DNA from: Daphnia carinata
Taxonomy: Eukaryota
Assembly (NCBI RefSeq): GCF_022539665.2
Contig: NC_081334.1
Span: forward strand, 434,001 to 498,000
Reading direction: 5' to 3'
Length of the DNA: 64,000 nucleotides
Shown: positions 1 through 64,000 of the stretch, piece by piece
Numbering within the stretch: position 1 is the first letter of the stretch
Layout of the letters: the number at the start of each line of letters is the position of its first letter
Position numbers and translations under genes: made by a program
Notes under the pieces: generated by a model
Told to the model about the DNA's origin: nothing
What the model saw: the letters and a program-made list of their open reading frames with translations, nothing else
The model's database searches: none

Positions 1-2126
1 ATGTTATTTTTATTATTTTCTATCGTTTAACAAAGATCGTAATCGTTTTAAGATACATTTAAAACATTTAAATCCCTTAGCTTTTCTGCGATTTTTTGGG
101 ATGAATGAACCGTGCACGAGACAAATTTAATTTAAAAACCCGGCTAGTTTTTATTATTTATTTATTTTTTTAAACATTATTATTATTTTTTTAAATTTGT
201 ATTTCTTTCATCTAGTGGGCTTATTTTTTCAAAAATTTATGAGTTGTGTCATGGAAATAAATCAGGAAGCTTTCAAAACGTATACCCTTATTAGATACCC
301 CTTCTGTTACACAATTTACCCTTTTTATTCATATTTCTTGAGCTTTAGAGAATAAAAATATTTTCCCCTATTTTAAGATTCATGTAAATAATATAGTTCT
401 TTACTGTTTTATCAATGTTTAGTTAATTAATCATTTTAAAGTAACAAAATTTGTTGAAAAGTAGCACTGCGTTCTGCATCGAGATTTGAACTGGCAATTT
501 CCTGTATAAAGGAGATGTGTGTAACACGAAGCTTTGGGGTGGGTTGAGCTAGTGGTGCCATCCACGGCCTATGGAGGTGTCACGACGTGACAGTAACAAG
601 CCGTGATTGTCCCCAATACCCCTGTGGTCATGCTGCTAATACGTAAGCAACCTTCTAATAAGGCCTATAAAGATCCACTCAAGTAAGTCAAGTGAGGTAA
701 AATCCAAAAAATGGGTTTCTTACCTACCAATATTGGTAGGTAGGACACCCATTTTTGGGATTTTTTTTTAATTTTTCATCGGCTGCTCCGATGATACATC
801 CTAGGCCATTTCATCCATATATCCAATAATAAAAATCAAACGTTATGTTAGCTGGCTTTACAAGAACGTGTCATCAACGAAATGTGTGCATTCCGATTCG
901 AATGGCCCAATAGTAATAGATAAGAAACTTGGATGGAATATCACCGATGCACACATCAAAAATGATCAAATACAATCAATGAAAAAGAAAGTTGGAAAAC
1001 AGTGGAAAAATTGATTGACAGAGGCCGACCAAAATTTTTGAGGTCAAAATTTTTTTTTTTCATTTCATTCTGCTATATTGAATTACAAAAGGAAAGATAA
1101 ATGGATTTTAACCATATCAACTAACTACACACATCTATACACTAATTTGCTTTGCAAATAAAAAACGTAGGCAAATTAATAAAATAATTATTTGAAACAA
1201 AACGAGATTATTGTTGTTTGAAAAACAATTAAAATCATCAAAAGATGAATTAGTTCCCATAAAGCACACCGATATCTTTTTTAAATATTTTTATACATCC
1301 TTATGGAACTATTAGGATGCCTTTCATTTGTCTCAAATCCTATAATGATTACTTAAAACGACTAGCAGGTGTTGATGACCGGCAGGAACTGCTGTGAAAA
1401 ACATGGATTTTATGGTCATTAATGCTGATATTTACGTTCAATAGGACAACTTTTTTACACCAGCTAAGCAGACATTAAAAAAAAATTCAAAAGATTCTAT
1501 TCGGCCATGCGTCTCCCGTATCGCAGTCGAATAGTTTTCACCTTAGTAATATTTATTGACTACAGATATTAATTTTAGACCAACAAACGGTTCTGCAGAA
1601 AAAAATTTAAATATAAATTTCATCGTTTGGAAATAAATTTGTTTTAATAAATATGGCGCTAATAGGACGACATATTGAGGGATTCATCCACTGGAATCCC
1701 ACACCATAAGCTTAGTATCTTCTACTTAACTTACCGTTACATAACGTAAAAGCAATTTTAAATTATTTTTTAAAACGGTCTTAATAACTAATACTAACAA
1801 AGTTCAACTTTAACGAATCACTTTTAATTGTGGTACCCTAGAATTTAGAAAAAAAAGGATAAAAACAAGACGTCTTATGCAAGACACAATTTATTGTCAA
1901 AAAAGAATGTGGCTTATACCGTTGTTTAGAGGCTCAATGCTGGACGTCCTAGTAGTACCGTTTTAGGACGAGTCACTCAACTTGCTCCTCTACTTAGCTA
2001 ACCATACTTTCGTTTTCTGAAGGTGGGCATTCGACTTTGATCGCCGTTATAGCCACCGAAGAACCTGTTTTTTTCCTTCTTCTATATCTTTGCTTCTTTC
2101 TACCGTGCAGTATGAGTTTCTTAGCG

Positions 2127-4046
2127 TCAAATGACAACACCGGAATCCCCATTGACCGTCTTTCCAATATGAACCCCAAACCTAAATAAGTGATTACAAC
2201 CGTTAGACAGGATTATCACACGTAATTTTATTAATAGACTTACTGACTGATGGTTATTAAAATATATGTCTTCTTCATAGCGAGAGCTTATTACTGCTTT
2301 ATCAGCACCTTTGATGATTTTCCCAGTTCGGGAGTACTCAGCATATTGCTCAGTTTGGGCAAGCAAAAGTGCTTTTGGTGGAAATCGTAAATGTTCTTTA
2401 CCTCCGTAGCGTTCAAGAATATTCTCCTGAATAGAGCTTTTAATGTCTTCCTTTTTACCAACATATGCGACTTTGAGTTTTTCGGCCTTGGTTGGTTCAG
2501 CTAACAAGTGAACATCGACTCCGGCGTGTTGAGCTTCCCATGCAAACATCTGAGCTTGAGCATGTTTTGACGTGTCTCCACTGAAGCGAATAAAATTCTC
2601 TCCTGCATAGTCAACCTGTTCTGCTTCTTTGCTCGTATCTGAAAAATCAAAATAAATTCTAGCAAAAATCACTGAATCTAAGAATTATATTGATTCTACC
2701 TTTGTAGGGGTTTTCCCTCATAGAACGAGTCTTGGGATCATAATACGCAGAATTTGGATCCAGATTTCGCAGGTATTTTGCGGGTCTTCGCGGATCGAGC
2801 AAAAGAGAAGTTACAAGGGAGACTGAATGGGGTGGGGGGGAGAGAAGGAGCAAGAGGGTGGACAGAACAAGGCGAAGTGCGGAAAACATATATTTCTTAT
2901 ATTATATTTTAAGACGCGATAGTTGTTCAATAAACAAAGATTTTGAAAAATGAACTTTATTTAACGGGATATTAGCATTAGATAAATACTAACATAATCC
3001 GAAATCAGATTGCTACCGAATAAATAATCAAAGATTAACTAGCGTAGATACGCTAGCATTGTTTCATCTCGGCAAACCTTATAGAAAGTCACGGTTTCAG
3101 CAACCTTTGTACATTCCAACTTCCACGGAATAGGGGGTTGGAAATATAATTTGGAAACAAGTGTAAAGTGTTTAGGAACATGGAAATTGACTGGAGAAAA
3201 AGGCCCAGTCTCATGGAGAAAAAGGCCCACTTTTGAATGTGGACAAAAGTGGGCCTTTTTCGTATGGGCTTTTTTCGTATGGGGCTTTTTCGTGGGCCTT
3301 TTTTGTCTGGGCCTTTTTCTCCGACCTCCATTTATCTTCATCACCATCCATTTCTTCTTCACCCCCATCATCTTCATCTCCAGTATTCAGCCGTTGAGCC
3401 TTAAGTTGTCTTTTAGTGTCCCCAACATTCTCAAATTCTTCTATAATGCTCAAATGTTCAGTTGGATTATAAGCATTCCAACGATCATGTTTTCCATCGT
3501 AGTCTAATTTTAATTCAGGTTGAATAAACTCATCTGGGGCTAGTACAGTTCCAGAGTATTTCACCAAAACTTTTCTAGGTCTCTCTACACAACCTTTTTT
3601 CTTGTGTGCAACTGCCCCACAGTTTTCTCAAGCTGCTTTCCGAAATTTGGTTGTCAAGGAATTAAGGTTAACACCCCGCTGGAACCAATCACCAACTCTA
3701 GCCAACTGTTTCTGTCTCTCTTCTTCTTGTGGCGTCTGATGTTTTAATGTTGGCCCAATGGTATTATAATACCATGGCACAGAAGATATATATTGTGGAA
3801 CATGTGGGTTTATGTCTTTGCCTGTTGGAGGTAATAATTTGTAGTGCAGGTTGAAAAATACAACGGACAAGCTAATTAGTTACCTTCTTCATCTACTGCA
3901 GCTGGAGCAGTTCCTGCTTTCCTAGCTTCCTCGAGTTCTTTTGCTTTCCTCCAGTCTTCCCTTGTCTTTTTAGGGGGTTCATTACCAATTGCTTAAGATT
4001 TGCTAGCGATCAGCAAAGAAATTGGTAAATTTAGCGTAGAAACCAT
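2127..4046 (-). pseudogene. SLU7: Pre-mRNA splicing factor SLU7, intron-containing pseudogene copy
   Basis: Exon translations include [94 protein letters not shown] and [13 protein letters not shown]. There is an in-frame TAA at 3995-3993 and a TGA at 3630-3628 replacing the first Cys of the zinc knuckle. Foreign DNA at about 2798-3329 replaces roughly 30 codons. Confidence 0.9.
2798..3329 (-). mobile_element. One-ended TIR DNA transposon fragment inside SLU7, related to the ends of element E
   Basis: On the minus strand it begins GGAGGTCGGAGAAAAAGGCCC, followed by tandem then inverted GAAAAAGGCCC units (3190-3329). This is the same layout as the GGAGAAATAGGACC arrays at the ends of element E. 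No second end or TSD was found. Confidence 0.6.
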
Positions 4047-4702
4047 TACGAGAAGAAACGAATTTTATGGCGAAATTATGATGTGACGAGTGTTAACGAA
4101 TTACTTGTTCTATCGACGCAAACTGTAGACGAAAATACACTGCCGTCGTCTACAACGCTCTGATAGTTTAGATTTCAAATTTGTTTACTACTGATATCAG
4201 GTGGCCATCGCAATTAATAATATTTTTGTGCATCAAATTAACAATTATAAACATCACAATAAAAAATATAAGACTGTTATGCAAAATATTTCGGAAATCT
4301 CGTTTAAAAAACATCTAAATTTTTTTTTCAAATTTCAAAAATAGTGGAAAAATGATTGGTTTTCTGCGCTTCCCTTGTGCAATTGTTGCTTAACTTAGTG
4401 GTGTCACCAATCCAATAAGGAAATCAGTGAACGCAGCATTCATGTTTAGCCAAACGCACCAAAAGATAGCCATAATGATCTGCAACGGTACGCTCAGCGT
4501 GCCAAGTGCTTACAGAGTGTTACAATTGTATAACTTCCTATTTTAGCCTTTTTAGGAACGAAGAGAATGATAATTTTTTGTTTGCAAGCTATTTAATTCG
4601 GCTTGATTAATTGTACACTGATAAAACATAAACGGAAAAGGTATATCCATTATTTAATTTAAGTCTACCTTTTAAGCTTGTCTGGCAGAAGTAATGGGTC
4701 AT

Positions 4703-5350
4703 TTAAAGCGACATTTCTTCTTCTAACATGAAACCATTAAAGTGCAGGAAATTTTTGATACCCCACAGATATCCGTTGGTTGGCAAGGTATAGGCTTGTA
4801 TCCAGATTTGGTCACCTTTGGCCAATCGCAGCTTCGATTGCATCGAAAAGGTTTCGAATTGTTCGCTAGGAGCAATCTCGTCGGCGAACGCAGATGCGAT
4901 GGGTAAACCATTCATGTACATGAAAAGGCCGCAAATGAGTCTGGATGGAGATCCACCCGGAAAATAGGCCATTCCAGAGAAAGAGAAAAAAACATTTGCC
5001 TGCATTTGGAGCCGTGTACTTGCCACTTGTCTTATCACAGCCTCCTCCCACGTTCAGTCTATTATTTGTCTACAACAAACTGATTGTAAGTCTTACCTGC
5101 ATCTCTCATTGGCAGGCAGAAATTGCAGTGAACCATTTCGGCCGATTTTGCCCCGATGATGGAATAGACTCCGCTTAGGGTGTGACCTCTGTCCTTCAGA
5201 TCCGCACAAGATCGTGGCATTCTGATTGGCATCTGTCTCAGTGTGCCACCGGTAGATTCTAGAATTGGTTTTGCAGCGCTTTCGCTACCTCTCTACAGCG
5301 CAGTAACTTGAGCTTCAACTTGATTTAAATGAGCTTGCAAAGCGTCCTGT
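4703..5350 (-). pseudogene. C1q/TNF-like domain gene, frameshifted or partial
   Basis: An exon reads MPRSCADLKDRGHTLSGVYSIIGAKSAEMVHCNF with a donor near 5096. The C1q C-terminal part reads NVGGGCDKTSGKYTAPNAGKC/FFSFSG...LRLAKGDQIWIQ...HFNGFMLEEE, with a frameshift in the T-run near 4990. The 5' boundary is uncertain. Confidence 0.7.
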
Positions 5351-6517
5351 ATATATTTTTAGCGAGCCATGATTCAAACTAGGACTTGTTATGCAGACTA
5401 TGTTCTGGAATCAAATTGGAAGTTGCGGACACGGCCGTCGTCGTTTTATAGAGCTCCAACTCGTTCAATTCATCGATTCTAGCTCGTTGTCCATGTTTTT
5501 AATGCCTGTCGACTTTCCGCGGCGTGATTCTTGTCGTAACTGTGGCGTACCTGTAGAAAGCTTGTTTTTTAATCCGCTGTCATCGCTTTCCGATCTTTCC
5601 GTAAATCCACAGGGAGTTCGAGACCACTGTTTCAATAATCCGGGTTGTGGGTTTGTGTTTGTGCAGTTTTTGTCAATATTAAAAGAACTTATCATGAAAC
5701 TGTCGAGTAAGCTTCCGCCACTAACGCTAGTACGGAGTTCTAGAAAATATCATCACCTGGTGGCCCTAATGGCAAAGATGATGTTCACTATGGCGAGAGC
5801 CGATATGCATAGGAAAACAAAAATCTCGAAGTTTAACGGTATATTCAATAATGACGACACATAAATAGTTTATTAATTAAGCCGATGCAAGGAAGGAAGG
5901 AAATATAGATTGCAGGTAAATTTGGTTGATTTTTGCCATCTCTGGATTCATTAAAAGTTTTGAAGCAACCTTTTTTTTCCCACTTCATGTGTACTATTAT
6001 AGTTCCAAATAGTCATCCCATTTGTTCGGGACAGTCCCATTGTAGCCATCAGCTGTTAACGAACAGGGAAGTTGCAACATAAATTAAATTAACGCGATCC
6101 ACAACTTTTTAAAGCTCTTTTATTGTTGACTGAAGGTTTGCGTTTCTTTTGGCACAATTACGTAACAATGATTGTCATCTATTCGTCTGGTGTTCCCAAG
6201 GCGATACTTTGAACTGTGCGAGGCAAATGACGTTGCTGTTGTGCGCATGTGTACAGCGCACATACAAAACCCATTCAAGTGCGTGTGTGTTCAGTAAGCG
6301 GTTTGCATGACATTGGTCGACTGGCCGATATCTTCTTCAAGTAAATCAAACCAGTAAACTGAAATTGGAAATTGTCTTATCTGGCAATATACGGTAACAT
6401 GCTTTTTGGCATAATTATTATAACGATGTCATCACCGACGTTGATTTCAAACGCTACTTGCCAATGTTTTGGCGAAGTAACCATACAGGAAGCAGGAAAA
6501 GTTGAATCTTTGCTTGA

Positions 6518-6873
6518 TTAGCTCTGGACAAGAGCTGTTTGGTCAAGGAGTTTTAGGATTTCGTCCTTGTCGTGTATTCTATTATTTTTGCGTAACAAAA
6601 GTAGTGCATCGTCGCCCTGCGATATGATACGAATTCCATGATGAATTAAGAGTTGGACGGTGTCTTGTAAATTTGAGCTTGAACTGTTTCGACATAAATA
6701 ATGGAGTGCATTCCGTTCCTTGTTGTCTTTTGCGTTCACGTCAATTCCTAGGTGGATTAGCAGTTTAATTGCGTCGATTAAACTTGACCTTGAATTGTTA
6801 GAGCACAAGTGAAGAAGCGCATTCCGCCCAGCTTTGTCCCTTGCGTTCACGTCGACCCCAATTGGATTAAAAG
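6518..6873 (-). pseudogene. 3' ankyrin-repeat end of the kinase-ankyrin gene split by element A
   Basis: Ankyrin repeats GRNALLHLC..GIDVNAKD..ERNALHYLC. They join the repeats at 40642 onward across the AAAAG TSD, with an extra 1-bp frameshift near 6857. Confidence 0.85.
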
Positions 6874-7138
6874 TGTTGGGGCGTTGGAATCCCTAGAACT
6901 AATGTTAGTCACTGGGGAATAGAATTACAGTTTATTGCATGTGGCAATAAGACTTAATGGGAAAATCGAGGCGACGACTCTTGGGGGACGTAACTAATAC
7001 GTTGCCTCCGATATCTATAAAAAACCCCATAGTCCAAGCCCGGAGTCAGTTAGTAACTTAGATCTTCTCGAAGTGTTTGTAAGTCTAATTATTCATTTGT
7101 GTCAGTGAAATAAAAGTCCTTTAACCACGGTCACAACA
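6874..7138 (+). repeat. 5' LTR of element A
   Basis: Direct repeat of 40377-40641; contains TATAAA and AATAAA. Confidence 0.97.
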
Positions 7139-7203
7139 TTTGGCGACGAGGTGTACTCAACTAGCGTAGTTACAAGTGAAACTGACGAGTGAAGAAAATA
7201 GTG

Positions 7204-9803
7204 ATGGCGCTTTCAAAAGAGGATTTATCGCAGTTTTTACTAGCTCAGCAGCAACTCTTTGCAGAACAACAACATAAGTTGTTGGAAGAAGCAAGAGCAG
7301 ATTCGGCTAGGAGAGAAGAGCTTCTATTGAGAAGTCTGAGCCAGCTTCATACGAAGATGGAGGATGAAACCGAAACTGCATCGGATTTGATTTTATCGGC
7401 GTTATCAAAGCGAATTCCGGAATTCACGTTCGAACCTGAAAATGGTTGCACATTCGATGTGTGGTACCAGCGTTTCGAAGACGTGATGTCGCAAGAGGGT
7501 TCGAAACTGAAGCAGGAAGCTCAGTCTAGATTTTTGATAACAAAGCTCGATGCAGCCTGTTACGGGCGATTGGTAGATAAAATCTTACCAAAAAAGCCAG
7601 CAGAATTTAAAAGAGGCAGTCGAGATCCTGGAAAAGATGTTTGGACAGAAAATGACTACGTTCAGAAAAAGGTACGACTGTTTCAAAGTAGACCTAATCA
7701 AACCGACCACGCAAGATTACGCTACATTTTCTACACTGGTAAATCGCAAGTGCGAAAGGGCCCAATTGAATCAGATGTCAGACGATGACTTTAAGTGTTT
7801 AGTCTTTGTTTCGGGTCTCCAATCTCCAGAAGACGCAGAGATGAGAACACGTCTTTTACGGAAACTGGAACAAACAGATAGAGTGACACTAGACGAATTA
7901 GTGGCGGAATGTGAACTGATTTGGGGTTAAAAAAAGACGCGAAGCTGATCGAACAATCAACATCGCAGGTCCAAGCCATAAAGAAAAACCAAAAACCAAA
8001 AACGTCGTTCCAAAGAGGTCCAAAGAATGAGACCCAATTTTAAAAGAAGAAAGCGGGGGAATGCTTTGTCTGCGGCGGGGAACATTTTGCACGAGATTGC
8101 CCCGAAACTACTAAGCCAACGAAGGGCAAAAAGTTTCAACATAAGGTTCATTTTAACACCAATAGAAAACAAACCAATGCGGTTACGGGTTCTAAGAACT
8201 TAAACGGGCGCAAATATGTCCAGCTATTAATTGAACAGGTGCCGATTAGAATCCAAATCGACACTGGATCGGACATAACTATGATTAACGGTGAATCCTG
8301 GAGGAAACTCGGAAAACCAGATTTGCAAGAGACTCAAGACGACGTTCGGAACGTATCAGGAGTGCCTTTAAAAACGTACGGCCGATTCGCAACGGAATTT
8401 TCAGTGGAAAGTTTCACGGGACACGGATTCTGTTATGTCACAGATAACATTCAGCTAATGGGAATTGACTGGATTGAACAATTACCACCCTTTCGAGACA
8501 CGTTTAAGACGATTTGCTGTAAAGTGGTACGGAACTATACCCATGAGGAGGTAGTAAACCACCTACGGAAAAGGTATAAAGAAGTCTTTAAATCAGGTTT
8601 AGGCCGATGTACAAAAATGGAAGCCAAGTTGGTATTGAAATCTGACGCTCAACCCATTTTCAGAAATAAAAAACCAGTGCCTTTTGCCACTCTATCAAAA
8701 GTAGATAGTGAGATAGATCGTTTAGTGAAGGAAGGAGTAATTTACCCGGTGGATTATAGTGATTGGGCAGCACCAGTGGTAGTAGCACAAAAAGCGAATG
8801 GAAAGATCAGACTCTGTGCTGATTTCTCAACAGGTCTGAACGACCAACTTCAGCTACACCAACACCCACTACCGACAGCAGAAGAAATTTTCGCAAGACT
8901 GAACGGTGGGGAGTGGTTCGCCCATATCGACTTTTCGGATGCCTACAATCAGCTAATGGTCGACGAAGAATCTCAAGAGCTCCTAACAATTAACACGCAT
9001 CGCGGTTTATATCGTTTCAAGCGGTTAGCCTTTGGAGTAAAATCAGCACCCGGCATTTTTCAGAAAGTGATGGACGCAACTATTGCGGACCTGGAGGATG
9101 TTGCTGCCTTCTTGGACGACCTAATCGTTAAGGGCCGGACGCAAGATGAATTGATTCACAATCTGGAATTGGTATTTGAACGGCTACAGAAGTTTGGATT
9201 CAGAGTACGTCTGGATAAATGCATCTTCATGATGCCGAAAATTAAATACCTGGGGTTCGTCATCGATAAAGATGGAAGACGTCCGGATTCTACGAAGGTT
9301 GAAGCTATCGAAAAAATGCCGCCACCGCAAGACATAAATCAAGTGAGGTCTTTTCTTGGAATGATCAATTATTATGGAGCGTTCGTATCGGGAATGAGAG
9401 AAATTAGAGCCCCACTGGATGCACTATTAAAGAAAGATGCAAAATTTGTCTGGACACCACAGTGTCAAAAAATCGTTCGAGCGAGCGAAATTTTGTCGTC
9501 AGATTTACTTTTGACGCATTTCAATCCGAAGTTGGATGTTATAGTCGCAGCAGATGCTTCAGATTACGGTATCGGTGCAGTAATTCTTCATCGTTTCGCT
9601 GACGGAAAACAAAAGGCCATAGCGCATGCAAGTCGCGCTCTTACCGCAGTAGAGAAAAACTACGGTCAAATAGAAAAAGAAGGTCTGGCCCTTGTTTTTG
9701 GCGTGCGAAAATTTCATCGATATATTCATGGTCGGAAGTTTACACTCCAGACAGACCACAAACCCCTGTTGTCTATATTTGGAAGTAAGAAAGGAATACC
9801 TAT
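7204..9803 (+). pseudogene. Element A gag-protease-RT-RNase H, frameshifted and cut by element B
   Basis: Gag FTFEPENGCTFDVWYQRFED, knuckle CFVCGGEHFARDC, protease IDTGSD, RT IRLCADF..FLDD, RNase H AADASDYGIGAV..EKEGLA..TDHKPL. Frameshifts near 7610 and 7925. Confidence 0.92.
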
Positions 9804-10496
9804 TGTAAAGAAGCAAATAAATGTTTTTATTTGATATGCCTTCCCGTTTATTCTTTATGTATGACTCATGTGTTACGCCATATAAACTGCGCAGTAGTGT
9901 ATTATATTACATCGGCACCTTGCCGCTTAGCAACATTTGTGATTGGCTGCTTAGGCGTTGATCTGTATTGCACCATCAACTTAATATATCAAATTTCATT
10001 AGTTGCGACATGTAATTGCGCAGTTGTTAATTGCTGTGCAATATGCGAGGTTTCGTGGTGAACCAAGATCTGAGTAAGTTCAGTTGTCGATGAGCCTCTG
10101 ACTCTTACAGGCGGAGTTCAAGTTCAGCTAGTGCTCCCCATTGATAAATTTGTGCAAGTGAATTGAGCTGTGTCACGTGCTTGTCTGAGTGTTCGGTTCA
10201 CCCATATTGTTTACCCACGTGCCGACGAACTCCTGTTAACGCCGCCTTCTCTTATATCCTCGCCCGTGCTCCGCTCAAGCCACCGCGGTAAGCTTATACT
10301 ACAGTATCATATTACACTCCGACTTCTCTTTCTTTAGTCTGACTCCTTTTGTCTTATCCCAAACTGACTTCTGTACCGCTTAGCCCTACTTGGATAAATA
10401 TAAATCATCGTGTGGGTAAATCGCCTCCGAGTTCGATTCATTTCAATTTGTCTTAATTCCGTAAAGTACATCTTCTCACAGAGAAGATGCTTTACA
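9804..10496 (+). repeat. 5' LTR of element B
   Basis: TGTAAAG...TTTACA; direct repeat of 26061-26754. Confidence 0.97.
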
Positions 10497-10530
10497 TAAT
10501 GGTGGCAGCGATTTCTCGGACTCACCCACA

Positions 10531-13329
10531 ATGACTGATAATATTTTCCACGGTAGGCCTAAACTTTCTCGTACGCCTGTTGCCGCTACTAACATTTCTG
10601 TTGAGCCTACTATACCTATTGACGAATCTGTAGCGAGAGCTATAAATTTTGAAGCATTACCCACTGCTAATTCTGCCGTTACTGATAAGTTTACGGGGTG
10701 TAAGACTTCCGATAGGAAAACAAACGCTATCAAAAAGTCCGCTTCCCCTGTTTTAAAACCAAGAGCGATTCCTGATAGCTCTCAGAAGAGGAAGTTAAGA
10801 TCAAATTCCGCATACGAGTCGGTACCTGGTCTAGACATTTCGAACGCTCGCAAACCTCAGGTCCAGCGCACAGAGAAAACCTCGACTATTACGAAGTCAC
10901 CCTCCCTTTTAGACAGAATTGTAGGACATCTTTCGCCAAAACGAAGGTCCGTTTCCCAGCAAACTTCTCCCACCAAATCTTTCTCGATCGCTGTTTCGAA
11001 TTTCTTTTCGGAAAAGAGAGCAGCCAATGGAAGAACAGCTCAACGTGAGTCTCAAGCATCTTATGCAAGAAGTCAAAAAGAACGAAAACAACATCTTTCA
11101 GTCACCGAAAAGCCAGCTGCCGTTCCTATTACTAACCCTCCAAAGCCTCAAGGAGAGGGAGAAGGATTTTCAGTCAAGCGACCCGAAAATCTGGGATCAC
11201 CTTGTCCAGTTGATGCTCGACGTCCAGAGGAATTACCACGTGGAACAGCCAACGCAGACGAATTGGAAACAACCGAGGATTCTCCTGAAGTACCTGACAT
11301 CCATTCTGGAAGTGAAAGTCAGTGGACCGATACCGAAGAAGACGAAGAAGCAGACAGGGGAGGTTGTGACGGAGCTCAAGGGGATTTTCACCCGGCACGC
11401 GAGACAGGTTTTGACTTGTCTACACGGTCAAATCTACAATCTCATCGATCTGCAAAAGATCACACCAACGAGAGCGGGAAGAATTTTCGGGTTCGTTCCG
11501 AGAAAAGATATCGAAACCACCGACGAGGACGGCAGATACGTGGAGATAATCACCGTAGTGAGCGACATATCAATTCATCTGGAAGAAATCTTACTGGCAT
11601 CACAACGAGCATTCTTGAAGGAAGTGAACAACCTAGCGTCGTACCTGGAAAAACTAAACTTAATCAACAATTTGGAGGTGCTGCAACCAGAAATTCAACT
11701 TCTCTTGGACAAACTGAACAATTTTCCGGAAGCCAACAACCCAGTCAACGCACAGGAGGCCAACAACATCAAACCACTAATCACGCAAACGGAAATACGA
11801 TTGAAACAAGCGCTGTTGTGCATACAAACGAACATTACCCAACTACAAGCCACACTGGCCCAACACACATCGCCGCTGTCGGAAACAACCTCGCAAGAAC
11901 GGCGGACACACAGCAGACGCCAACGTTGCAGACGATCAATCAATCGAATCGTTCTTCACATCCAACCCTCCAGCCGACCGGAAGAGATACCAGAGGGCAT
12001 CAGGCAATTTCGAGTGGCATTCCAGAACTCCCTCCGAATCCACAACGAAGAACAATAAATTTCCCTTCATTTAATCCAAACATGGCTAGTTCTTCATCCC
12101 CATCACGGGCAGCCACGGTCAACGACTTGAACGATCTTCAGACTACCCAACATACCTTCGCGCGCTTACAACTGCTTCCTTCTTTTTCAGGGAGTCCAAT
12201 TTCTCGTTTTGATTCCTGGATCGAATCCTTTGAAAGCGTAGTTGAGGGGTCAGGATGGTCAGAGGAGAAGGTTATTCAGATGTTGCGAGCAAAAATGACT
12301 GATAAGGCTTTTTCCGTAGTGCAAAATATTGTCAAAGATCATCCTCATGACTATACGTCTATTAAAGAAGCTTTACTTGATCACTTTCACGGGGACGAAA
12401 ACGTTGACTTGTATATTAAGAAATTTAATAAGGCTAAACGGAAACCGGGAGAAAAAATAATTGATTATGCTCATCGTCTTCAGGAAATCTTTAAAAAAGC
12501 GTATCCTGTAGGCCATATCGAGCGTTCCTCTTCAATTATTCTCATGCAGAAATTTATCGAAGGTTTGGATTCCAAGTTACAGGCGAAAGTTAAGTACAAA
12601 GAATTTGGCGACTTTAACGCACTGGTTGCAGCGACACGCGTTTATGCTGTTCGCTTGGAAGCACTCGAATCTGACCGTGAAAAACATGAGTTTGTTAGGG
12701 CGATCGACGAGTCGAAAGGTGCAGAAAATACTGAATTGCATGAGATTAAGCAGATGTTAATCGATTAGAAAGCAATAGTCAATCAGGCCGTCGCAAATAT
12801 ACGTCAAGGGAACAAGATCGTAGACACTCCGAAATCGGAGAAGGGTGAAATTAAAGATGCGCTGCGCGAGCTCAGTCAGGCGGTCAAACAACTCCAAATT
12901 AATAAGAAGGATAATGTTTCTTCTTCGGCGGGTGCCCCATATAAAAAAAGGGTCTCATTTCAAACAGGCAACGGCAATCGGGAAAGAAACTGGAAGACAA
13001 ACCCTCCACCTTTCCCCAATAGTAACACCCACCCGTATCAAGGAGATAAGAACCAAAATAGGCCTACAAATTATATGCCATCTTCGCCAAGATCTAGTCA
13101 TAATCCGAACAATGGGCCTACTGAGAATGCAATAACTTGCAACTATTGTGGGTTTCGGGGTCACACACAATCGGAGTGCCGTAAATTTCAACGGTATATG
13201 TTGGAACAAGCACAGCCCCCAATTTGCTATTCTTGCCGTGAGATCGGCCATAAATCGAACAATTGTCCCAAGTATAGGGCCAGTAGGCCTAATATTCCGG
13301 GTCCCCCTCAACATCAGGGAAACCAATAA
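10531..13329 (+). CDS. Element B gag: long low-complexity N-terminus, capsid region, two CCHC knuckles; one internal TAG at 12766-12768
   Basis: ORFs 10531-12768 and 13075-13329 are in the same frame. Capsid-like FSGSPISRFDSWIESFE..KRKPGEKIIDYAHRL; knuckles CNYCGFRGHTQSEC and CYSCREIGHKSNNC. Confidence 0.85.
11027..12058 (+). CDS. Overlapping alternative-frame ORF in element B, helical/coiled-coil protein of unknown function
   Basis: A 343-codon ATG-initiated ORF lying entirely within the open gag frame, with Leu/Glu/Gln heptad-like composition. Confidence 0.55.
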   Translation: MEEQLNVSLKHLMQEVKKNENNIFQSPKSQLPFLLLTLQSLKEREKDFQSSDPKIWDHLVQLMLDVQRNYHVEQPTQTNWKQPRILLKYLTSILEVKVSGPIPKKTKKQTGEVVTELKGIFTRHARQVLTCLHGQIYNLIDLQKITPTRAGRIFGFVPRKDIETTDEDGRYVEIITVVSDISIHLEEILLASQRAFLKEVNNLASYLEKLNLINNLEVLQPEIQLLLDKLNNFPEANNPVNAQEANNIKPLITQTEIRLKQALLCIQTNITQLQATLAQHTSPLSETTSQERRTHSRRQRCRRSINRIVLHIQPSSRPEEIPEGIRQFRVAFQNSLRIHNEEQ

Positions 13330-13382
13330 GTATCAACTGTAACTTCGGGTCAGTTGATAGGGTACCTCAGTTGAAATCCCGA
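13317..13382 (+). promoter_or_regulatory. Programmed -1 ribosomal frameshift signal (gag-pol) of element B
   Basis: G GGA AAC at 13317-13323 in the gag frame, a 7-nt spacer, then stem TATCAACTG (13331-13339) / CAGTTGATA (13351-13359). The -1 frame is open into pol. Confidence 0.85.
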
Positions 13383-15601
13383 CAAGTTGCGAAATTAACA
13401 ACAATAATAAACGAATCGACCCCCAGAATTCCATTACAAATTTTTCAGATCCCTTTACAGGCATTATTTGACACAGGCGCGTCTAGAAGCATAATTCACG
13501 AGAAGATATTTCAAAAGCTTCCCTCGAGAAATCAAGTAACCTGCAGTCAGCTTGATTTCGATTTATACGATGTGGGAGATAACAAGTTGCATACGCTGGG
13601 TAAAGTTACATTGCCCGTACGTTACGGAGAGTCCGTTTTACGGCAAGAGTTCATTGTTACAAATGGTGTTTCTGAAGACTGTATCCTTGGATGGGATGCA
13701 ATCCAGAAACACGGGTTTCGGCTTGACGGAGAAGCCAAACGTATTTACTTAGCCAGGGATGAGCAGGGATCAGCCATCTCTAGGGCACCAGACATGGCAA
13801 TTACGACGGTCAAAAACACGACGCTATTTCGTCAGACGGCGCTCGTAATCGCAGCGCAAATGACAGGTTCATTTCCGTATGTCCCCCCTAATAGCACATT
13901 TATCTTTACCCCAGCAGAGGATTTGCCGGCCGGTATTTTTATTGAAGAATTTGTTGGAACTGTATCGGGAGATGGGAAATATCAAATTATGGTCGAAAAT
14001 CATTCGTTAAGTCAAGTCATACTTCCTAGGAATACAACCTTAGGCCAAATCGAAGTAATTCATAACGTAATTGGTAAGATTGCCTTACGTCAACCAGAGG
14101 GAAAGCCTACACAAAAACGGGAGCTAGCTTTAATTTCGGAAGTCGACGCTGAATTTCAAGCTCCGCTCTCAAGTTTATTAAATGACTTTCATGACTTGTT
14201 CGTAACAAAAGACTCGGAATTAGGGAGCACTAATCTCATTAAGCATACGATCGATACCCAAGGAAGAGGCCCTATCCGGCAACGACCCTATCGAGTTACG
14301 AACCACCAAAGAAAGATACTGGAGGATAAAGTGCAGGAAATGATGGACGCAAATGTAATACAATATTCTCATTCTCCATGGGCGTCACCTGTGGTTTTGG
14401 TTGAGAAGAAAGGCGGAGACGTGAGGTTTTGCGTTGATTATCGGAAATTAAATAGCATTACAAAAAAAGATTCATTCCCTATGCCAAGGATTGATGAGAC
14501 GTTAGATAAATTATATGGGAAGAAATTTTTTACGACCCTCGATTTGGCCTCCGGCTACTGGCAAATTCAAGTGAATGAACCAGACATTGAAAAAACCGCT
14601 TTTGTAGTAGAAAACAATCTTTACGAGTTTAAAAGGATGGCGTTTGGCTTGTGCAATGCACCTGCCACATTTCAAAGATTAATGAATTATGTACTGAAAG
14701 ACGTTTTGGGACATAAAGCGTTAGTTTATTTGGATGACGTCATAATATTTTCGGATACCTTTGATAATCATTTAACAGATATTCGCGAAATTTTCACTTT
14801 ATTGAAAAATGCCAATTTGAAATTAAAGCTTAAGAAATGTCAATTCGTTAAACGTTCTGTAAATTATTTGGGCCACGTCATTTCGACTGAGGGAATTAAA
14901 CCTGATCCTGGAAAAATCGACAAAATATTAAATTACAAAACGCCTACTTCTGCCGATGAGGTGAGGTCATTTCTCGGCTTAGCAGGTTATTATAGGAGAT
15001 TTATTCCCAACTTTGGTTCAATGGCAAAACCTCTGACTAGGTTAACTCACAAAGACCTTAGTAAAAGACCTTTTACCTGGGGGGACGAAGAACAAGTCGC
15101 GTTTGTAAAGTTGCGGACATCCCTGGTTACACCGCCGGTTCTCGCATATCCAAATTTTAATGAAAAATTTATTCTTTTCACTGACGCATGCGACTATGGT
15201 ATTGGGGCCGTCTTATCTCAAATGCAAAACGGTCAAGAGCACCCGATAGCGTACTCCAGTAGGCAGTTAACCAAGGCGGAAATGAAGTATAGTACAACCG
15301 AAAAAGAAGCTCTGGCAGTCGTGGATGCCATTAAACATTTCCGTCACTATCTCTTGGATAAACCCTTTGAGATAATTAGTGACCATCGTCCTTTGCAGTG
15401 GCTTAAAAATCAGAAGGATAATAATGGAAGGTTAGGGAGGTGGGCCATTTTATTGGCTGCAACAAATTATGAATTAAAATATAGGCCAGGCCATGTTCAC
15501 CAGAACGCGGACTGTTTGTCTAGATTAAAAATAGCTAGCATTCAAGCTGGGAAGGATATTAAATTGATCTGCGAAAAACAACAAGAGGACGACCTCTGTA
15601 T
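13317..15601 (+). CDS. Element B pol, 5' part (protease, RT, RNase H), cut by Copia C
   Basis: LFDTGAS, RFCVDYRKLN, LDLASGYWQ, YLDD, FTDACDYGIGAV, SDHRPL. Confidence 0.95.
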
Positions 15602-15992
15602 TGTTAAGAATATCAGCCACGTCACAACGCATCGCCCACCAGATGGCACTGAATGCAATAGAGAAGCTGCCGTTCTCTACACAGCCTTCATGGATGCTGT
15701 TAAACACCTCCCCTGTCTACTTAATCATCGTCTGCTGCGCCGTCATCACGCTCTGTCTGACGGCTGCCCCTTTATCTCTCAAGTGATTTATTTCTCTAGA
15801 ACTAACGCTGAGTTCACTTTCTCAATACTCACATGGTAAATATCAAATACTTCATATTGTATGTACATTGATGCAGATATGAGATTGTTAGATATTTCAT
15901 GTACCTGTGCAAAGAATACAGAAGCCTCGCTCTCATATCCTTGTGTATCTAACAGGTTATGGGCCCAGTACCTTCAACCAGTTATACTCAAG

Positions 15993-16990
15993 ATGAATTC
16001 TATGCGAGATGTCAACCATATTGCCAAATTTAATGGGCAAAATTTCCCACTATGGAAACTTGGGCTCTGGATCCTACTCCAACAACACGAGCTGGTCAAA
16101 GTTGTAACTGGAGAAGAAACCGTCCCTGTTGAGGTACATTGTAACACAATTACACATTCCAACAGATGATCTTATTGTTTCCAATCGATTTGTAGACAAC
16201 ATCAGATGGAACTGTTACTAATGCTGCTGCTATATCAGAATGGCATACCAAAGATACACTTGCCCGTGGATATCTAATATCCACTATTGAGAGCCAACAA
16301 CAGAGATCTCTGATCAATTGTAACACAGCCAACGAGATGTGGGTTCGTCTATCGGCTCAATACCTCAGGAATGCTGTCGAGAATCGTTACGTCCTACAAG
16401 CAAGATTTTTCGAATACCGCTACAACCCCGACCATGATATTATGGCACACATCACAGAAATAGAAACAATGGCCACTCAACTCACAGACATCGGAGCAGA
16501 AATCGATAGTATTTCTATTATAACCAAAATAATCTGTACGTTGCCACCCAGCTATCGGAGTTTCATTACGGCTTGGGACAGCGTCCCATTTACAGATAGA
16601 ACAATGGCCTTACTTACATCTCGGCTACTAAAAGAGGAAGAAATGGCCAAACGATGGAGCACCGGTCGTCCGGACGCCCAAGATGCTGCTTTCTTCGCAC
16701 ATCACTTCCCATCTCACTCACAAGTTCCCAACTCCTCATATGTAACACGTGATCGTGAACGTGGAAGGCGTGGCAGTTCGGGCAACCGTTCTCATAGCAG
16801 ACAACAACTTTACAGATTCTGCACTTATCGTCGCTGCAACATCGCTGGACACACACTTGAAATTTGTCGAAAAAGAATCAGAGACGAACGAGAAGCATTA
16901 AGAAACAAGAATAACTTCACTGCTACCCCTGCCGTTACAAACCAAGAAGAAGGAATAGTAAAAGCACCACGAACAGCATCTCGAAGATGA
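15993..16990 (+). CDS. Copia C gag, join(15993..16133,16196..16990), with a 62-nt GT-AG intron
   Basis: Exon 1 MNSMRDVNHIAKFNGQNFPLWK...VPVE splices in phase 0 to TTSDGTVTNAAAISEWHTKDTLARGYL..MWVRL. The product is collinear with the intronless gag of Copia D. Confidence 0.8.
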
Positions 16991-19900
16991 GGCGTATCTA
17001 TCTTCTTCATGTTTCACTGAACGAAGTGTTAAAGATTGGTTTGCAGATTCAGGATGCACACAGCATATGACCGACCAACGCTCCCTTTTCTGCAATTTCA
17101 CTCCAATCTTATCCGACACGTGGACTGTTAATGGAATTGGCTCTTCCCGTCTGCTTGTACGGGGATATGGAAATATTGAATTCATCGTAACGACTGGTGA
17201 CACACAACGAGTAATCAACATTGCCAAAGTCCTCTATGTACCACGTCTAGGTACCAATCTCATTTCTATTGCTGCAGTTACCGACGTAGGTCTGTCGGTC
17301 CACTTTGTTGAAACCAAAGTAACTTTTGAGAAAAATTTAGCCATCATCATGATAGGCGAACGAATCGGGAAGAGCCTCTATCATCTCTCAATAGTTCCAA
17401 AGCTATCAGATAATCAGCCCCTGAAGGAGTCAGCCTGTTTAGCAACTCCGTCACCAAACTCGATCACCATATGGCATCAAAGGCTGGCGCACGTAAGCTA
17501 CAAAACTATTTTTAATATGGCAACAAAACAACTGGTCGACGGTCTTCATCTACCGAAAAACACCACCCCTCCAACTCAACCGTGCATAGGATGCATTTCT
17601 GGTAAAATGCAGCGTTCACCATTCCCAGTTGGACGGAGCAGAGCAAATGAAGTTGGACAACTGGTCCATTCCGATGTATGTGGCCCCATGCACATATCCA
17701 CACCGGGAGGGGCAAAGTTTTTTGTGCTGTTCACCGATGACTTCAGCGGGTGGCGAGCCGTTTACTTCCTAAAACAAAAGTCCGAGGTAGCCGAATCTTT
17801 CAAAAGCTTTGTGAGCGTTCTTCGTAGTGAAACAGGACGCCTCGTACACACACTGAGAGTGGATAACGGTGGCGAATTCATGAGTCATTCATTCAAAACC
17901 TGGCTATCAGACAAAGCCATCAGGATGGAATCCTCAGCACCCTATTCACCGGAGCAAAATGGAGTCTCGGAAAGAGCTAACCGCACGATCATGGAAGGTG
18001 GGCGCTCTCTAATTCACGCCAAACATCTACCATTGGAACTGTGGGGAGAAGCCATTGCCTGTACTGTATATGTTCTTAATCGTGTCAGCAATAGTACGTC
18101 TTCAACAACACCTTACCAAGCTTGGCATGGGAAAAAACCTAACATCTCTCATCTACGTATCTTTGGATCGCTTGCCTTTATTCACATTCCAAAAGTAGAA
18201 AGACGCAAATTAGAATCCAAAAGCTTCCAGTGCTTCTTCGTTGGATACTCACTCACCCAAAAGGCATATCGATTTTGGGATCCAGTCGGTAGAAAAATTA
18301 AAATAAGTCGGGACGTCATCTTTGATGAAAACTCTAACACTTTATCTCGTTTTTCTCCTCAAATAGAAACTAACAATTTCGATGAGCTTTTTTCAAGACC
18401 GGTCAACCTTACAACACCAGCCCAAGAGAAAATCAACCCTGTCATCATGATACCCCAGGTTTTAGAAGAAACCAAGAACGAAACAGAATCATCATCTATT
18501 ACCCCGGAACTCTCAGGCAGTCCAGCAGCTAATCTACAGCACACCTCACACCAAGTGGAAGCCGAGTCCGACCCTTCTTCATCAAGCATAGAGACAATAC
18601 TTACCGAAACCAACACCCACAATGATGTACCCTCATCTATACGCTGCTCCCCATACCCTTTACGAGTGCGTGAGCCAAAACGCCAATGGAAATCTCTGCA
18701 GTCAACTGTCACTCAACGCACAGAAATTTACGAGCCAACTACCTATTCTGATGCGATGGAATGTGATGATGCACTTCAGTGGAAAGTGGCTATCCAAGAT
18801 GAGTATGATTCGCTGATACGCAACGGGACATGGTATCTCTCTCCACTCCCACAGAATCGAAAAGCCATAAAATCACGCTGGGTGTTTAAAGTGAAACCGG
18901 GCACCGTAGACTCCCCTCCACGTTACAAAGCAAGATTAGTTGCCAAGGGGTTCTCACAACGACCCGGAATCGACTTTGAAGAAACATTCTCGCCAGTTGT
19001 AAAACATGATACACTTCGAATAATTTTATCTCTTGTCGCCAGTCTTGATTTAGATATGTCGCAGCTTGATGTCAAGACGGCGTTTCTATATGGGGAACTG
19101 GACGAAGAAATTTATCTTCAACAACCCGAAGGATATATTTCCCCCGGTCAGGAAAACTATGTTTGTCGGCTACAGAAATGCCTGTACGGTCTTAAACAGG
19201 CCTCAAGAATATGGAATCGTCACTTTGATAGATTTTTGAAGAAATTTGGCTTACAATCTAGTAACGCAGACCCATGCCTTTACTCTCGCCGCAACAACAA
19301 TGAAATCCTCTTTGTTGTCATCTGGGTTGACGATGGTCTTGTCATCAGCAACAATCGAAATCTGGTAACTGAAATAATTGATTACCTAAGCAAGATTTTT
19401 GAAATGCGGTGCACTCCCGCTAACTACTTTGTCGGTATGTCCATCAATCGAAGCCGAAAAGACAAAACCTTATTCATTTCACAACCAGATTACATTAAAA
19501 AAATCCTTAATCGTTTCCACATGACAGACTGCCATCCTAAAAATATTCCAGCACAACCCGGATACCACCTGACTCAAAATGTTGGAGAGGAGTTTCTAAG
19601 CAACGTGCCATACAGGGAAGCGGTCGGGAGTCTAATTTACCTGGCGATAGTATCTCGCCCAGACATCTCATTTGCTGTTGGCCAAGTGGCACAATTTTCA
19701 GAAAACCCACAACAACATCACTGGGCAGCAGTTCGGAGAATATTTGCATATCTCAAAGGTACACAGGAACATGGAATTCGCTTCGGCCCGACAAACGACC
19801 GCTTAATTGGATACACTGATTCGGATTTCGCTGGGGATACGGCAAGCCGAAGATCAACCACGGCATTTATTTTTCTTCTTAACGGCGGACCAGTAGCATG

Positions 19901-20285
19901 GACTAGCCGTCGCCAATCTTGCGTTGCATTGTCCTCCACGGAATCTGAATTTGTAGCTGCCTGTGAGGCCACGAAGGAAGCAGTCTGGCTCAAACGCCTG
20001 ATGGAAGACATATCACCTGGATGGATTGAAACTATCCCCTTAATGTGTGACAATCAGTCAGCCATCCAACTCATCAAAAATCCGGTTTTCCACCAAAGGA
20101 CCAAACACATTGATGTAAAATATTACTTCATTCGCGATCGACAAGAAACCGGCGACATTAACATCTCGTATATATCCACAAACGATCAGCTTGCGGATCC
20201 CTTGACTAAGAATCTACCTAATCCCCGTTTTTCGGCACTACGGGAATTAATGGGAATTGTACCTGTCCCACCAAAACTAAACTAA
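16963..20285 (+). CDS. Copia C pol (protease, integrase, RT, RNase H)
   Basis: WFADSGCTQHM, WHQRLAH, HSDVCGP, RVDNGGEF, YKARLVAKGFSQ, WVDD, YTDSDFAG, RTKHIDVKY. It is offset from gag by +1 near 16960. Confidence 0.95.
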
Positions 20286-20861
20286 TTTCTTTTTTATTAT
20301 TTTAGATGGTGGTAGAATCCATATAACAGAAGTACAACTATATATGCTATCACCATCACTGAAGCAGTATCAATTCAATTCAAAGAATCAAGAAGAAGAT
20401 CTACTCACCTCACTATTATTTGCATTATTTCTTTCTTCTCTGTTGTCTTTTTCAACTTTGAGTTTGTGTTCTTGTGTTCTCTTCCATTCTTACATGTCTG
20501 AGAGGGAGTGTTAAGAATATCAGCCACGTCACAACGCATCGCCCACCAGATGGCACTGAATGCAATAGAGAAGCTGCCGTTCTCTACACAGCCTTCATGG
20601 ATGCTGTTAAACACCTCCCCTGTCTACTTAATCATCGTCTGCTGCGCCGTCATCACGCTCTGTCTGACGGCTGCCCCTTTATCTCTCAAGTGATTTATTT
20701 CTCTAGAACTAACGCTGAGTTCACTTTCTCAATACTCACATGGTAAATATCAAATACTTCATATTGTATGTACATTGATGCAGATATGAGATTGTTAGAT
20801 ATTTCATGTACCTGTGCAAAGAATACAGAAGCCTCGCTCTCATATCCTTGTGTATCTAACA

Positions 20862-22528
20862 TGTATAGCCATCAAGAATTATCTAGAAGAAGGAGAGCTG
20901 GATGAAATTTTTAAATTGTCCAAACCCGAGTGGGTAGAATACTTTATAGACGGGAACTGCCATCTCAGAGTAATAAAAGGAACGACACCCATCATCAATT
21001 AGTTTTGCCATTATCCCTACGCCACCTAGTGCTTAAAGAATTACACGACGCACCGATGGGTGGCCATTTGGCATTTTATAAGACCTATATGAAAGTCAAA
21101 AATAATTATTATTGGCCCAACATGAGAGGCGATGTTAAAGAATATTGCCGGGCTTGTGAAGTTTGCATAGCCAACACTGCTTCACCCTATCGAGCACTTT
21201 TGCATCCGCACGAAATTGCGAAGGCTCCTTTTGATGTAATTGGAATGGACTTTCTGGGTCCTATTACACCAGTTTCGCCCAATGGTAATAGTTACATTTT
21301 AGTTATTACAGATTATTTTAGCCGTTGGGTTGAGGCTGTTGCTTTAAAAGATCAAACTGCTCAGACAACAGCAGAATGTGTATATAAAACTGTTATTGTT
21401 AGACATGGTATGCCTAAGGCAATTATTTCTGATCGTGGGACAAATTTCACGTCCAAGTTATTTCGCTATTTTTGTAAAAAAATTGAAGATCAATCAGAGG
21501 TTAACCACCGCTTATAACCCTGCTAGTAATGGGGAGACGGAAAGGTTCAATCGAACTTTAACGTCTATGTTAAGAAAAGAATTAAAAGACGGCGAGCATG
21601 CCAATTGGGAAGAAATATTAGATGATGTTTTATTTGCGTATCGTAGCTCGGTCCACTCTTCGACATTGGACACTCCATATTATTTACTTCACGGTAGGGA
21701 CCCAAATATTCCTATTAACGAATTTCTTAATGCATCTCCCAAAACATTCAAATCTTCTTCTGACTATGTTGGGAATCTGACAGAACGTTTGCGTTATAGT
21801 TTTCAAAGAGTTAGAGAGGAAAGCGAAAAAGCTAGAAAGCGCCAAAGGGAACAATATAACAAACGCGCGAAAGAAAAACGATATGTGATAGGCGATCGGG
21901 TGTTATTGGATATTCGAGTAGTTAAGGAAGGAGATAGCAAGAAATTTACTTCGAAATATAAAGGGCCTTATAGAATAGTAAACGTTTATTCAAATAATAC
22001 TGTAGACATTGCTGATAATTCATATATATGTCAGCGGACGCATGTAAATAGATTAAAACCCTTGTATGAAACAATGCTGTGGAAACATGAGCATTGTCCG
22101 CCACTTGAGACCCCTTTGGAATTCGAGAGCCGATTCCGAAAGTCTATTGCGACTCAAACTAATGTGCGTGAACACGAGCCCGATGTCGAAACCGCAAGGC
22201 AACAAAACACCGAGTCCGAAGCCGTATCAGAAGTGATATCAGACACTTATTCGGCAAATCATCAACTTGTGCGAGAAGACAATGTGATCGGCCCGTCTCA
22301 TCTGTCGTTCGAAGGACGATTAACCTCGAGTGACAATTGCGATGTGACGAGTGATGCTCAGCATCCAATGCCACTTTCCGAAAATACTCCTATATACGCT
22401 GATAGTGATTCCGACCTTCAACAAGTAGAGCCCAAGATGATGTGACAGCAGCGTTATTGCATCAAGAAGTCACCCGACGCCCTCAGCGAAATCGGAGAAA
22501 ACCGATTCGTTACAGGGACGAAATGTAG
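20862..22528 (+). pseudogene. Element B integrase, frameshifted
   Basis: HHCC zinc finger LHDAPMGGH..CRACEVC, core IGMDFLGP..ISDRGTNF..NGETERFNRTL, GPY/F motif KYKGPYRI. Frameshifts near 20930, 21480 and 22440. Confidence 0.92.
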
Positions 22529-22700
22529 CGTCATCATACATCATAGTTTCGATTGCCGAACCAATACCGAGTGATTACTATATAAACCGTACGTTAAGTG
22601 AAGGAAGACACAACTTCTTGTACTCTCTGAGAACAACGACGACAACTGTTCTGTCTGGTTTGCCATTTCTCCACGTACAAAGAAGCGTTAAGAAGCCAAC

Positions 22701-23225
22701 ATGGACAACAAGTCTGAATCCATCTCTGAGCCCGTGACCAACGACTGGATACCTATGGTATCCATCCCACTCCCCGTCGCGGAGGCCCTCTTGGTAGACC
22801 TCACGACGTCGTCCGGAGATGCCTCGACGGCCGAACGTGACGCGCCGGATTCGCCAGATCCCTCACCAATCGACGACGAGGAGACCGCGGCCCGTAACCC
22901 GCCGGGGACGTCCGAGATGGAGGATGCCATCGATTTTAGCCGCGGCAGACCCCGCACCTCGGACTGGCACCTCGATGCAGCCTGGGAGCAGAAGCAGCTG
23001 GAAATCAAGACAAATCAGTTGATCGCCCGTCTTCTCATCACCCTGTATGACAAGAAATAGAGTGACGCCGTCTTCACCCTAAAGGCGATCCTCGACCTGG
23101 ACCCCGAAAGGCGCCATCCACCGCTCTATGGTTGGACATCGTGCCACTGGGACTTGCCCGAGAAGAGACCCAGCACGGACGATCAACAGAAGGACCCCAA
23201 CGCAAAGAAGCCGAGATACTTCTAA
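22701..23225 (+). CDS. Element B accessory ORF (acidic N-terminus, basic C-terminus) with one internal TAG at 23058-23060
   Basis: The frame stays open past the TAG as SDAVFTLKAILDLDPERRHPPLYGW...EKRPSTDDQQKDPNAKKPRYF*. The ORF is GC-rich, preceded by TATATAAA (22579-22586) and followed by AATAAA (23423-23428). Confidence 0.55.
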
Positions 23226-24338
23226 GTCGTACGAGGACAACCGAAGAAATCGAGGAAGGAGGAAGCTTTTTCATTCGACCCTCTTTCACTCCTCGTTATG
23301 TGTTTATTCCTGATATTTCTCCTTCAATTTTTATGTTTACATTTACCATACTTTAATATTTACCTTTATTTTGATTTCACATACCAATATTCGCTTTAAC
23401 TCTCCTTGCTGCTATCCATCGAAATAAACTCATTGGTTGCTTAATCGTTTGTCAAACCTATGAACGTATTATCTGTTACAACATGTATCTTGTTTTTTCA
23501 CGTCGTACACTTTAACTTTCTCAATTTACGCCCCGTAGTCATTCCCTTGTTTGACAGCCCATAGTATAAGTCCACATAGATTTTGATAAGTAGAGCCTTT
23601 TGAGTAGAGAAAAAAAAATAAATAACAAAAAATCTTTTGCTTCAGAAAAAAAAATTTAGCTTGATCATATTCTTTTTGCGGATTTTCTGAACCGCAATGT
23701 CAAATTTCGTTTCCTATTTCCCTTCCTATCTCCTACACGTCACTTTCGTTATTCTCTCAACGAATAGGTCCAAATCGTAGCCGTAACTTTTATACTCTCA
23801 TTCCAATATGCCGCGCAATACTGTTCACTTTCCCTTTCGTTCGTACACTACAGCTTGGCCATAGCCAACATCAAGAATACCGTATTAGCGCCGCCTCCCT
23901 TTTCCTGGAACTAATACTACTCTTGGACCTTGGACCTTCGCGGCAAAATCTCTTCCCGTCGCAAACTTTTAAACGTTTCTTTTCTTGTCCTCCCTGATCA
24001 ACTGTCCTGTATTTTCTTACTTTCCCTTTCCGATAATTATGGTCATCTTTTTCTCTTTCCAACGATACTAAATAATATAAAAAACAAGTTGTCCTTCCCC
24101 CTCAAAACAAAACTTTATTCTAGTGCCCATTTTCCTTTCTCTTTTCCGTAGCCTACTAATAAAGCCGACGGGAAAAGCCGTTGACCTTTCGACAGCCGTA
24201 GGCTATTTCCCACTTTCACTTTTCCCACTTCTTCTTGTATGTTTTTTTTGTGTTACTTAGTTAAGCCCACACGATGACATTTTTCTTTTGTTAAGTCACA
24301 TATTTCCTTTTGTCTGTATGTACCGGTCGGATATAGAA

Positions 24339-26027
24339 ATGTCCCCCTCTGCATTCCTGCTGCTATTATGCGTGTACGGATTACATTCCCAGGCCTTCGA
24401 GACTACCGTATGCAATTGCGCGGAACCAGTGAAGGTGGGAATTCTTCAATTCTCCGATGAGAATTGTCAACCGACATCCACCGATATTAAAGCCACCAAG
24501 GTGAAATACGCCGTGTATAGTGAAGAACGCGCCGCGACTAAATTCCCGGGTTACATCTGTGCCCGTTGGAAAAATATCCGACACATCACAATGACCTTCT
24601 TCGGGCAACTATTAGTTGTGCCGGACAAAATCCCAATTGATACTACCCCTGCCGACTGCAACGAAATGATTGGCAACAAGAGGTGCAATGATAACCGGAT
24701 GACTTTTGTCGACGGAAAATTTGTGTTCGACAATGAACCAGATATCTCTGGATACTGGTTACAAACAATCGATTCGTCAATCATAAACTGCGTTCTCGAG
24801 AAAGTCGAACTTTTCCAGCAAAAGGAGGATGCAGACTTCTCAACACCCATCGGAATTGCTTCTGCTACGTCCGGGAATTTGTCCCACAATCACTTAACAC
24901 TGATTTGGGACAAAACCTACACACAGAAAACCAAAGTAACTACCAGACTCGTCGAAGACGGCATCGGTATACTGACCCGATTGCCAGGAGAAAAACCACT
25001 CCTTAGACTCCAAGATGACAAAAACCAATTGGACTTCCACCTGACACCAGTACTGCGCTGCGTTTCAGTACAACAAAATTGCTCCAATAGAACTTCTTCA
25101 TATGAAATCGTCGGCCAATCAAAACTCTTCGTCACGACGGCAGCCATAATGGAAAAAGCAACCCCAGTGGAGACCCGAGCGCAACTCGGCGCCGAAAACT
25201 TAAATATTCCGGCCAATATCCAATACATCCGTGATCAACTCACCGACCACGAGAATGAATTGGCACGACAGGTTCAACTACTTCAATGTGAAGCTCGTAA
25301 AGCCAAACATGAAAGGGCCGTCACAACCGCCCAATATAATGGATGGCTAGCGGCCTCACAATTAAACTTACCCCGGTGCACGAAATTACAAGCATTCGGG
25401 AAGACGGTCGTATTAATTCAATGTCAGGCCTTAAATGTCACATTTGAGACTGTATTGACTTCATGCGGACCGCAACCAAAATTCCAAAATTATACGATTA
25501 ACCTCGATGGCTGGGAACTCGTAAAATATTCCCCTTGTTATTGGACAAATGGATTTGTCAATTTCAATAACAAACCCTATGCCTTCCGTAATAATACGTG
25601 GGAACAACTCGAAGCCACAATTGTATTGCCTGAGCAAACGCTGGCACACTCTTTCCGCTACGAGAACGTCGAATTTTTCGACTACGAACACCAAAGTAAC
25701 CCGGCATACACCGACAATATGCTTAACCACATGAACATCATGGCCGACATAGCAGCCGTGATCAACGAACATCCATCATCCGAATTTACGTCGCACGGTA
25801 AACCCAGCGCCACAAATATTTTCATAACGGCCTCCAGTGTCGGAGCTTACACATCTTGGTGGGAAACAATAAAAAATTACTTCTTCATCGGCATCATGTG
25901 CATCCTCGTATTACTCTTCCTACGCATCTGCTACTGTTGCGGTCTCTTCAAGATCTTCTGGGTTATATGCCGTCGCCCTCATAAACGTTCAACATCCTCC
26001 GAATCCATCCCCATGCATCAAGTCTGA
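24339..26027 (+). CDS. env: Element B env-like type I membrane glycoprotein, probable class III fusion protein
   Basis: Signal peptide MSPSAFLLLLCVYGLHSQA, Cys-rich ectodomain with N-glycosylation sequons, C-terminal TM YFFIGIMCILVLLFLRICYCC and a short tail. It lies immediately before the 3' LTR and is uninterrupted. Confidence 0.85.
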   Translation: MSPSAFLLLLCVYGLHSQAFETTVCNCAEPVKVGILQFSDENCQPTSTDIKATKVKYAVYSEERAATKFPGYICARWKNIRHITMTFFGQLLVVPDKIPIDTTPADCNEMIGNKRCNDNRMTFVDGKFVFDNEPDISGYWLQTIDSSIINCVLEKVELFQQKEDADFSTPIGIASATSGNLSHNHLTLIWDKTYTQKTKVTTRLVEDGIGILTRLPGEKPLLRLQDDKNQLDFHLTPVLRCVSVQQNCSNRTSSYEIVGQSKLFVTTAAIMEKATPVETRAQLGAENLNIPANIQYIRDQLTDHENELARQVQLLQCEARKAKHERAVTTAQYNGWLAASQLNLPRCTKLQAFGKTVVLIQCQALNVTFETVLTSCGPQPKFQNYTINLDGWELVKYSPCYWTNGFVNFNNKPYAFRNNTWEQLEATIVLPEQTLAHSFRYENVEFFDYEHQSNPAYTDNMLNHMNIMADIAAVINEHPSSEFTSHGKPSATNIFITASSVGAYTSWWETIKNYFFIGIMCILVLLFLRICYCCGLFKIFWVICRRPHKRSTSSESIPMHQV

Positions 26028-26060
26028 TTACGAGACGTAATCTCACGCCGCCGGGAGTGA

Positions 26061-26754
26061 TGTAAAGAAGCAAATAAATGTTTTTATTTGATATGCCTTC
26101 CCGTTTATTCTTTATGTATGACTCATGTGTTACGCCATATAAACTGCGCAGTAGTGTATTATATTACATCGGCACCTTGCCGCTTAGCAACATTTGTGAT
26201 TGGCTGCTTAGGCGTTGATCTGTATTGCACCATCAACTTAATATATCAAATTTCATTAGTTGCGACATGTAATTGCGCAGTTGTTAATTGCTGTGCAATA
26301 TGCGAGGTTTCGTGGTGAACCAAGATCTGAGTAAGTTCAGTTGTCGATGAGCCTCTGACTCTTACAGGCGGAGTTCAAGTTCAGCTAGTGCTCCCCATTG
26401 ATAAATTTGTGCAAGTGAATTGAGCTGTGTCACGTGCTTGTCTGAGTGTTCGGTTCACCCATATTGTTTACCCACGTGCCGACGAACTCCTGTTAACGCC
26501 GCCTTCTCTTATATCCTCGCCACGTGCTCCGCTCAAGCCACCGCGGTAAGCTTATACTACAGTATCATATTACACTCCGACTTCTCTTTCTTTAGTCTGA
26601 CTCCTTTTGTCTTATCCCAAACTGACTTCTGTACCGCTTAGCCCTACTTGGATAAATATAAATCATCGTGTGGGTAAATCGCCTCCGAGTTCGATTCATT
26701 TCAATTTGTCTTAATTCCGTAAAGTACATCTTCTCACAGAGAAGATGCTTTACA
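26061..26754 (+). repeat. 3' LTR of element B
   Basis: Direct repeat of 9804-10496. Confidence 0.97.
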
Positions 26755-27724
26755 CTATCTACACGGCGAATCGCCTGAAAAGATGGGCATTGATCCTGAT
26801 GACTTATGACCTCACCATTGAATATCAGAAGACAACCGAATTTGGTCAAGTAGACGCACTCTCACGTCTTATGGATCAGCAAAGGACCCAGCCAGAAGAC
26901 ATGGTCATTGCAAAAATTGAACGAGCCGTCAATGCAGTATGGGCCGAAGCATTACGAGCATTACCTGTAACGGCACGGGAAATCGCACAAGAAACACAAA
27001 ATGATCCTGTATTACCCCAAATTATAAAGGGAGTGAGCACAGGAGGTTGGCAGGAAGGTCAACCGGGATCTGCGCTAGCTGCATTTCGTAACCGAAGAAA
27101 GTCACTTTCGGCAATAAAGAATTGTTTATTCTTTGGCCACAGAATCGTGATTCCTCAAGTTTTACAACACCGAGTGTTGACCATGTTACACGAAGGTCAT
27201 CCTGGTTCCACTCGCACGAAAATGTTAGCGCGCAGCTACGTGTACTGGCACAACATCGATCAAGACATCGTAGACTTGGTGGGAAGATGCACAAAGTGTC
27301 AGGAGTCAGCTAAAAATCCTGTTAAAAACGAGTTAAGTTCGTGGCCTAAAACTACGGGCCCCTGGCAACGAATTCACATAGATTTTGCTGGCTCATTGGA
27401 GGGGAAAATGTTCCTAGTGGTAGTTGATGCTTTTTCTAAGTGGCCAGAGATCATCGAGATGACCTCGACAACTACAGAAGCCACAATTTGGATACCCAAA
27501 TATGCTCGTTTCGGATAACGGAACTCAATTCATGGCTGCAGTGTTCCAAGATTTTTGTGAAAAACACAACATCCAACATGTCAGATCACCGCCGTTTCAC
27601 CCGCAATCGAATGGCCAGGCAGAGCGATTTGTCGACTCATTTAAAAGAGCATTGAAGAAAATGAGAGGGGAGGGAGCTGTAGGTGAAACTTTACAGACAT
27701 TCTTGTTTACCTACCGCAAGACGC
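26755..27724 (+). pseudogene. Element A integrase, N-terminal part and core, cut by Copia D
   Basis: LHEGHPG..CTKCQ, WQRIHIDFAG, LVSDNGTQF, SNGQAERFVDSFKR. A small deletion/frameshift lies near 27490. Confidence 0.92.
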
Positions 27725-28716
27725 TGTTGAAGTATTAAATACTTGCTTGTCTTCAATCTCATTTTTGGGTGTTTATGGTTGGTACGGTAGCCGGAGAAAT
27801 AGGACCTGGAGAAATAGGACCCGAAGATTTAGGACCTATAAATAGGACCTGGAGAAATAGGACCTGGAGGAATAGGACCCAATCTTCAAACATTTTTTGA
27901 AGGGTCCTATTTCTCCATATTGCGGGTCCTATTTCTCCAGCCTTAAAGTCCTATTTCTCCATCATAAAAAATCAATGTACAATTGGTTTTCCTATATGTT
28001 AAAAAAAACCCGAACGGCCTATATTGGTTTCTGCACTCCAAACACCGTTATCAATATGACGCCTCTTCATTGCATTACAACTTTTTTTTTAAATTTACAT
28101 TCATAATATTTTTGCAGGATTATATCCTTTTTCTATTGCTTTTTAGAGCTCATTTAATAGAAAAGTAATTTTGCTTACACAGTATTTGAATTTTTGCATT
28201 TTACATTTTCTTACTGGTGTTTTCAGGCCTACCATCACCCGCCCTTTACTAGTGTCACTATTCACTTTTTTTTTCTTCGTGCCTCAATAAGAATTCTTGG
28301 GAGGGCGCATAAGTACCTCTTAATAAACAGATAACTAAGAAAATTATTACATAAAAATAATTTAATAAACGTTAATTTCATAATAAAACACTGTTTGCCC
28401 TTGCGCAAAATATTGTTTTTTACGATATATATGGCAACGGTTACTACTGCAATAATCAGACCCAGTCACGTCTGACGCAACTGGGGGATTAAGGCACACA
28501 AAAAATACAATACTGACAACGGTCAGGTTAATTTCTTAACTTAATATTCTGGTCAGCGTTTGGTGGGTGGTACACAAATGATGTTTGGTTAGGATCCGCC
28601 AGCCAGTCACGTCGGCTGCACGGATATGAAAAGAGCAATGTTAGACAGAAAGGAATATAGGGTTGCGAGGGTACTTACGTGGAAGCCATGTCTTTTAAGT
28701 AGACGGAGAAGTTGCG

Positions 28717-28830
28717 GTGCGGCGTCGGCAGTACAGCGGCAGGCGGCGTCGTCGGCAGTACAGCGGCAGGCAGCGGCGTCGGCAGTACAGCGGCAGGCAG
28801 CGGCGTCGGGCAGTACAGCGGCAGGCAGCG
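28717..28830. repeat. 24-bp GC-rich tandem repeat (about 4.5 copies) in the long LTR of F
   Basis: GCGGCGTCGGCAGTACAGCGGCAG units. Confidence 0.9.
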
Positions 28831-29428
28831 GGAAGAGGGAAAACGGCGTCTCGGCTGGGTACTCGCGGTGGTGAATTAAGGAACACGGTGGGTGGGTGTT
28901 GGGTCACAGTGTATTCACTTTTCCAATTGGGGTTACACGACACTTTAAACTAACTAACAAATGTACTTAAACACAAGGCGAACTACACTCTAATGTGGCT
29001 AAACGCTGCTACACCACTACACAACTACACGGATGGCAATGTATGGAAAGACTAAAAAAAGGCAGAGCCCAGGCGTGGGTTTTATACCACGCCTTGGCTT
29101 GATGATGCTAAAGTTAGCGTGGGTACGCTAAAGTTTTAGCGTGGGGACGCTAAAGTTTTAGCGTGGGGTAATAAAACAGAAAATAGTGTCAAGAGGGGAA
29201 GCGAGGTCAACTGATAAGGCTGGTGTCGTTGACACCTCGGTTAAACGGAAGAAGCAATAAAAGAGAAATTTGAGTAAAAGGAGGTCAATGAGGGTGAAAC
29301 ACAACATGAACAAGTACGCAAAATACTTAACTAAATTTATTTTAACTTTACGTTTCGCTGGAGTCCTTACATGACTCCCCTCCTCGGAAGATTGCGTCCC
29401 GCAATCGATTCCGCTAGCCGGCCACTAG

Positions 29429-30106
29429 TCACCTAGGGTCGGTCCTGTTTTTTTTGTCGTCGCTCATCGGCGTGGATGATCGTGGTTCCGGTTCCTCCTG
29501 GTTACTCCAAAGGTCGGCTACTAAGTTCTTCCAATTGGTGGTTTCCCAGTCGTCCTCGTCCTTCCTTTGGGAGGGAATCCGGTACTGGCGTTCGACGTAT
29601 CGTGCTGCGGCGAAATCTTCTTCGTCGGAGTCCAAGGAGTAGTGGCTGCTCACGACGCTGACGTGGTGTTCTTCGCCTTGCATCCTGGCGATGCTGTCGT
29701 TTAACGCCGCGACGTCCAGCCCGTTTTGCTGGATATCGCTGTCTGGCGTCAGACAGTATGGTGATCCCTGGGGGTGAGCGACCGCGCCCTCCGCTGGGTA
29801 TAAGATCACGGTCGACGTACCTGAGGAGAACGAGTCGTCCTCCCAAGACACGTCTTCGACAAGCAGGGAGGACTCGTCCGTGTCGTCGGTGACGTCGGAT
29901 CCGTACGAGACTTCGTCGTCGTGAGGGTAATCCACACAACATAACATTTCATCGTCGTCGGTCACGTCCTGCACGTCGCTGTCGTGGGAGGGGTAGTCCG
30001 CGCAATACAAGATGTCTTCATCGTCGGTGACGTACTGCATGTCGCTGTTGTTGGAGGGGTAGTCCGCGCAATACAAGATGTCTTCGTCGTCGGTGACGTC
30101 TTGCAT
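29429..30106 (-). CDS. Acidic protein of unknown function inside element F
   Basis: 225-aa ATG ORF with three near-identical units (MQDVTDDEDILYCADYPS) and a degenerate fourth. It ends just before the pre-PPT hairpin. Confidence 0.5.
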   Translation of the reverse strand: MQDVTDDEDILYCADYPSNNSDMQYVTDDEDILYCADYPSHDSDVQDVTDDDEMLCCVDYPHDDEVSYGSDVTDDTDESSLLVEDVSWEDDSFSSGTSTVILYPAEGAVAHPQGSPYCLTPDSDIQQNGLDVAALNDSIARMQGEEHHVSVVSSHYSLDSDEEDFAAARYVERQYRIPSQRKDEDDWETTNWKNLVADLWSNQEEPEPRSSTPMSDDKKNRTDPR

Positions 30107-31815
30107 GTCGCTATGGTCAGCGGTTTTGATTGACGAGGTTGGGGTCCTAGGGTAAATTCAGGTAGGATTAAGGATATGCTGGAGTTGGGGGTGGTCGTGG
30201 GGTGTGGTATGTGTCGGGGTATGGGTAGGGGGACATACATACATAACATTTTACGGCCCATTAATACTATTCATGGTTACCCTAAGGGTCTACAATGCAA
30301 AAAAAAAAGGGGGGGGGGGGGGGGTAGGTCTTGGTTAGTGAGTTGAAAGGGGGGCGGCTGCTTCTCGTCGTTGTGACAAGCGGAGAGGGTAGGCGGTCGA
30401 TTGTCCCAGGTACTGTGGGTTTAGGGAGGGTCTCGTCGTGCCGTTTGGTGCCGTTGCTGTTGGGGTTGGTATGGTGACGATGGTTACTGGGGCGCTTGGT
30501 GTTGGTCTTGCGGCTAATGTGGGTCCCATCTCGACGTCTTGACGAATGGATTGTGGTGGTGTTAACCAGCTGCAGGGGTTGAAGTACCTGCAGCATGGGA
30601 TATATAATCCAAGGAGTGTACCCAATCCACAGAACCGGAAGGCCAAGGCGATTGCCACTCCGACTCCTGACAGGATCCCATCGCTGCCACCACATGCAAC
30701 AATTGAAATAAGTCGGGTTGCGAGGTTTCAGTTTATTTTAAAAATCGGTACCAAGACATTACAAAATTCACAACTAGTCAGTGTGACGGCTAAAGGAGGA
30801 CTTTCTCTTGGGAAGCTCGGGCGGGGGTTTTATACCGCGCTTTTGCTTGGGGACGCTAAGGTTAGCGTGGGTAATAAAGCAGCGAAACGGTGTCAAAAGG
30901 GAAACGAGGTTAGCAGATACGGTTGGTGTCGTTGACACCCCGGTCAACCGGAAGAAGGTAATAAAAGGGGAGACCGTAGCGAAAAAGGTCGACTGCGGTA
31001 GAAAGATAGCAAGGGCAATATGCGAGTTGAGTTGAGCTTGAAGTCCTTACACTACAAGCAGACGACTGTTGCAAGCTCGAAGTGTCAACAGCCTACAATT
31101 CTATGAATCGTTGAAGTTGTTTATTGTAAGCGGTGTTTGTTTGACAGGTAAGTGGCTAGTTTCAGTAAAATTAAAAATGTTCTATTTCATAGGTTTGGCA
31201 GTTTTGGTACATTTCAAATTCATGTTGGCATTAGCACCACAAAAGAAAAAAATTTACTTGGAAGGAAAGGTATTTAAAGTGTAGACATAATTTTATTAAT
31301 TGCAGTTGGAAATTTGACACAGATTACTAATCCGAAATGTTTCTTAGGTGGTTACTTTCAAGGATAATCATAAAACTAGAGCATGATTTACCATGAATCA
31401 TTTGGGAACCAACTTGTTAGCTGCCTTATAACTATCATCCTTCTGGTAATCTAGATTTTCAGAGATTTTTTGTTCGTGAAATTTATGTAATCATTTTTCT
31501 TATCGTTCAGATGAAATAACAGCATTACGGCTGTTAGTTACGTCAAGACATTCATCTCAAGATGCAAGTACTGAGCTTTAACGGATTTCAATTTATAGAA
31601 GCACGACATCCAATTCTGTTGTTGAGGAGAAAACCAACTACACACCCAGCTATGAATGGTAAGATATGTGTAAGTGAATCTAAATTAATTTTATTTTTAT
31701 GATTTAAAGGCTTTTCGTTCTTCCGTTCACGTTCAAGGCTACAACTCATCGAATCGGACTTTTATAAGCATGCCATAAAATATCTCGCCATTTTTAATTG
31801 AATCATTTGTTCTAG

Positions 31816-32385
31816 GTCTTAGTCATTGGTGAAGAAAACCACTTGCCTTACATGAGGCCACCACTATCGCGTAAGAATTGTGGTTCAGTGACGATCCCGA
31901 AGTGTCAAACAAACTGAAGTTTAAGCAGTGGAACGGAAAAAAGTGAAGGTGATTGTCTAAAGTTATAATATTGTGTTGCGCTATTTTAATGAATGTGACC
32001 TATTTTTGGATCCAGTTTGTTCTTCGATCAGGATGAATTCTACTGCAGTCCAGTGGAATTAGTTGCCAAAGAAAATGGTGGTGTTTCAGTTGTGCGAGGA
32101 CATCATGTAGTTAAACTGGACATTGCTGGTCGCAAAGCCGAGTTAGATGACGGCCTTACCATCACCTACCACAAGTGCCTTATTGCCACAGGTGAATTTC
32201 TTTCGTATTTATCTAAAATTTAAAGTACTCGATAATTATAACTTTTTGGAATGTTGAAAAACTTTTATAATCTTCCTACTAGATAGTATCTGAGAGCCAT
32301 TGTTTAATTATTATTTCAGTTAGACGCATTTTCAACTATTAACTACCTTAATTTATTATCGTCTTAGGTGGCAAACCCTAACATC
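31816..32385 (+). pseudogene. AIFM1: Captured fragment of apoptosis-inducing factor (mitochondrial flavoprotein), introns retained
   Basis: Exons VLVIGEENHLPYMRPPLS/KELWFSDDPEVSNKLKFKQWNGK and LFFDQDEFY..ENGGVSVVRG..ITYHKCLIATG|GKP, separated by GT-AG introns. Frameshifted and truncated. Confidence 0.88.
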
Positions 32386-32732
32386 CAGCAGGAATAAAGA
32401 TGGTAAAAACCCGGATTCGTTCCATGTTGTTCATTCTTGTTGCATGCTATATTATATGTTATTGTTCGTTTTTCTTGTTCGTAATTTTCATTCATCAAAC
32501 CTGAGTTTTTTTTTCTTTCTTAGTTTTGGAAGCAGTTGAAAGGCCCGCAGAGTAAAACAACAGAGTTATTCGACTTTCTCCATCAGCAACAATAGCAGCC
32601 TGAGCAACGGCCGCATAGCAGTGTGAAAAAAAAGTGAAAAAAATTCAAGTCAGTTGCCATTTTTCTTTATACTATTTGCCATACTTTGTGTTAACGTCGT
32701 AAGACTTTAAATTACCAAATTTATCTTTGCAG

Positions 32733-33632
32733 ATCTCGGACGCAGTGCAGTTGTTCGCCGATTATTCGAAGAGCATACGAAACTATTTATACGATGTCGA
32801 TGGCAATATTCTGCTTGATGTTTACACTCAAACCTCTTCAGTTCCATTGGGTTACAACCACCCTGAATTATTAGATGTCAAGATAAGGAAAACATCAGAA
32901 CGTAATTGAATTGATTATTTACCTGTCTGGGCAACATCAAAATTTTAATTTATATTTCTCAAAGATTCATAAACCGACCTGCCCTCGGTGTATTTCCTGG
33001 TGAAAATTATCCTCAGCGAGTCCAGAATTCTCTGTTACGTATTGCTCCCAAAGGCCATACAGAGGTAAGTTGTAGCTCCTTAATTGTTCCGATCTATTGC
33101 AAATAATAAAAAATATATTTAAAGGTAACGACGATGGCGTGTGGATCGTGCTCAAACGAAAATGCGTACAAGGCAATTTTCGTTTGGTATCGCCGGAAAC
33201 AGAGGGGAGATAAGTCATATACCCCAGAGGAGAAGACGAGTTGCGTAATGAACCAATTGCCTGGTGTTTCCGACCTGACTGTTATGTCTTTCAAAGGTAT
33301 TTAGAAACACATTACAATGTTGAATCAATATTAAATTAAAGCCTTTGCTCTGTTACAAAAAGCGCTTTCCACGACAGAACGTTTGGTACGTTAATCACGA
33401 CTCATACCAAGCCAGTCCATAAACTGGACATTCCTACAAAGGACTGGCCAATTGGAACCTTCCCTCGCCACAAGGTTAGTTTTAAAATTTCAATTAGGCT
33501 CAAACTATTACCTGATCTCATATTTCTTGTAATTTTAGTATCCGTTGGAAGTATTTGTGCGTGAAAATGAGGAAGAAGATCGTCGCTGTTTGGCGGAAGT
33601 TGAAGAGCTTTTTGATCGGTACAACAAATGTA
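32733..33632 (+). pseudogene. ABAT: Captured fragment of 4-aminobutyrate aminotransferase (GABA-T), introns retained
   Basis: Exons [111 protein letters not shown]. Disrupted and truncated. Confidence 0.9.
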
Positions 33633-33799
33633 AATAATATGCTTACCTGGATTTAGTTCGTCTGTTGCTACTGAAGTCAAATCGAAAAAGTTTTTTTTGA
33701 ATTTTTTGTTTAATTATTTGTATTTTGTAAAAATAAATGATATGTAAATCAATTACCAAAAATTTATGGTTTTATTTTAATTTAAACAAATTTTCTTGC

Positions 33800-34094
33800 G
33801 TCCTTTGGCTGCCGCGATCCGGACATTCCGCGGATGTTCCAATACGTACGTTCACTGAACGTACGGATTTGCCATCCTGCAGACGTCCAACTAAGGACGT
33901 CCGCAGTACTCCCAAATAAGGACGTTACCAGGACTTCCAATTAATTACGTCCGTAGGACGTCCTCCAATGGACGTCCCTAAAACCGGACATTAGGACATC
34001 CTGGTGACGTACATCTGCCGTCAGAATGGGACGTCCCGATCGGCCAGCCAGGATGTAGATTAGATGTCCCTGGGACGAACAAAGGCTAGTAGGG
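33800..34094 (-). mobile_element. Single end of a DNA transposon with GGACGTCC-type subterminal repeats
   Basis: Dense GGACGTCC/GGACATCC motifs ending in ...GGCTAGTAGGG|TA. No partner end was found. Confidence 0.45.
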
Positions 34095-35560
34095 TATGTA
34101 TGTGCTATAATCTTTTTATTTAAGGAAGGCAAGCCAGCATATGTCATCCAATTTCAGGGGAAAAGCAGGACTCTGATAAAATGAAAACTCAACTTAAACG
34201 GAAGTTAGATAAGTTGGAGAAGAAGAAACTAAACAAACAAAGGAAAAATAACAGATGCCAAGGTAAACTTTGATTTCGACAAAAAAAAATAGACCTTCAA
34301 CTAATTTTACTTTTCTGTATTATAACATAAAAGAATACTAAGCGCAATAGGTTAAAAAAAAAATGTGGAATTCATTGCGAGCTTGATAAACCAATTAGGA
34401 AAGAGAATAAAATCAACATCACAAACGAGAAAAAAGTTGGTTGAACGCATCGAAGAACAAGAAAAGAGAAAGGAACAACAACAGAAAAGGGATAAATCAA
34501 CATTAAGAAAACGAAAAATGAAAGGAAAGCATAAACTGAATAAACTAGCGAAAAAAACAAACTTATCGTATGAATTGCCGATATTGACATGGATGAGCTG
34601 CTTCGTGTGCCATTATTTACAAGCCGTTCCATGATAGTTTTGTATAACAATACACTGGCATGCCTTCCATGATCCGAGCGGAACTCATTATTTTCGTTCT
34701 TGCCACGTAGGTCTCTATTTATGGTTTTGCGGCAAATATTTTTTTTATTAAAAAATGTGCTTGTCTTAAATTATATATATATAATTTTTTTTATTATTTA
34801 TCAGTGTATTAAGGAGTACTTAGGGGAAAGCATGCCCCTCGTCTCCGGGAATTCGCATGGAATAAGGATATCAGCCAGAGGGGAGGGCGATACTAGGACT
34901 GAAAACGCCACTAACGAAAGGTCAAGGGCAAAAAATCAAACACTGTGTCAAAATAAATATAACTTTTATACATGAGCTGTGTAAAGCAATAGATAATGCG
35001 TGTAATCACGCCAAAAAAATACAAATATGATTTTAAATAAAAAAGTTATGATGGACTGATTACACGAGCAATTGATAACGTGGTTTGGAGTGCAGAAAAC
35101 TACATAAGCCATCCGGTTCTTCCTTTACAATAGTGGGCATTTGGGCTATTTTCTAAGGAGAATTAAGACCAATACTAAGGAGAAATAGGACCAATACTAA
35201 GGAGAAATAGGACCCTTATGATGGAGAAATAGGACCCTTCAAAATATGTTTGAAGATTGGGGTCCTATTTCTCCAGGTTCTATTTTGGGGTCCTAAATCT
35301 CCGGGTCCTATTTCTCCAGGTCCTATTTCTCCGGCAATCGTTGGTACACTCCTGTTGGACCAGGGTGGTACCACTGTTCAATGTTGTCGTCTGCTACTCT
35401 CTCTTTTTTTAACTTCAGTCACAAAACGTGTGTGCTCTTTCAGTGAACTAGTTCCGAGCAAGTTTATTACAAAGAAGAAAGCCAAATCGACAATATCGTC
35501 TCAGCTTTGTATTCATTTCAACAGGTTATGGGCCCAGATAAAGTTCACTAAAAAGTAATC

Positions 35561-38500
35561 ATGTCTTTTCTATCATCTAAGGATTTTGTCTCAATACCAC
35601 GCTTCGACGGAAGCAATTTCAGTGTGTGGCATTTCCGTCTCAACATCCTTCTCGAACATCATAAGCTTCTTGACGTTGTAAAAGGTGCATCCAAATGTCC
35701 AACATCACCTCCTGCAACTGTTGCAGAAATTTCAACTTGGAAAGAGCAGGATGTAGCAGCACGCCACATCCTTGTGTCAACCGTTGATGAAAGTGTTCAG
35801 CACACCCTTATCAACTGCACAACTGCCGCTGACATGTGGACAAGAATCACCACACAACATCAGAAGTCTTCAGCCGAAAGCATTTTTTTCTTGCAACAAG
35901 AATTTTTCCAGTACGAATATGTTGAGGGACATAACATTATGTCCCATGTTTCTGCCATCGAACATATAGCTATACAGCTCAAGGACGCGGGAGTGACTAT
36001 GGATGACACTGCCATCATGGCTAAGATCATGCTGACACTTCCAGCCTCATACGATCATTTTCATTCAGCCTGGCACAATGATCCTGCAGGGGAGAAAACT
36101 CTGGCCTCACTTACGAGCCGCTTGATCCAGGAAGAAACACTCAAAAAAGGTCGTGGAGCCTGTGTCGATACAAACAATTCGGCCCTCCTAGCACGAAACT
36201 CACGTCAGTCTGGCGGAACAAACACGTCATCGACGACCAGCCAAAAGGGAAAATGGGCCAATCATGTTTGTGAGCACTGTAAGAACAAAGGCCACTCAAT
36301 TGCAGTTTGCAGAACCAAGAAAATGGATGATGCCATCGCCGCAGGCATAGCAACTGCTCTACAAAAACTGAAAGTAGGACCAGGGGCCACTGGCCTTATC
36401 GCTACACAACCACCAGAAGAAAACAATTTGATTCAAGATCTTGAACCTGAGTTTGCCTTTTTTTCAAGCTCGACCAAGAACAGTTCATCAAACTGGTATG
36501 TCGACTCCGGAGCGACGATCCATATGACAGGTCAGACAATATTTTTCACAAACTATAAGACAATCGACCCAAGTCAGTGGCATGTACGAGGAATCGACAA
36601 TCATCAAGAGCACTTACAAGGAGTGGGCATGGGAGACATCAAGATTCAACTGGATGGAAACAACCGTTTCGCGTTACTGCGAGACGTGCTTTACGTGCCT
36701 AATCTAAAAGTGAACCTTTTTTCAGTTGGAGCTGCTGCAGACAACGGTTTTGAAACCCGTTTCAGTGCAACACGTGCTTGCATTTACCAAAAAGAGAAAC
36801 TGATTGCAACTGGAACACGATTGAATCAAAAACTATACCACCTCGATGCAGTCGCGTTACTACCGAAGACCAATATCCAATCGACGTTCGCTCTGGTCTC
36901 CGTCACGAAAAAGCCGTTTGAGATCTGGCATCGTAGATTTGTCCACGTCAACTCGGACACAATAAAAAGAATGATGACTGAGGAGCTGGTGCGCAGTCTA
37001 AGCGTTGAATCCCTCTCTTTCAAGAAACCATGCACTGGATGTGAACTGGGTAAGAACCATAGAATTCCCTTTCCAAAGTGTGGTCGTGAACGAGCGTCAA
37101 AAATTGGTGGAATTGTACATTCAGATATATGTGGTCCTATGGATCGTCCGTCCCCAGGAGGCTGCCTCTACTACGTCCTTTTCAAAGACGATTTCAGCGG
37201 TTTCTGCGTCGTAAACTTCATGAAAAAGAAATCGGAAGTTCCAGCGCACTTCAAAAATTACCTACACAAACTGACAGGAGATACTGGCCAAGATGTCAGG
37301 TATTAAGAAGTGATAACGGAGGAGAATACTTCAGTGACGAGTTCCAACTCTATCTAACAAAAAAAAATATTCTTCACCAGACAAGTGTGGCCCGTACTCC
37401 CCAGCAGAATGTAGTGGCAGAGAGAGCAAACCGAACCATCATGGAAGCCGCCAGAAGTATCATCCAAGAACAGTCAGTCTCTAAGGAACTCTGGGCGGAG
37501 GCCGTTAACTGCTGTGTGTACGTGCTGAACCGAACAGCTGGATCAACCATCAACTCGACACCCTATGAAATATGGTACGGTAAAAGACCCCGTGTTGATC
37601 ACTTGAGAGTGTTTGGATCAACTGCATTTGTCCATGTCCCAAAAGAAGAACGAAAAAAGCTTGACCCTAAAGCAGATCGTTGTATTTTTGTTGGTTATAG
37701 CGAAACGCAGAAAGCCTGGAGATTTTGGAACCAGAGTACTCGACAAATAAAAGTCAGCCGTGACGCGACGATTTACGAAAAAGAGGGTACTTCTGACACC
37801 GCTGATGAAATCGTCATCACTGCCCCGTCAAAACCTATTTTGACTGAAATGAACGAAACTGATGAAGTCCAAGAAGAACCTACGGATGCAAGTGATCAAC
37901 AAGAAGTGACGACTGCGCCGATGCCTGTTAATGTTGGGATCCAACGTCCACAGCGTGGATGGAACAATCGTGAGAAGCGGCTGGGTCTTCAAAATGAAAT
38001 TCAATCCCCTTGAATCCATTCCCACTTTCAAAGCACGACTCGTCGCAAAAGGTTACTCGCAGGTGCCCGGACGTGACTACTTTGAAACTTTTTCCCCGGT
38101 TGCCAAGCACAACTCAATCCCCGCTGTTTTGGGAATAGTCGCTGCGCTAGACCTGGATGTCAAACACATAGATGCGACGAACGCGTTTCTTAATGGAACA
38201 TTAGAAGAGGAGATATATATGCAGCAACCAGAGGGTTTCATAAATCCTGGAGAAGAGAATCTCGTGTGTCGACTTCACAAAAGCCTCTATGGCCTAAAGC
38301 AGGCATCAAGGACCTGGAATGATGTTGTCACTTCCTGCATGCTGGATTACGGTTTCACGCAAAGCACGTGCGATCCATGCGTTTTTGTGCTGGAGAAGAA
38401 AGAGTCGTACACAGTAGCCGCTTTCTGGGTTGACGATGGTTTGTTAGCAAGCAACAAGCCAAGTCAACTCGACGATGTCATTCAGCACGTCAAAACCCGT

Positions 38501-39391
38501 TTTGAAGTCACCTCAAGAAAGCTGGAGTATTTTGTGGGACTGAAAATTACTCGCAACCGCTCGAAACATCAACTCACAGTTGCGCAACCACTTTACTTTT
38601 AACAGATGTTGAAAAGATTCAACATGGCAGAGTGTGATCCAAAGTGTGTTCCAGCGGATCCAAATACCATCTTAAGTAAGTCGATGTCGCCAACTTCCCA
38701 ACGAGAAAAGTTCGAGATGGAAAAGGTACCGTATCGAGAGGCAGTGGGGGCTCTGCTGTATGCTGCAATAACAACACGCCCAGATATCGCTTACGCAGTT
38801 GGACAAGTCTCGCAATTTCTCGAGAAACCTGGTCGAGCACACTGGAAAGCAGTCAAGTGGATTATGGCTTACATCAAAGGGACCGTCGATTATGGTATTG
38901 TTTTCGAAGGAGACAACGCGGAGCTTTTGGCCTACAGTGACGCCGACTTTGCCAGGTGTACCGACACCCGCCGTTCCATCACTGGATGCTTCCTCCAACT
39001 TAATGGACCACTGGGGTGGTGCAGTCGTCGCCAAGGAAATGTGACATCGTCCACTGCAGAAGCCGAGTACACTGCTGCATTTGAAGCCCCAAGAGAAGCT
39101 GTTTGGATGAAGGGCTTCCTCAACGATGTCGGGGTAGTGCCGCAAGAAAAGCCTACTATTCTTTTCTGCGACAACCAGTCGGCAATAAAACTCTCTCTTA
39201 ATCCTGAATCACATAGAAGAAATAAGCATTTTGATGTAAAGCTCCATTACCTCAGAGAGAAACAACGCCGTCAAGTTATCGCCACTACATACATCAGCAC
39301 CGACAAACAATTGGCAGATTTCTTCACCAAACCACTCCCCGGTCCAAGATTTAGGATGCTACGTGAAGCAATCGGAGTGAAGAAGATTTGA
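35561..39391 (+). pseudogene. Copia D gag-pol, disrupted
   Basis: IPRFDGSNFSVW, CEHCKNKGHSIAVC, WYVDSGATIHM, HSDICGP, LRSDNGGEY, FKARLVAKGYSQ, WVDD, YSDADFA, RNKHFDVK. There is a frameshift near 37300, an internal deletion near 37960 and a stop at 38600-38602. Confidence 0.95.
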
Positions 39392-39664
39392 ATTCTTTTT
39401 GTTGTGAAATATCGATTGAGGGGGAGTGTTGAAGTATTAAATACTTGCTTGTCTTCAATCTCATTTTTTGTGTGTTTATGGTTGGTACACTCCTGTTGGA
39501 CCAGGGTGGTACCACTGTTCAATGTTGTCGTCTGCTACTCTCTTTTTTTTTAACTTCAGTCACAAAACGTGTGTGCTCTTTCAGTGAACTAGTTCCGAGC
39601 AAGTTTATTACAAAGAAGAAAGCCAAATCAACAATATCGTCTCAGCTTTGTATTCATTTCAACA

Positions 39665-40361
39665 GACGCCATGTCCATCCGCACCTAATCAGCTGTCCCC
39701 AGCAGAAAACTTCATTGGCCGACCTTTAAGATCGACATTATCGAGCCTGAACACCTTTGAAAATAACACAACGGGAGAAAAAGATGTGAACATGGAAGAA
39801 CAATTCAGAAAAAAACATGGCGCGCGTGAGAAAAGTTTTGAAGTAGACCAGCTAGTTTACGCCCGTGATTATCGTCCGCGAAGACCGAGATGGATAGCGG
39901 GAAAAATCATTGAAAAACGGGGACGCACGATCTACGTGGTAGAAGTGATCGAGGGTTTATGGGTTCGTCACGCAAACCAGCTTCGTCATAGGGCACAGTC
40001 AGATGATGCAGGGAACGATACGGCAGAGGCAGACCTGTGGCAGATGTTCGAGCTACCAGAAGATTCTAACATCAAAGGGAGATCAACACCGCAAAGTCAC
40101 GAAACTCAACCGGTCATGTCTACCGAAGAGGAGCAGGTGACAACTCCCGCACAAGAGGACGAAAACCTTGCAGTACCACCGGAGCGGGAGAAAAGTAACG
40201 ACCCTACACCCATCATCACGGAAGAGACCAGGGAGGAACAGCAATTGATTCCAGGAAATCAACCAGCAGCCTCTCCCAGTTCAACGCGCCTTCGCTCCAG
40301 TAGAATTCCCAGACCAACATCAAGATTAATAATCGACCCTCAAAAGAAAACATACGTTTAA
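39665..40361 (+). pseudogene. Element A integrase, C-terminal part
   Basis: SPAENFIGRPLRS..FEVDQLVYARDY..WIAGKIIEKRG..RHANQLR; it continues the frame broken at 27724. Confidence 0.9.
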
Positions 40362-40376
40362 AACTCAGAAGGGAGG

Positions 40377-40641
40377 TGTTGGGGCGTTGGAATCCCTAGA
40401 ACTAATGTTAGTCACTGGGGAATAGAATTACAGTTTATTGCATGTGGCAATAAGACTTAATGGGAAAATCGAGGCGACGACTCTTGGGGGACGTAACTAA
40501 TACGTTGCCTCCGATATCTATAAAAAACCCCAAAGTCCAAGCCCGGAGTCAGTTAGTAACTTAGATCTTCTCGAAGTGTTTGTAAGTCTAATTATTCATT
40601 TCTGTCAGTGAAATAAAAGTCCTTTAACCACGGTCACAACA
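40377..40641 (+). repeat. 3' LTR of element A
   Basis: Direct repeat of 6874-7138. Confidence 0.97.
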
Positions 40642-42084
40642 AAAAGTTGAATTGCGTCTAAGAAATTTGTATTTGAATTATTCCAACACAAATGGTGGAG
40701 CACGTTCCATCCAAATTTGTTCTTTGCGTTCAAGTCAATGCTCTGTTGGATTAAGATTTTAATTGTGTCGAGAAATTGTGAGCTTGAGTTATATCGACAC
40801 AAATAATGAAGAGCATTCCATCCATCTGTGTCTTTTGAGTTCACGTCAATTTTCAATAGGATTAAAATTTCAACAGCGTCCTTTAAATTTGAGCTTGAAT
40901 GAGAACGATATAAACAATGAAGCGCTCTCCATCCATCGTCGTGGTTCACGTTGATTCCAAACACAGTAAAATCTTTCATTTTTAAGATATGAGCGTCCGA
41001 AAAGTCACGAGCGCGTAAAAGTTGTCGCAATTCTTCTTCCTTGGCATCGAGCTAATTTAACGATTTGATTATTGTTTTTGCGATGCTCGATTTACAAAGA
41101 AAAGCACTGTACCTTTACTTTGATGAAACTAAGCTGCTTGACGACTTCTTTTGATGTAATCCTTTTGTTAGGGTCGTCCTCCAACATTTTTAAAAGTACA
41201 CAAGCCTCATAAAGTTTTCGTAGTCCATCATTAATTTTTACAATAGAACTCTTCTGCAATAAATTTATATTTATATATTATGGTAGTAAAGTGGGAGTTA
41301 CTCTGCATGTTTATCGGATTTCCGTTTCTTATGTTTTTGCCAACATTATGTTCACTAGAACCGTAGAGTTGGTTTCCATTCAGAAGAATATAACAGAAGA
41401 CAAGGCATAGGACAAACACGTCGCTCTGAACGGTACCTCGAAGCTCACCTGCCCTTTGTTTGTTTTTGAAGCATTTCAGGGTCTCGGGAGCGAGCCAATT
41501 TTTTGTTCCTTTGATTCCGCTCAGCGTGCACGTCCCTCGTTTATTTACTGTTTTAGACAACCCAAAATCAGCCCATTTGATTGTTACCTCATGGGCTCGG
41601 CCAGTTGAACGAACGGAAATGAGAACATTCTCTGGTTTAATATCTCGATGAATTAATTCCTTCGAATGGATGTATTCAAGACCTGAAGCTAATTGACGAA
41701 ACACTTCGATATGACATGGCATTGGTCCATTGTACTTTTTGGGATCATCCGACTTCAGAAAAAGTTGTTCCGACGAGGCATCACACAATTCTAATGCAAT
41801 GGTTCTGCTCGCATAAAAAAGGGCATTTAGCGATATCGTCTTTTTACGCTAAACTGCATAAAATAATCTTAACTGAACTCGTTGTCACTTTCACTATGAA
41901 AAAGTTTGATAATGTTTGGGTGATCCAGTTTTCGCAAAGATTCTTCTTCGTTTTCATTGAATTTGTTTAGGAGAATTCTTTTTACTGCGACTTGACGGCC
42001 TTCAAACTCCCCCCTAAACACGGAGCCGTAAGCGCCTTCTCCCAATGCAGCATTACGTTTCAAAGTAATTTTCTTTTCCTCCAT
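40642..42084 (-). pseudogene. Ser/Thr kinase (IRE1-like kinase domain) plus ankyrin-repeat gene, 5' part, disrupted by element A
   Basis: LGEGAYGSVFRG, VAVKRI, LDHPNIIKLF, HRDIKPENVLI, WADFGLSK, GTKNWLAPE, then ankyrin repeats DGWNALHYLCRYN. Short introns; ATG at 42084. Confidence 0.88.
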
Positions 42085-42719
42085 ATTTTTGAAACACAAG
42101 AAAAGAAAATTGTGAATGTTGAAGTTTCCTATAGTACTGGTGCGATTTCCTTCTTTCAGCCTAAGTTATGAAAGGGCCAACGCGTTTATTAGTTGATATC
42201 GCATAATCTTGAACGATCAGAGATACCACTATCATTTGTAAATCTACTTGCTACGTTTATCAGTAAGGTTTATTTAAGTGACCAACACATTGAAATACTA
42301 CTGTTCTTAAAAGTTAATTCTTCAGTTTTTCGACAGTGGCAATAAATGATTCAGCTGCTGACATTTATAAATCAAATAAACAAGAGACGATGTTTAAAAA
42401 TTTTAAATAAGTATTTTAATTGATGATGTTCATCAGCACTTTCGTGGAACATTGTTACGTTAGCTCGTATAAATAGGACAGGTGTGAATTTGTCTTATGC
42501 CAGGATGGTAGGAAAAAATATGAAATATAGGATGTACGTATAAACTAAGGAAAAATCAAAAACATAATTTGACGTAGGGCTACCAAATTTCCCAATGGTT
42601 CGGATGCCACCCCTTCCTCCAATTCTTCGCTAAATCATTTCGTTCAAATTTATCAAAACTACTGTAAGTAAAATTTTTTTCACTTAGTTCAACCTTTGAC
42701 CTCTAGATTTCGCTCAAAA

Positions 42720-42860
42720 ATGATCGAAATCGAACAAATTTGATCGCCGAACAAATTTGATCGCCGAACAAATTTGATCGCCGATCAAATCATTTTGAAA
42801 AGATCGAATCGCCGATCGAGATCAATTCGTGATGATCGGATCGGCGATCAAGATCAACAA
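42720..42860. repeat. 17-bp tandem repeat (GAACAAATTTGATCGCC, about 3 copies) in a GATCG-rich patch
   Basis: Directly visible at 42731-42790, with degenerate flanking copies. Confidence 0.8.
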
Positions 42861-45074
42861 ATCAATCCAACGGCAAGACTGGGCAAGGTAAAGACATAGA
42901 TTTCGCTGCCGTCGCTGGAATAGTCTGGAGACGCATGGCCGCCCTGGAACACTCTGTTCCGTAATCCTGAGGACGAATGGAATGAAGACTAAAATTCATG
43001 CCAAAACAATCAGTTTTCATCAAACTCAGAAAGCTATTTGAAGAAAGATGCAAACACCATAGCCCACTGTTGGACAGAAAATGTATTTTATGACCACACA
43101 GGGATAAAAGAGGGTGTAATATTTTAAGAGCAATACAATTAACAATAACCCTATTGTTTGTTTGGTTTATTTGTTTTGTTTGTTTGTTTTTTTTTTTTTT
43201 TTTAATTGACAGAAATGTATAATTCAATTCGCGTCTGATTTGTGTGGATGGGTATCGGTATAAGTAAATTAAATTTTTCTTTTTTATTTCGTTTGCAAGA
43301 AGCTTATAGAAGGTCTACAAAAGAGTCGAGGGCAGAAGGGAAGGACTGAGGGCAGGTAGACACGACTGTGATAAATTAAAACGTGTTAGAAGCTCTATGA
43401 TAATCGAAAAGCCGTTATTTTGAATAGTCAATATAAAAAGCCACGTTTCTCAGCACGAACACAGGAAAAGGGACGTTTCACACACAATATTAGCTGCTAT
43501 TATCTTTCTCGTTCCTTTCGCATTTTTACACTCTTCCTCGAAGAAAGAAGAGTTGGATATTTTTCACTTTTCGATTGAGAAAAGGTCTGAGGTTCCTTTT
43601 ATCTCTCGGTCTAAGTAGGGGGTTTATGGATCTCTGACGTTCTATCCCTCTTTTTATAAATGTATGTCGCTTGTAGACAACTGAATAACAGAGGAGCTGG
43701 ATGGCAGGGTATATCAGAGAAAGCTGAATAGGAGTAAATGCCAAAATTTGAAAAATGTTGAAAAGAAACGTGATGAAGCTTCACTGTTGACAAACGAGTT
43801 CTAGGGGTATTAGGGAGAAGTATCAAACACAGCAACAAAAAGGTCGGTCTTCAATTCGTTTCCTTCTGCTTCAAACTGAAACTCCCACATACATGTGGAA
43901 GAAACGTGAGAGGGTCAAGAGGTGGTAGTGATATAATAACTGCGTAATTTTCAAGACTATATATGACACAAGCACGATTAAGAGAATAGCCGTTGAATGA
44001 TTGAACTGAGGAAATTAAACATTTCTTCATTTTTTTCCCGCTGAAGGTCGACTATTTTCTGTTTATTCAGTTGTCTTCGTGATGATTTTCCGTTCTATCC
44101 GCAGTATTAAGCTCACTAAGCGATGTCTTCGTTTTACATTCCACCTTGAGCGCTGTCAGACCAATCGGGCTGAGAGGGTAAAGATGGCTCGCTACAATGC
44201 AAAAGTTTGCGATTAGAAGTCGTTTGAATCAGGCTATATACAAACACTTGAGCTCACCTTTCACTTATGGCTGAACAGGTAGGGTCATACTGCTGACAGG
44301 CGGCGGATGCTGCTTGATCTTCAGCTTCTATTTAACAGAGAAATACAGATCGAACGTTTTAATTTCAGTAACTGAAAAACAGGTCATGAAAACGGAAGAA
44401 TGCCGTCCACAAAGAAAACTACCATTAGAATAGCTAATGCGTTGAACATGTAAGAGTCGGCATTGAAGCAGGTGAAATCGACTGTGGCGGGTTGCAAAAA
44501 TTTAAGCGCAAAATCAAAACTGATCGAATAATTGCTAATTCCAAGTGAAACAATGAAAGAATTTCATCATTTGAAACAAATTTTAAAAGCAATAAAACGG
44601 TCCATAAACGGATTGAATCATTTATACACCGTTTATCAGGTACATGAGCTGATGACAAAAAGAGTAGCTTAAGTGCCTAATCTTGGTGCTCAACAGACGC
44701 CAGATAACACACGGCAATATTTCTCTAAGATGACGTCTTCAACTGATATAGACGAACGGGCAGAATGAGAGACAGGAAAAGGTTGGAAACAGCATGCAGT
44801 CACAAGCCTTGACACAAACCAAAAATAAATCTACGTGGCGGATCGACGTGCTTGCAACAACCCACTATGGTACTTTGAATTAACTATTAAACGTGCTAAA
44901 CGAATCGGTTGCCATTCCATTACAATCTCATCGGTGACGTGTTTGATGTGTCGTGCTCGTTCCAAATAAGGGCAGTGCAAAAAACAAATATATATATACA
45001 TATAAATATTTAAAGAAACTTTATCAAGAGCCGGTGCACATCAAATGAAGAAAGATTGTAATGACCAGCCGTTA

Positions 45075-48000
45075 TTAGTTGAAAAACTGTGGCTTGCTGT
45101 CGGCCAAGAGTCGTATTAGGAGCAAACTCGGCAATACGCCAGTCGTGCTCGTGAGAGTCGACCTCCATCGCTTCCTCATCGTCGTCATCGTCGTCGATGC
45201 TGATAGAGTCGCGAGGACCAGAGGCCGGTTGAGGCTGGACGCCGTCATTACGGGCTTCTCAGTCATTTTGGAGGAAAAAAAAAAAAAACCAGGCGACAAA
45301 AACAAACGGCCACATCATTTTCAACTTGTTTTTACTTTGTTTAGAAGAACAATGAAGTTTTAGGGCAATCGATTCATCACGACGAATAATCAAACCAAAA
45401 TTAAGTGGGTATAATATAATTGATACGAAAAATTATAAGCTTCAACGACCCGTTGAAATCAACCTACTAAAAATACCGTGGGTAGGGGCTGATGCATGAA
45501 AAGATTCGACATGCCAAACTAACGAATGAAAACGACAGCAAGATAAACACAACCAAACCGCATTCCAACCATAATATATAATAACCGACGACGTAAGTGA
45601 ATAGAATGCTTAAATAAAACCATAGGCATGATTTAAAAAAAAGGATAAATAATAATAATGATAATAATAATAATAATAAGGTAGAGAATAAACCAATCAT
45701 TGAAAACCTGAAAGTGACCAACTGAGGTGAACACTGTACAACGAAAGGGAATGGTGACGTAAAACGAAAAATGAAGCGGGTAGGGTTGGTGTGTATGTTT
45801 GCGTGAGAGAGAAAAAGGAAAGAGAAAGATTCACAGTGTCTTTTTAGACAACTGAACGGAGAGCTCTACCTGCTCCGCTAGAGGTCAATTCCGGCAGAGG
45901 GGTGGACTCCTTTGGCTCTGTGGCAGTACTTTGGAATGCGGTCGGGCGGTTTGGGGACAGTGAGGGGGAAGCTCGGGAATGCGTGGTGGAAATGGCCGTC
46001 GCGGTGCTGTCCACGACTCGTTTGCGGATAACCCGCTGGATGTTGCCGAATCCATCGTCCACTTCGAACGAGTCGACGTCTTCCAGTTGAGGACCTCGGG
46101 TCCGGATGTATTCTTCTACTGCCTGTCTTGACGGTAAGTTATGTTCATCCGTTGGCAAATCTTGGGCGTCAACGAACGCCCTGCGTTGAGTGACCCGTGT
46201 CACGAGTATGTTGCCCGTCACTGGATCGGTGACTTCAACTTCTTGGATATCTTCTCCAGGAGCGAATTGAGTCACGAAATCCTTCATTTGTTCATCGACA
46301 TCAGGGCCGTGGAACGTGACTTTGCGGATTTCGGGGCTCAGTTCCACCGTGCAGCTCGTTTCTGTACGTTCCGTGTAAACGGGGGCTCCGGAAGGCGTCA
46401 TTGCCGCGTCGGTCGGATGGACAGTGACAGCTACGGCGGACCCCATGGAACTAGTCATACTTCCGGACATGATCGAATCTGAATCGAAGCCTCCGGTGGC
46501 TCGAGAACTGCTTTGTGTCTGTTCCAGTGAGTCGGAAGAACATGTAGTTGGCCTAAAAATGCCGGTAGGTCGTTGCAGAGTTGTGTCACGCGGGAGATCG
46601 TCTCTAGAGGAAGATGAGTCGCTTGATGACTCCGCACCGACCATGGCTTGTAGCGAATCGGATTCGTGGCCTGTCCGGCTTCGTGCGTTGGCGGAATCGA
46701 GTGAATCGACCGAGCTGGGTCCGAAGACGTCCAGCGAGTCGGGACCACCTGCCAGACTGTCCGGCTGTTGGGCATCATCGGAGCTGTATTTGATTTCTGT
46801 GCGGATGCATGTACGGTAAGTAGCTGCTGTACGCTGGCTCGTGGAGCCGCCGGCTAGAAAGTCCGGTTCGATACTATCGATGGAATCCACCGATTCCGTC
46901 TTCATGTCTACGACGCTGCTACGAGTCGCTTCGTTCAAACTTCCCGCCGATTCCATCCTTGCGCTGCGGATAGTTTGCTGGACTTCAGCCGTCAGTTCCG
47001 TCTCGAACTGTTCGATATTCGTCTGGGCTTGGCGGATGATTTCGTCGATTTCAAACATGCGTTGTTCGTAGTCGTCGTCGTCGTCTTCTTCCGTGTCGTC
47101 ACCTCCGCGTCTTCCGGCATCCGAAAGCGTCTCGCAACTCTCCGATTCGGACATCTGGCTCTCATGACCTTCTTCAATTTCAGACAGTAAGGCAGCCTCT
47201 TGTTGTCTGGCTCGTTCTTCTAATTTAGCTGCTTCCGCCATATCACGCTCGAGCCGCTCGAATTCCGTCAACGAATTAACGGACACGTTATCGCCTCCGC
47301 TACTACGGCTACCGATGCGTCGGCCATTAAGCGATTCCTGCGAACCGGATCCGTTGCTCTGGCGCCTCAGTTTTTCAGCGTGCAATTCCAGCTCGAGTCT
47401 TTCGAAATCCTGGAGCGAATCGACCGAGAGATCGTCGACGTCACCGCTGCGCGTAAAATATCTCCTTCCGCTAAGTACGTCGAATTCGGGAGTGCTGCTC
47501 AAAGACTCCTTCAGACGGCCAACGAGACGGTCAGAGCCGTTGAGACTCTCTTCGTCCTCTTTGCCTTCTTCAATGTCGGCTAGCGGCTGGACGCGGATGG
47601 GAATTTGTTGGTAAATTTCTTGGGCAGCGTCTTCGGCCTCTTCGAATTGCATTTCCATCCAGCGCTTTTGTTTCTCTAAATCCTCGATGACGTCCTCGAC
47701 TTCAACTGCGTCTTCCGGTTCATCTTCTGCCCTTTCAAAAGACATTTCATAGTTGTATCCGGCCATAGTTGGTGGATCGATACGTCTGGCCACCAAAGCT
47801 GGAGGCGATATCAGTTCTCCTACATCCATTTCAGGATAACCAGCCTCAACTTCTTCTTGTTCTTCAGCTAATTCTTGCTCACATTCTTCGATCTCTTCTA
47901 CTTGCTCCCCTTCTTCCGACTGGAACAATTGCTCGCCCTGCTCCAGTTGTGCTGACTCTACCGTTTCCGCTTCGAAGCCTTCGTCTCTTTCTTCGTGTTC

Positions 48001-51000
48001 CTCATCGGAAGGCACTTCCTCGATAACTTGTTTAGCCAATTCTGGCAGGTCGGCACCGGCGACGTTCTCCGGATAACTAAAGCGACGATCGATGACCGGG
48101 CTCGCGTGCTGTACGGTGATATCGGGAACCATGGAAGCGGGCAGAATCATTTCTTCCGATTCTTCTTGCACGACGACGCGACGCGTTGTGATTTGCGTAT
48201 TGATGGACTGAGTTGATTCGTCAATCACGATCGCCGAGCTTATGGTCACCTGACGGCTGACGATACCCTCCACGTCCGTGGACGATGCCAAACTTCCAGA
48301 TCGGCTGGTAATCGTGGCTGCATCCAAGGCTGTCACTGTCGCAGTGGCTTCGTCTTCTTGGCAATCCTGGTCGGCTTCCGGTTCATCCGAAAGTTGATCG
48401 TACGTGTCTTGTTTGACGGTCCTGCCGCCCGCTTCTATAACCGTAGACGTCGTGCCATCGGACAGAGTGGATGTCGACAGATAGGCCGCTTCATCGTTCG
48501 TCGACATAACGTAATCGAACAACAGTTTCTCAGCTTCCAGGCTCGATTTCAAACTGGGCGATTCTTCCGATGGAGTCGGCGTAGTGGGTGGAGAAATTCC
48601 AGTTTCACGCAGGGGCTTCGGTTCCGGATGGAAAGTCATCTCTTGAGAACGTTTCATGCCGGGTGGAATTAAATCGTCTTCCGGATCGTCGTCGTCATCG
48701 TCTTCCAGTTCGACCATACCTTCGTCGACTGGACTGATCATTTCGAACGGACTTTCTGCACGAGTGGCCACTTCGTCTTGTTCGTCACGCTGGACGGGGG
48801 CCACCGGAAGATCGCTGGCCAATTTGAATTGAGCGTCCATTTGATTGAGATCGAGAGAAACATCTGTAGGCGTTAAATCACGATCCGTGGTGTCTTGCTC
48901 CAGGGCGGACGCCATCAACGTCTCCGACGTCTCTGACGCTAAGCCGGTCGTGGAGTCCAATGATTTCATCGACTCCCGAGAACTGACCGAACTGACGGCC
49001 GAATGAAAATCGCTCGAATTAACCGAACGTGACGAAGAGGAAAAAGCCGTTTCGTATTCGGAAGAGCAGGCCGTCGTGGCTCCGGTGCTAAGCAATGCCT
49101 CTACATCGGACGACGTTGGCCGGCTAGGGCGCTGAACTCCCGTTTCCGCTGCTGAGAAGTAAATGGTTTCCTCGTCTTTCTTCGTCCACGTCGTAGACGT
49201 TTCTTCGTACGAGACGGTTTTGTTCTCAGAAAACGTAGCCGAGGAATCAATCTTACTTCCCGAGGATGTGGTAGATGTCGTCTCACGTTCAGGACTGTAC
49301 ACTTGCTCCGGGCTAGTTGCTTCTTGTTCCTGGGTGCCTTGAAGCTCGATGTCTAGTCCGGGTAAAATCGCACGGTTGAGTACTTGAGTATCGACATGCT
49401 CAATATGCGTCGATGATTCGTGTATTTCAGTAAGCGACCAGTTGATGGTTTCTTCTGTTATGTTTTGGGCATCGGAGACGACCACCTCTTCGTGGACGTC
49501 CACCTGGCGGATGTACTCGGAGATCTTGGCTTCGGTTTCTTCTTTGAACGTCAAAGTTTGTGCGACCTCCTGAGGCACTTCCGCGGCTCCTTCGCTTATT
49601 TCTTTTAATTCAACGTCCGGTGTCGACGATGTAATCATCTCGGCCCGTCGCGGAGCTTCTGCTTTAATCTCTTCAATCAAATTCTCGGCCAACTGGAGAG
49701 CCTCCTCCGGTGTTAATTCCCTGTCGCGTTCTTCCTGGAAACTCAGTCCCTGGCTGAAGATTTTCTCCCTGGCTTGCGAGGGATCTTGTTCGTCATCATC
49801 GGCTTCTCCTTCGCTTCCATAAGTTTCCAAATCCTGCGAGTCGAGTGAAGTTGTCCGGCTACGCGGTTGACTAGATACTGGGCACTCGTCATGTTCTTCC
49901 GTCACGATCGGTTCTTGTGGCAACTCAAAGGCCAAACGGCTGTGCGGCGATGGGAGAGGCGATTCTTCGTCTTCCTCCTCGTCTCCCTGCGCCGCCGGCT
50001 GGTCGAAATCGGGGCCGTAAGTTCCAATGACGTAAGCCTCACCTCTGGGAACCTCAAAAGGGCTGACGGCCCTAGCGATGTTGGCCGGTTCGTGTTCGCT
50101 CATGTCGATGTGGTCGACGCCGATGAAAGCAGTGTTGATGAAAGCCATTCCGGTAGCGGCTTCCCCTTCCTCCTGCGATTCGCCACTGCTCGTCAGTCCA
50201 CCACCGAACGACTCTTGATGCACAATCGAAATGTCTGGCACTTCTTGTTCTTGCGAATCGACATTGACTTCAACGGAATCGGCCGTGGTCCAATCGCCCG
50301 TTGTCAGGTCGGCGGTGGTCGAGTCTTCGAATCCGGAAGCGGTGGGTGCAGATTCGAGCGGAGGGGAATCGGCAGCCTGCTGACGTTGATCGTATTGAAA
50401 TTCTTCGACAAAGACGGGTTGGCCATCTTTGAAAACGGTTTTGGAGGATTTGGCGAATTCTTCGGTCACCACTTGACGGCCTCCTGGTAGGACGACGTCG
50501 GAATGCGACTCGACGTCTTCGGCGCGCAGAGATACGCTCTCATCGCCACTGCTGTAAATGTATTCTTCTCTTCCGATGCGCTCTCGGTGTGACGAGCCAG
50601 TGACAGTCTCCTCCAAGACGATGGGATTATCGAGATTGCCACTAAGACGAGTCACTGTCGTCTCTTCCGTCCGGACGGTTTGAATTTCTTCCACTTTGCT
50701 GCTGGACTGATCTACCGGTGGCTGTACAAGTTGGAGATCTTCAATAATTTCCTGGCCGGCGGCGACGCCCGTCGATTCGTGTGTCGTGTCGATGACGGTT
50801 TCTGAAGTGGACACTTTAGTGACTGTATAACGACCGACTTCATAGATGTCTTCCTCAGACAAGACGGCGCTGGAACGCTCTGATTTCGTCTCTCGCTGGC
50901 CGATGGGTCCAAACGATTCGTCCGTCACAATCAGGCTGCTCCTCTCCGATTTGGTCTGTCTCGTTCTGGTCGACGATGACGTCGACGACGATGTTGACGA

Positions 51001-54000
51001 AGTGCCCGACGCCACTTCTTCCCAAAACTGTTTGCGGACAGAGTAGCTCTCGACGTTCTCCTGGATGGAAGAGGCCAACGATTCGGCCGAACATCCGGCG
51101 TTGGCGTCAGTGGATGACGTGTGATCGGCGCTAGTGAAGTAACCAGGAATCATGCGGCTGACTCGCGGTGCGGCTACTGGCATCCGACTGCCCGACGAGT
51201 GAGGCTGTTCCGAAACGGAACGCGATAAATTCTGCCGCTTGGACAGCACCGGAATGCGTGAGGATGGAACAGTGTTTGTGGTATCAATTGGGATTTCAGG
51301 TGATTCGGTTTCAGGTAGGGGGTGTGGATTAGTGACCAATGACTGGTGGGCGGATGCGGCTGTATTACCTGCCGAGGTTAGTCTGGCATCTAAAAAACGT
51401 ACAGGTACGTTGCAATATGTTTTCGTTTTTTTTTTTTTTTTTTTTTTGTACTGTCCAGTGTTTGTCTATTTAAAATATCTTAACACTTAATTACCAACAA
51501 AACTTAATTGATAAACTATTAGCTATGCTTAAATAGATTTAGAACTTAACAGATAGAACAAGTTCAAAGTCATTTAAAAACAGGAGAAGAAAGAAACGTT
51601 AGTCAATCAGTTCATTTCCTTGTTAGTACGAACTAACTAACTAAAGTTAAGTGTGCGGTTAAATTATGAGGCGCAGTCGGAGTTCCATTCAATCGACAAG
51701 GCATAACAATACCAACCCCGATCTGACAAACCCAGACTATATATAATTCCGATGTCATTGCCTACCTACGCGATGCAAGAGTTATGGCCGAATAAGATAG
51801 GAACAGGCCGTGAAAAAGAAAGAGAATACAATTTTTTTTTTTTTTTTTATCTATAAAGCCTGCAATCTGTTTGGATTCTTGTGTATGTCAGGAAGTTTCA
51901 AAAGTATTTGCATCCAGGGATTCCCAGGCAAAGCAGCTGAAAAGGCAGAGGAAGAGGTCGACATCGTTTGCTTCTTCGTTGATTTCGATTCTTTGGCATT
52001 GCGGAATGGTGACATATTTTTGTTTTAAATCAATAATGTGGATGCTGGATCAGCGGTGATCATGCAAAACGGGTGACGGGCCTTAAACGAGATAAACGAA
52101 AACAAAGGGAAACCGAAGTTTCCCGTTCGTCAGTAATGTACCTGTGGAAGGGAACTGAATTCGACAAAAAGATGACCCGATAAAAGGTAAATCGATGGCA
52201 GGAAGGCTGGGCACGGGGACCGGAGTTGTTGTTTGCGATCGATTGTCTGGCTGCAGGAAAACAGTTTCAAACATGGCCGAGGCCAAAATGGCTTCGGCCA
52301 TACGCTCGGCTCGCTCATCCAATGGACTCTCGTCCGGTCTCGGTCGGTGGTGGTCGTTCAAAACGCTGGCAACTCGCGCCGCGTGCGATTTATTTTCGAG
52401 ATCCTCTTCTTCGGTGTAGAGTTCGTTCATATCGTCGTCGACGACACCTTCGTCAGAGGTCGTGCTAACTAATTCCGAAGACTCTTCCGGCTCTGAATGC
52501 ACTACGGGCTCGGTTTCCAGCACCAATTCCGTTTCAAGTAACACCGATCCCATTTCAGGTTTTCTTGCGCATAATTCGACAACGCGCGACGCGGCTTCTC
52601 CTTGTCGCACCGTAGACGTTTGTAGAACTAGTTCGACATCCGATTCCGTACCCAATTCCGGTAGCGAAACTCCCTCCGCAACAGGATTCGAAGGCGCGCA
52701 TCCGTCTAAAACATCGCCAGAACTAACTTCCAGCTCCGTAATCGTTTCCACCACTGGTTCGAGATCTGACTGCGCATCAGTTTCTAAAATAGGTGCTGAA
52801 TGGTCTGCCTGCGCTGGAACACTTTCAAGCATCGACTTCGATTGTGGAATAAAAAAAGGGTCAGCGTCGGATGCTGGATCGGATTCTGAATTCAGTTCGA
52901 GCGGAACTTCGGCCTCGGCTTCCGTGAAGTCTGCTGTCCCTTTCAACACTGGCTGGACATCGGGTTGCGTCGCTATTTCTAAAACAGGTACTGAGTTTTT
53001 AATGTCCGTAGATTGGAGTACCAATTCCGGTTGTGATTCCGGTTTCATCGCTGAAACAGGGTCACAACTTGTCTCGGCCACTGCAATTTTCTGCACCGAT
53101 TCCGCTTCGGAGGCGACGTCGGATTCTACATCTGACGTGCATTCGGATTCGAAATCCAGGCCTACGGAATCCTCTGTCTCTAATAATTCTGGGGCTGCTT
53201 CGCCAACCAGTTGGGCTACTAACGTTGATTTCACATCTGCCTGAGGCTCTTTCATGTCGTCCGACTCCCCCGCTAATCTCGATTCTGCAACCGGTTCAAT
53301 TTCTCCCAAATGCGCATCTTTCTCTAGATCGATTGGCCCTAAAGCAGCGGCTCGTTGTGGCTCCGATTCCGTTCTGCCGGCCACCTGTTCAACGGCCAAC
53401 TTCATGACTTGCTCTATCACCAAGTTCGCCTCTGCCATCAGCTGTGCTTCCAAATCTCTGCTATCCTCTGCTTCCGTGTCCGGCTCGAGGACCTGCTCTT
53501 GCTGCGCTACTCCATCGCTTTCGTCTTCCAATTTCGCTCGGCTTTCCGCCATCAAACTGGGTTCCAAATGCGAGTGCGTTTCTGAAACGGGGATGGAGAA
53601 ATCACGTTGCCCTCCTAACGCGACGCCTGATTCTATTACGGGGGCAGATTCGCATCCTATTTGAAAATGAAGATCGGAAAGTGGTGCCGATTGGCGCTGG
53701 ATTTCAGGTTCTGATTCCGGAGTCAACGCCACGACGAAGTCTGTTCGGCGGTGTTTCGTACCCGGTGAGCCGTGCCGATCCACGTACGTATCGGGTAAGG
53801 AAAGCGGACGAACGACTAGTTTGCTACGGGCGCTAAGGTCGTCCACGTGAATGACGGTGGACTCTGTTTCACTTGGCGGAATGGCGACTTTTTGAAAGTA
53901 ACGGACAGCTTCGGGGCTTCCGTAAATGGTTTCGGGAACGTCGCTCGTTTCGGAGTTTGCCGATTGCCGTTCCAGCAGCTCTTCCGTTTCTGTTGTCCGT

Positions 54001-56140
54001 TCGTGCTCTTCAAATTTGAGCTGGGCGTGCTCGAAGAGATCCGCTTCGCTCAGATCGCCCACATCGTCAATCACATCCGTCTGCACTTGATCCTCACAGT
54101 CTGACCGATTCGCATTTTAACGAAATCCCGCATTTCATTTGTTTTGTTTGTTTGTTTGTTTGTTTTTTCCGATGGAGTGAGTGAAAATAAAACGAAAAAA
54201 AAATAACTCAGTTAACTTAAAATGCAACGAAAAAAAAAAAAAAAAAACAATAATCAAAAATAATAAAAATAAAGTGACCAAGGGTAGCATGAAAATTAAT
54301 TGAGGGTTGCGTTTGCCTTTGAGGGAACCCCTTCCTCCTCACCCTGGATGCCTATACTTATAAATGCATTTCAACATAATCATCTAATTTTTACGTTTTA
54401 AGATATTAAAATTCTTTAGTCTGTTTCACTGCTACACTTTCAAGTCATCGAAAAAATATATAAATATATATATATAAATGCAGCGCGGGACGTGCTGAAA
54501 TTACGCCTATAGAATATTGAGTTCCAATATTGAGACATCCAACTAACTGATAATTGTTAATTGGTTCGAACCACAGGGAATTATATATAATCGATACCAC
54601 CAAGCCAACAGAAAGGATGCGCAGTTTTCGAGTACTGATTCTGGATGCTTCAATCGGGATAGTTATTTTTTTTTGTAAAATTAAAGAAAATTCATCGGAT
54701 TATAAAAAAAAAAATAAATAAATAAATAAATAAAATAAATCTGTTGCTGTACGCATTCCGGAATTTCTTCCCAATTTTTTATCCTACAACGATGCGACGA
54801 TGCACTGGGAGTGTATTTCTCTCCCTTTTTGGGGAACCCTTCCGGTCGGAAGAGCAAGTGAATGGGACCATGCCGATGTCCAGCTAAAGTGAGCGAGCGA
54901 TTTCAGGGATGTAGTCGAGTGAGTAGGGATCGAATCCATTCCAATAGGTCCGTGTCCGATTGAGTGTTTTTTCTCAAGTCTTACCTAAAGCTGGATGGGC
55001 TGGCCTCTGGTGGGGTGCGAGAAATCGGTGCGACTTGCGATTACGTCGTTCGGGAACCTGTGGGGACTGACTGGGCGACGAGGACGGGGAAATGGAAGAC
55101 GCGGAGGGTGGAGAAGGAACTCTGCGGATGAGCGGCGGCGAAGACGAGGGAAGCGGAGTTGAGCTTCTGCTGCTGCTGCTGCTCGGCTGGAAGATGCGCG
55201 AAAACGGGCCGGACGGCTGCTGGCCGGCGGGTAGGTCGACAAACTCGCGGATGCTGCGGATCTCAATGGCTTGCTTGCCGATGTCGGCCGTCTTGACCAT
55301 CAGTTTGACTTCGGCTTTCACAGGACGGCCGCCTTCCACCAACTGGTAAGGGCCGGGCGTCGATGGAAGTGGTAGCGGAGGCGGGGACGAAGAGAAATAA
55401 CGTCCGGCCGAATCGGCAAAGCGGAACGTCGGGCTCGTATAGACGATGGCTTTTTCCGATTCTTCCGCACTCATCTCGTCATCCGCCGAGCTCGGATAAG
55501 GCGATATCTGAATTCGCCTGAGTTCACCGTCCGCCGGATTCCAGTTACTCCTCGCAGTCGATTTACGCATAGCTTTGTGATGTCAATCGTAACCCAATTA
55601 TTCACCCACACACGTTGCCCAAACATCATCAGTCAGAATGCGGAATAGACGCAAGATAGAAGAGATACCTCAATATCGACCCGCACCTCTTAACGTCTTA
55701 CTTTTAAAAACATTTTTTCTCACTTAACTCACTTGACGTGTCGTAACGGATTTAATTAATTTGTTTAGTAAAGCTAACTTTATATTTTTCAATTAGTTTT
55801 CTTTTTTTTTTTAAGATTTAGAATATCAGGTGGGAAAAATGTCACCGACCTGATACCGCTGCTGGTTCAATGGCTTCCGCCTCTTCGGTCCAGGTCTCTT
55901 GCTGGACGTCTACTACACTCGGTAGGGATCCAAGGAAGACGAAAAGAAAAGAAACAAACAAAAGAAATAAAAATATAAACTGAAATGCACAAAAGCGAGC
56001 TGGGTGAAATGCAGCAGACTACGCCTATGGACGAAGGCCGGGGGGGGGGGGGGGGGGGGCTGGGCACTGGCACTGGCAACAAATCATCTCCGGATGACAT
56101 TTTTTTTTTTTTTTTTTTTTACGTTTCCCTTTTGGCTTTG

Positions 56141-56172
<32 letters not shown>

Positions 56173-58350
56173 TCGGTTCGGCTGGGTCCGATGCGTCTTC
56201 GCCCATGGAATGGCGTCGCACGCGCACCGTACTTCCGGCAAACATTTCAATCTCCGGAGTGACCCCGCGCGATTGATCGTCTTCGGCATGACCGTCTTCG
56301 ACATGATCGTCTTCGACGCTGATGTACTCGACGTCGGAGACGCCTTCTTCACGTTGACTGTTATCGACGAATCCGAGAAGTCCCGGAGATCCGCTGTACT
56401 TCCGGCTCGTGACTAGGCCATTCTCGTCTTCCTGGATGGTGACCACATGCTGCTGGCCGGCGTGGTAGGCGGGTCCATTGCGCGGGATCACCGGGGCGGG
56501 CGACGGAGCGTCTTCCTCGACGTTGTCGATGTCTTCGACATCGGTGACGGGATCGTCGTGATTTTGCGGGATCAGCAAAGCGGTGCCGGTGGAGGCCGGA
56601 ACAGTATCGCCGTCCTCATCAGCCCCGCTAACCGATTCGACGTCCGTCAGGCCGAGACGAGACGAGCGGCCGCTACAATCGAAGGATTCCGTTTCGCTAG
56701 TCTCGCCCGTCACCATAATGCCTGGCGGTAGGCGGATCATCTTCGTCGATTTTTCATCGTCGTCGGAGAATCGGAAATCTTCGACGTCCGTCGCGCCCTC
56801 GTCTTCGATCGGGCCAACCGTCAACAACACGCCGGGCACGGGCGGCGCGGGGGCCGGGGGCAAGTCGGAGTCTTCCACGCCAGAGATGCTCTCCACGTCC
56901 GTCACAGCTCCTTCCTCGGCGTTGGCGACGGACAAAAGAGGTCCGCTGGTCGTCGAGGCCGTCTTCTTCTTGCCTCTCGTCTTCCTCGGCTTCTTGCGTC
57001 CGCCTGCCGAGCTGACACTCAACAGCATCGAACCGCCGCTCCTGGGCTGCAGCTGAGGTGGCGGACGGTAGGCCACCTCTTCCTCTTGGTTGGACGTGCT
57101 GACATCGCCACCCAATTCGAGCTGGCCGATGACGTGATTCAACTCGGAATTGTCAGTACCTTGTTCCAATTCGTCGCCGGAATCGTCCAAGTCCTCGATA
57201 TCCGTCAGCGCTTCCATCAGCGTCAGTTTGCGTCCAGCGTCTTCGTCATCGGCCTCGTCCGAAGCGTCCGAATCATCTAGCGTGGCCACTACGCCCTTGA
57301 CGACCGTGTTGACGTGCGTGTTGCCTTCGTGATCGTCGATGATCTGCGTGATGTGCTGCTGAAGGACGGCCTCGAAAATCGGCGTGAAATCCTCGGCCGG
57401 AGTGCTGGCTTTGCTCTGGCCGCTGGATTCTTCGTGTTCGACTTCCACTGTTTCAACGTCCGTCAGCCCACTCTCTTCGCCATCGTCGACGGCCAGCGAT
57501 CCAAGGCCGGGCTTACCTTGTCCATCGGCAGACTTCTTCTTCTGCTTTTGCCGACGTCGCATCCGCGATGCGATCATCGTTTTGGCCCTGTTGGCCTCTT
57601 CGCTGTCGGAAAGCGAGAAATTCTCGTCTTCCGCTTCGGCCGAGACCGAGATCATGGGCACCGAATCCGCCATTTGTTTTTTGTTTTTTTAAATGATGAC
57701 TTTTTGGGGGGGGGGAGCAAAATTCACGATACAAAGAGGAGAGATGAGCAGTTAGTTGTTGGTGGAACGGCCGGAACGGGACTGGAGAGAGAAAGTGGCC
57801 CCTTGGACCGACGCTAAGACGGAGGGAATCTCCAAAAGTCAGGCGACACGACGGCTTCCTGGTAATAAGCTGAAGATAAAAAAAAAAGACCTGCCCCCTC
57901 TTTTAAAATGCGATCAGACCCATGTTCTCCTGGACAACAAATTATTCACAGGGTCTTCCTAACGAAAAGGGATCGAGGAGTTGGCAGCGAAGAAGGCAAA
58001 AACCGGGCACGTGGATCAATGCTCCAAAGTGGACGGGCAGGTGCGCAACGCGTGAGCCGATGAAGCCAAACATTGGGAAAAGGACGGACGGATTTGTTTT
58101 TTTTTTTGTTTTGTTTTTTTTCGTAATCTTGTTAGATCTTTTGAATGTCACACGTCACAAGAACACACAACTTTTCTTTTTTCTTTCCGGATCATTATGT
58201 CAATTAGGGCATTTTAAATGTCATCCCGATAGATGGCGCCAGTGCCACATAAAAACCGAATTTTTTTGCTGGGGTTAGAATTGGGACGTTAAAAAATAAC
58301 AAACAATTGACATAAGAGGGAGGTGATGGCTGGGCTTATTTATTCTAAAG

Positions 58351-58385
<35 letters not shown>

Positions 58386-61328
58386 AATAGTTAACTTACC
58401 GTGAGAAGTAGCTGTGGTGTCCAGATCCTCCGAGCGTATCGTTTCTGACTGAGCTAAAGCCACCTGAGCTGGAACGGCTTCAGGGTGTGATGTGTGCACC
58501 TGGGACTCTACGATGATGAGAAGAACAAGTTATTTAATAAAACATACTTGAATTACATTTTTTTTTTAAAGTGTGTACCTGTGAAGGCTTCAACCGCTTC
58601 AAACGGACTTGAAGGTGGTGTCTTTGAAGTGGACATCCTCACTTTGGCATCTAGATTTTTATTGTTCGATTAACAGATGGAACAGACTCGATGGAATGCT
58701 TTTGAAAAAAAAAAAAAAAAAAATTCTACCGTTTTCTGTTTTCCGCTGTTCCAGCGATCGGCTGAGCAGTTCGGGCGAGAACGTGTTGCTATCCTCGATG
58801 TCGCCGCCGTGCAGCGCTGCTGCAAACTCCTTTTCCAAGACTTCGTCATCGCAACTGGTGGGTTCGTTAGCAGCGTCCCACGAGGAGGAAATCAAAACTT
58901 CCGGCTCGTCTTCGACGCGTTGATACGAGTGACGAGTTGTCGGTGCCGAGGTGGCAATGGCAGCTGGTGTTTCGACAACCTCCTCTTCTTCCTCTTCTTC
59001 TTCCTCCTCTTCTTGCTCATACGGTCGGCTTTGTTCCACCGCAATCGGTTCAACAGGCATCACCTCCTCGCAGCTGACTGGTTGTTTGGCTGCGTTCCAT
59101 GATGGCGCACGCAACGATTCCGGTTCGTCATCGATGCGTTCCTGTTGGCGGTGTGCTGGCGCAGTCGATGCGACCACCATCGGCTCCTCCACGATCTCCT
59201 CTTCCTCTTCTTCTTCTTCTTCTTCTTCTTCTTCTTCCTCGTTAGTGGGCAGCTGCTCAACAGGGATATCTTCCGCCGGTGGATCAAACATAGGTTTCGG
59301 ATGAGTATCGATGACGTAACGATCGATGACTCGTTCCTCCATAGTCGATTGGCGCGTACCCCACGAATCCACGTCCTGTTGCAAATCGCTAGATTCCAGG
59401 TCCTGCACTGGCTGAGGAATCTGTTGTTTAAAAAAGATATATACAATTATGCTAATCATCAAGATATTAACATTTATTTATTTTTTTTTTTTTGTGTCAT
59501 ATCCACTACGCCCTTCTTTACTTCGATGTCTTTTTCGGCTTCTCTCGAATCGCAGATGCCCTTCTCCTCGTGAATGATTATCCGCTGTGAGGGCGGTTCA
59601 GCGTCGTCGTAGACTTGTTTTTTCGGAATGTCTGTCTTGATCTCTGCAACGAATTTAGCATACGCAATTTTCAAAACAAGGTCGCGTTAAAACAAACTTC
59701 GGAATTTCACCTTGTGAGAAGACTTCCGACACTTCCTGCAAATTTAGCTCTTCCTCCTCCTCTCTCTTCTCGGGGATCTCGTCGATTGACTCAGAGTCCT
59801 AGACGAATGGCCAAATCAAAAAAAAAAATTTAGATGCAGAGCGAGTGAATAGACGATGATAACCAAAACGATGCAAGAACAAAGTTGTTTTTTTTTTGTT
59901 TTGTTTTTTTTTCGAATTTGAGTGATTAACGAAAGAGATTGGCAGAAGCTAAGGTTGATGATTTCCATAGGTAGATCAAACTGACCCATTTTTTTTTTTT
60001 TACGAAAAAGAACTAAATACGCAGATGAAACTTCTTGATTCATTTATGGTGATGGAAACAAGGCATAAAATTAAAAAAAAACAAAAACGGAGGTTGTATA
60101 ATTCATGCCGCGAACGGATGCACGTAATGGAATCGAGCAACGGATATCATTCACGACTTGAGAGCCTTACCTTCAAGTCTCTCATCCGCTGCGATAGGAC
60201 GGACGGCACGACAATAAAACCACAACGAGACATTGAATTTGTTTGCTTGCTTTTCTTATTATTGTCAAGTAGAAAGCATTTTGAAAAAAAAAAAAAAAAT
60301 AAATAATAATGAAGTTCTGACTGGACAGAAAATGTACGTGGACCGAGCCGGAAGTCAAAGAGGAGATGCGAAAGCACAGCATTCATTGACAGGTTTTGGG
60401 AGAGCGAGAGAGAGAGAGAAGGTTTCCATAGCACTCTCTTTTACCTTCATCAGATCCTGCTCGTCGAAGCTGACGTCGAGACTCGTGTTGCGCTGCAGGG
60501 TGTTCCTCGTGCTGTCGGCGCCCAGCTCGTCGCGCAAATTGTCGAAACCGGACTGGTCCAGTTGGGTTTTGGCCACAGCTTTCTCCAGGTCGTCCGTCAC
60601 CAGTTCCACATTGTAAATGCACCGGTTGACGATATCGTCGCGACCGATCTTTCTCAGCGCTTTTTCTAAGGCGTTGCCTTTTACATTATAATGTCACAAG
60701 AATTGCAGATTAGAAGCTGATCCAAATGTCAGGGGTAGGCGGGGGGGGGGGGGGGCAGAAAGAGAAAGGAGGCAATTTTACCGGTAACTTTGTTTTCCGA
60801 CTGGGCCATCCACAACTTGAGCATAACCATGGCTTGTTGCGTGGTATTGTCAGGATACTCGTTGTCGATCAGGTTCAAGTCCGAATCGGGAATTTCCAAA
60901 CATTTGGCCAAGGGGATCCAATCGCGGCCGAGGAGGTTGCAAATGTCAGACAAGCGCAAATCCGCCTGATAATCAAAGGACGGAACGTATTGATTGTACA
61001 GATACATCGTTGATCCCATTCTTAACTCTTTTGTCCTTCAACTTACTTTATGGATGGCTTCGGGCCTATTGGTGGCGTAGACAAGCCCCACGTCGTGCAA
61101 GAAGCCGTACTTCTTCTGCAGGGCGAGCAAGTCCGGCTCGGAACGGGCCGTTTCGGGCGTGACTGTGCTGGGCAAGACGATGTTCAGGTTGCATATCGGC
61201 GTCTGCGGTGGTTCACCCCTTCCGGCCTGTTTTCGTTTTGGAAATGAAAAAGGTCAATTATTTCGAAAAATCTGTGCAAAACTATGAAACAATCCGCTTC
61301 CGGATGGAAGCCTTATGTAAAGGGCGGA

Positions 61329-61362
<34 letters not shown>

Positions 61363-62416
61363 CGATGGGATACCCTTGCTTCCCGCATGAAGGCAATACG
61401 CCCAATGGGATCGGCGTGATTATCCTTGACTCGGACGGTGAAAGGCAGGCGGTTCTCGCGGAACGCGCGGAAGGTCAAGGCCAGCTGCTCGCCCGACTTG
61501 GTGATGGGCACCAAATTGCCGGCGAACTCTAGGTATTGCGACTTGGTCTCAAGTACTTCGACATCACGGCTCTTGGCCACTTCGACGAAATGCTCCTGCT
61601 GTTCCAGAGTCTTCTCCTCCTTGTCGTCCGTCATACAGAAGACCCTGAGACGGGCTTCTTGCGGTTCGTGTCGTTTAGCAAAAACAACAAATCTAACAGT
61701 TTGAATCGAAATAAATAAATCCATTTTGATTGAAAGAAATTCAATTTCAATCGTTTTTTACTTGGCCATGAAGGGAACGTTAATGGCCTCTCGGTAGAGG
61801 TCGGTAGCCATTTTGGCCGCTTCAGCCACGTTGCGACAGTCCATAAGCCAGAAGCGGGCAGAAACGGTGGTTGTGAAAGAAACGCAATCATTGACGAAGG
61901 TCAGCGGTGTCGAGCCGGTGACGTCTTCCCACTGGGCTCGCGAAGTTCCGCCTGCGTTCCAGGAAATGATCAATTCAAGAAGAAAAAAAAACAAAAAAAA
62001 AGAAAAAAACCATCATCAATCATTCAGACGACGACAGATTTTGTATGGGGCTTGAGGGAAAGAAACATTTCGAGCAATCCAACAAGATGATGAATGACGA
62101 CATCAAACGGGAAAACCAAAGTGGAGAGATTCGTAAAACTGAGTAGACACAAGCGGATGCTGGATACCAATGAACATAATGGAACCCAATGCCTCTGACT
62201 AAGCAGAAAGTACCCTATTTTTTTTTTTTTTTTTCTTTTTTTTTTAACACAACATCCGACACGAGAAAGTGGACGACACGAATAAATCAAGCCCGGAAAT
62301 AGTAAAAAGTAGATAAAATGACTAGCATAGTTCTTTTCTTTTTTTTTTTAATATAAATAAATGGTCGGGACTAAATCGTAATTTAAAAATAATAATAAGA
62401 ATAAAATGTAAATCTG

Positions 62417-62453
<37 letters not shown>

Positions 62454-63120
62454 GCTGACAGCCGAATTCGACATGGCGTCCATTCTAGCGAACGAACAGG
62501 AAACGGGAAGCCGACAAAATGCGAACGACAACAAAGCAAACTATCAGTAACTAAATTTCTAAAAAAAAAAAAAAAAAAAAAAAAAATTTAATAAATAAAA
62601 AAAAAAGGGGAAACACAGAAGTGCGACGTATGACGAACAAAAAAAAAAAGATGTGTCATAAAACAGAACATTGTGAACGACAAAAGAAGAGGAAAAGAAA
62701 AGAGCGTAAAAGAATAGTTAGATATGTTTGGTAGATACCTGTCGATACATCAGCGGCATTCCCTTTGTTTTATTTAATGAAACGCAAAAATTGGAAAAAA
62801 TAAATTGAAAAAAAAAAAAAGAAAAGAAAAAACGGAAACGAAAGAGAAAGAGAGAGAGAGATGAGTTTTAGACGGAGAAAGTGTCGGAATTCAGTTGGAA
62901 ATAGATAAAGCAGAAAACGGTGGAGAAACTCAGGAAATCAACAAAGACACGAAAAAAAAAAAAATAAAATAAAATAAAAATAAAATAAAAATCTTATGGA
63001 TAAAACCCTTTTTTGTTTTTTGTTTTTTGTTTTTGTTTTTGGCTCAAACTGATTACTACGGCGCATGTATGTCATCCAAACGAAACCGAGTATAGAGCGG
63101 AGGGTAGAGGGAAGACGTAC

Positions 63121-63165
<45 letters not shown>

Positions 63166-63395
63166 ACGGGATATTTTTGTGCGCGCTCACCTGTGATGCT
63201 GCAGAGGAGCCGCAACGTGGGCGTATCGCCGCTGTACTGGTTGATCATCCCGCGGGCAGCGGCTTGCGGTACGGGGATCGTCAAGGTAATAGGCCTGTGG
63301 AACTTTCTCCTGCGGGGCTCCACCGTCACGATGGGCGAGACGGCCACCCGGTTGCCCAGCAGTTTCACCACCAGTTCCGGTTGTATCGGTTGCGC
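45075..63395 (-). CDS. Ank2: Giant ankyrin (Ank2/UNC-44 type), 3' portion; the ankyrin repeats lie beyond the right edge of the window
   Basis: ZU5 exon 63395-63191 ([27 protein letters not shown]). UPA exons 61951-61762 ([24 protein letters not shown]), 61692-61374 and 61226-61047. Death-domain exons 60965-60782 and 60677-60445. Large acidic exons follow. The downstream exon structure is only partly resolved. Confidence 0.9.
45870..51389 (-). CDS. Giant (about 5.5 kb) acidic exon of the ankyrin gene
   Basis: An 1831-aa open frame bounded by TTTTAG| at 51390 and |GTAGAG at 45869. It carries [18 protein letters not shown] and repeated DSL motifs, as recalled for giant ankyrin tails. Confidence 0.85.
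52140..54100 (-). CDS. Large acidic (E/S/P-rich) exon, probably an alternative ankyrin exon
   Basis: 667-aa ORF with a candidate donor near 52140 and acceptor near 54101; boundaries are approximate. Confidence 0.65.
54985..55570 (-). CDS. Pro/Ser-rich exon or alternative start within the ankyrin locus
   Basis: 198-aa ORF with a non-low-complexity core [30 protein letters not shown] and a donor GTAAGA near 54984. Confidence 0.5.
56084..57673 (-). CDS. Acidic exon with repeated TDVE motifs within the ankyrin locus, possibly an alternative first exon
   Basis: 529-aa ORF whose ATG follows an A-rich context (AAAAAACAAATGG); seven [LVA][TS]D[VI]E copies. Confidence 0.6.
58730..59421 (-). CDS. Glu-rich ankyrin exon with an internal duplication
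   Basis: Two units of the form poly-E..(ST/TS)AP..Q.R(I/V)(D/E)DEPE.L...SW(N/D)AA..P.SC; acceptor near 59422 and donor near 58729. Confidence 0.7.
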
Positions 63396-64000
63396 CTGTT
63401 TTACATAAATTTCAGTGCCCGGGTGGAATTAAATTTACAAAAAGAAAAAAAAAAAAAAAAAGAAAAACCAACAGAAGCAACAAAAAAAAAAAAAAAAAAC
63501 GAAATGGGGTTACACACAAACACCCTGGTCCGGTATTTTTTTCTTTTTCTCTTAAATTTTGTTTTTGTTTTAGTTTTTTTTTTTTTTTTTTTTTTTTTTT
63601 GCTTTGTACTGCGTGTGATTGGGGATATTGTACGTGTGTGTATGTGTATGTCTTTCGTGAGTTGAAATGGAGATCATGGAGGGGAGGCATTTCTTTGTTC
63701 TAAAAAAAAAAAAACTATGACTATCGAAATTGCTTTTGATTAAGACTGGCGCTTCTATCCCGTCATGTCCCGACATTCCTACATTGCAATGGCTGCATCG
63801 TGAAAAAAACAAAAAACAAGATGTCGACAGAAAAAAACAAACAAAGAGAATCCTTATTAACAAACTGCACTCGTTGGGGCAGTCTGAAGCCAATTAAAGG
63901 AACAGAGAGGGGAGGGAGAAAAGGTGTGCGTCACGTGTCAAAAGCAACATGCAGCAGCCTCGAAGCCAATTCGAATGATACCCAAAAATATCCTTCAAAA

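What the first reader, a model, noticed from the sequence alone, without database searches (positions are those of the whole stretch)
16134..16195. Copia element whose gag is split by a frame-breaking 62-nt spliceosomal intron
Seen: GAG|GTACAT...TTTGTAG|ACA. The intron is 62 nt (not a multiple of 3) and contains an in-frame TGA (16167-16169). Splicing gives a Gag collinear with the intronless Gag of Copia D in this window. C's LTRs look identical, so it retrotransposed recently with the intron retained. Inference: only spliced RNA can be translated while unspliced RNA is what gets reverse-transcribed. That separates mRNA from genome, implies trans packaging and offers a host-controllable splicing switch. 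It differs from the known Drosophila copia splice, which removes pol to make Gag.
Basis: partly seen in the sequence, partly recalled or inferred. Interest (0 to 1): 0.8.

Follow-up and report, generated by a model that had tools for sequence, protein, structure and literature searches.

The report
Copia lineage keeps obligatory gag intron
A jumping gene of a Daphnia-like water flea has a short intron-shaped break near the start of its capsid gene, at the same codon in many related families; it likely must be spliced out before the full proteins can be made, yet new copies keep it, which suggests the element is translated from one RNA and copied from another.

Summary
Copia C (15602-20861; identical 353-bp LTRs, 5-bp target duplication) has a 62-nt GT-AG break after gag codon 47. 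Two metagenome relatives have 69- and 73-nt GT-AG introns at the same codon. In public protein clusters one family appears as exon-1 read-through, as intron tail plus exon 2, and as a precisely joined protein, including a 1417-aa Gag-Pol. Across the lineage (RT 52-82% identical to C), 20 of 20 long ORFs lack exon 1, and 64 of 65 informative cluster members do. So the intron is old, very likely spliced, and usually kept through retrotransposition. Not shown: junction reads (no run listed, no genome held), which RNA is packaged, any host switch. New caveat: C as assembled also has a gag/pol frame break that relatives lack. Retained introns are known in Ogre, BARE1, EVD and Penelope-like elements; ten literature searches found no intron this early in gag that gates all proteins. 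The scan noted related cases on other DNA, none of this lineage.

The parts
15597..15601 (.). left target-site duplication (TGTAT)
   Evidence: same 5 bases at 20862-20866
15602..15954 (+). 5' LTR, 353 bp, TG...CA
   Evidence: identical to the 3' LTR
15955..15968 (+). primer-binding site directly after the LTR (same 14 bases in L001, L002 and Copia D; likeness to the Drosophila copia initiator-Met site is recalled, not tested)
15993..16133 (+). gag exon 1, 47 codons
   Evidence: differences to L001/L002 mostly synonymous (10/5, 16/4 synonymous/non-synonymous codons); aligns to N-terminus of intronless Gags; no Pfam hit alone
16134..16195 (+). 62-nt phase-0 GT-AG intron, 32% G+C, in-frame TGA at 16167-16169
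   Evidence: same position in L001 (69 nt) and L002 (73 nt)
16196..16990 (+). gag exon 2 (Retrotran_gag_2 PF14223, basic region, Cys/His knuckle), ends in a stop in this copy
16955..16990 (+). gag/pol frame break in this copy as assembled; relatives read through without a break
16962..20285 (+). pol ORF, 1107 aa without internal stop: protease-region beta-barrel, gag-pre-integrase, integrase, SH3, RVT_2, in Copia order
20500..20508 (+). polypurine tract
20509..20861 (+). 3' LTR
35561..37306 (+). gag-pol start of Copia D, intronless comparator

Best explanation
This Ty1/Copia lineage carries an old, host-sized GT-AG intron after gag codon ~47 that is likely removed by the host spliceosome to make full Gag and Gag-Pol, while new copies are likely made mostly from the unspliced RNA, so the intron survives retrotransposition. 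Shown: the intron's position, ends and retention in DNA copies across the lineage, and the existence of precisely joined proteins. Inferred: splicing in vivo; two RNA pools. In the model, spliced RNA is the mRNA; unspliced RNA stops translation after about 58 residues in C, is left free of ribosomes and is packaged by Gag made from its spliced sibling. Why unspliced RNA wins is open: an intron-borne packaging or export signal, a separate unspliced transcript class as in BARE1, or simple ribosome-free availability.
For: Same-codon GT-AG introns of 62, 69 and 73 nt (remainders 2, 0, 1 on division by 3; all block read-through), 26-32% G+C against 38-44% in exons; size matches Daphnia pulex median introns of 63 and 77 bp (PMC5427498, passages). 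Exon 1 is under coding constraint. Among 33 proteins that lack exon 1 but extend upstream, Gln (as CAG would give) stands 16-18 residues before the anchor Trp in 21 of 33, against 0 of 28, 1 of 26, 2 of 18 and 4 of 33 in neighbouring windows. One 90% cluster holds read-through (P0092), tail (P0094) and joined (P0093, P0032) forms; another holds tail (P0001) and joined (P0099) forms. P0353 is a joined 1417-aa Gag-Pol whose RT is identical over 255 columns to exon-1-less P0356. Retention: 3 of 3 DNA loci; 20 of 20 in-lineage long ORFs lack exon 1 while 10 of 10 clean outgroup ORFs hold the N-terminus; 64 of 65 informative cluster members lack it. C has identical LTRs and a target duplication. 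Intron sequence is more conserved than four-fold sites predict in 2 of 3 pairs.
Against: No junction read was seen. Joined proteins cannot be traced to RNA or DNA; several are database gene models (P0012, P0030, P0036, P0063, P0091, P0105) and may be predictions, and some degenerate joined forms sit on 4.6-5.0-kb contigs (P0032, P0024, P0043), which could be intron-lost DNA copies. Some exon-1-less ORFs may be cut by contig ends. The 16-18 window was set after seeing the data and the rows are related. P0162 looks like an in-frame, stop-free 78-nt version, and several families have a Met at or near the exon-2 start, so the block is not absolute everywhere. No conserved RNA structure in the intron; the third conservation pair was not significant (131 of 1000) and splice signals alone may explain the excess. 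C itself has a gag/pol frame break.
Confidence: 0.7

Rival explanations
1. Packaging is not selective. Spliced RNA is also copied and yields intronless insertions, but these are poorly expressed or silenced without the intron and die out, so only intron-bearing lines persist.
For: Degenerate joined forms on element-sized contigs (P0032 4,652 nt; P0024 family 4,958-4,959 nt; P0043 family up to 4,957 nt). An intron placed in Ty1 is lost on transposition (review passage, PMC12786077). Copia D, on the RT tree among or beside this lineage, is intronless.
Against: Fresh intronless copies should then be frequent, yet 1 of 65 informative members in ten clusters is joined, and that one is a database protein record.
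Confidence: 0.15
2. The intron is mainly a regulatory switch: splicing is blocked or allowed by tissue, stage or small-RNA silencing, so protein-making and genome-making happen in different cells or at different times.
For: The unspliced RNA of C is unproductive, as a switch needs. Small-RNA or tissue control of transposon splicing in Drosophila is recalled, from no call.
Against: Nothing here measures splicing by tissue; conservation of position fits a constitutive intron equally well.
Confidence: 0.08
3. Splicing is real but optional: unspliced RNA makes a shortened Gag-Pol from a downstream start and is packaged in cis, with the spliced form supplying full-length Gag.
For: Intact 1,300+ aa ORFs of several families begin with Met at or next to the exon-2 start (P0257, P0270, P0254 clusters); one GenBank deposit was annotated from there (ACB38663.1).
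Against: In C and the P0353 family the first in-frame Met is residue 48 of exon 2; the Met is not conserved; exon 1 is strongly conserved.
Confidence: 0.05
4. The segment is not an intron but a private insertion, an assembly error or a stretch bypassed by ribosomes.
For: 22 GT-AG pairs nearby would restore the frame by chance; the window has other frame breaks.
Against: Same position, GT and AG ends and free length change in L001 and L002; acceptor signature in many families; precise joined forms.
Confidence: 0.02

Closest known systems
Ogre elements of legumes (Ty3/Gypsy; PMC6317226 passage; primary paper not held)
   Same: An intron inside the coding region is kept in genomic copies and is spliced from a subset of transcripts to allow translation of downstream coding sequence.
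   Different: [quoted passage not shown] Different superfamily and kingdom.
BARE1 of barley (Ty1/Copia; PMC3735527, passages and first part of Discussion)
   Same: Short (104-nt) host-type intron in a Copia; distinct RNA pools; only unspliced RNA is packaged; no DNA copies of spliced RNA found.
   Different: In BARE1 splicing creates a stop after gag (Gag-only mRNA) and unspliced RNA makes the polyprotein; here the logic is reversed. Two promoters were not tested here.
EVD and other Arabidopsis Ty1/Copia; Drosophila copia (PMC5580714, passages)
   Same: Major-spliceosome GU-AG introns conserved in position across a Copia set and retained in the genome.
   Different: Introns cover the protease or all of pol and yield extra Gag; the unspliced RNA is the Gag-Pol mRNA.
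Penelope-like elements (PMC8557442, passages)
   Same: Retroelements that keep introns after retrotransposition; significance stated as unknown.
   Different: Not LTR elements; the shared intron is in the 5' UTR and overlaps the promoter.
Daphnia Copia elements (Rho 2010, PMC2996953; CoDpu clade, PMC3587641; passages)
   Same: Host group of all named close hits; element size and LTR length fit.
   Different: Neither main text contains 'intron' or 'splic' (0 occurrences); supplements not read. Assignment to a named Dpul_C family or to CoDpu was not tested.

Membership tests
Ty1/Copia LTR retrotransposon | TG...CA LTR pair with 4-6 bp target duplication, PBS and PPT | tested here: met
Ty1/Copia LTR retrotransposon | domain order gag, protease, integrase, RT (RVT_2) | tested here: met
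Ty1/Copia LTR retrotransposon | autonomy (continuous or recoded gag-pol) | tested here: inconclusive
   pol is open but in another frame from gag in C; relatives continuous; mutation and assembly error not separable
major (U2-type) spliceosomal intron | GT...AG ends, A+T-rich, host-typical length | tested here: met
   (3 of 3 loci); PMC5427498 medians
major (U2-type) spliceosomal intron | position conserved while length changes freely; precise removal gives a homologous protein | tested here: met
major (U2-type) spliceosomal intron | junction reads in RNA | not testable with these tools
   no run was listed
major (U2-type) spliceosomal intron | branch point | not tested
   no host splice model available; not scored
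Gag-only splice (Drosophila copia, BARE1, EVD) | intron at or after the end of gag whose removal abolishes pol | tested here: not met
   intron is after codon 47; joined form P0353 is a full Gag-Pol
Ogre-type intron | removal needed to translate downstream coding sequence | tested here: met
   by sequence only: read-through stops in C, L001, L002
Ogre-type intron | located between protease and RT of a Ty3/Gypsy Tat element | tested here: not met
BARE1-type separate RNA pools | only unspliced RNA found in particles; second promoter | not testable with these tools
   needs particle RNA and 5' end mapping

The most novel reading that the evidence does not exclude
A whole animal Copia lineage has reversed the usual LTR-element rule: its genomic RNA is non-coding by design, every protein comes from a spliced sibling RNA, and the intron itself marks the RNA to be packaged, so replication is obligately in trans and hangs on one host splicing decision.
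Probability: 0.35. Interest if true: 0.82.

Novelty: new variant of a known kind. Interest (0 to 1): 0.64.

Why it matters
Intron loss is the classic proof of retrotransposition, and known LTR-element introns leave the unspliced RNA coding. Here a 60-75-nt intron near the start of gag has been kept across families with RT only 52-82% identical. It offers a small natural handle on an old question: how an LTR element chooses between translating and packaging its RNA. It also means that Gag N-termini of many Daphnia-type Copia elements are mis-called by ORF-based annotation.

Tried and rejected
Own genome: none held, so no copy survey. RNA runs: no RNA holder listed; this is no evidence either way, and no reads were laid. 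Viral and prokaryote genome collections: no relative. Exon 1 alone: no Pfam hit, one short homolog. Conserved RNA structure in or around the intron: consensus covariation term unfavourable (+1.58), single-sequence z-scores -1.74 to +0.05, different folds in the three loci: no support. Extra synonymous conservation in exon 1 as a sign of cis signals: significant in 1 of 3 pairs only: not claimed. Programmed frameshift at C's gag/pol break: unlikely, as 13 of the first 63 homologs read from the knuckle into the protease motif in one frame and the pol-frame residues before the stop match them; not excluded. Single origin of the intron: gag tree puts all 23 tail rows on one side of a weak branch (SH-aLRT 82, quick tree) with Copia D on the other side, but the RT tree leaves D in an open fork inside the 18-row group (85/96): gain after D's split and loss in D cannot be told apart. 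P0215 was labelled as a tail form but is a gene model of a D-like element and should not count. P0206 and P0267 lack the N-terminus for unrelated reasons.

Full report
Observation. Element C is a Ty1/Copia retrotransposon at 15602-20861 with two identical 353-bp LTRs, a TGTAT target duplication, a primer-binding site and a polypurine tract. It is inserted in the pol region of a Gypsy element. From the ATG at 15993, 47 codons run to ...GAG, then 62 nt from GT to TAG (16134-16195) with a TGA in frame at 16167-16169, then an open frame with the Copia Gag domain. Read-through gives 58 residues. All named close homologs are from Daphnia pulex, D. magna or D. carinata; the window's species was not determined.

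Is it more than chance? Locally not by itself: 22 GT-AG pairs near here would restore the frame. The comparison decides. The only metagenome scan returned 2 related loci out of 78 pattern matches. Both have an intron at the same codon boundary, GAG|GT...AG, 69 nt in L001 and 73 nt in L002. The three lengths leave remainders 2, 0 and 1 on division by 3 and all block read-through. The introns are 26-32% G+C, the exons 38-44%. Exon 1 differs mostly at synonymous sites (10/5, 16/4, 18/6 synonymous/non-synonymous codons), so it is coding. D. pulex median intron lengths are 63 and 77 bp in two assemblies (PMC5427498, passages).

Protein collections show all three expected products. Of the first 100 proteins, 26 hold both exons; 24 have 16 or 17 residues from the junction to the anchor Trp, as the called splice predicts, and 2 carry an in-frame tail. 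One 90% cluster contains P0092 (exon 1, then Val as GT would give, then a stop), P0094 (hydrophobic tail ending in Gln, then exon 2) and P0093/P0032 (exon 1 joined to the same exon-2 start); another contains tail form P0001 and joined P0099. P0100 reads exon 1 into an L002-like intron. P0353 is a joined 1417-aa Gag-Pol, 74% identical to C's pol, with an RT identical to exon-1-less P0356. Among 239 proteins then held, 33 lacked exon 1 but extended upstream; 21 of 33 have Gln 16-18 residues before the Trp, against 0 of 28, 1 of 26, 2 of 18 and 4 of 33 in neighbouring windows. No row was dropped from that count, so it includes outgroups, one joined form and one gene model; the rows are related and the window was set after looking. 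A precisely joined molecule needs a spliced RNA at some stage, whether the record is a transcript or an intron-lost copy, unless it is only a gene-model prediction; several are models, but P0093, P0099, P0009, P0022, P0024 and P0043 come from sources that also deliver unspliced read-through and tail calls, which suggests plain ORF calling on contigs (inference).

Retention is the rule. In the search for long ORFs, 20 of 31 hits belong to the lineage and none of the 20 holds exon 1; 10 outgroup hits hold their N-terminus; one is garbled. In ten clusters, 133 of 331 members were listed; 65 cover the gag start, 64 lack exon 1 and 1 is joined. Some may be cut by contig ends. The lineage spans 41-87% identity to C in Gag and 52-82% in RT. 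A quick gag tree puts the 23 tail rows on one side of a weak branch, with 82 continuous rows on the other; the RT tree groups 16 exon-1-less ORFs, P0353 and the intronless Copia D (85/96) without resolving D. One origin is plausible, not shown.

Mechanism. Shown: position, ends, age and retention of the intron; joined products. Inferred: the host spliceosome removes it to make Gag and the single-ORF Gag-Pol seen in relatives; new copies come mostly from unspliced RNA. Since unspliced RNA of C codes for only 58 residues, the particles that copy it would be built from spliced RNA, that is in trans. How unspliced RNA is chosen is open. The intron is more conserved than four-fold sites predict in two of three pairs (5 and 0 of 1000 simulations; 131 of 1000 in the third), a hint of a signal, but splice signals may explain it and no shared fold was found. 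Rivals: intronless copies are made and die out (degenerate joined forms on element-sized contigs fit this, their rarity does not); a regulated switch (untested); optional splicing with downstream initiation (some families have a Met at the exon-2 start, C does not; P0162 looks in-frame and stop-free).

A caveat on C. Its gag frame ends at 16988-16990 and pol lies in another frame, whereas close relatives read straight through. C as assembled may therefore be non-autonomous, or the break may be an assembly error. This does not touch the intron, but C's recent insertion does not prove that C itself made the proteins.

What is known. Drosophila copia, BARE1 and Arabidopsis EVD splice at or after the end of gag to make extra Gag, the unspliced RNA being the polyprotein mRNA (PMC5580714, passages; PMC3735527, passages and first part of the Discussion). 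BARE1 packages only unspliced RNA from a separate pool, so two pools are not new. Ogre's intron must be removed to translate RT-RH-INT (PMC6317226, passage; primary paper not held). Penelope-like elements keep introns (PMC8557442, passages). The Daphnia LTR survey and the crustacean Copia paper have no occurrence of 'intron' or 'splic' in their main texts (supplements not read). Ten full-text searches (listings and abstract starts seen) showed no report of an early gag intron in a Copia element; passages of PMC7175516, PMC12477816, PMC5718144 and PMC12786077 added none. Subscription journals, Repbase and Dfam were not searchable. Earlier notes of this scan list retained introns in other retroelements, none by sequence or place for this lineage.

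Verdict. A real, lineage-wide feature (about 95% that it is a spliced intron), a new variant of intron-retaining LTR elements with reversed logic. The two-pool model is likely (0.7) but rests on comparison, not on RNA data. Interest 0.64.

Noticed in passing
window 16955-16990: Frame break between gag and pol in Copia C, right at the gag/protease linker; close relatives are continuous. Mutation, assembly error or recoding not separated.
   Followed up: partly
window 6873-40641: Nest of LTR elements: outer Gypsy-type pair (6873/40376, 99%), inner Gypsy (9804-26754, 694-bp LTRs, one gap), Copia C inside it, Copia D (35337-39665, 98% LTRs, broken frames).
   Followed up: partly
window 24261-26027 (+): 588-aa ORF in the inner Gypsy with no Pfam hit, a hydrophobic start, many Cys and a C-terminal hydrophobic stretch; looks like an env-type third gene.
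   Followed up: no
proteins P0012, P0064-P0072 and P0009, P0073-P0077: Related families whose Gag ends at a shared stop just after the knuckle in every listed member that was printed; possibly gag-only non-autonomous elements that also keep the intron (291-aa RefSeq models against 229-aa contig calls).
   Followed up: partly
protein P0162: Exon 1, a 26-residue Val...Gln stretch and exon 2 in one frame: candidate in-frame, stop-free 78-nt version of the intron.
   Followed up: partly
L002:1-2212: Copy with a large internal deletion from gag into the pre-integrase region that still keeps the intron.
   Followed up: partly
L001:4680-4720: Frame break just after the Cys/His knuckle, beside a GAG|GTATGT donor-like motif that C lacks.
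   Followed up: no
window 27725-28244: Fragments similar to Copia D's flank and LTR (72% over 480 nt, inverted; 97% over 62 nt).
   Followed up: no
window 29429-30157 (-): Acidic 242-aa ORF with three 66-nt tandem units (29915-30112).
   Followed up: no
window 45844-57688 (-): Three long acidic, low-complexity ORFs (1873, 677, 534 aa) without Pfam hits; probably large exons of one host gene.
   Followed up: no
protein P0327 (ACB38663.1): A GenBank Daphnia pulex 'integrase' of this lineage starts at the exon-2 Met, so the first exon was not annotated.
   Followed up: no

Follow-up and report, generated by a model that had tools for sequence, protein, structure and literature searches.

In Drosophila, gypsy particles from somatic cells enter the germline, as summarized by Chary & Hayashi (eLife 2026; PMC13524379), whose catalog includes 33 errantiviruses of Branchiopoda, 15 of them with an envelope protein labeled 'ENV_HSV'. 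These 15 'HSV/gB-type' errantiviruses come from Daphnia and Ceriodaphnia, and the same paper calls the entry mechanism of gB-type envs unknown, herpes gB itself needing helpers. Chuvirus-like glycoproteins occur in mosquito BEL/Pao elements (Dezordi et al. 2020, as cited in PMC13524379). Here we examine an env gene in a 64,000-nucleotide stretch of Daphnia carinata DNA (contig NC_081334.1, positions 434,001 to 498,000; hereafter the window, within which all coordinates are given). The ORF is very probably the env of an 'ancient errantivirus' of the Ty3/gypsy type with relatives in Daphnia, and its product is a predicted class III protein that likely serves particle entry into neighboring (likely germline) cells. 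We consider this the best explanation because of the layout of the element, the homology of its env to the Branchiopoda 'HSV/gB-type' envs, the co-divergence of env with integrase, and purifying selection.

The element, here called B, lies on the forward strand between a 693-bp 5' LTR (9804-10496) and a 694-bp 3' LTR (26061-26754). Both have TG..CA ends, their sole difference is one 1-bp indel, and the 4-bp target duplication CTAT stands outside them (9800-9803 and 26755-26758). A 12-base primer binding site (10500-10511) is followed by gag (10531-13329), which comprises a long low-complexity N-terminal extension, a capsid-like domain, and zinc knuckles. The first part of pol (13293-15601), encoding protease, RT, and RNase H, is in the -1 frame relative to gag, and the overlap holds a slippery-type heptamer, G-GGA-AAC, at 13317-13323; we infer that pol is expressed by programmed -1 frameshifting. 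The second part (20867-22445), i.e., the bridge region and integrase, is separated from the first by a 5.26-kb Ty1/copia element (15602-20861) inserted between RNase H and integrase, with identical 353-bp LTRs (15602-15954 and 20509-20861) and a 5-bp duplication, TGTAT. Next come a small acidic accessory-type ORF (22701-23226), which has an in-frame stop at 23058-23060, and env (24339-26027). The Pfam order of gag, zinc knuckle, protease, RT, RNase H, and integrase is of the Ty3/gypsy type and, together with the LTRs, the primer site, and the 4-bp duplication, bears out the context in which the original prediction had placed this gene. Of the features by which PMC13524379 operationally defines an errantivirus, B has the PR-RT-RH-IN order within LTRs and an env-like ORF with a transmembrane (TM) anchor between pol and the 3' LTR, although the broken frames described below make it a defective member. 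Ancient errantiviruses also have a 'mini' domain after RNase H in the pol bridge, a region that in B is disrupted by the copia and a frame change.

Several other features of the window were observed. ORFs of 175-300 codons follow integrase both in B (22701-23226) and in the three nearest loci (L001, 2605-3252; L005, 1800-2396; L018, 12011-12922), and no homolog of the B ORF was detected in the loci at E 1e-4. B is itself part of a stack of nested insertions at 6873-40641: the outer element, gypsy A, has LTRs at 6873-7138 and 40376-40641 and contains B, within which the copia element (C) lies. Two more insertions in gypsy A are an element bounded by long terminal inverted repeats (~27784-35341) and another copia, whose LTRs are at 35337-35524 and 39478-39665. 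By eye, the gag of the copia inside B seems to hold a short GT-AG intron at ~16135-16195. Further to the right, three long low-complexity ORFs of 1873, 677, and 534 codons on the minus strand (45844-57688) have no Pfam match and probably belong to a large host gene as its exons.

As had been noticed at the outset, gag and integrase of this copy are broken: gag carries an in-frame stop (TAG, 12766-12768) and the integrase region two frame changes, near 20950 and 21480. As it reads, B is a defective copy, one that would fail the intactness filter described in PMC13524379. The contrast with a stop-free env is real, yet carries no signal, because a 1,689-base env would escape 3-4 lesions scattered over 6,687 coding bases by chance with a probability of 0.36-0.51. 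This bears on the idea that the host retained env, by domesticating it or for receptor interference, as gag and pol degenerated. A stop-free env set against four lesions in gag and pol is what such retention would leave behind, but it is also the pattern expected by chance; moreover, one indel is all that separates the two LTRs, so the insertion is too recent for host-driven retention, and in relatives env is accompanied within the element by long open frames for gag and pol. We therefore regard host retention as very improbable. A different question is whether the small gag and integrase lesions are assembly errors and B was intact before the copia insertion. An A7 run is found at one of the frame changes, the only difference between the LTRs is likewise an indel, and the nested copia, whose LTRs are identical, also has a frame change (near 16960-16990). 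The gag lesion, however, is an in-frame stop rather than an indel, and on balance assembly error is a possibility that we do not favor. If the lesions are real, B cannot move autonomously, and any use of its env would be limited to sister copies.

The env ORF, of 562 codons plus the stop, leaves 33 bp between its end and the 3' LTR; no stop interrupts the frame from 24261 onward, and another in-frame Met is found 7 codons upstream. Its product, P0001, has 20 Cys, 14 of them within residues 25-400, and six N-glycosylation sequons. The only hydrophobic segment scoring above 1.6 is that of the 19-residue windows starting at 509-526, which places the TM segment at residues ~515-535. A signal peptide was assigned by inspection and from its resemblance to a D. 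magna relative, its own hydrophobicity window being ≤1.6. The stop-free, Cys-rich frame with a C-terminal TM just before the 3' LTR thus proved to be as first described. In an env of the F type, a fusion peptide would come after a furin site; a search of the protein for the furin motif RxxR found none, and the predicted model has the class III layout. It had also been proposed from the sequence that env has the spacing of the two fusion loops of rhabdovirus G. The motif quoted there was confirmed in the protein, and for loop 1 the proposal is correct: C74, F87, G89, and C107 are spaced as in the rabies G row of the PMC13524379 supplement (compared by eye). The second loop departs from that spacing, as WLxT is 33 residues past the C107-type Cys, vs 27 in that rabies G row, which shifts loop 2 by six residues toward the C terminus (by eye).

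By sequence, P0001 alone matched no fusogen in Pfam or the PDB, and class membership was judged from predicted structures. Family profiles compared with the PDB matched through the TM stretch only, plus gB at E 0.12; coronavirus-spike matches of these profiles cover only the TM and Cys-rich stretch and were rejected as compositional. AlphaFold modeled the full env with a mean pLDDT of 80.6, though a pTM of only 0.51, and residues 48-271, the 224-residue fusion+PH module, with a pLDDT of 93.7. The models have an elongated beta fusion domain (residues ~64-196) with two hydrophobic loops (F87-F88 and W140-L141), one PH domain (~52-61 plus 203-269), a central helix of 46 residues (286-331), and a beta crown (348-423), all of them features of class III. 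When the full model was compared with the PDB by Foldseek, herpesvirus gB accounted for all 36 matches listed (best E 1.4e-15). Against BFVD the best match was unnamed (E 1e-21), and the next were xinmovirus, chu-related, and rhabdo-like glycoproteins at 11-14% identity (E 1e-21 to 1e-18). No gp64, thogotovirus Gp, or F protein appeared among the 50 matches listed by VIA-align for the full model and the fusion+PH module. With herpes gB and G proteins as the matches in both Foldseek and VIA-align, the class III fusogen of the original prediction is well supported by the models.

Which branch of class III env belongs to is less clear-cut. VIA-align placed the full model closest to gB (Z 10.9, 379 aligned, rmsd 7.0), followed by VSV G (Z 9.7, 208 aligned, rmsd 18.8), Chandipura G (Z 9.3, 123 aligned at model residues 64-196, rmsd 3.3), and Mokola G (Z 9.1, 213 aligned, rmsd 7.4). 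The module alone aligned with gB at Z 11.3 (209 residues aligned across 319 of HSV gB, rmsd 5.2) and with VSV G at Z 9.3 (189 aligned across 207, rmsd 8.2), so that gB stands above G by 1.2-2.0 Z for full model and module, whereas ~110 gB residues of the fusion/PH region have no match in the env module. In the predicted models, then, the fusion+PH module is G-like in size and loops, and the overall shape is nearer gB. Env shares with rhabdovirus G both the fusion-loop spacing and a single-PH module. The term 'rhabdovirus G-like', as used in the original prediction, holds for loop spacing, module size, and the Pfam matches of relatives; in overall shape, solved gB scores ~1-2 Z above VSV G, and env may belong to either subclass.

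These data raise the alternative that env represents a distinct fusogen of the G type found in negative-strand RNA viruses (Mono-/Jingchuvirales lineage), helper-free, separate from true gB-like envs, and either acquired by or shared with the gypsy clade. It would refine, not replace, the explanation as a class III env. Among the 63 aligned family members, 17 match Pfam Monjiviricetes_fusion and 8 Rhabdo_glycop_FD, and at E 0.01 none matches a gB family. The Atlas result agrees with the direction of Pfam (0.98), its recognition value being below the tool's reliability mark. The 224 residues of the module cover 207 residues of VSV G as against 319 of HSV gB, those matches of the module that are named among its top five in BFVD are RNA-virus glycoproteins, and loop 1 has the rabies G spacing. 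Opposed to these points are the higher Z of gB for both module (11.3 vs 9.3) and full model (10.9 vs 9.7), the alignment of the 46-residue central helix and crown with gB, and an identity of env to every viral protein of only 7-16%. We judge this G-type origin a serious contender that falls somewhat short of an even chance. No paper terming the Branchiopoda envs rhabdovirus- or Monjiviricetes-like came up in a literature search lying mostly outside subscription journals.

Homologs of env numbered 98; an organism was named for 32 of them, and in all 32 it was Daphnia, in agreement with the crustacean affinity first proposed (best identity, 65%). In a wider protein library, 623 proteins passed E 0.001, and a second, wider homolog search recovered the same family again, with no named virus. 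P0001 was aligned with 62 of the longer hits. In this 63-member alignment W140 is invariant, and positions 87-88 are hydrophobic in 96%; in the wider alignment C74, C107, and C116 are kept in 34/34 and C151 in 33/34. H183 (58/63) and H324 (56/63) are well conserved among the 63 members, but in the wider alignment are kept in only 16/33 and 11/34. Most near-full env spans (18/22) are stop-free. A dN/dS check was made among the 14 closest env relatives, where seven pairs were measurable and gave 0.03-0.19; in pairs with B's own env, synonymous sites are at or near saturation. Env is thus under purifying selection among its relatives.

Env is also a resident part of its element. Metagenome loci with env numbered 38, and B-like pol or integrase was found in 14 of these, the other 24 being short (1.0-3.8 kb). 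Pol or integrase lies directly upstream of env in 11 of the 14 informative loci. In three loci (L011, L018, and L023) env stands before gag-pol, and the terminal repeats found in two of the three are what permuted assemblies should show; L011 and L018 were included in the trees, each taken as one element. One further protein, P0142, combines integrase and an env relative in a single open frame of 967 amino acids. The comparison of element and env phylogenies, run with integrase, covered 11 elements, and all four starred (well-supported) splits were common to both trees; pairwise identities of env and integrase were correlated in a Mantel test (rho 0.88, p 0.0001, with kinship uncorrected). The agreement of the trees and the dN/dS values indicate that env has been inherited and conserved and is not freshly captured: it is an old, conserved part of its element family. 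Of the captured fusogen originally envisaged, the class III type stands, but since env has co-diverged with integrase, any capture must be ancient.

For the same reason, it is hardly credible that env is a piece of an RNA virus recently endogenized into a gypsy element, without a role in the element's cycle. The best viral structural matches are indeed RNA-virus glycoproteins, and glycoprotein fossils of Jingchuvirales have been described near gypsy fragments (PMC10084718). However, no close viral relative was found, with identities of at most 16% and none of 50 candidate stretches confirmed in an IMG/VR scan; the position of env after integrase recurs from locus to locus; and env co-diverges with integrase and shows purifying selection among relatives. 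This reading is largely refuted.

Two features of B or of its env relatives may bear on how these elements work. The N-terminal extension of gag contains a nested +1-frame ORF in both B (10925-12058, 377 codons) and L018 (4549-6036, 496 codons), lengths that only 0-1 of 2,000 shuffled sequences attained, whichever of two nulls was applied; the same search in L012 and L022 found none. The nested ORFs of B and L018 are unlike each other (BLASTP E 0.78). A D. magna gene model is 50% identical to the nested frame of B over 113 amino acids, vs 39% to the gag frame. Atlas returned nothing usable for the nested ORF (best 0.84). From its sequence, the nested ORF is possibly an overprinted accessory gene. 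The second feature is a ricin-B lectin domain in distant env relatives, present in 9 of the 34 members of alignment A2 and in 8 of 12 long env relatives (P0121, P0145, P0147, P0150, P0154, P0165, P0169, and P0226), six of which exceed the Pfam cut-off. The insert follows the PH domain and precedes the central helix; B has no lectin. The words 'lectin' and 'ricin' are absent from the main text of PMC13524379 by word search, and neither lectin insert nor nested gag ORF was found in print in a literature search to which subscription journals were mostly closed.

Class III fusogens act as trimers without furin cleavage, insert their loops into a membrane, and refold into a hairpin. Our preferred reading of env, as the entry protein of an ancient errantivirus, follows this scheme. 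The predicted product would be a type I membrane protein with the hydrophobic loops F87-F88 and W140-L141 at the tip of the long beta fusion domain; next in order would be a single PH domain, the central helix of 46 residues, and the beta crown. By analogy with class III proteins, it would trimerize without a furin cut, its loops would enter the target membrane, and it would then refold to a hairpin; the trigger would likely be endosomal acidification, with H183 and H324 as candidate sensors. If Drosophila gypsy and ZAM are a guide, env would be translated from its own, likely spliced, RNA and would carry particles from soma to germline.

The G-like module, the Pfam matches, and the lectin inserts in relatives together suggest stand-alone entry proteins. 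A broader and decidedly tentative proposal, which we think unlikely to hold in full, is that the Branchiopoda 'HSV/gB-type' envs are a separate, self-sufficient G-type lineage, with one PH domain and rabies-like loops, tied to the glycoproteins of negative-strand RNA viruses, that some have gained ricin-B as a glycan-binding attachment domain, and that the B sub-lineage has an overprinted gag gene. If true, water fleas would harbor infectious, complex-retrovirus-like elements, and 'gB-type' entry without gH/gL would be explained, which sharpens the question about gB-type envs raised in PMC13524379. Daphnia is a tractable host, in which soma-to-germline transfer by a class III env would be testable.

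How, then, does B compare with known systems? Herpesvirus gB has the best overall shape among solved structures (Z ~11), extending to the central helix, crown, and C-terminal arm, but env lacks ~110 of its fusion/PH residues and has one TM segment, and no gH/gL-like partner was seen in B. The rhabdovirus G proteins (VSV, Chandipura, rabies, and Mokola) share bipartite fusion loops, one PH domain, and the absence of a furin motif with env, and the compact fusion domain has its counterpart in that of Chandipura (rmsd 3.3 over 123 residues); however, identity is 10-12%, and the central helix and crown align poorly, with 183-232 residues aligned vs ~380 for gB. The glycoproteins of xinmo-, chu-, nyami-, and arto-like viruses (Pfam PF24664) are the top predicted viral structures, and env relatives match PF24664, whereas env itself is only 11-14% identical to those of xinmo- and chu-like viruses. 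Mosquito BEL/Pao elements with a chuvirus-like env, named 'Anakin', differ in the carrier, which in B is Ty3/gypsy. Drosophila gypsy and ZAM have the same env-bearing Ty3/gypsy layout and are the model of soma-to-germline transfer, but their env, unlike that of B, is F-type (class I) with a furin site.

The nearest described systems are the Branchiopoda HSV/gB-type ancient errantiviruses (type C2c), in particular Dpul_errantivirus_3 and _4 and Cdub_5 and _6 (PMC13524379). By its sequence, the env of B belongs with this type, being homologous and sharing the domain I-II cysteines. Compared by eye with the rows printed in that paper, the env of locus L011 reads as Dpul_errantivirus_3 and the start of the L022 env reads like Dpul_4; the B and L011 envs match over their full length at 33% identity (E 2e-99), and B pol is 44-52% identical to that of L011 and L022. 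B has the same gag-pol-env order within LTRs as Dpul_3 and Dpul_4 and, without copia, is ~11.7 kb long, vs 10.7 kb for Dpul_4 and 11.3 kb for Cdub_6. The reverse complement of its primer site equals the Dpul_errantivirus_4 site at 12/12 positions and is one base off those of Dpul_3 and Cdub_6, which PMC13524379 files as tRNA-Leu; the site of B recurs in L011, L012, L021, L022, and L023. The nested +1 ORF sets the gag of B apart from L012 and L022. In a quick tree of 37 envs with long branches, B groups with D. magna and D. sinensis proteins (SH-aLRT 81-100), sister to the Dpul_3/Dpul_4 clade, and its sub-lineage was not found by eye and motif look-ups among the 15 env rows printed in the paper. 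The novelty implied by the original prediction must therefore be given up for the env family, which is already catalogued in Daphnia as that of the HSV/gB-type errantiviruses (PMC13524379); on sequence grounds, B is a defective copy of a sub-lineage new to that env-bearing Branchiopoda family.
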